From Chiloscyllium plagiosum (taxonomy: Eukaryota), in NCBI RefSeq assembly GCF_004010195.1, contig NC_057718.1:103667963-103731962 (forward strand): DNA of 64,000 nucleotides, written 5' to 3'. Positions 1 to 64,000 of the stretch are shown piece after piece; the first letter of the stretch is position 1; each line of letters begins with the position of its first letter. Position numbers and translations under genes: made by a program. The notes under the pieces were generated by a model. That model did not search any database. It saw only the letters and a program-made list of their open reading frames with translations, and was not told the origin of the DNA.

Positions 1-765
1 GAAAGCAAATTTTAGCAGGACTTATACACTTAATGGTAAGGTCCTAGGGAGTGTTGCTGAACAAAGAGACTTTGGAGTGCAGGTTCATAGCTCCTTGAAA
101 GTGGAGTCGCAGGTAGATAGGATAGTGAAGAAGGCGTTTGGTATGCTTTCCTTTATTGGTCAGAGCATTGAGTACAGGATTTGGGATGTCATGTTATGGC
201 TGTACAGGACATTGGTTAGGCCACTGTTGGAATATTGTGTGAACTTCTGTCTCCTTCCTATCGGAAAGATGTTGTGAAACTTGAAAGGGTTCAGAAAAGA
301 TTTACAAGGATGTTGCCAGGGTTGGAGGATTTGAGGTATAGGGAAAGGCTGAACAGGCTGGGGCTGTTTTCCCTGAGGCGTCGGAGGCTGAGGGGTGACC
401 TTATAGAGGTTTATAAAATCATGAGGGACATGGATAGATAAATAAACAAAGTCTTTTCCATGGGTTGGGGGAGTGTCCAGAACTAGAGGGCATAGGTTTA
501 GGGTGAGAGGGGAAAGATATAAAAGAGACCTAAGGGGCAATTCTTTCACACAGACGGTGGTACGTGTATGGAATGAGCTGCCAGAGGATGTGGTGGAGGC
601 TGGTATAGTTACAACATTTAAAAGGCATTTGAATGGGTATATGAATAGGAAGGGTTTGGAGGGATATGAGCCGGGTGCTGGCAGGTGGGACTAGATTGGG
701 TTGGGTCGGCATAGACGGGTTGGACCGAAGGGTCTGTCTCCATGCTGTCCATCTCTATGACTCTC
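1..765 (+). mobile_element. CR1 LINE (HER1-like), 3' part of ORF2 and 3' tail, frameshifted
   Basis: Fragments translate to LVRPLLEYCV, LERVQKRFTRMLPG, RRRLRGDLIEVYKIM and RTRGH..VRVWNELP; tail ends ctctatgactct. Confidence 0.93.
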
Positions 766-769
766 TCTT

Positions 770-1060
770 TGCTCAGATAAGTATCTTCTCTCTTTTTCTT
801 TATGTTCTAACTCCATTTAGGTTTTTCAAACTCCTCTGCACTTGTCTGTTTGTCTAACACACCTAAGTGCTTGACTAACTCCCTTACAATTTCAGCTTTA
901 CCTTTGTCCCTGGTTAGACCCAATTCTAACCACTTTGCTAATTCTAGATGTATGGCCTTCTTCTGTCTTTCTAAACTTTCTTGGCAAATTTGGGAACCAT
1001 CTTCAACCTCTTTCGCAATCTTAAGAGCCATTTCTCTCACTTTTAATTTAACAAACCACA
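770..1060 (-). mobile_element. Gypsy-type LTR retrotransposon gag N-terminal remnant
   Basis: ATG at 1031 gives MALKIAKEV..LELAKWLELGL..KAEIVRELVKHL; lies downstream of the LTR and PBS at 4180-4950 once the CR1 at 1063-4030 is removed. Confidence 0.6.
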
Positions 1061-1062
1061 AG

Positions 1063-4030
1063 TGGGTGAACGTGCAGCGTGGGTTGTTACCTGAGACTTC
1101 GATGTTGTGGCCATTACGGAGACATGGATAGAGCAGGGACAGGATTGGCTGTTGCAGGTTCCAGGATTCAGATGTTTCAGTAAGAACAGAGAAGATGGTA
1201 AAAGAGGGGGAGGTGTGACATTGTTGATCAGGGACAATATTACAGTTGTAGAAAAGATGTTTGGGGACTCGTTAACTGACGTAGTATGGGCTGAGGTTAG
1301 AAACAGGAAAGGAGAAGTCACCATGCTGGGAGTTTTCTATAGGCCTCTGAATAGTCCCAGAGATGTAGAGGAAAGGATAGCAAAGATGATTCTCGATAGG
1401 AGTGAGAGAAGCAGGGTAGTTGTCATGGGGGACTTCAACTATCCAAATATTGACTGGGATCACTACAGTACGAGTACTATAGATGGGTCAGTTTTTGTCC
1501 AGTGTGTGCAGGAGGGCTTCCTGACGCAGTATGTAGACAGATCTACAAGGGGCAAAGCCATTTTAGATTTAGTACTGGGTAACAAGGAAGTAGTTGAGCA
1601 CTTTGGAGACAGCGATCCCAATTCTGTCAGGTTTACTTTAGTGATGGAAAGGGATAGGTGTACTCCACCGAGCAAGAGTTACAGCTGGGGGAAGGGAAAT
1701 TACGATGCAATTAGGAAAGATTTAGGAAGCATAGGATGGGGAAGGAAACTGCAGGGGATGAGCACATTAAAAATGTGGAGCTTATTCAAGGAAAAGCTCC
1801 TGTGTGTCCTAGATAAGTATGTACCTGTCAGGCAGGGAGGAAGATATAGAACACGTGAGCTGTGGTTTACTAAGGAAGTGGTATCCCTGGTCAAGAAGAA
1901 GGCGGCTTATGTTAGGACAAAATGTGAAAACTCAGTTAGGGAGCTTGAGGGTTACAAGGAAGTCAGGAAAGACCTAAAAAGAGAGCTCAGAAGAGCTAGG
2001 AGCAGACATGAGAAGTTGTTGGCGGATAGGATCAGGGTTAACCCTAAGGCTTTTCATAGGTATGTCAGGAATAAAAGAACGATGAGAGTTAAATTAGGGC
2101 CAATCAAGGATAATAGAGGGAAGTTGTGTGTGAAGTCAGAGGAGATAGGGGAAGCACTAAATAAATATTTTTCGATAGTGTTCACTATAGAAAATGAAAA
2201 TGTTGGTGAGGAAGATACAGAGATACTTGCATCTAGACGAGAAGAGATTGAGGTTCACAAGGAAGAGGTAGCAGAAATACTGCAGAGTGTGAAAGTAGAC
2301 AAGTCCCTGGGGCCGGATGGGATCTATCCTCGGATCCTCTGGGAAGCAAGGGAAGAGATTGCCGAGCCTTTGGCATTGATCTTCAAATCATCATTGTCTA
2401 CAGGAATAGTGCCTGAGGACTGGAGGATAGCAAATGTGGTTCCCTTGTTCAAAAAGGGTAGTAGACACAACCCTGGTAATTACAGACCAGTGAGTCTCAC
2501 TTCAGTTGTTGGTAAAGTGTTGGAAAAGGTTATAAGAGAGACGATTTATAACCATCTAGAAAAGAATAATCTGATCAGGGATAGTCAGCACGGTTTTGTG
2601 AAGGGTAGGTCATGCCTAACGAATCTGATTGAATTTTTTGATAAAGTGATCAAACAGGTTGATGAGAGTAAACCGGTTGATGTGGTGTACATGGATTTCA
2701 GCAAGGCATTCGATAAGGTTCCCCACAGTAGGCTATTACACAAAATGTGGAGGGATGGGATTGTGGGAGACATAGCAGTTTGGCTCAGTAATTGGCTTGC
2801 TGAAAGAAAACAGAGGGTTGTAGTTGNNNNNNNNNNNNNNNNNNNNNNNNNNNNNNNNNNNNNNNNNNNNNNNNNNNNNNNNNNNNNNNNNNNNNNNNNN
2901 NNNNNNNNNNNNNNNNNNNNNNNNNNNNNNNNNNNNNNNNNNNNNNNNNNNNNNNNNNNNNNNNNNNNNNNNNNNNNNNNNNNNNNNNNNNNNNNNNNNN
3001 NNNNNNNNNNNNNNNNNNNNNNNNNNNNNNNNNNNNNNNNNNNNNNNNNNNNNNNNNNNNNNNNNNNNNNNNNNNNNNNNNNNNNNNNNNNNNNNNNNNN
3101 NNNNNNNNNNNNNNNNNNNNNNNNNNNNNNNNNNNNNNNNNNNNNNNNNNNNNNNNNNNNNNNNNNNNNNNNNNNNNNNNNNNNNNNNNNNNNNNNNNNN
3201 NNNNNNNNNNNNNNNNNNNNNNNNNNNNNNNNNNNNNNNNNNNNNNNNNNNNNNNNNNNNNNNNNNNNNNNNNNNNNNNNNNNNNNNNNNNNNNNNNNNN
3301 NNNNNNNNNNNNNNNNNNNNNNNNNNNNNNNNNNNNNNNNNNNNNNNNNNNNNNNNNNNNNNNNNNNNNNNNNNNNNNNNNNNNNNNNNNNNNNNNNNNN
3401 NNNNNNNNNNNNNNNNNNNNNNNNNNNNNNNNNNNNNNNNNNNNNNNNNNNNNNNNNNNNNNNNNCGGCCGCACTTGGAGTATTGTGTACAGTTCTGGTC
3501 ACCGCATTATAAGAAGGATGTGGAAGCTTTGGAAAGGGTGCAGAGGAGATTTACTAGGATGTTGCCTGGTATGGAAGGAATGTCTTATGAGGAAAGGCTG
3601 AGGGACTTGAAGCTGTTCTCGTTAGAGAGAAGAAGGTTGAGAGGTGACTTAATAGAGACATACAAGATAATCAGAGGGTTAGATAGGGTGGACAGGGAGA
3701 GTCTTTTTCCAAGTATGGGGACGGCAAACACGAGGGAACACAACTTTAAAGTGAGGGGAGATAGGTATAAGACAGATGTCAAAGGTAGTTTCTTTACTCA
3801 GACAGTAGTAAGGGTATGGAATGTTTTGCTTTCAATATTAGTAGGTTCGCCAAGTTTAAGTGAATTTAAGTCGTCATTGGACAGGCATATGGACGTACAT
3901 GGAATAGTGTGGGTGGGATGGGCTTCAGATTGGTATGACAGGTCGGCGCAACATCGAGGGCCGAAGGGCCTGTACTGTGCTGTAATATTCTATGTAACTC
4001 CTCTATGTACCTCTTCAATAATGTTCTATG
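1063..4030 (+). mobile_element. Young CR1 LINE, ORF2 (APE endonuclease plus reverse transcriptase), interrupted by an N gap
   Basis: Open frame from 1107 to the gap at 2826 contains AITETW, GVFYRP, MGDFNYP, ILDLVL, PGNYRPVSLTS, QHGFVKGRSCLTNL and VYMDFSKAFDKVPH. After the gap: [13 protein letters not shown]. 3' tail has tatgta repeats. Confidence 0.96.
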
Positions 4031-4179
4031 TAACCAAAATTAACAAATTGTCTCACCTACATTTTATTTAAAGATCTAGGACACTAATTGGCAAATGTTT
4101 AAATCTTCTGGTATCTTTCTTACCACAAATCTGTTCACATCTGTCCAAATCTCAGACTGGATCTGTCTAAACCTGTCCA

Positions 4180-4200
4180 AATCACGGACCCGTGCCCCCA
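4180..4200 (-). promoter_or_regulatory. Degenerate primer-binding site (tRNA-Pro-like)
   Basis: Minus strand reads tgtaaca-gtt-TGGGGGCACGGGTCCGTGATTT, similar to the PBS-Pro consensus TGGGGGCTCGTCCGGGAT. Confidence 0.55.
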
Positions 4201-4203
4201 AAC

Positions 4204-4950
4204 TGTTACAACATGGCGGTGAACCCCGCTGCTAATCAAACCAAACAGCCAGAAGAGCTCATCTCACAACATAATCTATTAAAGTATGAATGACAAAGAA
4301 CTCCCAACTTCCACTGTTTAAAGAAGAAATATCAATTTATCTTTAAGTTTCAAAGTGAACATTAAACAACATTATTTACAACTCTGAGCCCCCCTTTCAC
4401 TTAACTGTTTGTTATCATCCTCCCACTCTATAACAATATACTGTTCTGATAAAAACCTGCATTAAAATTACATCATCTTCATTTCAAAACCCCGCAGGGG
4501 GTAGCTGTTGTGGTTGATGTCTGGCTCCCTCTGGCTGTAGATCTCCTTGGGTTGTCTTCAGTCTTTTCCTGCAAAGATGTTTCATATGAAAAAAATGTCC
4601 CTTTGATAAAGAATGTTTTGCTCGCAGTTACTCTGTCGATGGCAGTTGGTCTCACTCTCTAACTGTCAAAATGTCTGCTTCTTTATACACCTAGCATCGG
4701 ATCATCTCATTGGTTCAACATTGGCAAAGCAACAAATTCAAAATCAATTAGTTTTTAATATCCTGGGGCATAATTTAAACTGATTGCTTCAATTCAAATG
4801 GTTGCCAAAACAGCAACCAAAACTTAGGTATTCGTTTCTCAGCCAAATGCTACATATTTTCAATTTTCCAGTGCACTCTGAGACTGCTAGTCAGTCACAT
4901 GACAGGTGTCTGTAAGCTCTCAGTGCAAAACAGCTTTCAAAACAGGTACA
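4204..4950 (-). mobile_element. 5' LTR of the Gypsy-type element
   Basis: Minus strand starts TGTACC and ends TGTAACA, directly followed by the PBS-like motif. The upstream boundary is approximate. Confidence 0.55.
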
Positions 4951-5284
4951 GTAGACTCCTTCAACTTCATACCAGTTGGGGGTTGGCTGCATATAACCTG
5001 ATGCATGTTACAATGTGGAGGGCAGGGATTTGGATGACCTCAAGTTTGTGGTGCATTAGAATGGTCATTTCTAACAGTAGCTTGGTGACAGAGTGCCAAC
5101 TAATTGTTTCATAACTCTCCTTTGAAATCTCTCACAACAGTTTGCTATGCTGAAGGCATTCCATAAATACACATTTGTGGTACTATTTGCCTGGATTCCA
5201 TCTATTCCCAAGTTTCCAAGGTCATGAACATAACCGTCTTGTGATCTGGTAAGAGATGTTTCTGCTCTGTATCTTTACGAGGGT

Positions 5285-5580
5285 TTTTTTCATTCACCCA
5301 TGGGATGTGGGATGTGGACTGGGCCCAGTATTTATTGCCTGTCCCGAGTTGCCCCTTGAGAAGGTGGGGGTGAGCTGCCTTCTTGATCTGCTGCAGTCCA
5401 CATACCCACAATGTCCTTAGGGAAGGAATTCCAGGATTCTGACCCAGTGACAGTGAAGGAACGGTGATATATCTCCAAGTCAGGATGATGAGTGGCTTGG
5501 AGGGAAACTTGCAGGGGGTGGTGTTCCCATGTATCTGCTGTCCTTGTCCTTCTAGATGGAAGTGATTGTGAGTTTGGACG
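5285..5580 (-). mobile_element. 3' end of a CR1-clade LINE (second family)
   Basis: Shares the tail caccttctcaagggcaactagggacgggcaataaatactggccc with copies near 19600, 25030, 37140, 57600 and 61300. Confidence 0.75.
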
Positions 5581-6959
5581 AGTGGTTTTGTTTGAAGTAT
5601 ATTATTGCTGTGTTAATTGATGCAATAGGGACATTCCTTTCTTAAAGAAGTCAAGATACTTAGTCAAGTTAAGCCTTCTGTTTCTGAATTTCTGTTGGAC
5701 TGCTATATATTCAGTTGCTACTTTGCAGACCCTTAATACTTAAAGCAATTGTAGTGTGCCGACAAAATGTGTTTATCAAAAACACTGGTCTTGTCTCTTG
5801 AAAGTGAATGAAGAAGTGGACAAGCTAAATCAGTCCTGCTCACTGATGCTGGTATGTGGGATAGATATAATATCACAAGTCACAGATAGTATGGCCAAAC
5901 AATGTTTGAAAAGAGAAATGTGGATGACTATGAATTTGAGAGACCTTCAAAGAAAGCCAAAGCACATATCAAGAGGGTCATCTGTTGGCCTTCTTCTCAC
6001 CTTTCTCTCTGACCCCCAAATGAAATTCACACATTTCTCAATGACTGAAACTGCCTTCAAGAAGCTCAGTTACCTTCCATTGTGTCAAAAGATGACTTCC
6101 CGCAATACAATTCCTAACCTCTGCACAGCTCCTGCTTGTCTCAGATTTGAACATAGCTTTTAGGAGATGTTTTTAACATTCTTGTATTCTTACACAGACT
6201 CCAAGACAAAAAAAAAGCTGGTCATCAGATTTGTGATCATTCTGTCATCTCGAGACTTTGAGCTTTACAGAAAACAGGACAGCTAAAGGGGGAAGGTGAA
6301 ACTCACTCTAGACACCAAACTTTGTCAATATTGTTTCAGCATTGGGATATCAAGGAGAAACCATTTCTTTCATAATTATGGACTTTAAATATCGATCATA
6401 AGGTTTAAAAATGCACACAGGATCAAATCAGTCACATAACCTAAGGCCAACAAGAACGCCATTGTGCATTTTTGTAGCCTCTTTCAAATAATTAAACTCT
6501 GGATGGTGCTTCAAGCAGGGATTATCAAACAAAACTTGACACCACCCACAAAAAGATGAATATTAGGAGAGTTGACAGAAAGCTTGCTCAAAGAGAAAGG
6601 TGTTGAGGAATGTTTTAAAAAGAAAGGGGAAGGTGCCAAGGGGCAGGGGGCGGGGCTATCAGCAAAGGAAGTAGAATCGGTCAAGCAGAAATATCTCAGA
6701 GGTGCTGAGTGGCTACAAGATCTGTAGGGTCTGATTACAGACACCCTGGAAGGATTTGCAAACAATGACGAGTATTTTAAAGGTGAGACCTTGCTTGACT
6801 GGAGCCAATGAAGAAATGAAAGTCAGCAAACTCAGAGGGGATGTGGACGAGTGCTTATCCTATGCTAGCTAAAAGCACCCATGTATTTGTTTTAGAAGGT
6901 TAGTTGGTGGAAGAAGGTTAACATGGGCTGCTGCAACTTTTGATATTGGAGGCTCACTT

Positions 6960-7510
6960 ACCTGGAGAAATTTTGGTCCCTTTACTTGAGGAGGAATGTG
7001 GTCATATTGACGACAGGTCAGATGAGGTTCACTAGATTGATTCCAGAGATGAGAGGTTTGTCTTTTGAAGAGAGATTGAGCAGTTTAGGCCTATACTCAT
7101 TGAAGTTTTGAAGAATGAGGGGAGATCTAATTGAGAGATATCTAAAGGGCATTGACGCAGAAAGAGTCTTCCCCCTTGTGGGGCAATCTATGACAAGAGG
7201 TCATAGTTTCAGGATGAGGGATAGCAGAATTAGAACCTAGATTAGGATAAATCACTTCTCTCAAAGGGTCATGAATCTGCGGAATTCACTTCCCCAGAGT
7301 GTGGTGGATGCTGGAACATTTAGTAATTTTCAGGAGGAGCTAGACAGATTAGTAATAGAATGAACGGTTATGGAGAGCAGGCAGGAAAGTGGAGGTGAGG
7401 CTGCGATGAGATCAGCCATGATCGTTTTAAATGGTGCAGCGGGCTCGAGGGGCGAGGAGAAAATGAGGGGCTGAATGGCCCACTCCTGCTCCTAGCTCTA
7501 ATATTCTTGT
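6960..7510 (+). mobile_element. Degraded CR1 LINE 3' fragment
   Basis: Decayed RRMRGDLIE, RGHS and NLWNSLP segments plus CR1 3' UTR (gatcagccatgatc, gggctgaatggcc). Confidence 0.85.
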
Positions 7511-8703
7511 TCCACTGACTCACTACTCAGGAGTTGAATATATCCCTCCTACTTTGCCAAACCTTGGAGTTATTTCAATGGCCTAATTAGCTGTGCACTA
7601 TATACATTAGAACAGTTGTCATCTGCATGATATCTGGACAGGCAACATAACCTGTTTATGATGTTATTAATTTGTGTATGGCTTTTTATAAAAGTAAGTC
7701 AGAACGCCTTCAGCAGTTTTGGTACATGCCATGTTTGAGCAGTAATTGCAAGGTAAGACTTTTATCTTTATCCATTTTCCAATTTTCCCACCAATTTACT
7801 CCCGTAAGCTCCATCGCGCAGAAGAGCAGTGACTTGTACAGCCCTGAAGTTGGGAGGTGATGTCACACACATTCATGATGTGTGAGCCTGACATGTGCTG
7901 CTTGGGGCGATTTTAGCAACAAGTGGATGAAAGAGAACTGCATGAACTTCAGAATATTATTATTAATTCTCAAGAGCCTGTTACTGAAATAGTATTCAAT
8001 CCCATCCCAAACCCATCTGCCTCTCCCCCGCCCTCTGAGTAGCGATCAGAAACCCCTCACTCATCCAAGAATGTCAAGACTAAATATTTTCACACTGAAC
8101 TGTAATAACTCCCAATTGACCAGATGATCCACTCAGCTCTGAAACCATACTCCATTCAACAAGACCACAATCATTAAATATCGTGAATACCCAAAATATT
8201 GTTGTCCCTGACACAAACTCTTTCTCAGGAGCTGCTGACACCATCCCTCATTCTGCTAACTGGCTGATGTTGAATCAATATAATTGTACCGTTGGAACTG
8301 GACCTGGCCCCTACATAAGGTTCTGACTGTATGTTAATGACTCCACAAAGACTAATTGTTTCCACTTTCACAACCCCCTGTTGGGGATGGGGAAAGAAGT
8401 CACAGAGCCCAGCACCATTCCTGGCTCAAGCCACTAACCCCACCCTGATCCAAGCACAACATCCCCTCCTCTGAGCCGAGCACAGCTGCCCCAATCCTGC
8501 CCCCAATCCCTCAGACCCCTCCCCCCATCTCACACCCAGCACTGCGACTCTCCCCACACTCTGGGTAGGAGGCTGCAGGGAGGCCTGGGTGCAGATTACT
8601 AGATCCCAATGTACCCACCCTATCCCTGGCATTGCACCCAGGTCTACGCTTGCCTCAGTCTATTTGCAGTCAGATTTTCAGATTTTTCAGATTCTTTTCA
8701 CAG

Positions 8704-8794
8704 TATCAACGCTGTCCTGGCTGATCTCCTAAGTCATAATATCTGGAAATTTGAAGTCGACCAAAGCTATGTTGACAGTGAAAAATTCCCCTAC
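8704..8794 (+). CDS. Candidate isolated coding exon (INAVLADLLSHNIWKFEVDQSYVDSEKFPY)
   Basis: Acceptor ttcttttcacag and donor TAC|gtaaga; open frame from phase 2 to phase 0; non-repetitive sequence. Partner exons not established. Confidence 0.4.
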
Positions 8795-11700
8795 GTAAGA
8801 ACTATGGTGGGGGTAGGGATGGAGGGAAACCTGTTAGAGTTGGGGGGGCGCGGCGGTGTGTTCTGTATAAGTGGGAGTGAAGGTGCTGTCTCTCCGTGCA
8901 GGATTCACTGAAGTAGAACTCCACATTGACTGGCCAGTGCTACCTTGGAGATTGTGACCTTAACCTTTCAGCTCATGACCCCACTTGGGGTCATGACCTC
9001 CACTTTGGGAAGCTCTGCAGTAAGCCCTGAAATTTCCTTCTTAAACCTATTGACCACCTCCTTTTCGATGCTTCTTAAAACCTCCCTCCTTGACCAAGCT
9101 TTTGATCATCACCGTTACAGGGCTCAGTGTCACAATCTGCTGAGTAACTCTGCTGGGAACTTTGAATTATATTAAGGGTGCTATATAAAGACGCAGTGTT
9201 GTTGGCACACTTGGTGATCAAGCAACCGGATAAAGGCAAACTCTGGAAGAGCAGAAGTGGAGCTTGAAGAGGATTCGGAAGTCTTAGGAATAGTGTTTGG
9301 GAAGCAGAGCCTTTTTCATGAAGTGGAATGTCAGCTTTCAAGATGGGTTTTGGGAAAGTGTGTTGGAGATGGAAGGATTCACCAGTGTGATAGGCAAAAG
9401 CATCCAGCAGGAGGAAAGGTATCGTGAATTTGAAATAGTTTTTATTGTTACATGAACTCACGTGAGTAAAATGAAAAGTCTACAAGTTGCCACCTATCAT
9501 GCCATTTAGGTACAATGGTATCTAGGTACAGAACCTTGGTACAAAGCAGAAAGGTAAAGAAAACAAGATTAAAAAGTGAAACATTACAGTTCTTCTTACT
9601 GAAAGTTAGAAAAACAAAGAAAAAAAATTAACAGTTCAACACCACAGTCCCTAAGGCTGAGACAAATGGTTAGAGAGTAGAGTAACCTTTTTATGAATGA
9701 AATATATTTTTGAAATAAAAATCTTTTCAAAAATCTTTTCAGTTGTCCAAGTGTAGTTTTGAGGAGGGAGGGTCAATACTGAGCTGGTGCATCCATGACA
9801 GTACAATTGGGACATGATTTAAATTTACATTGGTCAAACTTTATTAACGTCATCTCAGAAGACAACTGTTCTGCAAACTATTGGATAACTGATTATAATC
9901 AGCTACTGGATCTGTCATGAGATTTTAAATATGCAATACGTTAAAGTTATAATTTAATAAAGTTTTCAATGGTTATATGTACTCTTGAATTAAATTCCAT
10001 GCTATAATTTAAATCATTGAAAGTCAGACTGCTCCAGCACAAACTGTTAAAAGATTCATTCATTTCTTTTATTTTGGCTAAAATTCTTCAGATTCTGCCC
10101 ATGGTTTATGAAGCTCTGTTGGTTTGAACAGAACCTTTTCTTCTGCAAACTCTGTGTAATTAAAACTGAGGAGTGTCTTAATGACTACAGGCTGCAGTAG
10201 TCTTGTTGCTGAGGTCTTGACAATTCTTTGCAAAGACCAATAAAATTACAATGCATCTCCCTTCTTAGCGCTAAACCGATTGAAATCCGTTCACCCCGTG
10301 TGAAGGGTGGAAAAGATTCATTAATGGCACTTCATTAGAAAGCTGCATAGAGTGCAGTGAATGTGACTTCTTCTGACAAAAATGTCAGTCTGTCTATTAG
10401 GAAAGGAACAAAGACAGTTTAGCAAACTAAACTCTGTCTCCACTGCTGAGGATTACGAAGGGTGATAGGATTAGTGTTTAATGACTAGAGGCAGGAGACA
10501 AAGGGAGTTATACTGCAAAGAGGCTTAGATATGGAAGAATTAACACTGTCTATCCCAGGCATATCTTTGATGACTTCTAACATCCTCAGCTCTTGCCGAA
10601 ACTAAAGTCCAAAGAATAAACTATCTCTTTTTTTTGTTTGAAAAGCAAAGAAAGCAGCATAAAACTCTTGCTCACTTTTATTATCCCAAATATTATTTTT
10701 TGCCTGAATTTTCTGTTGGGGAGAGGTCAACAGGAAAAACTGTGAGCTATGGTTTGTGCCGTTTAAAGGAATGAACACGACAGGGAGATGAGCTGGTTAT
10801 GGTTTGTTTGTAGAAAATGAGAGGATACAGCAATTCAAAACAAAACAAGCTACTGTTCAGTCTCAGTGTGACAGGCAGTAGTCCACTGACCCTGTAATGT
10901 GAGGTACTGACTGATTTGAGGCAAAGTTGCCCTAACATTGCAGCTCCTCAGGAACATGAGCCTATTCCAAACCAAAACACAATGAAACTCAAGCTGACTT
11001 TCTTCCCCCTTCAGAATGAAAGAAAGTCATATTAATATTTCCCTCATTAGCAAACACACACTGCTGAGAAGATGTTAGACGGTGTGCAAGCTGATCTCTG
11101 AGGGCATCCCAGGTCATTCAACCTTCAGGTTATTGCACGCTTGGAAAACCTGCCTTGTTTCTTCTTGTGGAATGGCTGAAGTATGTTATTGTACATAATT
11201 CTGAGAGATACGGAAAAGCAAGTGAATCCAGAGGAGTTCACAAGAGAATAGGATTGTTTATTGTTAACTTTAAATCTGAGATAGATAATTTTTTTGTTAA
11301 GCAAAGGGTATTAAGGGATATGATCCAGATGCAGCTGGGCCACAAATCAGCCACAATCTCACTGAATGCTGCAACAGGCTCGAGGGGCTGAATGGCCTGA
11401 ATGAGATATAATGATCGAATCCCTGAATTAAAAAATCAGCCAGAAGGTCCTTTCGGAGCATTTGGCAAAAGGTCTCAAAATCAAAACGTCTGCTTTTAGA
11501 CATATTAAAAGACAGAAATGATGGATTTATTTTAAAAGAAACCTTCAAAAGCTGAGACAATTTGCTTCTTTCCCTGTTCAATGGCATAGTTATTTTCCCT
11601 CCCTGGCTCCCACTTAGATTCGAAGCCTCAACTATATCTGGCTTTTTCTAGTATGAGTGTGAAAATGGTAGCCCCCTGCTGTAATCCTTTCAGGGGCAAT

Positions 11701-12694
11701 GCCATCAGTCAGTGTGAAATTAAATACATTACAGGGTTAGGGATTAAAGTGTTTTATAGGCAACCATTCAGCCACATCAAACTTTAGCATTTAAAAAAAA
11801 ATCCGCACATTTGATCCTTGGACAGGAACCGTGGCTTGAGAATGGGAGTAGAACATTTGACACTGTCAATGGGGCATGCACAGTCTTCAGTTCAGAGCAC
11901 TGCTCTGCAAGGGAAGGAAGTATACGCAAGTAATGAATTAAGTCCTGGAGAATCACGCGAGCTGTGTTGCTAACAATCACCGCACTGCACACCAGTTCAT
12001 TTAACCGACAACATCAACACTCTTTAGCAAGCCAGGCTTGTTCCAATCACGATACCAGGAAAACATTGAAGATCGTTTAGTGTCATGGATCATTGTCAAG
12101 CTAAGCCTTTAAAGTATGACTTGTAGATGATCCATACAGAAAACAACAGGGGAGGCTACAGTTTTGTGACTTTCAATTCCTCATTCAAGAATTCAGACAG
12201 CTCACAACCTAACATTGCTGAATTCCAATGTAATGTTTAACACTTCAGATCCAAGTGCTGCGATGTACATTGTGAAATCCACATGCACATTGGCCAGTTT
12301 ATAACCTAAACATGCTTCCAAGGACTTAAGGGTCAGGAGACTTGATTCAACATTTTCTGCATCAACCCATTCAGAGATGTTATGAAACACCTGCGGAGTG
12401 GGTGGGATTTGAACCCACCTGACTCAGAGATAAAAGCCTGTAAGAGACTGATTAATTCAGAATTCCTGATGGAATTCCATCCAGGTTTGCTTTGCTAATT
12501 TGGTATTGCATGTGGGATCAACAGGAGTAAACTGGCAAACACAAAGTTTAGACAGACACTTACCTTTCGACAGCGGAAAGGAGCTCAGTGCGTGGCACAG
12601 CCTGCATAACCCTGAACAAATGAATGTTGTAGGAGCAGAGTCATTAAACATCCCTAGAAAGGAGATCAACAAGAACAACATGATCAAATCAAGC

Positions 12695-12885
12695 AAAGTA
12701 CTGCGGATGCTGGAGATGAGAGCTAAAAACAGACAGTGGTGGAGAATCTCAGCCGGCCTGGCAGGACCTGTAGTAAGAGAAACAGAGTTAATGCTTACAG
12801 TCATATTGGACTCAAAATGTTAACTCTTTCCCCCTTCACAGATGCAGTTCGACCCGCTGAATTTCAGCATGTTCTGTTTCTATTT
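12695..12885. mobile_element. Degenerate Penelope-like terminal fold-back
   Basis: Inverted arms of the same family as 57720-57937. Confidence 0.6.
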
Positions 12886-14162
12886 AAATAAAATATGCTG
12901 CTTTTTTTTTAAATGTAAAGGATTTCTGATCACTTCCAAAGAATTTTGACCCTGCCATTTAAAATCCATTAGAGGTCGTACATTATAAATAACACAACAA
13001 GAATATATTAGTGCTAGTATCTGATCAGGAACTTCTGAGTACTCATGAAGCACAGAACTTCCTTCACACTGCGGTGATCACAACTATAAATAATGGTTGC
13101 TGTTCATCTCCAAATATTCCGTGACTGAGTTTCATTTCTTTTTCTCAGTTGATCGACTGGCCACAATGTCTGGAGAAGGTTCTCTGCCTTCCCAAGGGTG
13201 AAGTAATCATTCTAATTTTTATTTGACTGTAAGAGGCCACATATTTTTCTTTCATTTTAGACTATAAATGGGAAAATAAACATTTTTCCCAAATAAGCAA
13301 AGGTACCAGGAGCATTATTGCAACTTGAAAATAATGTGGGTTTATATGATATATGCTTTAGCTATACAAAATTATTACTTTTTGAAGCAGTGAGGTAGAC
13401 AGTTTATGAGACAGAGTGGTACTAGGAATCTTTGAGTTCAGGAAATACTGCCTAATGACAGCCTTTGGATTGGTCAAGCTACAGTTTGTTATAGACCTGT
13501 GAGTGCAGTTCTTGTAGAGATAACCAGAAGCTTGCAAACGAGGAACATCTCTCACCATCGCTCACTGCGAGTGAAAAAGACAAAACATGAAGATTCTGAA
13601 AGTAAGGAGTCCTGATACACAAAAAGACTTAGGTCTATCTGATCATCCAATTAATAAAAAAAATTTGATCATTGCTTGCAAGTTACCTTGTGTTACAATC
13701 ACACAAAAAAAATCAGACAAACCTTGAGAAACAGCATAACCACCCTTGTGGTCTGAACTCTAAAATTACAGAATTGCTTTTCCACATCAATATTTTTCCA
13801 CCTACAGTATTTGTGTCAAATTAACTATTTCTATGTCAAATTAACTATTAACGTGTGTGTATTTGGACTTTTAAAGGGGGAGAGCTTAAGTCGCATTGCA
13901 GTAAATGTTTTGTTTCCATTTATTAGGAAAAGGTTTGCTTGCAATAAATGGAGTTAATTTCCTGTTTATGGTGAAACCCAGTGTGAATTACTTTTGTCCT
14001 GAACAGCAGGCCAATGATCTCTAAGCAGTATTTGAAATAAAAGGGAAATGGATGTGCTCACTATGTGTGAAGGAGCTAGCATTGAAATATAAGGGTTAAC
14101 ATGGATTAATAGGGTCTGGTGAATTTTGCAAGTCATTGGCAGAGGCAGGTGGAGATCATTGC

Positions 14163-14515
14163 ATAGAATCCCTACAGTGTCGAGAGAAGCCTTTTGGCCC
14201 ATCAAGTCTGCACCAACCTACTGAAAAGCATCCCATCCAGATCCAGCACCACCCCCCCCCCCTCCCCCACCCTATCCCCTGCTTTTCCCCATGGCTAACC
14301 CACCCAGCCTATACATCCCTGGACGCTATGGGACAACCCAGCATGGCCAATCCTGACCTGCATATCTTTGAACTGTGGAGGGAAACCGGAGCGCCCGGAG
14401 GAAACCCACACAGACACGGGGAGAATGTGGCAACTCCACACAGTCATTTAAGGGTGGAATCAAAACTAGGTCCCTGGTGCAATGAGGCAGTAGTGCTAAC
14501 CACTGAGCCAACAGG
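14163..14515 (-). mobile_element. HE1-type tRNA-derived V-SINE
   Basis: Minus-strand tggctcagtggttagcactactgcctca head and ttctccccgtgtctgtgtgggtttcctccgg core. Confidence 0.88.
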
Positions 14516-15159
14516 TCACCTTTCACAAGAGCTAAAATTCAGCAACACCGTATTGACAGCTGACATGAAACTAGATATTTCCCTCAAGAATGTGAGAAAT
14601 CTCTGAACTGTTAGAAGATTGATTTCCTGACTAGAGTAGACGTAAGCATCAAAATCAGGAAAGTGCACAGGCTGTTGGTCACCCTCCATTCGCAGCTAGT
14701 CTCACAATACAATTGTTCCTCGCTTCTTGTAGTATCCTTGTGCTGCTGAGTCTCTCCTCTTCCCCGTATCCTTTGCCTTCTCTCTTTTGAATGGTTCATT
14801 TTTATTGTTTCTCTTTCTCCTCTTCAGCTTGTTTCTCACTCCTTTTGGGTGTAGACTGCAGCTCTCTAGATCATCAAGGAATCTCATGGTGACCTTGACA
14901 CCTTTGTCTTCAGTGGAATTGACAATGGCTGCTATCTTATCACCCTTTTGTTACACAGTCTCTTTGCTCCATCAACGTCTCTGACCCCTGACCCCTCCAC
15001 ACAGACCCATGCTGCCAGTTGTAACTTGCACTACTTTCCATGAATCAGAGGTTCAAGTCGCTCTCCAGGACTTCAGTGCAAGAATCTAGGCTGTCATTTC
15101 GTGTAATGCTAAGGGAATTCTGCCCCTTTGTAGATGCTATCCTACAGTTGAGAAGGTAT

Positions 15160-15580
15160 AAGGTTAGAACATCCTGTCATCCCTTCAAACTGGCTCCACC
15201 TCATGGATGATCTGCTTGTGGTCTCAAGCCCACTCTCCTGCTGGTAAACCTGTCAATCAAAAATCTGTCTAACCTCACATGTTCCCACACTATATCCATC
15301 TGCCAATTTATTCCTCATGAGTTAACCTATTTATATCTCTTTGCAAATATTTTCTACCCTTCTCACAAGCTACTCTCTTTCCTATCTCTGTGTCATCAGC
15401 AAATATGGCTACAGTGCAGTCAGTTCCTACAGCCGTGTCATCAGGATAGATAGTAAATTGTGACGGTCCCAGCCCTGGTCCCTTTGGCACCCCACCAGTT
15501 ACTACTGGTCAACCCGAAGCATGACCCATTTATCCCAACTCCCTGTTTCCTGTTAGCTAGCCAATGCTCTGTCCACGCTA
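15160..15580 (-). mobile_element. Old CR1 reverse transcriptase fragment
   Basis: Translates to LGPSQFTIY..FADDTEIG..LQRDINRL. Confidence 0.75.
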
Positions 15581-16021
15581 TGGGAATTGCCCCAAGGTCT
15601 GAGCTGAAATCTGTCAGTGTTTCAAGTGGTCATCAAAATGGTTTTTGGAACCATTTTAGAGAAGGGTGGTTGAGTTCTTGCCAGTGTCCTTAATCGTTGT
15701 TTATCCCTCAATTAATATCACAAAACCTGGTCATCCCTGTGGGAGATTGCTGTGTGCAAATGGACTGTAACATTTCCTATATTGTAGCAATGGGTACATG
15801 TAAAAATGTACCTCATTAGTTGTGAAGGTTTTGGGACATCCTGTGAATATAAAAGACACCGAATCAACATAAGTTCATTTAACTAATGTTAAAAATAAGC
15901 CTGCAATCCCACTTTCTCAATGTAAATTCTATTGCCACTTCCTCTAATATGACAATATTGATTCATCCACTAATTTCCACTAGAATCTCCAGCATCCAAC
16001 TTTAATGCCTTCATCCGATTA

Positions 16022-16192
16022 TGATTTGGAGATGCCAGTGTTGGACTGGGGTGGACAAAGTTAAAAATCACACAACACCAGGTTATAGTCCAACAGGTTT
16101 AATTGGAAGCAGTAGTTTTCACTAGCGCTCCGAAAGCTCGTGCTTCCAATTAAACCTGTTGGTCTATAACCTGGTGTTGTGTGATTTTTAAC
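16022..16192. mobile_element. Penelope-like terminal fold-back (52-bp inverted arms)
   Basis: 16060-16111 is the reverse complement of 16141-16192 with one mismatch; same family as 48912-49040 and 23177-23245. Confidence 0.8.
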
Positions 16193-16359
16193 CTCATCCT
16201 CTATTAGATTTCAAGTGATTTCTTGTCCTGTTGCTCCTCCTGTTGTCTCTGAAACCTTCAGAATATTTGGTTTACAGTCGTGAGTGTGACCAATACAGGA
16301 ATTTCCAATTGTAAAAAACACTGGGGCAATGTTAATCTTTCTTGTAGGGTTCCATTTGT

Positions 16360-16785
16360 CATAGCGCCATAGAGCTGTACATCACAGAAACAGACCCTTC
16401 AGTCCAACTCGTCCATACCGACCAGATATCCTAAATTGATCTTGTCCCATTCTCCAACACTTGGCCCATAGCCTTCTCAACCCTTCCTATTCGTATACCC
16501 ATCCAGATGCCTTTTAAATGTTGTAATTGTACCAGCCTTCACCACTTCCTCTGGCAGTTCATTTTCACACAGACCCCACCCTCTGCATTAAAAAGTTGCT
16601 CCTTAGTCCCTTTTATATCTTTCCCCTCTCATCCTAAACCTATGCCCTTTAGTTTTGGACTCCCCCACCCAGGGAAAAGACCATGTCTATTTATCCTATC
16701 CATGCCCTTCATGATTTGATAAACCTCTATAAGGCCACCCCTCAGTCTCTCCTTATAGCTCAAACCCTCCAACCCTGGCAATATC
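16360..16785 (-). mobile_element. CR1 (HER1-like) 3' fragment
   Basis: Reverse complement of the same 3' end as 1-765. Confidence 0.88.
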
Positions 16786-18764
16786 CCACATAGTCTCAAA
16801 CACTTACACAGAGCTACGATGCACTAAAACATAAGGACAATGATTAAGGCAGCTCCTGCAGTGCAGTGTTGCGGGAGAGCTGAACTGTTAGGGTTACTGT
16901 GCTACAGTGGTATGACTACTGTCTTTCAAATTAGACATTCAGTTTTAACCATGGACTGGATTTTCATATGTTTGGACCATTTCCTGAAAACTAGGAGAAA
17001 TATTTTATTTTCCCCAGTAGGACAGAGTTGGACTGGAGTCAGGACCTCCTGGGGCAACCAAAAGAGAACTAGAGGTGACAGATGGGTGCCAAGGCCATCA
17101 GGTGAGGATGCCTCAGAGTGTCCTTATATCTGTTCAACCATTTTACACAATCCTAAATTGGTTGAAAAACACCAGCCCATCTTAAGTGTTCATACATCTA
17201 TCAAGAAAAACAAAGATATTCAAAATCCACTTCAAAAGATTTTAATACTATTAACTGCTCATAAAACTGTCAATAAAAAACAGCACCAACCCCCATCCCA
17301 GCTAACTAAGCAACCAGTCTCAAGCTAAATCTATTATTGGGATTTGGAGCTCAGCCAAGCATTTACATTGGAAATTACATTGCAAAACTGTGTAAACTAG
17401 TCATTCAGTGCACAATGCATTAACTCAGTAGCCTAGATGGCTGGTTTGTGGGTTCAATTCCCACACCAGCGGAGGTTAGTGTAAAGTTTACTGTCCCTCC
17501 CAAACTCTCCCCTCTTCTAAGACGTGATCACCCTCAGGTTAAAATACCGCTGCTTATATGTCTTTAACGAGGGAGTGGGACTACAGTGACTTTACCTTAC
17601 ATTTGACCCTTTAAAGTTGACTATCTATCTGCTTCTTCTTTCCCAACAGCTCAACACATGGACTTCAGGTGTACCAAATACTGAAAACCACTGTTGTGAT
17701 GTAGAAATATGACTGCCAATGTGTCTGCAGGAAACTCCTGCAAATAGCAATCGATAAGTGATAACCTAATAATCTAACAGTGAATCCAATGATGTCAGTT
17801 GGGAGATAAATATTGTCACAGGACCCCAGGACAGAGTTCTCAGCTACAACAATTCACATTCATAGAGCACCTTTGATGTAATAAAATCTCTCAGCGACCC
17901 CCTTTGGGATTATGATCTTCAATTCACATGACACTGCGCTGCTGACAGCCAAGATGCTTTCGAAATCCAGCCCCAAGTTCCCATCCAACATAAAGGTGGA
18001 GAACTTGAAAAGTTCTTGAGATGGCGAGTTTGTAAACAGGGTAAGTTCTCATCATCCAGTCATGCACATTACAAGCAGTGGAGGAGAGGGAAGCAGAAAA
18101 GAACAGAAAATAATTGAAAGGAGTAAATAAAGAGCATTTTTAAGAAGTTCAGTCCACTCAATGTGGACTAACAGAGGAAAATAATTTCTCGACCTGCCTT
18201 ATTGAGTAAAGTAGTGGCTCACTTTTTTGGAATCACTTCAAGGCTTGAGAGGAACACTAAGAATATGTCTCATTTTACAAACCGTGCATAATTTGATGGT
18301 TCAATTCAATCGTTCTTTTTTGAATGAGGTTCACAGATTAAAAGTAAAGAAAAAGAACTATTCTGCGTAGATAGTTGCCAATCCTCCCGGAGTAGCTGGG
18401 AGACTGCTGCAATCTGGAATCTCCACCAACCTCCTGGAGACCAAAGAAAGCATTCTGGGAAATTAGAAGATGACTCCTTGCCTACACTCATTCTGCACAA
18501 TTCTCTGTGTACTGCAACATCACCAGCATAGGGAGAGGGGAAAGCGTGGGGCTGGTAGGATGGGGTTGTGTTGGGGGAAAATACAGTGAAAGGAAGGTGG
18601 GAGGGGGAGCGGAGTGGGGCACATAATGCTTGCCAACTGCAGCTGATAGGTGTCAGACAGACAGCAATAGAACTAGCCAAAGGTTTGGAAGACTCCATTT
18701 ACACTTTGCAGTTTCTGCACATCATGAAATGCAGAGCCAACGTTTTCATTGGGCTATCCCTCTC

Positions 18765-19690
18765 ATGATTGCCATTGAGCGAAATCTGATACGGACTCAC
18801 CCCATAAACACAATACCTGCAAGAGCAGGCCAAAGGCTGGGAATCCTGCAGTGAGTAACTCACCGCCTGATTCCCCAAAAATAAAGCACAGGTCAGGAGT
18901 GTGATGGAGTACTCCCCACTTCCCTGGATGGTGCAGCTCCAGTCACAAGAAGCTCAACACCAGCCAGGACAAAGCAGCCCGCTTAATAGTCACCACATCA
19001 ACAATGTGGGTGGCACAGTGGTTAGCACTGCTGCCTCACAGCGCCAGAGACCCGGGTTCTATTCCCGCCTCAGGCAACTGACCGTGTGGAGATTGCACAT
19101 TCTCCCCGTGTCCGCGTGGGTTTCTTCCGGGTGCTCCGGTTTCCTCCCACAGTCCAAAGATGTGCAGGTTAGGTGAATTGGCCATGCTAAATTGCCCATA
19201 GTGTTAGGTGAAGGGGTAAATGTAGGGGAATGGGTCTGGGTGGGTTGCGCTTCGGCGGGTCGGTGTGGACTTGTTGGGCCGAAGGGCCTGTTTCCATACT
19301 GTAAGTAATCTAAACAAAAACTGTCCATTTCCTTCACTCGTGACAGTTAGTAGCAGCAGTGTGTACTATCTACAAGATGCACTACAGAAATTCACCCAGG
19401 TTCCTGAGACAGCACCTTCCAAACCCACGACCAGTTCCATTTGGAAGGACACCATCCCCTGCATGTTCTCCTCCAAACCACTCACCATCCTGACTTGGAA
19501 ATATATCGCCATTCCTTCACTGTCACTGGGTCAAAGTCCTAGAATTCCCTCCCTCAGGGCATTGTGGGTCTACCCACAGCACATGGCCTTTGCAGTACAA
19601 GAAGGCAACTCACCCCCACCTTCTCAAGGGAGCAACTAGGGACGGGCAATAAATACTGGCCCAGCCAGCAACGCCCACGTCCCACAACTG
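18765..19690 (+). mobile_element. CR1-clade LINE 3' region split by an HE1 SINE
   Basis: VRSVMEYSPL-like segment and the family tail; SINE nested at 19005-19312. Confidence 0.75.
19005..19312 (+). mobile_element. HE1-type V-SINE, near full length
   Basis: A box tggcacagtggttagc, B box gggttctattccc, V-domain core and aatcta tail. Confidence 0.92.
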
Positions 19691-20534
19691 AAAAAACAAC
19701 AGGAAACTGTTTAGCTGCTGCTATCCTGGAAAAAAGAGGGCGAAGTACTCTTCACCTCTGCTGGCGGAGGAAAACTGAGTGGTTAGGTCTTTAGAACCAA
19801 ATCACAACTTTCCATGTTGTTACCTCCACCCACATCTCCTGAAATATGTTCAAGTTGTCAATGCTCTGTAAAATGAGTGGCTGGTGTACTGAATTAACAA
19901 ATCAATGATATAATGAAATAGAACTCGCCAAATTTCAAATGAATATTTGTTTAAGATGTCATTCCCTCCAGGTTCCGAACACTTCAAACAAGCACTCCAA
20001 CTATCAAAAAAAAAAGCACTTACATTCATTACTGTTCTCCAGCATTGAGTCAGACTGAGATATTACCATCATTTGCTCATGTTGATTACATCACCCTCGT
20101 TAAGTCACTTCAAGCATATTTTTCAAAGCTTAAATTACCAAAATTTCAAATAGAAATATATTTCTGGTGTCAGTGCTCTTTATCCAAAAATGAATCATTG
20201 CTTCTTATAAAACCTTCTTGTGATCTAAACTCCAGTGGGAGAGAAGTTGTAAAAGGAAAGGGATTTACACTGGATTTACACGTATACAGTTTCAGTTAAG
20301 TAACCAAGGTCAATTTAACAGCCCTGCTCCTTAAGGTCACAAATACATTTACCACCCAGCTTTAAAAGCCACATACAGTGAGCCTACTAGTGTGTACATG
20401 TACTTCAGTAAGAGGGGCTCATTTACATTCCTTCGCCCCGTCAGTGGGATTTGATTTAATGAGCTCTGTTGTGTTGTCAGAGAATCAACTCCTGTGGGTG
20501 TGGAAGGCAAAGGAATAAAGCAGCTGCCTCTTAC

Positions 20535-20668
20535 CTCCAGGAGTTCCACAGCTTTCATTCTTTCCTCGTGGTCAAATTGACCACAGCCAGCGTCAGCTGC
20601 TGTCCTTCGCTTTTCAGACTCTTTGGTGACAGATAGAAACGGTGGTGTCTGGGGGAGTGTGGCGGGGG
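20535..20668 (-). CDS. Candidate isolated exon (PATLPQTPPFLSVTKESEKRRTAADAGCGQFDHEERMKAVELLE)
   Basis: Acceptor ctattttctcttcccacggtag and donor GAG|gtaaga; open frame from phase 1 to phase 0. Confidence 0.35.
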
Positions 20669-21054
20669 CTACCGTGGGAAGAGAAAATAGTCAGATACCA
20701 AGGTAGCATTTTTATCTTGCTGTTCATCGGGCAAGCCATTGAGGAATTACCATGTAAAGCTACAAGGCAAAGGCAAAATTCCTTAAAAGAACAATGTTAG
20801 GAAGGACTGGATGCTGTTCCTGTGAGCAATTAGTCACTAAGTGGATGCCCAAAGATAGCTAGTTAGCAAGTGGAATATGTGGAAGTAATAACAGTCATCA
20901 CCAAATATTTATATAAGGCAGCAGTACCTAGGTTCAATGATTAATAATATACTATCTTGGAGAATGCTACAAGAGATGATTGTGTTAAAATTAATTTCAG
21001 CAATAAGAACATCATAACTACAAAGGTATAGAATGATTTCTGCATTTAAATAGG

Positions 21055-21338
21055 GTCCCGGGTTCGATTCCAGCCTCGGGCGACAGTCTGTGTGGAGTTT
21101 GCACATTCTCCCCGTGTCTACATGGGTTTCCTCTGGGTGCTCTGGTTTCCTCCCACAGAACAAACGATGTGTAGGCTGGGTGCATTGGCCATGATACATT
21201 GTCCATAGTGTTAGGTGCATTAGTCAGAGGGAAATGGGACTGGGAGGGTTACTCTTCGAAGGGTCGGTGTGGACTTGTTGGGCCAAAGGGCCTGTTTCCA
21301 CACTGTAGGGAATCTAATCTAATCTAATCTAATCTAAA
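21055..21338 (+). mobile_element. HE1-type V-SINE, 5' truncated, (AATCT)n tail
   Basis: Begins at the B box gggttcgattcc and ends in aatctaatctaatct. Confidence 0.9.
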
Positions 21339-21444
21339 TATGTCTAGGTCTAGGTCACAGAATTGTTATGGTGCAGAAAGAGGCCATTCAGTCCATCATG
21401 CCTGCACTGGCTCTTCAAACGAGCAGCATCCCTCCTCATGGCAG

Positions 21445-22090
21445 ATTGATACAAAAGGTGAAGTCACGTGGTATCGGGGTGAGCTGGCAAGATGGATGCA
21501 GAACTGGCTGAGTCATAGGAGACAGAGGGTAGCAGTGGAAGGATGCTGCTCGGAATGGAGGGCTGTGACTCGTGGTGTTCCACAGGGATCAGCGCTGGGA
21601 CCTCTGCTGTTCGTGATCTATGTAAATGATTTGGAGGAAAGCATGGCTAGTCTAATTAGCAAGTTTGCAGACAACACAAAGATTGGTGGAATTTGTTTTC
21701 ACTAGAATGCAGGAGGTTGAGGAATGACCTGATAGAAATTTATAAGATTATGAATGACATGGATAGAGTGGAAAGTATGAGGCTTTTTCTCAGGGTGGAG
21801 GGGTCAATTACTAGGGGATACATGTTCAAGGTGTGAGAGGGAACGGTTAAAAGAGATGTGCGAGGCAGGTGTTTCACACAAAGGGTGGGGAGTGCCTGGA
21901 ATACAGTGCCAGAGGAGGGGGTGGAAGCAGACACAATAGCAACATTCAAGAAGCACCTGGATGAATACATGAACAGGAAGGGAATAGAAGGTTATGGATC
22001 CTGTAAGTGAAGACAGTTTTAGTATGGAAGGGCAAAATGTGTCATCACAGCTTGGAGGGCCGAAGGGCCTGTTCCTGAACTGTTTTGTTC
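21445..22090 (+). mobile_element. CR1 RT and 3' fragment with an internal deletion
   Basis: GVPQGSALGPLLFVIYVNDL..KFADNTK joined directly to the RRLRxDLIE segment. Confidence 0.9.
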
Positions 22091-22095
22091 TTTGT

Positions 22096-22222
22096 CGAGA
22101 GAGTGGTGCTGGAGAAGCACAGCAGGTCAGGCAGCATCCGAGGAGGAGGAGAATCGATGTTTCGGGTATAAGTCCTTCATCAGAAATGCTGATCTCCAGC
22201 AACCGCAGTCCTCACTTTCTCC
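22096..22222. mobile_element. Penelope-like terminal fragment with partial inversion
   Basis: Minus strand ctgatgaaggacttatacccgaaacatcgattc (degenerate hammerhead) followed by an oppositely oriented tail. Confidence 0.7.
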
Positions 22223-23394
22223 TCCCTGTTTTGTTCTTTAGACTATACTGATCTCTGTTTTGTTCTGATATCCCTGTGCACCCTTCCTATTCAAAAGAAT
22301 CATCCAATGCTCTTTTCAATGCTTCAATTGAGCTTGCTTCCATCACACTACCAGCTGCTCATTCCAAACCCTAACTATTTGCTGTTGTGAAACAGGCCTT
22401 TCTCACATCATCCTTACTTGGATCATTAGTCTGGGGCTCGAGATTACTAGCCCACTAATATTCCCACAATGCTGCTTCCTTCCCTGTAATGGTTTCTAGA
22501 TAAAAAACATGCACATCTTGGAACTAACTCTGACAAATCGGTCATGTATGTTAATAATCCATCTCAGGATTTTTTTAAACTTTCAGACAGAGTCCCAATG
22601 TTCAGAAAGATGAGTATCAAGGAAAATTGGTTGGATTGAGACTCCCTATGCAACCTTGAGGAGGTATTCTGTGCAAAGCAGCAATATCTCAAAGCATCCT
22701 GCAGAGAGGCGGGTAAGTAATGCACTGGGTGACAGGAACAAACAGGAAAATGGAGGAAAGAAGACAGAGTGGAGTTTGTAGAATAAGGTTGAGAATTGGG
22801 TCTCAAATGGAAGGAAGAGGATGATCAGGTAGAGAGGGCCACACAATGACAGTTGGAAGTGGAGGCCCGAACAGTATAGTGGAGAGAATTGGGTTGGAGG
22901 TCGAACACAGAAATACAAACAGAGAAGGCTGAAGAAAGGCAGTAAGTTAGGACAATTAATAACTACTAAAGTTATCATGAAGAGCGAGGGGTGAGGTGGC
23001 CGTCTCAATTACACTGTAAACAATAGGAGGCTGGAATGATTTGTTTGGTGATGATGAGTTCTGGGAAATCCCAGGCTGATCGAAACATTGATGTTGCTCT
23101 CAGTTCTTCAATCCTGTCCCCACTAGGATTACATTCCATGCTAAATGAGAGAAATGCTTCTGTTACTATTCACGCAACCTGTTGGACTGTAACTGGTGTT
23201 GTGTGATTTTTAACTTTGTCCACCCCAGTCCAACACTGGCACCTCAACTTTACCTGTTACTATTGGCCAGTTACTGGTTAAGGGTAGATGGGAATTTTTG
23301 TTCAGTAAAAAGTGCCCAGGAGAGAACTGTACGAAGCAGCTGACACACCTGATAACATTTTACAAAACCTCAAGGTTGGTTGCCTCAGGAAGTA

Positions 23395-23555
23395 GCATCC
23401 AGGGAACAGGAGAATCGACGTTTCGGGCATAAGCCCTTCTTCAGCTTATGCCCGAAACGTCGATTCTCCTGTTCCCTGGATGCTGCCTGACCTGCTGCGC
23501 TTTTCCAGCAACACATTTTCAGCTCTGATCTCCAGCATCTGCAGACCTCACTTTC
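23395..23555. mobile_element. Penelope-like fold-back insertion with 14-bp target-site duplication
   Basis: TSD tgcctcaggaagta at 23381-23394 and 23556-23569; perfect 41-bp inverted arms at 23394-23434 and 23444-23484. Confidence 0.9.
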
Positions 23556-23916
23556 TGCCTCAGGAAGTAAACAGACAATTTCAGTCTCTCTCTTAAGGAA
23601 TGCTACTCACATATTCAAAGAATCCTTTCATGTCTGTGATAAGTTTGAGAGGACGCGAGACTTAGAAACCTGTTACTACCTTGATTGCTTTGTGACACAT
23701 TCAGTTCTTTGTAACGATCTTAAAAGACTGAATTAATTTCCATCTGTTTTCTTGTAATGACCTCAGATGAATATCATATATCCACTTAACCTGTCTCCTT
23801 AGTCAGCTGATTGACACACTGCTAATGAGTGCATCCATCATTTAACCTGAAATTAATTTGTTTTTGACTGTGATATTGAAATGATACCTTTGCGTGTTCT
23901 ACTCTGATGTGACTCT

Positions 23917-24108
23917 TTGTGTGTGCACTTATGTGTGCCTGCATGTGTGTCTGCATGTGTTTTTGTCTGTGTGCATGTGTGTGTGTTGTTTGTGTGTATG
24001 TGTGATTGTGTGTGGGTGTGGATGTGTGTGTGTTTGTGGGTGTGGATGTGTCTGTGTGTGGGTGTGTGTGTTTGCAGGTGCATGTGTGTGTGTGTGTGTG
24101 TGTTTGTG
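23917..24108 (+). repeat. Degenerate (TG)n microsatellite
   Basis: Visible directly in the sequence. Confidence 0.95.
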
Positions 24109-26204
24109 TAAAGGCAAAGTTGCCATAATTCCAGTGGACCAGAGGGCTGCTGTCTCATTACAGAGAGATGATGGTTGGTGGTTTAGTGTGAGGGTCACCA
24201 TGCCTCAGGTGAGGGGAGAAGTTCAGCAGATACAACCTTCATGGTTTACTTGTGTGTATGCCCATGTGTTTATTAAAGGAGATGGTTTCATTGTGAAGGT
24301 AGTTCCAATAAATTGCAATTCTTTTCGTGACTATCTTTTTGATCATTGCCAAGGCCAATTGAGTTTCCTTGATATAACCTGGAAGGTAATATAGTAAGTG
24401 CCCTTTCCCATATGTCCATGTCCTACTGTCAGGTTCTAGGAGATCAAAACCTCTAACAAAACATCGTTAATCAGCCTCCAATCACTTTTCAATCCCAATA
24501 TTGATCTTGGAGGATGTAAGCCTGCGCAGAGGTTATTGTCCAAATTCAGCTGAATTAGGCCAATAACTATAACCACAGAAGTTTTACAATTCTCTAAATT
24601 TATTTTCCTCTATCCAGTCCGAGACAACATTCCGATCCCATCGCTCTCTTCATAAAATGGACAAGTTGATGCAGTGGAATAGTTCAAAGGCCACCCCGTG
24701 AACAACATGTGTTGGGAGACATTTATACCTCTCAACTTCTTACTAAATATTCTTTTCACCCCAGCCATCTTTAGTTTGTGTAACACGAACAAAGCAAGTG
24801 ATTTTTACCATCCGATGAGAATTCTGCACCTTCCAAAACAGTGGTCTCCACCCGTGTGAGCAACAAGAGCAACAGATACATGAGAACACTATCCCTTGCA
24901 AATTCCCCTCCAAGACACTCACCACCTTGACCCGGAAATATAATGCTGTTCCTTCACTGTCGCTGGGTCAAACTCCCTCCTTCCCTACCTGCACCAAATG
25001 GACCACAGCAGTTTAAGAAGGCAGCTCACTACCACCTTCTCAAGAGGCAATTAAAGATGCATGCTGACTCAGCCAATGCCGTCCACATCTGATGAACAAA
25101 TAAAAACCCCATGTACGGTGTAGATGGGGAGCATTCAGTTGGTTAAATCCAAACCAAAACCCTCCCTGTTCAAATGAGTGGGCCATTGAAATTATGACAT
25201 TGTACTGAATTTGACAAATATCCTGAGTAGTATGGACTATCATTTTAATACCATATAAGATGAGGTGATAGTCTAAGGAATGTTTAATCAAACTTCAGTG
25301 GACTGGAAAGTTTGAAGATGTTCACTAATATCTTCAACTTAGACAGTCATTTACTGCATTGAAGGAGCTATATAGTCTATGATGTCCATGCCAACTCATC
25401 CAGCCTGTCTTTCAGTCCCACTCTATCCCCACAGCCTCATAGTCACACTCTTATTGTCTTGCTGTATCCCCACAGCCAGTCTTATAGACCTGCTGCATCC
25501 TTATAACCTTGCGAGTTTACACATAAATGCCCAATCATTTTCCTTTTGAAACCATTGATTGTCTCCACTTCCATTGTTTGTGTGGCATTGCTGTTGGTGG
25601 TTATGCCTTCAACTGCTTTGACTCCAAGCTCTAGAGCTGCCCCCTAAACCTCCCTGACTCACTCTCTCCTGCTGTTTTCACTGAGCTACTGGTTACCACC
25701 TCATGGGCAGCACGTTCCCAATCATTATCAACCAATGTGTAAAAAAAAGGTCTTCCTCACCTTCATTCTGATTCTCTTTTCAAAAATGTTACATCTTGTC
25801 CCATCGGCTAATGAGAACCTTATCCTTGCTTGTTTTATCCTAAACTGTCATCTTTTGTATGCCTCAACCCAATCTCCCCTCAATCTCTTTTATTCCATCC
25901 TCAGTTTCTTCAGCCTAAAGTCGATGCTAAAGCACTCCATCCTTGGGACCATTCGGTTAAATCTCCTCTGCACTCTCGTAAGGACCCTCTCACATCCTCC
26001 CAAAGTGTGGTGTTCAGAACTAGGTGTAATCCTTTAGCTGGGTCTGAGCCAGAGTGTTAGAAAGTTTCAGCGTGTGCTCACAAAAGTGGTTCTCAGACAT
26101 CCTTTATTTACAAAGCTTTGCTAACTGTGCTCTCCTACCATCACAAGAGATCAATGTACATGCATCCCCAGGTTTCTCTGTCCCTGCACACTACCCTCTG
26201 AATG

Positions 26205-26397
26205 GTATAGAGTAATAGAGATGTACAGCTCAGAAAAGACCCTTCGGTCCAACTCGTCCATGCTGACCAGATTATTCCAACCCAATCTAGTCCCACCTGC
26301 CATCACCTGGCCCATAGCCCTCCAAACCCTTCCTGTACATATACCCATCCAGATGCCTTTTAAATGTTGCAATTGTACTAGCCTCTACCACTTCCTG
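26205..26397 (-). mobile_element. CR1 (HER1-like) 3' end
   Basis: Same tail as 1-765, in reverse orientation. Confidence 0.88.
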
Positions 26398-28499
26398 TCA
26401 CTATTTTTCTCAGGGTAAACGTGCAAACACAGAGCAGGGAAACAGACCATTTGGTCCATCCTGGTCCTCATTGCTGATACCTCACTGTAGGAGCACCTGG
26501 CCTCATACAATAGTAAGATCTCCAGCTGCCCCTGCATTATCTCAGGAAGCAGTTTGTACTCACTTTATGGTGGCTTTGGATTTTTTTTCTAAGTACCTTA
26601 TGAAAAAGCTGAGGGTAGACTCCTCATACTTTTCAAGGTAATTCTATAAATGGTAACAAACTGCCAGCACTTGTTAAACCTTCCCCTTCATTCACTGAAT
26701 TCATTTTCATTAATCTCAACAAACAGTGGACGCGATGCAAGGTAATTGACTGACAACCCAGTCTGCAGTATAGGATTAAACTAACCTAGTGTGACCATCT
26801 ACAGCTCACCTACTTGATTAAAACAAACAAGAAAGCCAGTAAACTCATCCACAGAAGCCAAGAAATTCAGACCTTTCTAATTGCTGCACAATCCTAGGCT
26901 TTGATGTACAGCGTCATGTATGGTGTCGCTTCAGATTCTCCAATTACGACCTTTCCTTTTGTATCATATTTCTCACGGCTTAAATGGGAACATGTTAGTG
27001 GGGAAATTACTTACCAAGATTCAGTGCTAAAGAAACACAAAATGTTTTGCTTGCCACTTGATGAAGTTGGTGAATATAATAGACTGTAGAGATCCCATAA
27101 GACTGGGATGTTGCATACTAATTTTAAAATGGCATAATGTAGCAAACATAGAAACATAGAAGCATGGAAACATTGAAGATAGGAGCAGGAGGATGCCATT
27201 CAGCCCTGCGAGTCTGCTCCACCATTCATAATGGATCATGGCTGATCGTCCACCTCAATAGCCTAAACCTGATTTCTCCCCATAACCTTTGAAATGTTTG
27301 ACTATTTTCTCTAATGCCGTACCAATATCAGCAGAAAGAGTTGTTGATTCTCTTGGCTGACCTCCTGTCCTTTGCCCTTCACAAACTTCAGTTCATCCAA
27401 ATCTTGTATCCCAACTTACACCGAATCTCAGTGATCCATCACCCGCTGAGCTCAGTGATCTTCATTGGCTCCCGACATAGCAGCACTTTGGTTTTAAACA
27501 TTTCTCAACCACGTTTCCAAAACCCTTGTCCTGCCCTACCTCCGTAATTTGCTTCCACCCTACAACTCACTGAGACCTCTACACACATAGAAGGTAGAAT
27601 AGTGCAGCACAGATACAGGCCCTTCAGCTCATTATGTCTGCACCAAACATGCTGCTATTCTAAACTAATCCCAAATACCAGGTCTATTGAGCACACCTCG
27701 TTTACGTTGTATCACTGTTGGTGGTTGTGCGTTCAGCCAAAGATTTGACCCTAAGCTCTGGAACTCCCTCCCTGACTCCCTCTCTCCTGCTGCTTTCACT
27801 GAGCTATTGGTTAGCTACTCTCAAGATCTTCACTAGTTGCTCGGTGGCACTAGTTTGAGAGTTTGCACACTCTAAGGTATTATATAAAAAAATTGTTAAA
27901 AACATCAAGCTACAAATGATCCCGTGGATCTTATGATTTGGATTATTTCTAATTCCAAACTACTCATCGATTTATTTTAATTGGTAGTTCGCTCGTGGTT
28001 TTGCTGAGTTGTTTTCCTTAGATTCAGAACTGAACCACTGCCTGACTGTGTCATCTATGACCATTCACACATCTCCTGTACTACCCATTATCCACCAGCT
28101 GTAATGTGAAGGATGGATTGAAGGGATTTACACCTTTCCACAGGCCTTTTGCTTTGTTTTGATTCTGCTTTTATTCCTGAGACTTGCTTTAGCCCTTTGG
28201 AGTTTCTCTGATCTCATATTTTCCTTCTCCATTTCACTGTTATTGTCATTTAGCTAATGTTGGAAAATTCTTTCATTTGGACTTGTTAGTGGCTTCTCAC
28301 TTGTAACTGTGATCTAAATGCCAGGAATTTTAAAATTCCCCAGCTAGTTCTTAGAAGCTGCTATGAAGTAACCATTAGCTCGAGTCTGAGGAATTTCATT
28401 GTGATCTGTGATGCAGGTGCAGAGTGACTGTTTCATCTGAAACTGTAGGCTTGGAGCAACAATAAAGATTTGGTAATTTCTCGGGGTCCTGTTTGCATC

Positions 28500-29412
28500 C
28501 TCAGAGCGCCAACTCAGAGCGCCAACTCAGAGCGCCAACTCAGAGCGCCACCTCAGAGCGCCACCTCAGAGCGCCACCTCAGAGTGTCACCTCAGAGCGC
28601 CAACTCAGAGCGCCACCTCAGAGCGCCACCTCAGAGCGCCAACTCAGAGCGCCACCTCAGAGCGCCACCTCAGAGTGCCACCTCAGAGCGCCAACTCAGA
28701 GCGCCACCTCAGAGCGCCACCTCAGAGCGCCACCTCAGAGTGCCACCTCAGAGTGCCACCTCAGAGCGCCAACTCAGAGCGCCACCTCAGAGCGCCACCT
28801 CAGAGTGCCACCTCAGAGCGCCACCTCAGAGTGCCAACTCAGAGCGCCAACTCAGAGCGCCAACTCAGAGCGCCAACTCAGAGCGCCAACTCAGAGCGCC
28901 AACTCAGAGCGCCAACTCAGAGCGCCAACTCAGAGCGCCAACTCAGAGCGCCAACTCAGAGCGCCAACTCAGAGCGCCAACTCAGAGCGCCAACTCAGAG
29001 CGCCAACTCAGAGCGCCAACTCAGAGCGCCAACTCAGAGCGCCAACTCAGAGCGCCAACTCAGAGCGCCAACTCAGAGCGCCAACTCAGAGCGCCAACTC
29101 AGAGCGCCAACTCAGAGCGCCAACTCAGAGCGCCAACTCAGAGCGCCAACTCAGAGCGCCAACTCAGAGCGCCAACTCAGAGCGCCAACTCAGAGCGCCA
29201 ACTCAGAGCGCCAACTCAGAGCGCCAACTCAGAGCGCCAACTCAGAGCGCCAACTCAGAGCGCCAACTCAGAGCGCCAACTCAGAGCGCCAACTCAGAGC
29301 GCCAACTCAGAGCGCCAACTCAGAGCGCCAACTCAGAGCGCCACCTCAGAACGCCACCTCAGAGTGCCAACTCAGAGCGCCACCTCAGAGTGCCAACTCA
29401 GAGCGCCAACTC
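28500..29412 (+). repeat. 13-bp minisatellite CTCAGAG(C/T)GCCA(A/C), about 70 copies
   Basis: Visible directly; homogeneous core with variant units at both ends. Confidence 0.98.
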
Positions 29413-29539
29413 TAGATAGATTTGCAGTAAGCCCAATAATGTTACTGCTCTCCAAACTCCTGGCAGTACTTTCTGCTCTTACTTCATTAAATCACTTCTC
29501 AAAGATCCATCCCACCCTGGCAATATTTCTCTACAATTG

Positions 29540-29789
29540 GGGAGAAGGTACAGAAGCTTGAACACTCACACCAGCCGGTTTCGGAACAGTTTCGACCCTA
29601 CTGTTGTTAGAATACTGAATAAACTCTCAAACTCCTATATTCACCTGTACCTGTGATTTTGTTTTTACTGCTGTTTACCTACTATTTACTATCTATGCTA
29701 CTTAACTCTGTGATCTGCCTGTATTGCTCACAACACAAAGCTTTTCACTGTGCCTCAGTACACGTGACAATAAATTCAATTCAATTCAT
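29540..29789 (+). mobile_element. Rex1/Babar-type LINE 3' end
   Basis: Translates GRRYRSLNTHTSRFRNSF; ends aataaa followed by a (TTCAA)n tail. Confidence 0.7.
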
Positions 29790-30204
29790 TACATTTCTGA
29801 CTATTCTGGTATCCAGTTATAAAGCAATCACAGGTCACAACAATAATGAAGTGTGGGATCGGGTCTTTAAATACATAATCATTCATTGATTTCAAGAGGA
29901 AAGTTGAGCAGAAAATGGAGTGTTTGATAACAGCAAGCTCACAAGAATCCCAAATGATTATGATGGAGGTGAAACCTGAGTTGAATGGGCAACAGGAGCT
30001 GAAGTATCTCAGTAACAACGTAATCACCCAGTAGGTGACAGGACCAGAAGGTGTGTGCTTCTTAATTCATTTAAAACCCTAAAAATGTCTTGTGACTGAG
30101 CTCAAGCTGTCACTAGTAAAATGCAGAATAGAGTAAGAGGTAGCCCTCACTACATCTTGCCATTTTTGTTGGAGAAAATCACTTGTTCAGCAATTATTGT
30201 TGCT

Positions 30205-30640
30205 TGTCATATGAAGAGAGGTTAAGCAGTTTGGTCCCATACTGTCAAGAGTGTAGAAGGATGAAAGGAGATCTAATTGAGCTACGTAAGATGCTAAAGG
30301 AGATTGACAAAGTAGACATGGAGAGGATGTTTCCTCATATGGGACAAACCAGCATGAGAGGCCATAGTTTTAGGATAAGGTGTAGTAGATTGAAAATACA
30401 GATGCTGAGGGGCATGTATCTGTGGCATTCACTTATCCACAGGGCAGTGGATGCTGAGACATTGAGTAAATTTAAGGAGGAGATAGACAGATTTTTAATC
30501 TGTATTGGATTAAAGAGTTATGCAGAGCGGGCAGGAATACAGAGTTGTCACTGAGATGAGATCAGGCGTAATCATGTGAAATAGTGGAGCAGGCTCAAGG
30601 GGCTGAATGGCCTAATCCTGGTGTTCTTATGTTCTTATTG
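30205..30640 (+). mobile_element. CR1 3' fragment
   Basis: SYEERL..RRMKGDLIE..RGHSFRI. Confidence 0.85.
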
Positions 30641-31257
30641 CTACACATTCACATTATCCTGAGACATTCCCTAAAATGCTTGTTATTTGGAACTTGCCAA
30701 ACAAGTCAAATGTCTTGTATCATTGCAGTTGCTGCTCTATATGCAAATGTTACACTATTTGATTGGTGCAACTCTGTTAACTCCTCGCCTTCATTAATCC
30801 TGGAATAGTAAAAATGGAGGTGCAGATCTTCACAGGTCTATGCTAGATTCCCAGCTGTTAACACAACTCAAGGGAAATGGGCAATGAGAGGAATTAAGGC
30901 AGAACATCAGCCATGAGTCTATTGATTGGTGGAGCACAGCTTGAGGGGCCAAATGGCCTCCTCCTGCTCTTAATTTATGCTGTGAGCTCAGTGTGCAGAG
31001 CTAACGATTTGTCACTTGGATGTTGGGAATCATTCCTAGAATGAGTTCAAACATTGCAACGTGATCAACCATTGCATCCATCCTGCCATCTCTGTGAACC
31101 CATCAGTGAGATGCTATTTCACAGAGAGACAGGTACAGCAAATAATTAGGAAAGAGAATGGAATGCTGCCATTTAGTGCAACGGGAGAGGACTATAACAC
31201 TGGGATATTTTACTACAACTGTTTATGGTGTCAGTGAGATCACATCTGGAGTACAGT

Positions 31258-31473
31258 TGTAGTGATTGGAAGAGGGGCCAGGTGGATCCCATTGTCTGTA
31301 AGATCCTTGAGAGGGGTTGTTAACCTGGGCTAATCAGGGAGCCCTGGCTCACAGATATAAACAGGAGTGTCAGAGAGTCTCCTCATTCTAGGGGTGGTCA
31401 GAGCCCATGTACTGTGCACACGTGAATAAAGGGTGACTTAATAATGGGATACCGGCCTCCGTGCAGTTATTTC
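31258..31473 (+). mobile_element. Short solo LTR inserted in an old CR1
   Basis: TG...CA ends, tataaa and aataaa motifs; splits a CR1 HLEY/CxQxW segment; homologous to 42608-42827. Confidence 0.65.
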
Positions 31474-32409
31474 AGCTGTCTGCAGTATTGGTTTCCTTAT
31501 TTGGAAAAAAGATACCATTTCATTCAGAACAGTTCATTGAGGATGAGGGAGTTATTGAATGGGGAAAGGTTGCAGAGGTTAGACCTGCACCAGTGGAGTT
31601 TAGAAAAATGAGAGCTCATGCTATTGAAACACATGAGATCCAGAGAGGGCTCGAGAGGGCGGGCACTGGGAAGATATACCTTTTGTAAAGCTCAGGGACA
31701 CTCTTTAAGAATATGAATACCCTTTATTAATCAATGGAATTCTCTTCACCAAAAAGCCGCGGGGGTGTGTCATTGAATTTGTTCAAGGCTGAGCTCGCGA
31801 CAATTGGGTGTTAGGAGGGAGCCAGACAGGAAAGTGAAGTTGAGCCGACACCCTGATTATCCTTGATCTTAAAGAACAGCTTAGCAGTCTCAGAGGGCCG
31901 AATGGTCTCATTCTGTTCTTAATCCTTTGCCCTTGGATATTGTGCTATTTCACTAACAGGTCAACAAAAGCACGCTTCCCAGAATGGAATTGGGTCCATG
32001 TTGTAATAATATGTTCAATTAGTGCTTTTAGTTCATATGTTCAGCTTTGACTGCACCGTTGAAATGACCATGGAAGTACAATGTGGCATCAGTGTCAATC
32101 AAGAGTACTTTCCTCTCCCCCCTGGCTTGGTAGGGAGCCAAAGTCAAAAGGACCAACGTTACAACATTCAAGCTTTTTTCGCAAATGGCTTAAATTAATA
32201 AGTGACTTTTTCTTATGCTGCCAAATTTGAAATCATTGAAATATCTCATTCTTTGGGAGAACTCACTGTGCCTGTTTTGCGAGTGTTAAACATGTAGCAA
32301 TCTCTGCCCACAAGTTCCTATACCAGATGTATACTCCTGGCATGGAAGTCGCTATATTATGCTCCCACTGTTTGTAAGAATAAAAACATACGAAACAGGA
32401 GCTGGAGAA

Positions 32410-33415
32410 CATAGGAACGTAAAAGCTCGGAGCAGATGTAAGCCATTCAGCCCCTTGAGCCTGCTGTGACATTTAATATGATCAGGGTTGATCTCATCTC
32501 GGTCTCAACTCCACTTTCCTGCCCACTCTCTATAACCCTTTAACCTACTGCGAATCCTCTTGCAACGATGCCTTCCTTGAAGAATTTCAGTGAGTCCCTC
32601 CTCCCTACCTTTTATCTTAGCCTGCTGGACACACTTTCCTCATTCCTGAAGAAGGGCTCATGCCCGAAACGTCGATTCTCCTGTTTTTGGATGCTGCCTG
32701 ACCTGCTGTGCTTTTCCAGCAACATATTTTCAGCTCTGATCTTAGCATCTGCAGTCCTTACTTTCTCCTATCCTTAAAATTTACTCAATGTCCCAGCATC
32801 CACCCCACTCTGGGGGAGTGAATTCCACAGATTCACAACCCTTTGAGGGAAGTGATTTCTCCTCATTTATGTTTGAAACCTGCTACCCCTCATCCTAAAA
32901 CAATGACCTCTTGTTCGAGATTGCCCCACAAGGGGGAACATCCTCTCTATGTCTACCTTGTCAATCCCCTTTGGCAATCGGTTTGGCTCAGTTGGCTGGA
33001 TGATTGGTTTGTAGTAACAGTGTGATGCCAATGCTGTGGGTTTAATTCCCATCACCGGTTTGAGGTTACCACGAAGGACTCTCCTTCTCAACCTCTTCCC
33101 TCACTTGAGGTCTAGTGGCCCTCAGGATAAATCACTACTCTCTAATGACAGAGCAACCCCTGCAGTCTGGTAAGACTACTGTGACACAACTTGTATCCCT
33201 CAATCAGATCTTCTCTCATTCTTCTAAAATCCAGAGAGTACAGGCCTAAAGTGTGCAATTTCTTTTCATAAGACAAACCCCTCATCTCTGGAATCAATCT
33301 AGTGACCCTCCACTGAACTGCCTCCAATGCAACAACATAACTCCTCAAGTAGGGATCCCAAACCAGTATACGATAGTCCTAATGTAGTCTCACTAATGCC
33401 TTATACAGGTACAGC
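32410..33415 (-). mobile_element. CR1 3' region with nested Penelope end (about 32555-32770) and tRNA-derived SINE (about 32972-33186)
   Basis: RRMREDLIE and RTRGH segments are separated by the two insertions. Confidence 0.8.
32644..32675 (+). ncRNA. Minimal hammerhead ribozyme motif in a Penelope terminus
   Basis: uc-CUGAAGA-A-GGGC-ucau-GCCC-GAAA-CG-UC^ga; stem I is only about 2 bp. Confidence 0.6.
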
Positions 33416-33419
33416 AACA

Positions 33420-34570
33420 CTGACATCATTAGAACAGGTGCGGCAGAGATAGAGAAACTGGCAGAATGGGATGGAGTCCTTACAGGAAGAAGGAGGTGAG
33501 GATCTACAGTTCAGGTAACTGTGGGAGAAAGTAGGTTTGCAGTGGATATCAGTGACCAGCCTATCCCCAGAAATGAAAACAGAGATGTTGAGGAAGGCAA
33601 GTGAGGAGTCAGAGCTGGATCAGGTGAAGATGGGAGCGGTGTGGAAATTGGAAGCGAAATCGATAGAGTTCTCCAGTTCTTGATGAGAGTGGGAAATAGC
33701 ACCAATGATGTCATCAATGTGCCGGAGAAAGAGTTGTGGGTGGGGTCAAGAATAGGACCGGAACAAGGAATGTTTCACACACCCCACAAAACAACAAGCA
33801 TAGCTGGGGCCCGTGTGGGTTCCCCCTGACCTGATGAAAGTGGGAGGAGTTAAAGGAGAAGTTATTCAGAGTGAGGATGGGCTCGGCTGGACGGAAGTGG
33901 GTGGCAGTGGGTGGGAATGGCTCAGGAAGGAGCGGGCAGCCCTGTGACTATCCTGATGGGGAATGGGGATGGAGGTGGGAGTAAAGGTGATAGGTCAGAG
34001 AGGAGGGTGGAGCAGATAGGTGGGAAGGAAGATTTCCAGGTTGGACAGGTCAGGAGGGAGGTGCTGAGCTGGAAGGTTGGAACTGGGGTAAGGTGGGGGG
34101 AGGGGAAATGAGGAAACTGGTGAAGTCCACATTGATGCCCTGGGGTTGAAGTGTTCCGAGGCGGAAGATGAGGTGTTCTTTCTCTGGGCGTTGGGTGGTG
34201 AGCAATTGATGATGGAGGAGGCCCAGGGCCTGCATGTCATTGGCAGAGTGGGAGGGGGAGATGAAATGTTGGGCCACAGGGCAGTGGGGTTGATTGGTGC
34301 GGGTGTCCCAGAAATGTTCTCTAAGGAGAACAAATCAAGTTGAGCGACAGGAGCAGGCAGAAGCAATGGGTCTGCCGGGAGTTCTATTTACGGATTTTGG
34401 AAGGGAGGTAGAAGTGGGCTGTACGGGGTTAGGCGACTAGAGGCGGTGTTGGGAGTTGGGGGGAGCTTACTGGATGACATGAGATTAGAGGCCATAGTGA
34501 ACCCAATAGCCTGGTGTTCAATGGTGAGGTCGTGGTCCAGGGAAGCAGGCTGCTCTGTCCTGGATGGTGT
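33420..34570 (-). mobile_element. Degraded, rearranged Penelope-like element (RT and GIY-YIG C-terminal parts)
   Basis: VAQHF..HS..DMQALGL..EHLIFRLGTLQPQGINVDF, plus decayed RT segments. Confidence 0.85.
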
Positions 34571-34571
34571 C

Positions 34572-35205
34572 AAGCATCTTGAGTAACATTAGAGCCACAC
34601 CCATCTAGGCAAATGGGCAATATTCCATCGCAATCCTGACTTGTGCTTTTTGGTGATGGACAGTCTTTCGGGAGTCGGGAGTAAGCTACTCGATGCAGTA
34701 TTCCTAACCACCAACCTGCTCTCATAGCCATTGTGCTTACGCGGTGAGTCCAGTTGAGTTTCTGATCAACGGTAACCTCAAGGATGTTAGTAGGGGGTGA
34801 TTCAGTGATGGTAATGCTATTGAATGTCAAGGAAGGTAGTTAGATTGTCTCTTATTGCAGATAGTCATAGCCTGACATTTGTGTGGTGAAAATGTGACCT
34901 GTCAGCTCAAGCCTGGATATTGTCCAGATCTTGCATTTGAATGTGGATTGCTTCAGTATCTGAGGAGTTGCAAATGGTGCTGAACATGGTGAAATCATCG
35001 GCAACCATCCCCATTTCTGACCTTCTGATGGAGGGAAGGTCATTGATAAAGCAGCTGAAGATGGTTGGGCCGAGGACACTACCCTGAGGAACTCCTGCAG
35101 AGATGTCCTGGAGCTGAGATAACTGACCCTCCAACAACCACAACCATCTTCCTGTGCCAGGTATGACTCTAAGCAGTGGACAGTTTGCTGTCCTGATATC
35201 CATTG
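34572..35205 (-). mobile_element. CR1-clade LINE RT fragment
   Basis: GVPQGSVLGPTIFSCFINDLP..ADD. Confidence 0.88.
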
Positions 35206-38200
35206 ATCACACACACACACACACACACCTTATCCAAATGTTGGTCTGTTGCTGAAGTCACTTTGCATGGAAGCTTTTTCTTCTGGGGTTTCACCCCGGA
35301 TCAGTTATTGATGGTTGATTTATCTTTTTGTGAAGACAGTGCTGTAGATTCATGATTTCTCTTTTAAGATCAACTTGCGGCGATGAGGTCTTCCAGTGGG
35401 TTTTCAACTTGCAAACTTTGATAAGTGAGATTTTGGAGAAAGAAAGAGAGGCCAAAGGCAGTTGCCCCTGTGGCAGGTTCTGTCAGACTGTGTTTAAACC
35501 CTACACGCTTGCACCCACAAACTGGATCATGTGGCCTCTCTGAAAGCATGGTCGATTCAGTTACCCCAACCAGCAGTTTGTGAAAGTACCAGGTAAAAAG
35601 GTTGAAACCATTAATGGCATTCCAGATGTGGTCTCACAAAGACCCTATACAATTGTAGCATGGCTTCCTTAATCTCATATGATAGACCTTTTGCAATAAA
35701 ATGCTAACACGCCATTTGTCTTGATTGTGTGTTAATAACTGTAATTCATGTGCAAGGACCTCCAACTCCCTCTGTTGATGTCAACCCTTACATCGTTTAA
35801 ATAGAAAATGTCTAATTTTAATATTTGCCTGCTCCATGGTCCTATGGCAATTTTCCTGAGAAACCAGGAAACGCTAGCAATGTACGTGCTTGGTCTGGAG
35901 TTCCTACTTCGACAGGATAGTAGGTAGCCGTATTCAAAGGAACAGGAAGTGGGAATCTGCAATAAAGAAAATGAAAATAACTGGAAATCAGCTACAGGAG
36001 AGAAAAAAAGAGTTTACAGCCAAATGATTACAGTCAGAGTCAGGAAACCTTGGCGGAATTTTATAGCGGAGAAAATCATTGCTGAAAAGATGAGCCCTTT
36101 TGCAACTGTTAGTGTGGTGTATTCAGACATTATAATGTTCAGCAGTACAGTACAACCAAACAGTTGGCAGTGACGGTGGCCAGAGTAAGGTGTTAGGTTG
36201 GGATTGTTTGGGGAGAAAATAGGAGGACTAGTTGTCAGGTGGGTGAGTAGGTGGGATTCCAGGTGGGTGAGGGGTAACGTGCAAGGTGGGAATGAGAATT
36301 AAGATGCTGTGTAGGTGAGTAGGTAGGGTTCCAAGTAGCTAAAGAGGGACATGTGAAGGATAGGTAAGAGAGATAGGGCACCATCTAGGTGAGTAGGTAG
36401 TGTAAGGGGTAAGGGTGTCACATAAGTGGTTGTATAGGAAAATCACTACCACTGAATGTATATCCAACAGGAAAGTTGGGACCAGAAACCAGTCGGTTAA
36501 GTTGTAGGCATCGAGCATCAAGTGGCTGGTGGACAGAAAGGGGGTGCTACAAGCAGTAGAGCTGGAGGGTGTTGGCAGTCAACGCACAGATACAATAAGA
36601 AGAGCTAAAACATGGAAACCTGTATCAATATGATTGAAACTTATAAGCTTTTTAGGGGGCTTGACAGGGTAGATGCAGGGAGGTTGGTTCCCCTTGTACA
36701 AGAGTCAAGGACCGAAGGGCATAAATTCTGACCTAGGTTGCTCATTTAAGATAGAGATGAGGAGGAATTTCTTCCATTACCATTATCTGCATATTGGAGA
36801 ATATAGGAGCAGTGGTTATTATGGAAACTTATTAAAGTCAATGCTGTGTTTGAAAAGTTGTAAAGGGCCTAAGCTAAAGACACTGCCACATGTCTTACCG
36901 ACAACACCAAGTCTGCAACAGGAAGAGCAGACAGTGAGCTATTCTGAATAAGACCAATATTTCACTCAATTAATTGTGCTTCTGATCTGCTGAGTTTCTC
37001 CATGAATTTCTGTTTCTGGGCAGCTCCCCTCCATAAGCCCCTCAATGTCGCTGGGTCAAAATCCTGGAATCTCCTCCCTAAAGGCATTGTGGGTCTACCT
37101 ACAGCACATGGACTGCAGCAGTTCAAGGAGGCAGCTCACCCCCACCTTCTCAAGGGGCAACTAGGGACGGGCTATAAATGCTGGGCCCAGCCAGTGACAT
37201 CCATATCTCATGAATGAATAAGTAAAATAATCTCCAGCATCCACAGCAGTTTATCTTATCATTACTGGTACACATTGCTTCAAAGGTTTGTAGTCAATAT
37301 TTTCCGTAGGAAACGGGTGTTACGTTTTAGAGAATTTTGTGTGTTGTGCTCATTTGTATTATCCTCCTGTGGTAAATATTTAATGTCAGTGATTTGGAAA
37401 CCTTAAGAATCTAAGAATGCAGGTGCACTAGTTTCTGAGACAATGTCAGAAATGTGCAGACTCATTTAATCCAGCTACTACACATAATTGTACCTTCAGA
37501 TAAAGAATGTCCTTTCACTCATTTGATTCTATCCAACCACTGCAGCACGTTATACATCCAACATCTGCATCACACGCCAGCTCTTCATGTAAATAAATAA
37601 CATACTCTGTGCCTGATGATTTTCAGTATTCAGATTCCAACTGCAGAGGAGTTAATTAAATAGTTACATTGAAATAGATAAAGTGCTCTTCATCTGTTAG
37701 CAGAAACCAATTATTATCTCCTTACACAGATCAGTTTATTTTACCTACAAATTAAAAAAAAATAAGTGCATTGACAGACTCACTGAAGATTTAAGAAAAA
37801 AGTGATTAAATCCAATCCCCCTCCCCCAATTGACAGTTTAGCATCCATTATATTAAACCTGTACACTTTAAGCCCCAATTGTGATAATCGATTTGCAATA
37901 ATATTTGACCTGGCACCATAATCTAAGCAAAACTTATCATTTTTTAAAAAATGTCTACGTAATGTGTAATTGTTTTGAAAAAAATTTTAAGAACAATAAT
38001 AAGAATTTGCCTCAGCTTTAAAGGCGTTCTTCATAATTGTTTAGACATTACGTAATACTAGTTCTTCTGATTTGGCAACTCTTGACCGAGAAGCATTGCC
38101 AACAGGACAACTGGTGACCAGAAAGCAGTAGGTTAAGTTATAAACATCAAACATTGAGTGGCTGGTGGACAGAAAGGGGGTGCTACAAGCGATAGAACTG

Positions 38201-38524
38201 GAGGGTGTTGGCAGTCAACACACAAATACAACAGAAAGACTGAAAAGGTGAAAACCTGTTAATATCATTGAAATATTTAAGCTTGTTTGGGAGACTTGAC
38301 AGAGTAGATACAGAGAAGTTGTTTCCCCTGGTGGGAGAGTCAAGGATCAAAGGGCATAAATGCTGACCGAGGTCATTCTTTTAAGACAATGATGAGGAGG
38401 AATATTTTCTTTCAGAACATAGTGTATCAGTGGGATTCCAGAGGGCTGTAAAGGCTGACTCATTAAAGATATTCAAACCTGAGAGTGACAGATTTTTATT
38501 CAGTAAAGAATCACTGGTTGTTTC

Positions 38525-40915
38525 ATAGCTTCATAGTAATAGAAGCAGGAGTAGACCATTAGGCCCATCGAACCTTCTCTGCCATTCATTAAGATCATGG
38601 CTGATCTATCCATCACCTCAGCTCCTCCTACCCACAATATCCCCATAATCCTTAATTCCCGTGCCATGCGAAAACCCATCCAACTGTGTCTTGAATATAT
38701 TTAATGAAGCTGCCTCTACTGCTTCCTTGGGCATAGAATTCCATAGATACACTACTCTCTGGGAAAAGCAGTTCCTCCTCATCTCTGTCCTAAATCTACT
38801 CCCCCTAACCTTGAGGCCATACCCCCTAGTCCTAGTCTCACTCCCAGCAGAAACAGCTTGCCTGCCTCTATCTTATCTATCCCTTTCATAACTTGATATA
38901 TTTCTATAAGATCCCCTCTCAATCTTCTAAATTCTAGTGAGTACAGTCCCAAGTGGCTCAACCTCTCATCATAGGATAACTCCCTCATCACCAGAACCAA
39001 CTTGGTGAGCCTCCTCTGCACTGCCTCTAAAGCCAGTATACCCTCCTCAAGTAAGGAGACCAGAACCGTGCACAATACCCAGGTGTGGCCTCACCAACAC
39101 CTTGTACAATTGCAGCAGAACCTCCCTGCTCTTCAATTCAATTCCTCTAGCACTGAAAGCCAATATTTCATTTGCCTTCCTGATCACCTCTTGCACCTGC
39201 AAATCAACTTTTAGTGATTCACGTATGAGCCCTCCTAAATCCCTCCGCATCTTTCACTGTTTAAATAATACTCTGACCTATTATTTTTGTTTCCAAGGTG
39301 GATAACCTCACATTTACCAACATTGTACTCCATCTGCCAGACGCTTACTCACTCACTAACCTATCTAAATCTCTCTGCAGACCCTCTACATCCCCTGTAC
39401 AGTTTGCCTTTCCATTCAAGTTAGTGTCATCAGCAAACTTGGATACATTACACTCGGTCTCCTTTTCCAAATCATTTATATATATCAAGAACAGTTGAGG
39501 GCCCAACACTGACCCCTGCAGTGCTCCACTTACCACTGAGCTCCAACCAGAGAAACACCCATTTCTCCCAACACTCTGCTTTCTATAGGTTAACCAGTCC
39601 TCTATCCATGCTAGTACATTCCCCGCAACTCCATGCATTCTTATCTTATGGATAAGTGTTTTATGTGGCACCTTATTGAACACCTTTTGGAAATCCAAAT
39701 ATACAACATTCACCTGTTCCCCTCTATCCACCGCACTTGTTACATCCTCAAAGAACTCCAGTAAGTTTGTCAAACATGACCTTCCCTTCCTGAATCCAGG
39801 CTGTGTCTGCCTGATGGAACCCTTTCTATCCAGATGCCTCACTATTTCTTCTATAATGATAGCCTCCAGCATTTTCCCAACTACAGATAGCCATAGAGTC
39901 ACAGAGATGTACAGCATGGAAACAGACCCTTTGCTCCAAACCATCCATGCCGACCAGCTATCCCAACCCAATCCAGTCCCACCTGCCAGCACCCAGCCCA
40001 TATCCCTCCAAACCCTTCCTATTCATATACCCATCCAAATGCCTTTTAAATGTTGCAATTGTACCAGCCTCCACCACATCCTCTGGCAGCTCATTCCATA
40101 CACGTACCACATTCTGTGTGAAAAAGTTGCCCTGTAGGTCTCTTTTATATCTTTCCCCTCTTCACCCTAAACCTATGCCCTCTAGTTCTGGACCCCCCCA
40201 ACCCAGGGAAGAGACTTTGTCTATTTATCCTATCCATGCCCCTCATGATTTTATAAACCTCTATAAGGTCACACCTCAGCTTCCGATGCTCCAAGGTAAA
40301 CAGCCCCAGCCTATTCAACCTCTCCCGATAGCTCAAATCCTCCAGACTTGGCAACATCCTTGTAAATCTGTTCTGAACAAGTTTCACAACTTTCTTCCGA
40401 GAGGAAGGAGACCAGAATTGCCTGCAATAATCCAAAGGAAGCCTAACCAATGTCCTGTATGGTCTCCCAACTCCTGTACTCAATACTCTGACCAATAAAG
40501 GAAAGCATACCAAATGCCTTCTTCACTATCCTATCTACCTGCGACTCCACTTTCAAGGAGCTATGAACCTGCACTCCAAGGTCTCTTTGTTCAGCAACAC
40601 TCCCTAGGACCTTACCATTAAGCATATAAGTCCTGCTAATATTTGCTTTCCCAAAATGCATCACCTCACATTTATCTGAATTAAACTCCATCTGCCACTT
40701 CTCAGCCCATTGGCCCATCTGGTCCAGATCCTGTTGTAATCTGAGGTAATCTTCTTTGCTGTCCAGTACACCTCCAGTTGCTAACTGGCGTACAGTTACC
40801 TGCCTTTTTAAACAGCATCATGATATTCGCTGTCTTCAAGTCTGCTGGGACCTGCAGGGACTCCAGTGAATTTTGGTAAATTACAATTAACATATCTACT
40901 ATAACTTCCACCATT
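38525..40915 (-). mobile_element. Older CR1 split by a younger HER1-like CR1 (about 39890-40777)
   Basis: GFRKGRSCLTNLLEFFE, YLDFQK, QGSVLGPQLF and FADDT; the upstream WKTAN/PVS segment is displaced to 40780-40915. Confidence 0.92.
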
Positions 40916-42229
40916 TGGGGAAAGTGGAGTAGAGGATTAGCTGATCAGTCACGTTCTCATTGAATGGTGGCACATACTTGATGGTCCGAATAGCTAATTT
41001 TGTTCTCATGTCCCATGGTATTATGCCTAAAGAACTTGGAGATGGGGACCTAGGCAATTTCCATGAAGTTGCCAAAGTGTGGTGTTATTTATTAGTTAGT
41101 TGAAAAGGAACATTGGAAAGCTACACCATCAGAACCATGGTGACCCCAGGAATGATCACACTGATGAAGCTCTGAAATACAAACTGTTACCAAGTAGGAT
41201 TCCTGACTTATCCTGCAAAAATAAAGAAACAGCACATTGTGCAATGGTATTGCTGTGTAGCAGGAAGTGATGCAAATGTTTGTGGTTGCAATATACATAT
41301 CTGTTGTATTGAATAAAAGTGAAATTTGCCTTTTTAACATTTGCATGTTAATTCACATGTAATTTGTGATAATTCTGATTTGTGTTTAGGTAACAAAAGG
41401 TGAAATTTTGTTGGTAATTTGTTCCTTTGGGGACCTCTCAGTAAATTTCATTACATTTTGGTTTTCAGTTCTCCCACAGGGCTCATAACATACTCCTATA
41501 TGCAAAATCATTGCCAGTCTCTGTTATTGAATTGTTGACAGTGGGATACAGGAAATAATTCATAGACGAACACTGGAAAGAATCATTCAAGGTCAGAGAC
41601 AAGCAGCTTACTTGATCAAAAATTGGCCTAATCTTCTGTGGTATCTCTCCAACCCAACCTGTTGCCTTATATCCAAACTTCTGAAAACATCATGCAATTA
41701 AAACATCTACCTATTAATATCTACAATACAGAGAACAACAGTTCAAACTCTTTCCAGCAGACTTGTTTCTGAACCTCTTTGTCACTTTTGTTAGGTTTGC
41801 AATTAAAAATCTTGCCAATAGTTTCCAGGTCAATGGAAAATTAGAATGGTCTGTATATAAAATGTTATAATCAACAATGAAGGTAAAACATTTTCTTTAT
41901 AGTGTATAACAATATTGGCATCACTTTCAATCTTATAATGAGTATTAATAATGCAGAGTCTGTTAAACCATTGAACTGTGATCAAGCTTTTATTTCTTTT
42001 ATTCCTTCATTGGATGTGAATGTTGTTGTCATTTACGAGTATTTGATACCTGTCCTCATTGGCCTTTGTGAATAATGAAAAGTCAACTACATTGCATTGG
42101 GTCCGGAGGTACATGTTGGCTTTCCATCCCTGCAGGAAGTTCGTGAACCAGATACACTTTAACAACAAAACAAATTACGACTTTGTAGCTTTATGACTGA
42201 GTCTAGCTGTTGTTCCCAATCTTGCTTGG

Positions 42230-42526
42230 ATTCACAGAAACCCTACAGTGTGGAAACAGGCCATTCAGTCCATTGAGTCCACACCAACCTCTGAAGAGCA
42301 TCCCACCCAGACCCATACCCTTACCCTAGCCATGTAACCCTGCTTTTCCCATGGTCAATCCACCTAGCCTGCACATCTTTGGACTATGGGAGGAAACCAG
42401 AGTAAACCCACACAGACATGGGGAAAACATGCAAACTCCACCCAAGCATTCACCTGAGGTTGGAATTGAACCCAGGTCCTTGGCACTGTGAGGCAGCAGT
42501 GCTAACCACTGACTCACCATTCCACC
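42230..42526 (-). mobile_element. HE1-type V-SINE
   Basis: Head and core match 19005-19312. Confidence 0.88.
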
Positions 42527-42607
42527 ACATGTGTTGAATTTAAAAAAAAATCAGTGGGGTGGGATTTGACCCATGTCAGCTGGATAGTAACCTCTCCTGC
42601 TTACTTG

Positions 42608-42827
42608 TGAAATAATTCCTCAAAGGCCGGTATCCCATCACAAAGTCACCTTTATTTACAGATGTGCAGTACATGGACTCTGACCAGCTGGCTCAGAGTG
42701 AGGAGAATCTCTGATATCCTGTTTATTTCTGTCGGCCAAGACTCCCTGATTGGCCCAGGTTACAGCCCCAATCAGAAAACTCATACTCAGTGAGATCCAC
42801 CTGGCCAACCATGTTCCATTGACTCCA
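42608..42827 (-). mobile_element. 220-bp solo LTR with 4-bp TSD
   Basis: cttg at 42604-42607 and 42828-42831; TG...CA ends; homologous to 31258-31473. Confidence 0.75.
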
Positions 42828-45800
42828 CTTGCTTGTCCTCTCATTATTTTACCGCAGCTCCCGCTGGATAAGGAATGCAGTGAGTTCTCATCATGGCCAA
42901 GCCCCACTCTCTAAGTTCAGAGAACAACAGTCAAGCTCTTTCCAGCAGACCTGCTTCTGAACCTCTTTGTCACTTTTACTAGGTTTGCAATTAAAACTCT
43001 TGCCCAATATTTTCCAGGTCAATGGAAAATTAGAATGGCCTGTGAAAATCCTGGATCACATTCATGACAGATAACTTCTGTTAGTGGTTGTATTTGAATA
43101 TGAGGCAAAATGTAGATAAGTGTATGGAATATCTTTTGACTCCCAGTCAATTTTTCCAATATATAACAATATGTATCCCAGTGAGTTACTGAAAATCAAT
43201 AGCAAGGTGCATAAAGAGCAAATGCTATTTCAGATTAATTATTCTTTGGTAAGGAGAAATTAACTGGTCGAGAGCTCTGTAGCTAATTCTATCTTGAACT
43301 CTGCATTAGGACTACATTCAAATTAGCTTGGTCACAGATCATAAGCTACTGAATTGTAACACAGTAAGTTTACTTTTAAAAAGATCATTTCTACGCGAGG
43401 TTCACTTGAGGTTAATCAGGCATAGATTTTGTTTTGTGAGTGTGCAGGTAAACTCACACTGAGCATTTGAGAACGCTCTGAGTGCACAGACTCAGAGACG
43501 CGATAACAAGCATGTTGACAGAATATGACACTTATCATAATCTGCTCCCTGCTGAGGAAGACTGCACACACGGATTCCATTACCACATTTCATTAGTGTG
43601 CAGTGCACTTCAATTTGAAAAGGGTTTATTGGCTTTAATTGTGTTTAAAACATTGGCTTGCAACAACTAACCCAGTCATTTATTTATCCATTGCCTAAAC
43701 CTACAGGGGGACAATGTGTGGCTTCATCCAGATAGCTGGCCGAAATATAACGAGCTGCAAGAACAGATGGTAATTAACTTTTGGCACCAAAGGCCGATTG
43801 GTTCATTGGGCTGTGGGGCTCATTTCTTCTGCAGTCATTTGAAATGTAAGCTTCAGGGATGGAGGTAAGGAAGTGGTACACAATGCACTCACCTTGCAGG
43901 CACATCCTGTCAATAAGTAAGCACCTTGGGCAGAATCTGACAGGAGTCGGAGCAGTGTGAGATGTTCATTGAGGTCTATCTCAATGTCAGGAGCGTCTCT
44001 CTACATCTTATAGTCTTTAGCCAAAGCAGCAAGTCGATTTTCCACTAAGCAGTGACGAGTTGCCAATAAAGGAGGATTATTGCTTGTTAAACACCTTATT
44101 AACCCTGCAGCTCGTTTCATCAATATTTAGCTTCTTATCTTAGCAAACGTAGATGTTGAGAATCTCCCCATCTCAGCTCACTGCCTGCTCCAAACCACCT
44201 CTGTGTTGTACACTGGACATTAAGATCTCAGGGCACCCTCCATCGGTACCAGCTACATGTGCCTCACATCCACAGACATTGGCATTCAACATGTGTCAGC
44301 CACTACAAACCCTCCTGGCACATCCCCAATCCACTTACAGGATACTCTGCCCTTCAATCCTGCCCCTTGGGCTGCCCTGGTAACTCATACTGCAGCAAGG
44401 ACACAGTGCGTTCTGCAACACCCCACCAGCTCAGAGTCTGGACCAGGCTGTATCTCCAGGATTTGCACTCGCTCACTCACTCACTCTCAGCCAACCTGGA
44501 TGCTTGTGGTATTAGCCTTGCATTGCCTTGTTGCACTTTGCTCCTCAGCCTAAGACACCAGGCTCATATTACTGCTATCTTGCCTTGTCGCTTACCACAG
44601 ACACAAAGCCAGGAAGCTTATCATCATCGTCAATAAGTCTCAGTCAAATCAAGGGACATAACCCTCAGCTGGAGGATGGGGGTGGGGTTTGGTGAATTAA
44701 GGCCAGCCTCCGATACCAGTCCAGGCTTGGCCACCTCTCTTTTCATCTCGAAAGTGTACATTATTCACTGAATTGATAGTCCTCCAGGTGCAGTTGATAT
44801 TTGCATCCTGGGGAACAGACCATAGACACCAGAAGCTTGACCACCTCCACCCACTTTAGCTCTGTCTGCTGTATTGGGGGCTGCTTTACTACTGGAAGGA
44901 GAGAGAGGCAGATATTCAGGGAAATGCCACTTTTGGTGCCAGTGGGGAAGCTGTGAATTACTAGCCCACTTTTCAAGCACCTTCTCATTGCTCTGAAATT
45001 GCCTCATTCAGTCTCTCTGCTTCTCCTTTACATTTACTTCTTTGAACAAGTCTTGAGTCCCACTTGGTCATGTATTCTAACAGCACCTTAGGTCACTTGA
45101 TCAGATTTCTTTTCTTGATTGTTGTTTCAGTGCACCTTGGGTAAGGTTTTTTATCCCCCTAAGATTGACTCTGAGGAGTGTTGATTGGCTGCCTTGGAAA
45201 GCAGATTGCCAATCTGATTGGTTGATACCTCCATAGACTCAGCAGTGCTGGTGGCATCAATGGCCAGCATTGGGACTGCAGATGGTCTATAGATTCCAAG
45301 ACCTGGAAGCCAGGACCAGATCAGTGCGAGGGGCGCTGAGGTCAAGGTTGGGGATGGGAGCTGTGCGTGAGGAGGGGGAAGTGAACTTAATGGTGTTGCA
45401 TCTCACTGCAAAGGCTGTCCCTGACATTTGTCAGCATGCCAATCAATTGGTATATAGTTAATATACAATTTCATAAGAGAGTTGCAGAATTGTTACTGAA
45501 CATAAGGAGGCCATTTGGCCCATTGTGCTTGTACTGGTTCTTTCACCCAGTGCCAATTTCCTGCCTTTCCCCCATATCCCCCACTTCTAACCAAATAATC
45601 ATCCAATACCTTTTGAATGCCTCATTTGAACCTGCCTCCATCAGATTTCCAGGCAGTGCATTCCATACCTTAACTATTCGCTGGGTGAAATTTGTTTTCC
45701 CAATACCCTTGCTTCATTTGCATACCACTTTAAATCTGTGTCCTCTGTCCTTGTTCCTTTTTACGATTGGCAGCATTTATTCTGCATTTATTCCATCTAG

Positions 45801-47744
45801 CCTCTACTTGCGATATTGAAATCCTCTATTAAATGGACTATATTGCGCACTCAGATTTGAATATATGATGAGCCAGTGGTATTACCACTAGACTAATCAC
45901 CTACAGGGATAACGCCTGGGGACCTGGGTTAAAATTTTGCCATGGTGGAATTCAAATTCAACTTCTCTTTTAGAAAAAAAATCTGGAATTAAGAGTCTAC
46001 AGCAATTTTGATTGTTGGGAAATTCACCTGGTTCACTCATGCACTTTAGAGAGGACAATTTCCTTTCCTTACCCGGTCTGGCTTATATGTGACTCCTATG
46101 CCCGAAACATCGATTCTCCTGCTCCTCGGATGCTGCCTGGCCTGCTGTGTTTTTCCAGCACCACATTTTTCAACTCTGGTACTCCCGCATCTGCAGTCCT
46201 CACTTTCTCCTGCCCTGACCACCTCCTGTCCCAGCTTCTGATTTGGGCCTGGATGATTATTGGGGTGGATTTCCCAAACCTTGCCCCACCCCCACCCCCA
46301 TCTCACTGTAATGGTGTGGACAGGGTGGGGGAGGGTGGGAAGGGCAGTGGGAAAGCCAGCTGGGGGAAACTCTCAAATTCTGTCCCCTCGTGGGCATTTT
46401 ACGATGTTCAGGCTGCTACATGAACAGAAGTTGTTGCTGTTCAGCCTGCGCTGACTTGGACAGAAACCTATTCTGAGCAGAGCACCAGGAGGTGAATCTG
46501 GCAGTGAGCTGTAGCTCTGCATGTCAGACAGCAGCTGAAATTCCTTTCCTTTTATCTCAAAGCATGGAACATTCAGAAATGCTGCTTGTCAGAGTTTCCT
46601 TTCTGTACTTTTCCCAGGCAATGCTTACATCCCAAGATGCAAAAACCAGAACGCACTCGTTTCTTATAGTTTTCATAATTGACATCAACAAAGCAGCATT
46701 TTCAGGCAGAAAAGTCGTCTTCCAATATTTTCACAATACACTGCCAATGGTCTGACTCTGGGCCGAGTTTATTGCTTTGCCATCCTGTGATTAGCCAATG
46801 GCTTCTCCTGAATTTGACCTGTGGCTAATTCCTTCTCTGCAAGTCATCATTGGAAGTCTCCTACCAAAATGGCTGATTAAAATGCAAGGAAATGTCACCC
46901 TAAAGAAAAAGTGCAGTGACTCCCATTAGCCAGGTGCACCAGTTGCAAATCTAGAACCAAGCCCTCAGGCTGCAAAGCCAAATGTAAACCAAGAAATCAG
47001 ACAGATACTCAAATGAAAACTTCCAGCTGAGGCTTGAATCAAATTCTACAGGTGCTCTTGTGGGTCTGAATTGAGTGAGCAACAGAATTGTTTTTTACAC
47101 ATATTCATTCACAGGATATTGGCAAGTTGCCCAACCCTAACTGCCCACAAACTGAGTGGGTTTTCTGGAAGGGCAGTTGAGAGTCAACTGCACGGAGTCT
47201 AGGGTGAAGCAGATGGATTTTTAGACCAATTGATGGCAATTTCAAGGTCACCATCACTTGAATTTAAATTCCAGCAGCGGACTGAACCCCTGCCCCAGAG
47301 CAATCTCCTGAGCCTCTGGGTTACTGGTCCAGTGATATAGGCAGAGGTGGGCAGGAGAAACATTACCCCGATTGAAGGGACAAATGACCAGGGGGGGTAT
47401 AGATTTAATGTAAGGGGTAGGAGGATTAGAGGAGATGTGAGGAAAGACTTTTTCAGCTAGAGAGAGGGTGGTGGGAATCTAGAACCCACTGCCTGTGAGG
47501 TTGGGAGAGGCAGAAACCCTCATCACATTAAAGAAGAATTTAGATGTGCACTTGCAGTGCCAAGCTGTGGGCCAATATCCGGAAAATGGGCTTAGAATAG
47601 TGAGGTTGTTGTTTTTGACTGAGGTAGACTCAATGGGCTTTCTGTGCCGTAGATACTCTGACTCTATGGCATTGCCACTGTCTCCTTCATAGGGTGATAT
47701 CATTGCCAGCACAACCAAAAGGGAAATACCAGGCAAAGTTCATT

Positions 47745-48112
47745 CACGAGGTTTATAAAATCATGAGCGACATGGATAGGATGAATAGCCAAGGTCTTCT
47801 TCCAAGGTTAGGGGAGTCCAAAACTAGAGGACGTAGGTTTAAGGTGAGAGGGGAAAGATATAAAAGGGACCTAAGGGGCAACATTATCATGCAGAGGATG
47901 GTGCGTGTATGGAACGAGCTGCCAGAGGAAGTGGTGGAGGTTGGGACAATTACAACATTTAATGGGCATCTGGATGGGTATATGAATAGGAATGGATGAG
48001 AGGGATATGGGCCAAATGCTGGCATATGGGACTAGAATAATTTTGGATATCTGGTCAGCATGGACAAATTGGGCCGAAGGGTCTGTTTCTGTGCTGCATA
48101 GGTCTATGACTC
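47745..48112 (+). mobile_element. CR1 (HER1-like) 3' end
   Basis: EVYKIM..VRVWNELPEEVV and the family tail. Confidence 0.9.
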
Positions 48113-48764
48113 TAATTTGTTGTTCAGGATGAAAACACAATCCATTGGTCATGTATAAACTCCAAATGATGATGTCACAAGTGTGTCACTCGAAAATCTG
48201 GACCTCTTGTTTATCAACGCTTCAATCAATTGCTTTGAGGTCCATATTCCATAAAATGAATGGATTCAATGTCTGACTCAAGTTTGAAAAATTAAATATA
48301 TACTGCCATATAACAGTTTAATCTTTCCTTATTGTCATTTATCTTATTTTCAGCCTTTGAACTACACAATAATTTTCAACTCTTCTTCTTTGCATAAACT
48401 AAAATAGGAGATAAACACAATATCAAGACATATCATCCGTCACAACTCCCCCCCTGTGGCCTTGCCATCTGTTTTCATATTGTCCCTTTAAGTAGATCAT
48501 GAAGCTTTCCAAAAAAGCCCCCATCAGTGTCTCTTTGTACGCACTGACAGAGGGAGGTTTGGCCCCTGTCTGGAGCACCATCTTGCATGTGTTTATCTCC
48601 TCTCATCACCAGCTGGAGATAATAAATGGACCTGCAGCCTGATGGGGCAATCTCCACCTGTAGCGACCGCCAAAGTCCCAACAGATTTTACAACTGAATT
48701 CAACCTGATGACCAATTTAGAATTCCAACCACTCCAATAAGGGCGAAAAGGCTTATCCACTGTT

Positions 48765-48823
48765 TCAAAGTAAACGTTGATTGTAAAATCCTGGATGATA
48801 TTCAAGAAGGTCGGGGCTTATTC
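48765..48823 (-). CDS. Unidentified spliced gene, last coding exon ((R)ISPDLLEYHPGFYNQRLL*)
   Basis: Acceptor cttcttcttgatgtag; phase 1 matches the preceding exon; TGA at 48767-48765; possible ATTAAA signal at 48322-48317. Confidence 0.65.
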
Positions 48824-48916
48824 CTACATCAAGAAGAAGACTCAGACGTGACTTCTTGGAGGTCTTATAGTTCTGAATGGGTTGAATAGGATTGATGGGG
48901 AGAGAACATGCACAGC

Positions 48917-48951
48917 CACCTGATGAAGGGGCAGTGCTCCGAAAGCTAGTG
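48917..48951 (+). ncRNA. Minimal type I hammerhead ribozyme motif in a Penelope terminus (element about 48912-49040)
   Basis: CAC-CUGAUGA-A-GGGGC-agu-GCUCC-GAAA-GC-UA^GUG; stem I CAC/GUG, 5-bp stem II, palindromic AGCU in place of stem III. Confidence 0.8.
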
Positions 48952-50074
48952 CTTCCAATTAAACCTGTTGGACTATAACCTGGTGTTGTGTGATTTTTAA
49001 CTTTATTCACCCCAGTCCAACACCGGCACCTCCAAATCATTACCGATCCTGGTTACATGAGAATTATTAATTTATCCAAAAGACAAAAAGGAGAAAATTC
49101 AGAGAGTAGTTAGACCTTGGAACTTGCTACTGTAGGAAGCGGTGAATGCAATTAGCTTCAGTACGTTCAAAAGGAAACTAGACAAATAACTGAGAGAAAA
49201 GGGGCTAGAATGACAAGCTGAAAGGCTGAGATGAAGGAGATGGATTGGATAAAAGTGGTGTGGATTGTAAACGTTAGCACAAATTAATTGGCTGTTTCTG
49301 AGCTGTAGATTCTATGTAATTGTAGGCAACTTATTTATTCAGGAGCAATACAATCTAATGCACTTGAACATCACAATACTACTATTCTCTGTGGCACCAT
49401 GTAACATACAGCACAAAAACCATATATCAATCCTTTTAATCATTCATTGTCTCTGACTGAAATCTTTTTTGATATCCCAGGCAGAGAGCAAGCAGGTTGG
49501 GGGCTAGCAGAAAGATTGGGTGAAGAGAGGAAGCACGTGTTCACTGTTGGATTGAGCCTCTCAAGCAGGAATGACAACCTTACGACCCTTTCCCCAGTCA
49601 ATGTGTCAAATGCTCCTTTTATTCAATTTCTTCACAACTGTTTCAAAGAGATAATTTGACATATTTGGTATCATAAAGCTCTTATTCCCTCAGAATTGAA
49701 ATGCAGCATTTGATTTAGAGAATGTAACACTTGATTGTGGCTAAATTGACAAGTGTTGAGGCTACTGTCAATATATTTCATCCGTCAAGTGGTTTTCAGA
49801 GCAGTAGGTCTGATAGCTAGGCTGCTTGGCAGTGATCTGGCAATTGCTCCGCACTAAAGCTGATCATGTCTGTCCTTTCCTATTGTGATAGATGACAGGC
49901 TCTCCTGTCGAGTTTACTGTAGCACATGGAATAGGACCACTGAGCCTCTGACCAGTGGATGGAATGTATATCTGTTGCTAAAGGAATTCTAACATTTCAG
50001 ATGCAATTAATAAGTATTTTCCTAATCACTTTTTTTTAACTTCTTAAGGAAAGAATTCTTAAGAAAAAAACTTT

Positions 50075-50600
50075 CATTAGAGGTAGTGCAGAGAAAGTTC
50101 ATTCAGATGATTCCTGGGTGTGGAGGGGTTGTCTTATGAGCAAAGGTTAGACAGGTCGGGAGTCCAGTCACTGGAGTTTATAAGAAATTGAGACGAATGG
50201 GGCATGACAATGTTAATGCTGAGAGAATGATTTCCCCTCATGGAAGAGTCTGGGACCAGAGGAGACAGCCTCAGAATAAAGAATAAATTTCAGACTGAGA
50301 TGGGGAGGAATTTCTTCTATCAGAGAGTTGTGAGTCTTTGGAACTCCTTGCTGTGGGAGTGGAGTCCTTGTGTATATTTAAGGCTGAGATAGATACATTC
50401 CTGATAAGTCGGGAAATCCAGGGTAATAGGGAAAGGTCAGGAAAGTGGACACGTGTTTCTCCACAGATGTTGCCAGACCTGCTGGGCTTTTCGAGCAATT
50501 TCAGTGTTTTGTTTCTGAGGATCAGCTATGATCCTGTTGAATGGCAAAGTAAGCTCATGGGGCTGAATGGCCTACTCATGTTCCTATTCCTTGTAGTCTT
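50075..50600 (+). mobile_element. Degraded CR1 3' fragment with a small Penelope insert
   Basis: CR1 3' motifs; Penelope-type tail at about 50452-50515. Confidence 0.75.
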
Positions 50601-51310
50601 ATAGGCACAACCCAGAATATGCATTTGATAGGTGATCTTCAGGCATTCAAAGAAAAATTGCACCATCCAGTGAAAATGCTATGAATGTCAACTCGACTTT
50701 GACAAACTGCAAATATTCCATTTTTAATTACAGATTGAGTCAATGGGAAAAGTTGATGCCAGACTCTGCTGACTAACTACAGTGAGGCCTCTTACACTTC
50801 TATCCATCACGTAGCCATGAGACATGTTAAAGAAATTCAGATCGAATGGCTAGGCAAATTGGAACACAGTAGAGTGGATGTATTTTGAGCAACGTGGGTG
50901 TTTTGTGAGACAGGTAAGCAGCACACTAGCTGCATGGCACAGTAAATAATACAATGTCGAGTAGGGGGAATGCTGCATTGGTGCACAGAACTGTGACTTT
51001 TAAATTGACACCATGATGTATAGCACCAATTAAGAATGGATTTGATCTCAGAGCTTCACAGTTGAATCCAGTCAACTATGTCACAAAAGCCATTGGTTTC
51101 ATCTGCTGCATTCTGTGTTTTTTTTAGGTTAAGTGTGAAATATTAATTTAGCATTGATAAATTCAGCTCAGTTTCACTGTCAGTTTTGTTGGAACTTGTA
51201 CAGTTTATTGGTTGCAGATGCAGTTGACTTATCATTTCTTAGTTTAGGAATTACACAATTTGAATACATATTCTGGCATGAATCTCCCCAGGTGTGTGTG
51301 TGATACTCAC

Positions 51311-51338
51311 TTGCAGAATAGAGGAGACTTTTTGGTGC
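51311..51338 (-). CDS. Unidentified gene, micro-exon (APKSLLYSA)
   Basis: Acceptor ttttgcttattctacacactag and donor AA|gtgagt; 28 nt, phase 0 to 1. Confidence 0.7.
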
Positions 51339-51459
51339 CTAGTGTGTAGAATAAGCAAAACAGATAATAAATAAACCAAAATCAGTTCACCAATGTGATT
51401 TGTCTCAGCACAGGACACATTATCATGTCACTATCTTATTCATGTCTCAAGTAACTTAC

Positions 51460-51506
51460 CAGCAATTCTGTCAGCTGATTACTACGGAAATGATCATCGT
51501 TGCAAT
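51460..51506 (-). CDS. Unidentified gene exon ((D)CNDDHFRSNQLTELL)
   Basis: Acceptor cttgcatttttaaag and donor CTG|gtaagt; 47 nt, phase 1 to 0. Confidence 0.72.
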
Positions 51507-51744
51507 CTTTAAAAATGCAAGAATGGTTCATTTGAAACCAATGTTGTAACTATCATTGTGCAGGATTATGTGCAAGTTGTGCATTATTCATGAATAATGT
51601 TTTGCAGGATTAGGATAATCATTCACTTTCCCTTCATGGTCAAAGTAATAGTGAAGTATGGTTGTTGCTAGGAACTCACAATCAATATGCTTTTGGTTAT
51701 TAGCATCAGATTAATAATTCAAAATCATAAATAGTGCAATCCAC

Positions 51745-51868
51745 CCTCTTTGTGAACATGTAAGTTCTCCCCATAATTTTCCCCTTTGTTTTGCAAATAC
51801 ATCAGTTTAAAATTAGTCTTCGGCTTCACAATTTTGGTGTGATTGAAAATGGGTGTGACTGGCAAGCA
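51745..51868 (-). CDS. Unidentified gene exon (CLPVTPIFNH..NLHVHKE)
   Basis: Strong acceptor ttatttctgctttcttgaacag; donor AGG|gtggat is weak but gives the required phase 1. Confidence 0.55.
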
Positions 51869-52005
51869 CTGTTCAAGAAAGCAGAAATAAAAATAACAAA
51901 TGTTCATTTCCAAAGAGGCATCATCCTCAGCCCAGGACACTGTTTAAGTAGAAGAGCAAGCTGCCTTTTCTGTATAATTCACTTAGCAAGCTGCAAATTA
52001 TTTAC

Positions 52006-52129
52006 AGACCCAGCCATAAAGACATCTGTTGATGATACCAGGGAACTTGCAACCCATTTGTCCACATTTGTAGCATCATCTTCTTCGTGAGAATTGAAGG
52101 AACATTTTCTTGGCAATGAGTTTTGACGA
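52006..52129 (-). CDS. Unidentified gene exon (RQNSLPRKCSF..DVFMAGS)
   Basis: Acceptor ttacatttcacag; donor TCT|gtaaat, with an alternative in-phase donor ending the exon at 52039. Confidence 0.6.
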
Positions 52130-52247
52130 CTGTGAAATGTAATCTATTGACAATGGTGAGCAAAAGACAGCCAGAAAATAAAATCTGCTTTGCTCTGAAT
52201 ACGTTGCTGAGGTTTGGTTTAAGGAGGCTGACTCATATCCAACTTAC

Positions 52248-52276
52248 TGTGAAAAAATATTATTGATTTTCCCACT
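52248..52276 (-). CDS. Unidentified gene, micro-exon (SGKINNIFS(H))
   Basis: Acceptor tgcaattag and donor ACA|gtaagt; 29 nt, phase 0 to 2, bridging its neighbours. Confidence 0.62.
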
Positions 52277-52429
52277 CTAATTGCATTCAAATCATTCATT
52301 CTTTCTGGGTGGAAATGTTTATTCAGGTTGGACAAAGCTGAGTGTAATAACAATATAGTTTTTTCTCAGTAAAATATTACACTTTTAATTCAGTTTCACA
52401 ACTGTTTTGCATGATGCAGATTGGGGTCA

Positions 52430-52775
52430 ATGGTGATGTAGTGGTTATTATTACACAACTATTAAATCGAAGGTCTCAGGCTAATGGCTTCGAATCCCAT
52501 CCAAGGCAGCTGGGGTATTTAAAATTAATTAGTAAATCTGGAGTCTAAAGTTAGTCTCAGTGTGACCATAAAACCATCATCAATTGCTTTAAAAACCCAT
52601 CTGCTTTACTCATGTCCTTTGAAGAAGGGAATGTGCTGCCCTTGCCTAGTCTGGCCGACATATGATTCCAGACCCACAGCAATGATATTGACCAGGAAAG
52701 ACACTTAGTAAAAGGGTGATTAGGGACCCCAATTGATGGCTTTATCACTGACGACCAGATCCCACAAATGAATAA
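52430..52775 (+). mobile_element. tRNA-derived SINE sharing the CR1-clade tail
   Basis: B-box-like ttcgaatccc; core ctggcc..atgactccagacccacagcaat; related copies near 45870, 53570 and 56210. Confidence 0.7.
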
Positions 52776-53658
52776 AAGTGAAAGGATGTGATGGAAAGGT
52801 ATGTGGCTTTTGCTCCAATCTAATGTTCAAAGTAAAACAAAGGGGTGAAAACGCATGGGGGTGGGGGGCGCGGAGGGATTTCACGTCAATAATGACAAAT
52901 CAACAACAACCTGCATTCCTATAGAACCTTTAAGATAGCAAAACGTCCCGACGTGCTTCTCGAGAACACGGTCCAGGCATAATTTGACAACAAGCTATGG
53001 AAGAAGGTATCAGGCCAGTTAACCAAAAGCTTGCCAGAAAGATTAGTTTTAAGGAGAATTTTAAAGGGGATAAGGTGGACAGATAGGGGAGGATATTTGG
53101 AGGAGGATACTCCACAGCTTGGTCCCAGTTAGCTGAATCCACAAGTACCAATGCTGGGGGATTAAAATGCACAGATTGTTGGCATCCAATGCCCTGTTTT
53201 GGGGGGAAATGGATTTTGGAAGGTGTTATGTGGAGACAGGAACTGTAGTGAACTGCTCTTAGGTACGGTCTTCAGCCTTGTTTCAGAGGATAATGATTAA
53301 TTTTGGCAACAAAATGTACCACGTTCTTTGAGGGGGGAGGGGGATTGTTGGAGGTCAGGGTGGTGGTATATTTACATTTCTGTTCACCACGTCAGGGCAT
53401 CACAAAGCACCTTACAGCCAAAGAAGAACTTTGGAGGTGTAGTCACTACTGTCGGAAACGTAGCTGCTAGTCCACACACTGCAAACTCCCATAAACAGCA
53501 AAACAATTGTCTGTTTTTAGGCACCTTTATTGATGGGGACTTTGAGAAGAATCCTCTTGTCCATCAGCACTTGGTGTGGTTATGTCGCTGGACTAGCAAT
53601 CCTGAGCCCCATGCCAATGTTCCAGGAAAATGGGTTCAAATCCCACCCGTGGTAGGTA

Positions 53659-53878
53659 CAGTCCATTCTGATGTAACGCGATAGTTCCTGCTCCCGTGTC
53701 ATCCTGCGCTGTAAGAAAATCACGTAATAGCAGCGCCATTTAAACCAATGGGATTGGAATCACATTCTAGCCAGTCCAGGTGAGGAAAGATTGCGTTCTA
53801 CAAATAATGGTCTAAATTCTTCAATCACTTTGTGGCAAATTCGCGTTGAAGATACGCGCATTATAACAGAACCGACTG
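53659..53878. mobile_element. Tc1/mariner-Tigger-type MITE inserted in a SINE
   Basis: TA duplications at 53657-53658 and 53879-53880; imperfect TIRs CAGTCCATTCTGATGTAACGCG and CGCATTATAACAGAACCGACTG. Confidence 0.85.
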
Positions 53879-54429
53879 TAGTAATCTTTGAACTTAATAA
53901 AAAGCCAGGCTAATGGCAAGCACCTGGATCATTGTTGAGAAAATCCCCCATGTCCATTAATGTCCTCCAGGGAAGAGAATCTACCATTCTTACTTGGCCT
54001 GGCCTACATGTGACTCCAGTCCCATAGCAATGTGGTTGACTCTTTACCGCCCTCTGGACAATTAGAGGTGGGCACTAATTGCTGACCTAGCCAGTAGTAC
54101 TCACATCCCGTGAATGAATTTTAGAGGAAATGAAATCAAAACAGAGTCATGGATCCTTGCTGTCCGCCCAAGAAACTGGATGGGACCATGATTTAGCACC
54201 TCATCCTTACAGTGGTCGCACTGTCAGTGCAGCACTCCCTCAGCATTGGACTGGCGATTGTGAGCCCAGAATTTTGTGGTAAAGCCTCTGGAAAGGAGGT
54301 CACCCCCCCCCCAGGTGTTGGACCCAGAGGTAGGAGTATTACTCACAAAGTCCTGGCTTCCATTAACATTCCTCATACCCAACCTGCCCCAGAACCCCCA
54401 GTGGACATCCACGTTCAATGTTGATGGTG

Positions 54430-54790
54430 AAGGGAATAGATTGGATAGAAGTAAGGAGGTTGTTTCCACTGGAGGGTGAAATGGAACTAGGGGACATTGC
54501 CTCAAAATAAGGGGAAGCAGAATTTCGGACTGAGTTGAGGAGGAACTTCTTCTCCCAAAGGGTTGTGAATCTGTGGAATTCCCTGCCCTGGAAAGCATTG
54601 AGGCGACTTCATTGAATGTTTTTAAGGCAAAGATAGTCAGATATTTGAACAGTAAAGGAATGAAGGGTTATGGTGAGAGGGCGGGTAAGTGGAGCTGAGG
54701 CCATGACAAGATCAGCCATGATCTTATTGAATGGGAGAGCAGGCTCGATGGGCCGGATGGCCTACTCCTACTCGTAGTTCTTATGTTTGC
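54430..54790 (+). mobile_element. CR1 3' fragment
   Basis: TRGH..RVVNLWNSLP and 3' UTR. Confidence 0.85.
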
Positions 54791-55542
54791 ATGGTTTGCT
54801 TTCACTGACCTTATAGTGAGCTCATCCAAGAACAGAGGTTCAGGAAATTCCCCTCAATCCTGCTGAGAAGGGCAGAGGATCCTACAATGACAATCTCTGC
54901 CTACATTAGGGGTGCAGTGTCTGTGGATCTGAGCTTAAAATCCAGCCCTTCCATGGGGCTCCCAAAAAATGAAAATATAACGGTCCTCTGTGACATTTTG
55001 AGAGGATCAGTAAAGACTGCACATCATGATAAAATAGAGGGAAATAGCACCTTTTGAATGTCTAAACTCTGTTGGAGTGCTTGCAATTTTATTTCAACAC
55101 AGGATGATTAATAGCTTTTTTTAAAAAAAATAATCTTTCAATGTTTCAGTCGATATTTCAAAGTGTTGCGGCTGTCAGAAATGTTCAATCTGCTGAGTCA
55201 AACCATTATTTTTAAATAGCAGAAGACATTATGATTCAGATTACACAGAAAACATCTTTCCCCCCTCCAAACTGCAATCGACTACTCTTACTGCTGATCA
55301 AAGGCGTACATTATATAACTTGATACTACTGCCCAGAAACATGTGGACACAGCTGTAGTGTCATGTGTCACTGTTGCTGGTGTTGCCAGCTGGCAAGGAC
55401 ATAAAGGAAGACTAAACCAAACAATTACTGTAATTCATAACATCAACTATGCACTCAGAACACAGTACAGGCTTTATGCAATAACTCTGCATTAAAACAC
55501 ATCCAATGGTGTAGAAATGTTTTAATCACCTATCAATCTTAC

Positions 55543-55629
55543 CCAAGTGACTGTGCCAAAAAAATCACTGTACTTTACTACCCATTGTCCTGCTGGGAGA
55601 CTGTCACATTTGCAAACGGATGCTTCTTG
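55543..55629 (-). CDS. Unidentified gene exon (QEASVCKCDSLPAGQWVVKYSDFFGTVTW)
   Basis: Acceptor ttctgtgacatttaaag and donor TGG|gtaaga; 87 nt, phase 0 to 0. Confidence 0.72.
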
Positions 55630-56359
55630 CTTTAAATGTCACAGAAGCATGATGTTATGTCTCACAGAACTGTCAGACATTTTTGTTTAAATTACAGTGA
55701 AACTTGTTTTGGCAGGGTTTAAATCAGAGTGTGTCATCTGGGCAGAAGTGAAAAAAGAAGAATTCACTTAACACAAAGTTTACTTTTGCAAGCAGAACAT
55801 TAACAGGATGGCTACAAATGGGCTGGACAGAAACAGGATGGATTATTTCTTTGAGGCGGCATTCATTTAGCAGAAATATACACTCGCCAGGTATTAACTG
55901 AAGTGGGATTGGCCTCATGATTGGTGTTGGATTGGTAAGTGTGGGATAGGTAAGAAGAGTCCAAAAAAATGTCTGGATGAAGGAGCTGATCTAAATAGAA
56001 GCATTGTTGCAGACGGTTGCTGCTTGCCTGTTGTACAGAGCCAGAATCTCAGCAAAGCATGCTAAATTGGATTATGGTCAGATTCTGTCTTTGGTTACTG
56101 TGAGATCTGTTCTGGTTTGGAGTGAAATGGGGAACTAACCACATTTCAGAGCCATCACTGAGCCTTACCCTCTACTTTTACCTCTCTGATATGTTTTTAA
56201 AATCTTTTATACATTCACAGGATGTGGATAACACTGTCCAGACCAACACTTATTGCCCACCCCCAATTACCCAAAGGGCAATTAAGCATTAACCACATTG
56301 CTGAGAGTGTGGAGTCACATGTAGGTCAGACCAAGTAAAGACAGAGACAAGACAGCATG

Positions 56360-56630
56360 TCGGCTCAGTGGTTAGCACTGCTACCTCACAGCATCAGCCT
56401 TGGGCGACTGTGTGGCATTTGCCATTTGCCCCATGTGTCTGCATGGGTTTCCTCTCACGGTCCAAAGATGTGCAGGTTAGGTGGATTGGCCATGCTAAAT
56501 TCCCCATAATATCTAGGGATTTTACAGGGATAGGATGGGTGTGGGTGGGATGCTCTTCGGACGGTCTATGTGGACTTGATGGGCTGAATGGCCTGTTTCC
56601 AAGGTTTCCATGAATCATTAGTTTCTATGA
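56360..56630 (+). mobile_element. HE1-type V-SINE nested in another SINE
   Basis: ggctcagtggttagcactgct head; host SINE halves at about 56210-56340 and 56630-56810. Confidence 0.8.
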
Positions 56631-56899
56631 TTCATTTCCTTCCCAAAGCACATTAGTGATGTAGATGGGTTCTTAGAACAATCGCCAATAGTTTTATGGT
56701 CATCATTAGATTTTTAATTCTAGACTTTTATTAGATTCAAAAACTCCTATCTGCCCTGTCAGAATTTGAAGCTGGGTCCCCAGAACTTTACCGGGGTCTT
56801 TGGTTGAATAGGTTGAGTGATCGTCTCCCCCAACGTTAGCCAACGTTGCCCTTGCCTCAGCCTATCTGCTGTTGGAACATGCCTTTGTTACCTCTAGAC

Positions 56900-57395
56900 C
56901 TGGGCATTCCAACAAAGCCCTGGGCTGCTCCCCTCCGTATACTTCAGCTCCTCCAAAGCTCTGCCCCTTGTTGTCTTCATCACACCAAGGCATCTTCATT
57001 TATTACTCCGGTGCCCTCTGACCTACATCGGCTGCTTGTTTCCGAATCCCAGCCTGAGCTCAGCCTGTGCTACCTCTGTAACCTCTCCAACTGCACATCT
57101 AGCTCTGAGATCTATGTGATCCTCTAATTCTGGCCTCTTGATCATTCTGGATTTTAATTGCTCCACTACTGGTGACCATGCCTTCAGCAGTCTGAGCCAC
57201 AAGCTCTGGAATTCCTTTCCTAAATCTCTCTGCCGCTATAACTCACTTTCCTCTTTAAAGCCGCCCCTTAAATTAAACGGATAGCCACCAGCCATCTACC
57301 CTAATGCCTCCTTATGTGGCCTGGAGTCAAATGTTTCCTTTATATTGCCTCTGTAAAAGTGCTTTGGGGCTTTTAATAACATTAGAGGTGCTGCG
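56900..57395 (+). mobile_element. L2-type LINE 3' fragment
   Basis: Decayed ITPV..LH.L and AFS..APKLWNSLP segments; related pieces near 9000-9200 and 27330-27580. Confidence 0.6.
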
Positions 57396-57719
57396 AAACC
57401 ATAAGTGGGGCAGTCTCTATGGGCCAAATGGCCGACTATTGCTCTTACATCGTAAGCGCATTGAAATTCCCCTCCGAGCCACTCACCATCCTGACTTGTG
57501 AATATTTTGGATTCCTTCAGTGTTGCTGGGTCAAATCCCGGCATTCCCTCCGCAAGGGAATTGTGGCCTTCCTTACACCCAGACACTGCAGAGGTTGAAG
57601 ATGCCAGCTCACTGTCACCTTCTCAAGGGGACGTACAGGCCCAGCCAGTGAAGCCCATGTCCCATTAATGGATATAAGTAAGTCTGCTGGTGGTGCTGTT
57701 TTCAGAGCACCAGATTTCT

Positions 57720-57937
57720 TGACAAAAACAGAAGTTGCTGGAAAAGCTCAGAAGGTCTGGCAGCACCTGTGGAGAGAAATCAGAGTTAACGTTTCAAGTC
57801 TGGTGATCTTTCCTCAGAACCCGATCTGAAGCATTAACTCTGATTTCTCTCCACAGGCACTGCCAGACCTGCTGAGCTTTTCACAGCAAATTCTGTCTTT
57901 GTCTCTCATTTACAGCATCCGTAGTTCTTTCGGCTTT
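57720..57937. mobile_element. Penelope-like fold-back at an exon-intron junction
   Basis: Inverted arms at about 57721-57795 and 57827-57903; degenerate hammerhead on minus 57785-57820; flanking accagattt duplication. Confidence 0.8.
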
Positions 57938-57941
57938 TTAC

Positions 57942-58040
57942 CAGATTTTGCAAAGCACACACTGGAGGGAAGGAATCAACTCCCGGCATTCCACCCTTGG
58001 CACGAGGGAGCTGGATCTGATAGACAAAAGGAATGCCAGC
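57942..58040 (-). CDS. Unidentified gene exon (AGIPFVYQIQLPRAKGGMPGVDSFPPVCALQNL)
   Basis: Branch point tactgac plus acceptor cttttctgttttggatttcag; donor CTG|gtaaaa; 99 nt. Confidence 0.75.
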
Positions 58041-58129
58041 CTGAAATCCAAAACAGAAAAGGTCAGTACTGAAAAGCAAATCTCATGATCGAAATGGGAG
58101 AGGTCCATCTTCAACAAGGAGTGACAAAC

Positions 58130-58240
58130 CTGACTATGGGCTTTGGAAGGAAACGCCAAGTTTCCCTTCACAAAGCCGGCTTCATCAAGCATCTGTTCAA
58201 CACAGTCTTCAGGGCTGGCGGGCAATCGGTCTACATCAAA
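58130..58240 (-). CDS. Unidentified gene exon (FDVDRLPASPEDCVEQMLDEAGFVKGNLAFPSKAHSQ)
   Basis: Acceptor ttttactttcag and donor CAG|gtttgt; 111 nt; only frame 0 is open. Confidence 0.75.
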
Positions 58241-58374
58241 CTGAAAGTAAAACCCCACACTTTAACCAAGCCGTACAGACACCGTCACGCTCCACTGTGA
58301 AACATAGTTTGAGAAGAGCCAAGAGCATTCTTGCCTTCAACAACAGCAGCAGCAGCAGGAGCAAGAATACTAAC

Positions 58375-58419
58375 TGGTCTTGTTAGCTTTGGCAACTGAA
58401 GACGTATATGGGTCAGAAG
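58375..58419 (-). CDS. Unidentified gene exon (LLTHIRLQLPKLTRP), most 5' exon found
   Basis: Acceptor ccctcgtattttcag and donor CCA|gttagt; 45 nt, phase 0 to 0. Confidence 0.62.
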
Positions 58420-58604
58420 CTGAAAATACGAGGGATGCGTGTAATTTTACTTTGAAAAGCTTTGTTAAAGCATTGATATTGAGGCTTAACCAATACGTAA
58501 CGCTCCTGGGCATCTTTTTTTGATTAGTTTGCACTTGCGTTGCATCTTTTCATTTAATATTCCCATTGGGTTAGAAACTGTCCAAACACATAATTGTATA
58601 GAAT

Positions 58605-59155
58605 GCTTGATGAAGCCACATCTGGAGTACTGTGTACAATTTTGGTTTCTTTATTTAAGAAAGGATGTAGATGTGCTAGAAGCAGTTCAGAGAAGGTTCA
58701 CTTGACTGAAAGCTGGGATGAGGGGGCTACCTTACAAGGGAAGATTATACACTTTGAGTCTCTATCTTTTGGAATTTAGGAGAATGAGAAGGTGATCATA
58801 TTGAAGCAGGGGTGGGATAGAGTGGATGCTGAAAGGATAATTCCCTGGTGAGAGAGAATAGATCCAGGAAATGCAGTGTGAAAAGAGGGGATCTCCCATT
58901 TAAGATGGAGAAGAATTATTTCTAAGAGGGTCATAAGTCTTTGGAACTCTCAACCCTATAAAGCAACAGAGACATGGACACTGAATATTTTGAAATTGGT
59001 GGAAATGCGATTCTTGATAAATAGGAGAGTCAACGTGTATGGGCGAAGGCAAGGATGTGGATTTGAGGCCACAGTCAGATCAGCCATGATCTTATTAAAT
59101 GGAGGAATAGAACAGAGGGACTGAGTGGCTCCTAATTCACGTGTTTGTATGTTCG
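58605..59155 (+). mobile_element. Degraded CR1 3' fragment
   Basis: [20 protein letters not shown]. Confidence 0.85.
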
Positions 59156-59237
59156 TATTGGCTGGCAGGGTCAGACATCCATCAATTAATTCTGCTACAT
59201 GTGTCTAAGATTATCCTAGAGAGATGGACTGTCACTT

Positions 59238-59532
59238 TGATTAGATTAGATTCCCTACAATATTGAAACAGGACATTTGGCCCAACAAGTCCACATGGAC
59301 CCACCAAGACCCATTCCCCTACATTTTATCCCCAACTAATGCACCTAACACGATGGGCAATTTGGCATGGCCAATTCACCTGACTGGCACATCTTTTGGA
59401 TTGTGGGAGGATACCCATACAGACACGGGGAGAATGTGCAAAATCCACACAGACATTTGCCCAAGACTGGAATCAAACCAGGGTCCCTGGTGATGTGAGG
59501 CAGCAGTGCTAACCACTGAGCCAGAGTGCCAC
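59238..59532 (-). mobile_element. HE1-type V-SINE
   Basis: Head, core and (aatct)n tail present. Confidence 0.88.
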
Positions 59533-59844
59533 CCCAAAGAGGAAGGATGGACACAGACTAAATGTGTGCTGTGTTACTGAAAGTCATCTGTTTGGAAGAT
59601 CAGATGGAACAGATGATTTTGGTGATGATCATGGATGATGAAAATTTGGAACTGACTGTTGCCACTTCACCAGCTGTGATTGGAGGGGAGGGAATGGAGA
59701 AGTGCATTGTAGGCTGGAATGGCTGTACCCAGCTCTGATTGGCTCAGGGACTGGGGAGGAAAGGGTGCAGGTGTGGAGGTTCTCCGGCTCTGTCCTGAAG
59801 GCTCTAGGGGAGGAGACAGTTGGTAGAAAGATGCCCTTCTGGAA

Positions 59845-61112
59845 TAGTGGTGCTGGAAGAGCACAGCAGTTCAGGCAGCATCCGAGGAGCAGTAAAATCA
59901 ACGTTTCGGGCAAGAGCCCTCCATCAGGAATAAAGGCAGAGAGCCTGAAGGGTGGAGAGATAAATGAGAGGAGGGTGGGGCTGGGGAGAAAGTAGCATAG
60001 AGTACAATAGGTGAGTGGGGGAGGGGATGAAGGTNNNNNNNNNNNNNNNNNNNNNNNNNNNNNNNNNNNNNNNNNNNNNNNNNNNNNNNNNNNNNNNNNN
60101 NNNNNNNNNNNNNNNNNNNNNNNNNNNNNNNNNNNNNNNNNNNNNNNNNNNNNNNNNNNNNNNNNNNNNNNNNNNNNNNNNNNNNNNNNNNNNNNNNNNN
60201 NNNNNNNNNNNNNNNNNNNNNNNNNNNNNNNNNNNNNNNNNNNNNNNNNNNNNNNNNNNNNNNNNNNNNNNNNNNNNNNNNNNNNNNNNNNNNNNNNNNN
60301 NNNNNNNNNNNNNNNNNNNNNNNNNNNNNNNNNNNNNNNNNNNNNNNNNNNNNNNNNNNNNNNNNNNNNNNNNNNNNNNNNNNNNNNNNNNNNNNNNNNN
60401 NNNNNNNNNNNNNNNNNNNNNNNNNNNNNNNNNNNNNNNNNNNNNNNNNNNNNNNNNNNNNNNNNNNNNNNNNNNNNNNNNNNNNNNNNNNNNNNNNNNN
60501 NNNNNNNNNNNNNNNNNNNNNNNNNNNNNNNNNNNNNNNNNNNNNNNNNNNNNNNNNNNNNNNNNNNNNNNNNNNNNNNNNNNNNNNNNNNNNNNNNNNN
60601 NNNNNNNNNNNNNNNNNNNNNNNNNNNNNNNNNNNNNNNNNNNNNNNNNNNNNNNNNNNNNNNNNNNNNNNNNNNNNNNNNNNNNNNNNNNNNNNNNNNN
60701 NNNNNNNNNNNNNNNNNNNNNNNNNNNNNNNNNNNNNNNNNNNNNNNNNNNNNNNNNNNNNNNNNNNNNNNNNNNNNNNNNNNNNNNNNNNNNNNNNNNN
60801 NNNNNNNNNNNNNNNNNNNNNNNNNNNNNNNNNNNNNNNNNNNNNNNNNNNNNNNNNNNNNNNNNNNNNNNNNNNNNNNNNNNNNNNNNNNNNNNNNNNN
60901 NNNNNNNNNNNNNNNNNNNNNNNNNNNNNNNNNNNNNNNNNNNNNNNNNNNNNNNNNNNNNNNNNNNNNNNNNGGTGGGGGGTGGTGCCGGTGTAATTAC
61001 GGAAGATCGACTGTTCTACGTAGCCAACAAAGAGACAGGCATAGCTGGGGCCCATACGTGTGCCCATGGCTACCCCTTTGGTCTGGAGGAAGTGGGAGAA
61101 TTCGAAGGAGAA
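59845..61112 (-). mobile_element. Penelope-like element spanning an N gap (60035-60973)
   Basis: RT motif FLQTKGVAMGTRMGPSYACLFVGYVE; terminal hammerhead-like motif at about 59898-59930. Confidence 0.92.
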
Positions 61113-62759
61113 ATTGGCAGCAGATACATGGGAACCCCACCCCCTGCAAGTTCCCCTCCAAGCCATTCACTATCTTGACTTGGAAATATATCGCAGTGTC
61201 ACTGGCTCAAAATCCTGGAATTCCCTCCCTAAAGGCATTGTGGGTCTACCTACCATGTATGGGCTACAGTGGTTTGAGAAGGCAGCTCTTTTTCCGAGAC
61301 AATTAGGGAAAGGCAATAAATGCTGGCCCAGCCGGTGATACCTACATCCCATAAACAAACCAAAAAATGCTTGAAACTCTTTTGCCTGGCACCAATCCCT
61401 CTCCTCCCGTTCATCCTGCAGAGGGCGAGCCTGAGCAAGACACTGTTGACCAATCACTCCCCTGTCCACCCGGTGACTCCTAGAATGTGCACATGGAAGT
61501 GGAATAACACTTTTGGCAACACTTCAGGGAGTTTGGAAAATAAGTGAAGTGTGATTCAAATCTTGACAAGGAGTCCCGGAAAACCTCCCGCAACGATTCA
61601 CTCTCCTCTTGAAACCTCGAACAGAACATGACCATGGAAAGTGATGTATCTTCACACAGTGCTTATAATCCTCAGCCTTGATGAGGTTTCTGGCAGGTTG
61701 TGGGTGGCAGTGAGAGACGGTGAGAGGAGAGGGCGATCTTCTCAGCACAGCATCATCAATCAGCCCATCAGGTCAACTGAAGTATCAATCAGCCTCTTAT
61801 CAACTCTCTGGACAGACTTTACTATTTAGCATTCCTGCATACAATTCTGACTGAATCAACGCTCACAACTCAGGGCTCCATTTTGATCACCTCAGAGGCT
61901 GACCATTCTGGAAACAATTGCCCCCAAAGGGGTTGTAAATATCTCCGCCCATTTTTCCCAGTCTTCAGCCTCTCCATTCACGTATCTGATCGAGAGGATG
62001 GATGAGCCATTCTTCTCTCACTGGAGGGGAGCGTGAGGTTCTGTAACCCTCAGGGTTATAAGTCATGAACTGGAATTGGGAATTGAACTGCAGAATGCTG
62101 AGTTGACCAGTGGTGACACCATGAACTCCAACGCATCTGTCAAACTTTTCCGTTTCCATGAGAGGATTGGAGAGAGGTGGAGAGGGAATCGTGTTGAGGA
62201 GGGAGGGAGGGAGTGCAGGGACTAAGTGAAATGGACAAGGAGAAGGGGAGGAGTTGGAGGAATAGGGAATCCGTGCAGCTGAGGCTGAGACTCCAGGGCC
62301 AGCTATGATGAATGGCGGTGATTGGGAAACCTACTTCCTGCCTGCTCCCCATCCCTCAACCCCCCTCCCCCTCCAACACACAAACACACACACACACACA
62401 CACAATTCTGAAGATCTTGGGTGCAGTTTTTAGCTTCTGTGAGGATTGGTGCTGAATGGTCCAATTCCAATTGTTTGACTCAATTCTGCCTGGTCCTGAG
62501 ACCTGAAATCATGTGATCTGAGGAATGCTAATGGATATGAAGTGGATCATCTTGGATAAGGATTGATAGAGACCATCAATATTGGTAAATGATCTGGGCA
62601 CCAGGGAGCCCTCAATTAGAGTCATTACAGTACGGAAACAGACCTTAAGGTCCAATTCCTCCATGCCATCCAGGTTTCCCAAACTAAAAACTGGTCCTAT
62701 CTTCCTCCATTTGACCCATATCCCATCAAACCTTGCCGATCAACGTACCTGTCCAAATG

Positions 62760-63912
62760 CTGAAAATGTGTTGCTGGAAAAGCGCAGCAGGTCATGCAGC
62801 GTCCAGGGAACAGGAGAATCGACGTTTCGGGCATAAGCCCTTCTTCAGGAATGAGGAAAGTTTGTCCAGCAGGCTAAGATAAAAGGTAGGGAGGAGGGAC
62901 TTGGGGGAGGGGAGTCGAAAATGTGATAGGTGGAGCTGGTCATTCAAAGTTAGTACTTGGTGAAATGAGAATCAAATGCATAACATGGTATATGAATTTC
63001 ATTGTCAGTGTAATGCTAGAAATATCAGCCACATATCCTAAAGGCTGGCAGATCTTATCAAATAGCATGTCCATTTGTTTGTTGGTCATTCAAAGCTGGT
63101 CATTCAAAGTTAGTACTTGGTGAAATGAGAATCAAATGCATAACATGGTATATGAATTTCATTGTCAGTGTAATGCTAGAAATATCAGCCACATATCCTA
63201 AAGGCTGGCAGATCTTATCAAATAGCATGTCCATTTGTTTGTTGGTCATTCAAAGCTGGTCATTCAAAGTTAGTACTTGGTGAAATGAGAATCAAATGCA
63301 TAACATGGTATATGAATTTCATTGTCAGTGTAATGCTAGAAATATCAGCCACATATCCTAAAGGCTGGCAGATCTTATCAAATAGCATGTCCATTTGTTT
63401 GTTGGTCATTCAAAGCTGGTCATTCAAAGTTAGTACTTGGTGAAATGAGAATCAAATGCATAACATGGTATATGAATTTCATTGTCAGTGTAATGCTAGA
63501 AATATCAGCCACATATCCTAAAGGCTGGCAGATCTTATCAAATAGCATGTCCATTTGTTTGTTGGTCATTCAAAGCTGGTCATTCAAAGTTAGTACTTGG
63601 TGAAATGAGAATCAAATGCATAACATGGTATATGAATTTCATTGTCAGTGTAATGCTAGAAATATCAGCCACATATCCTAAAGGCTGGCAGATCTTATCA
63701 AATAGCATGTCCATTTGTTTGTTGGTCATTCAAAGCTGGTCATTCAAAGTTAGTACTTGGTGAAATGAGAATCAAATGCATAACATGGTATATGAATTTC
63801 ATTGTCAGTGTAATGCTAGAAATATCAGCCACATATCCGGCGGCGCCGATACAGTCATCGATGTAGCGGAGGAAAAGGTGGGGGGTGGGGCCAGTGTAGT
63901 TGCGGAAGATGG
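62760..63912 (-). mobile_element. 5'-truncated Penelope-like element with 13-bp TSD; interior replaced by a tandem array
   Basis: TSD acctgtccaaatg at 62747-62759 and 63913-63925; RT motif LFLRYIDDCIG; hammerhead core on minus 62819-62850. Confidence 0.9.
62934..63838. repeat. Perfect 160-bp tandem array, about 5.7 copies
   Basis: cattcaaagttag recurs at 62941, 63101, 63261, 63421, 63581 and 63741. Confidence 0.97.
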
Positions 63913-64000
63913 ACCTGTCCAAATGTCTTTTAGATGTTGTACTTGTACCCACAATCACCACTTCCTCTGGCAGTTCATTCCACACACAAACCACCCTTTG

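What the first reader, a model, noticed from the sequence alone, without database searches (positions are those of the whole stretch)
48765..58419. Hidden ten-exon minus-strand gene encoding a protein I cannot assign to a family
Ten GT-AG exons (45, 111, 99, 87, 29, 124, 124, 47, 28 and 59 nt; 753 nt in total) splice with consistent phases into LLTHIRLQLPKLTRPFDVDRLPASPEDCVEQMLDEAGFVKGNLAFPSKAHSQAGIPFVYQIQLPRAKGGMPGVDSFPPVCALQNLQEASVCKCDSLPAGQWVVKYSDFFGTVTWSGKINNIFSHRQNSLPRKCSFNSHEEDDATNVDKWVASSLVSSTDVFMAGSCLPVTPIFNHTKIVKPKTNFKLMYLQNKGENYGENLHVHKEDCNDDHFRSNQLTELLAPKSLLYSARISPDLLEYHPGFYNQRLL*. The splice signals and phases are visible in the sequence; that they form one transcript is inference. 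The first ~120 aa look globular, followed by a polar linker and a short hydrophobic C-terminal motif. No start exon was found. It may be an uncharacterised gene, or a known gene I failed to recognise.
Basis: partly seen in the sequence, partly recalled or inferred. Interest (0 to 1): 0.75.

Follow-up and report, generated by a model that had tools for sequence, protein, structure and literature searches.

The report
Unassigned spliced gene segment in shark
Ten short DNA segments on one strand join into a stop-free 250-amino-acid reading frame that is likely part of a larger gene in what appears to be a shark genome, but single-exon searches found no relative and splicing is untested, so it is an unidentified gene fragment rather than a demonstrated new kind of protein.

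Summary
Ten minus-strand segments (58419 to 48765) have AG/GT ends and the stated lengths, and join into 250 codons plus a stop. Evidence that they are a real gene is moderate. They avoid repeats, sit in two short-intron clusters and show coding-type codon-position bias (P 0.015-0.03, joint 0.006). A crude gene model did not separate them from chance. Exon 5's acceptor and exon 6's donor are weak, and exon 10 is not proven terminal: a stronger in-frame exon lies at 20668-20535. No junction reads were obtained. No exon frame searched had a credible match in Pfam, PDB, the ESM Atlas or two large protein libraries. The assembled peptide was never searched externally, and the word-indexed searches stopped at 2,000 residues. 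Most likely these are internal or 3' exons of one large gene spanning the window, whose protein is over 2,000 residues or unannotated, and whose encoded part is a soluble binding module. A shark-restricted orphan and a partly chance chain remain open. Gene architecture is ordinary; identity is unresolved.

The parts
58375..58419 (-). Proposed exon 1 (45 nt); good acceptor, weak donor; two open frames. The second frame extends upstream to an ATG at 58513.
58130..58240 (-). Proposed exon 2 (111 nt); only one open frame; predicted helix at its residues 10-20; alternative acceptor 10 nt inside (start 58230).
57942..58040 (-). Proposed exon 3 (99 nt); strong acceptor with a branch-point-like CTGAC 26 nt upstream, in an 89-nt intron.
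55543..55629 (-). Proposed exon 4 (87 nt); only one open frame; good donor.
52248..52276 (-). Proposed exon 5 (29 nt); good donor but poor acceptor (48th percentile, pyrimidine fraction 0.42); least secure exon.
52006..52129 (-). Proposed exon 6 (124 nt); weak splice sites; two open frames.
51745..51868 (-). Proposed exon 7 (124 nt); strong acceptor with a 55-nt AG-free zone; only one open frame.
51460..51506 (-). Proposed exon 8 (47 nt); near-consensus donor; its only open frame is the one that exon 7's phase requires.
51311..51338 (-). Proposed exon 9 (28 nt); near-consensus donor, phase 1.
48765..48823 (-). Proposed last coding exon (59 nt with stop); strong acceptor. The nearest downstream polyadenylation-like hexamers are ATTAAA at 48322 and AATAAA at 46773. 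Terminal status unproven.
20535..20668 (-). Candidate further exon (134 nt, phase 1 in, phase 0 out): the best-scoring exon candidate on the minus strand; joins exon 9 in frame without a stop.
12564..12653 (-). Candidate further exon (90 nt, phase 1/1) with strong acceptor and consensus donor; link to the gene unknown.
62940..63089 (-). 49-codon ATG-started frame in the last copy of a 160-bp perfect tandem repeat; has GT sites in phases that fit either frame of exon 1. Speculative upstream or start exon in a probably misassembled stretch.

Best explanation
The ten segments form an open 250-codon chain and are likely internal or 3' coding exons of one large minus-strand gene that probably spans the window, whose protein is likely over 2,000 residues or unannotated and so escaped single-exon searches. 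Shown: the splice dinucleotides, phases and open frame; the absence of a membrane-spanning stretch in this part; no credible database match for the exon frames searched. Inferred: the exons are spliced into one message. The encoded part is predicted to be soluble, with a compact mixed helix/strand unit (residues 1-114), a second short ordered block (151-190) between two flexible stretches, and a short ordered end. It would most likely work as a non-enzymatic protein-binding module of a large, fast-evolving, tissue-restricted scaffold. That functional step is a guess of about 1 in 4.
For: Exact AG/GT chain with continuous frame. Exons 2, 4, 7 and 8 each have a single open frame and it is the one the chain needs. 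Codon-position bias of coding type: GC1-GC2 0.148 and G1-G2 0.116, P 0.003 and 0.007 against random open frames. Against length-matched AG..GT open segments of repeat-masked DNA, P was 0.015 and 0.028, joint 0.006; the window's own LINE frame gives similar values. 0 of 10 exons overlap self-repeats; the two clusters are 0-2% masked against 18-36% for the long introns. 7 of 10 exons are richer in GC than both 60-nt flanks. No start exon adjoins securely, and strong same-strand, phase-compatible exon candidates lie 30 and 39 kb downstream. The best of them also had no relative among 78-2,000-residue proteins, as expected if the whole locus is missing from that size range. Highest 19-residue hydropathy is 1.2.
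Against: No junction reads and no orthologue were obtained. A crude exon-chain model gave 28.5 and 17.3 for chains over the two clusters, and 18 of 40 resampled windows reached 28.5. 35 of 223 other window segments reached the exon 5-9 score. The RNY statistic is not significant (P 0.18). The search of 50%-identity representatives listed no length range, yet returned no vertebrate relative of exon 2, which a large annotated shark protein might have given. Nothing tested here shows a scaffold function or tissue restriction.
Confidence: 0.42

Rival explanations
1. A real, small-to-medium gene restricted to cartilaginous fishes (or evolving too fast to recognise), absent from public protein sets, with a domain of no described family.
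For: No match for exon 2 in 90%-identity clusters of 73-2,000 residues (1 candidate, none at E 0.1 or better) or among 1.84 billion 50% representatives (one spurious repeat hit). No candidate at all for exon 7. Earlier notes, not checked here, say shark RefSeq proteins are reachable in that library, and passages of 10.1101/685743 report slow substitution in cartilaginous fishes, so an annotated shark orthologue should share words. An in-frame ATG at 58513 or in the 63089-62940 frame could supply a start, and exon 10 ends in a stop.
Against: Queries of 29-58 residues are insensitive and the whole peptide was not searched. The same paper's passages report that gene-family novelty falls steeply after the jawed-vertebrate ancestor. 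A gene expressed and conserved in sharks would usually be modelled in at least one annotated genome (general knowledge).
Confidence: 0.25
2. The chain is wholly or largely a chance assembly of cryptic splice sites in unique non-coding DNA, or the remains of a decayed gene or non-coding transcript.
For: Loose exon candidates occur at about 6 per kb on this strand (384 in 64 kb), so phase-consistent chains can be built. The crude gene model does not separate the clusters from resampled DNA. Several splice sites are weak. No homologue was found in any search.
Against: Codon-position bias; 0 of 200 shuffles reach the exon 6-9 splice score; a branch-point-like motif and long AG-free zones before exons 3, 7, 8 and 9; no frameshift or stop over 250 codons.
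Confidence: 0.2
3. The exons are real and belong to an already annotated gene of ordinary size that the protein libraries here hold incompletely or index poorly.
For: The word-indexed search warns that finding nothing is weak evidence.
Against: Three different exon frames in this window all failed in the word-indexed search, and exon 2 failed in the unindexed search.
Confidence: 0.13

Closest known systems
Uncharacterised multi-exon vertebrate genes (the class of 'uncharacterized LOC' or open-reading-frame genes; class named from general knowledge, no specific member identified)
   Same: Canonical GT-AG introns, exon sizes of 28-124 nt, clusters of short introns separated by repeat-filled long ones, soluble product without a recognised domain.
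   Different: No specific gene could be matched, so orthology, length and expression are unknown.
Ig-like or calpain-III-type beta-sandwich ends, and helix-strand ends of class I methyltransferase or heavy-metal-associated domains (resemblances recalled from memory only)
   Same: Exon 4 carries a short Leu-x-x-Gly-x-aromatic strand pattern; exon 2 carries a helix (predicted) ending in a small-Gly-aromatic cap.
   Different: Neither resemblance was supported: no Pfam family (one weak unrelated hit at E 0.26), only chance-level PDB hits and no Foldseek match for the exon 2 model.

Membership tests
Spliced protein-coding gene | Canonical splice dinucleotides with a continuous open frame | tested here: met
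   10 of 10 acceptors AG, 9 of 9 donors GT, 250 codons without an internal stop
Spliced protein-coding gene | Splice-site strength and exon chain beyond chance | tested here: inconclusive
   Shuffles: 11, 2 and 0 of 200; other window segments: 10 of 443, 35 of 223, 28 of 265. Chain model not separated from null, 18 of 40.
Spliced protein-coding gene | Coding-type three-base periodicity | tested here: met
P 0.015 and 0.028, joint 0.006; RNY P 0.18.
Spliced protein-coding gene | Junction-spanning RNA reads | not tested
   The one read-laying run returned no result
Spliced protein-coding gene | Exon conservation and purifying selection in related species | not testable with these tools
   No genome held; no orthologue found
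Spliced protein-coding gene | Start codon and promoter | tested here: inconclusive
   Two candidate ATGs; no CpG-rich kilobase near the gene; an assembly gap lies at 60035-60973
Any Pfam-A family | Score above the family's curated cut-off | tested here: inconclusive
   0 of 20 exon-sized or ORF-sized frames from the window reached a cut-off; fragments only, the assembled peptide was not scanned
Membrane protein | Hydrophobic 19-residue span | tested here: not met
   Highest mean Kyte-Doolittle value over 19 residues is 1.2; applies to this 250-residue part only
Transposable-element-derived sequence | Similarity to repeats or to the LINE reading frame in the window | tested here: not met
   0 of 10 exons masked by self-comparison; clusters 0-2% masked with the LINE frame added. 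Only repeats present in this window were used.

The most novel reading that the evidence does not exclude
A genuine gene of cartilaginous fishes, missed by public annotation, whose first 115 residues here form a protein domain of no described family; either a shark innovation or an ancient gene lost in bony vertebrates.
Probability: 0.22. Interest if true: 0.5.

Novelty: new member of a known kind. Interest (0 to 1): 0.28.

Why it matters
If it is a piece of a large known or uncharacterised vertebrate gene, it is an annotation gap and little more. If it is a shark-restricted or bony-vertebrate-lost gene with a new domain, it adds a family to the jawed-vertebrate gene inventory and a fold target. 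Nothing in the architecture (ordinary introns, ordinary exon sizes, soluble product) is surprising, and no open question becomes directly testable until the protein is identified.

Tried and rejected
Own-genome search: no genome held. Word-indexed protein search, longer proteins only (73 or 78 to 2,000 residues): exon 2, 1 candidate and none scoring; exon 7, no candidate; the 20666-20535 frame, 5 candidates and none scoring. Exon 2 against 50% representatives: one hit, a bacterial cadherin/Ig-repeat protein whose score is summed over six repeats of an 18-residue match; rejected. ESM Atlas: exon 2 top scores 0.90-0.91 to tiny unnamed clusters, exon 3 0.81; uninformative. PDB sequence search of 8 frames: designed armadillo repeats by summation, an antibody chain, MotB and a fructokinase at E 0.7-1.6, otherwise nothing. 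Pfam on 20 frames: two weak hits below cut-off, one (RAMP, E 0.017) on a frame that appears to run into a common repeat. Metagenome scan: 2 loci of 273 pattern matches, neither matching the assembled peptide at E 10; rejected. Rfam: 0 matches. AlphaFold2 of exon 2 alone: one helix, mean pLDDT 69.6, no Foldseek match; too small to mean anything. Sequencing runs for 51250-52350: 4 holders from one study at 0.72-0.88 of words, kind unrecorded and possibly the source sample; no RNA holder listed, which is no evidence either way. Read laying gave no result. Earlier findings: none near this place or alike in sequence. Retention of the 89-nt intron gives a 107-codon open frame; I disfavour it because that intron has a strong acceptor and branch-point-like motif. 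Three literature searches (listings and abstract starts only) could not address an unnamed gene, so no claim is made that it is absent from print.
Full report
Observation. On the minus strand they are 58419-58375, 58240-58130, 58040-57942, 55629-55543, 52276-52248, 52129-52006, 51868-51745, 51506-51460, 51338-51311 and 48823-48765. Each follows an AG, the nine internal ones precede a GT, and joined they give 753 nt, 250 codons and a TGA, identical to the reported peptide. Introns are 134, 89, 2312, 3266, 118, 137, 238, 121 and 2487 nt, so eight exons sit in two tight clusters. The window holds a CR1-like LINE frame at 1095-2826 (family label recalled) and two assembly gaps. Earlier scan notes call this a bamboo-shark genome; I did not test that.

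Is it more than chance? The evidence is mixed. With a simple splice matrix whose weights I recalled, most sites rank high among all AG and GT sites of the strand. Exon 5's acceptor is at the 48th percentile and exon 6's sites at the 74th and 67th. Exon 3 has a branch-point-like CTGAC 26 nt upstream, and exons 7, 8 and 9 have AG-free zones of 55, 41 and 63 nt. A chain model adding a crude coding term scored chains over the two clusters at 28.5 and 17.3, while 18 of 40 resampled windows reached 28.5 and other stretches of the real window scored higher. That test does not support the gene. Loose candidates occur at about 6 per kb, so phase consistency alone is weak.

Evidence independent of splice sites is more favourable. 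Exons 2, 4, 7 and 8 each have one open frame, the one the chain needs. The joined frame shows coding-type position bias (GC1-GC2 0.148, G1-G2 0.116), with P 0.003 and 0.007 against random open frames. Against length-matched AG..GT open segments of repeat-masked DNA, P was 0.015 and 0.028, joint 0.006; the RNY measure was not significant at 0.18. The window's LINE frame, as a control, gives 0.116 and 0.125. None of the ten exons overlaps a self-repeat. The clusters are 0-2% masked against 18-36% for the three long introns. I put the chance that most of these exons are real coding exons at about 0.8.

The model's details are less secure. Exon 1 has a second open frame that runs back to an ATG at 58513 and fits an alternative exon 2 acceptor at 58230. 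Exon 9 ends in phase 1 and joins without a stop to 20668-20535, the best-scoring exon candidate on the whole minus strand, or to 12653-12564, so exon 10 need not be the end. Upstream, a perfect 160-bp repeat of 5.7 copies at 62934-63838 holds a 49-codon ATG frame with GT sites in both usable phases. The repeat looks misassembled, so this is only a lead. No other gene was identified in the window, and Rfam found nothing.

Identity. Only single-exon or single-frame queries of 27-107 residues were searched; the assembled peptide was not sent to any external library or folded. Pfam gave no match above cut-off for 20 frames. PDB sequences gave chance hits for 8 frames. The ESM Atlas gave nothing usable. 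The word-indexed search of 90% clusters found nothing for exon 2, exon 7 or the 20666-20535 frame, but looked only at proteins up to 2,000 residues. The search of 1.84 billion 50% representatives with exon 2 returned one bacterial repeat protein by score summation. Two metagenome loci did not match the assembled peptide. Earlier notes, unchecked, indicate that shark RefSeq proteins are reachable in these libraries, and passages of 10.1101/685743 report slow substitution in cartilaginous fishes (I saw 12 passages, not the whole text). An annotated shark orthologue under 2,000 residues should therefore have been found. That leaves a protein over 2,000 residues whose cluster representative is distant, a locus unannotated in sharks, incomplete libraries, or no gene. 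No junction-read evidence was obtained, and the run listing is no evidence on expression.

What the encoded part looks like. No membrane span is present (highest 19-residue hydropathy 1.2). FoldIndex is positive for residues 1-114, 151-190 and 227-250 and negative for 115-150 and 191-226; simple propensities suggest several strands and a few short helices. AlphaFold2 on exon 2 alone gives one helix at residues 10-20 with block pLDDT 83 and no Foldseek match. Resemblances I recalled to Ig-like strand patterns and methyltransferase or metal-binding helix caps found no support.

How it most likely works. Shown: the open chain, its splice dinucleotides, the lack of a membrane span and the lack of database matches at exon level. 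Inferred: the exons are spliced as part of one large minus-strand gene spanning the window, and this part contributes a compact soluble domain followed by flexible stretches with short ordered blocks. That layout is typical of binding modules in large scaffold proteins (general knowledge), and poor detectability fits a fast-evolving, tissue-restricted gene. I give 0.42 to the large-gene reading and about 1 in 4 to the scaffold function. Rivals: a shark-restricted orphan of ordinary size (0.25), a chance or decayed chain (0.2), and an annotated ordinary gene that these libraries miss (0.13).

Novelty. The gene architecture is ordinary and no family membership could be established or excluded for the whole peptide. 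I file it as a probable new member of a known kind, an unassigned spliced gene. The boldest reading not excluded is a cartilaginous-fish gene with an undescribed domain (0.22). Three paper searches (listings only) cannot test an unnamed gene, and no supplements were read. Interest is modest because failure to assign it reflects the limits of fragment searches as much as the biology.

Noticed in passing
window 62934-63838: 160-bp tandem repeat, 5.7 copies, 100% identical, starting at a junction with a retroelement-like reverse-transcriptase fragment; each unit carries a 49-codon minus-strand ATG frame. Probably an assembly artefact, possibly multiplying a real exon (no Pfam or PDB match).
   Followed up: partly
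window 20668-20535, minus strand: Strongest exon candidate on the minus strand, in unique DNA; no relative among 78-2,000-residue proteins, Pfam or PDB.
   Followed up: partly
window 12653-12564, minus strand: 90-nt exon candidate with strong acceptor and consensus donor; no credible match.
   Followed up: partly
window 17021-17101, plus strand: 81-nt phase 0/0 exon candidate with strong splice sites on the opposite strand, isolated; no Pfam match.
   Followed up: partly
window 28500-29412: 13-bp minisatellite, about 70 copies, 96% matches, giving long open frames.
   Followed up: no
window 1095-4071, plus strand: Long CR1-like LINE reading frame (endonuclease and reverse transcriptase, label recalled) interrupted by the 2827-3465 assembly gap.
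   Followed up: no
window 58261-57941, minus strand: Exon 2, the 89-nt intron and exon 3 in another frame read through as one 107-codon open frame, so intron retention would not meet a stop until the end of exon 3.
   Followed up: partly
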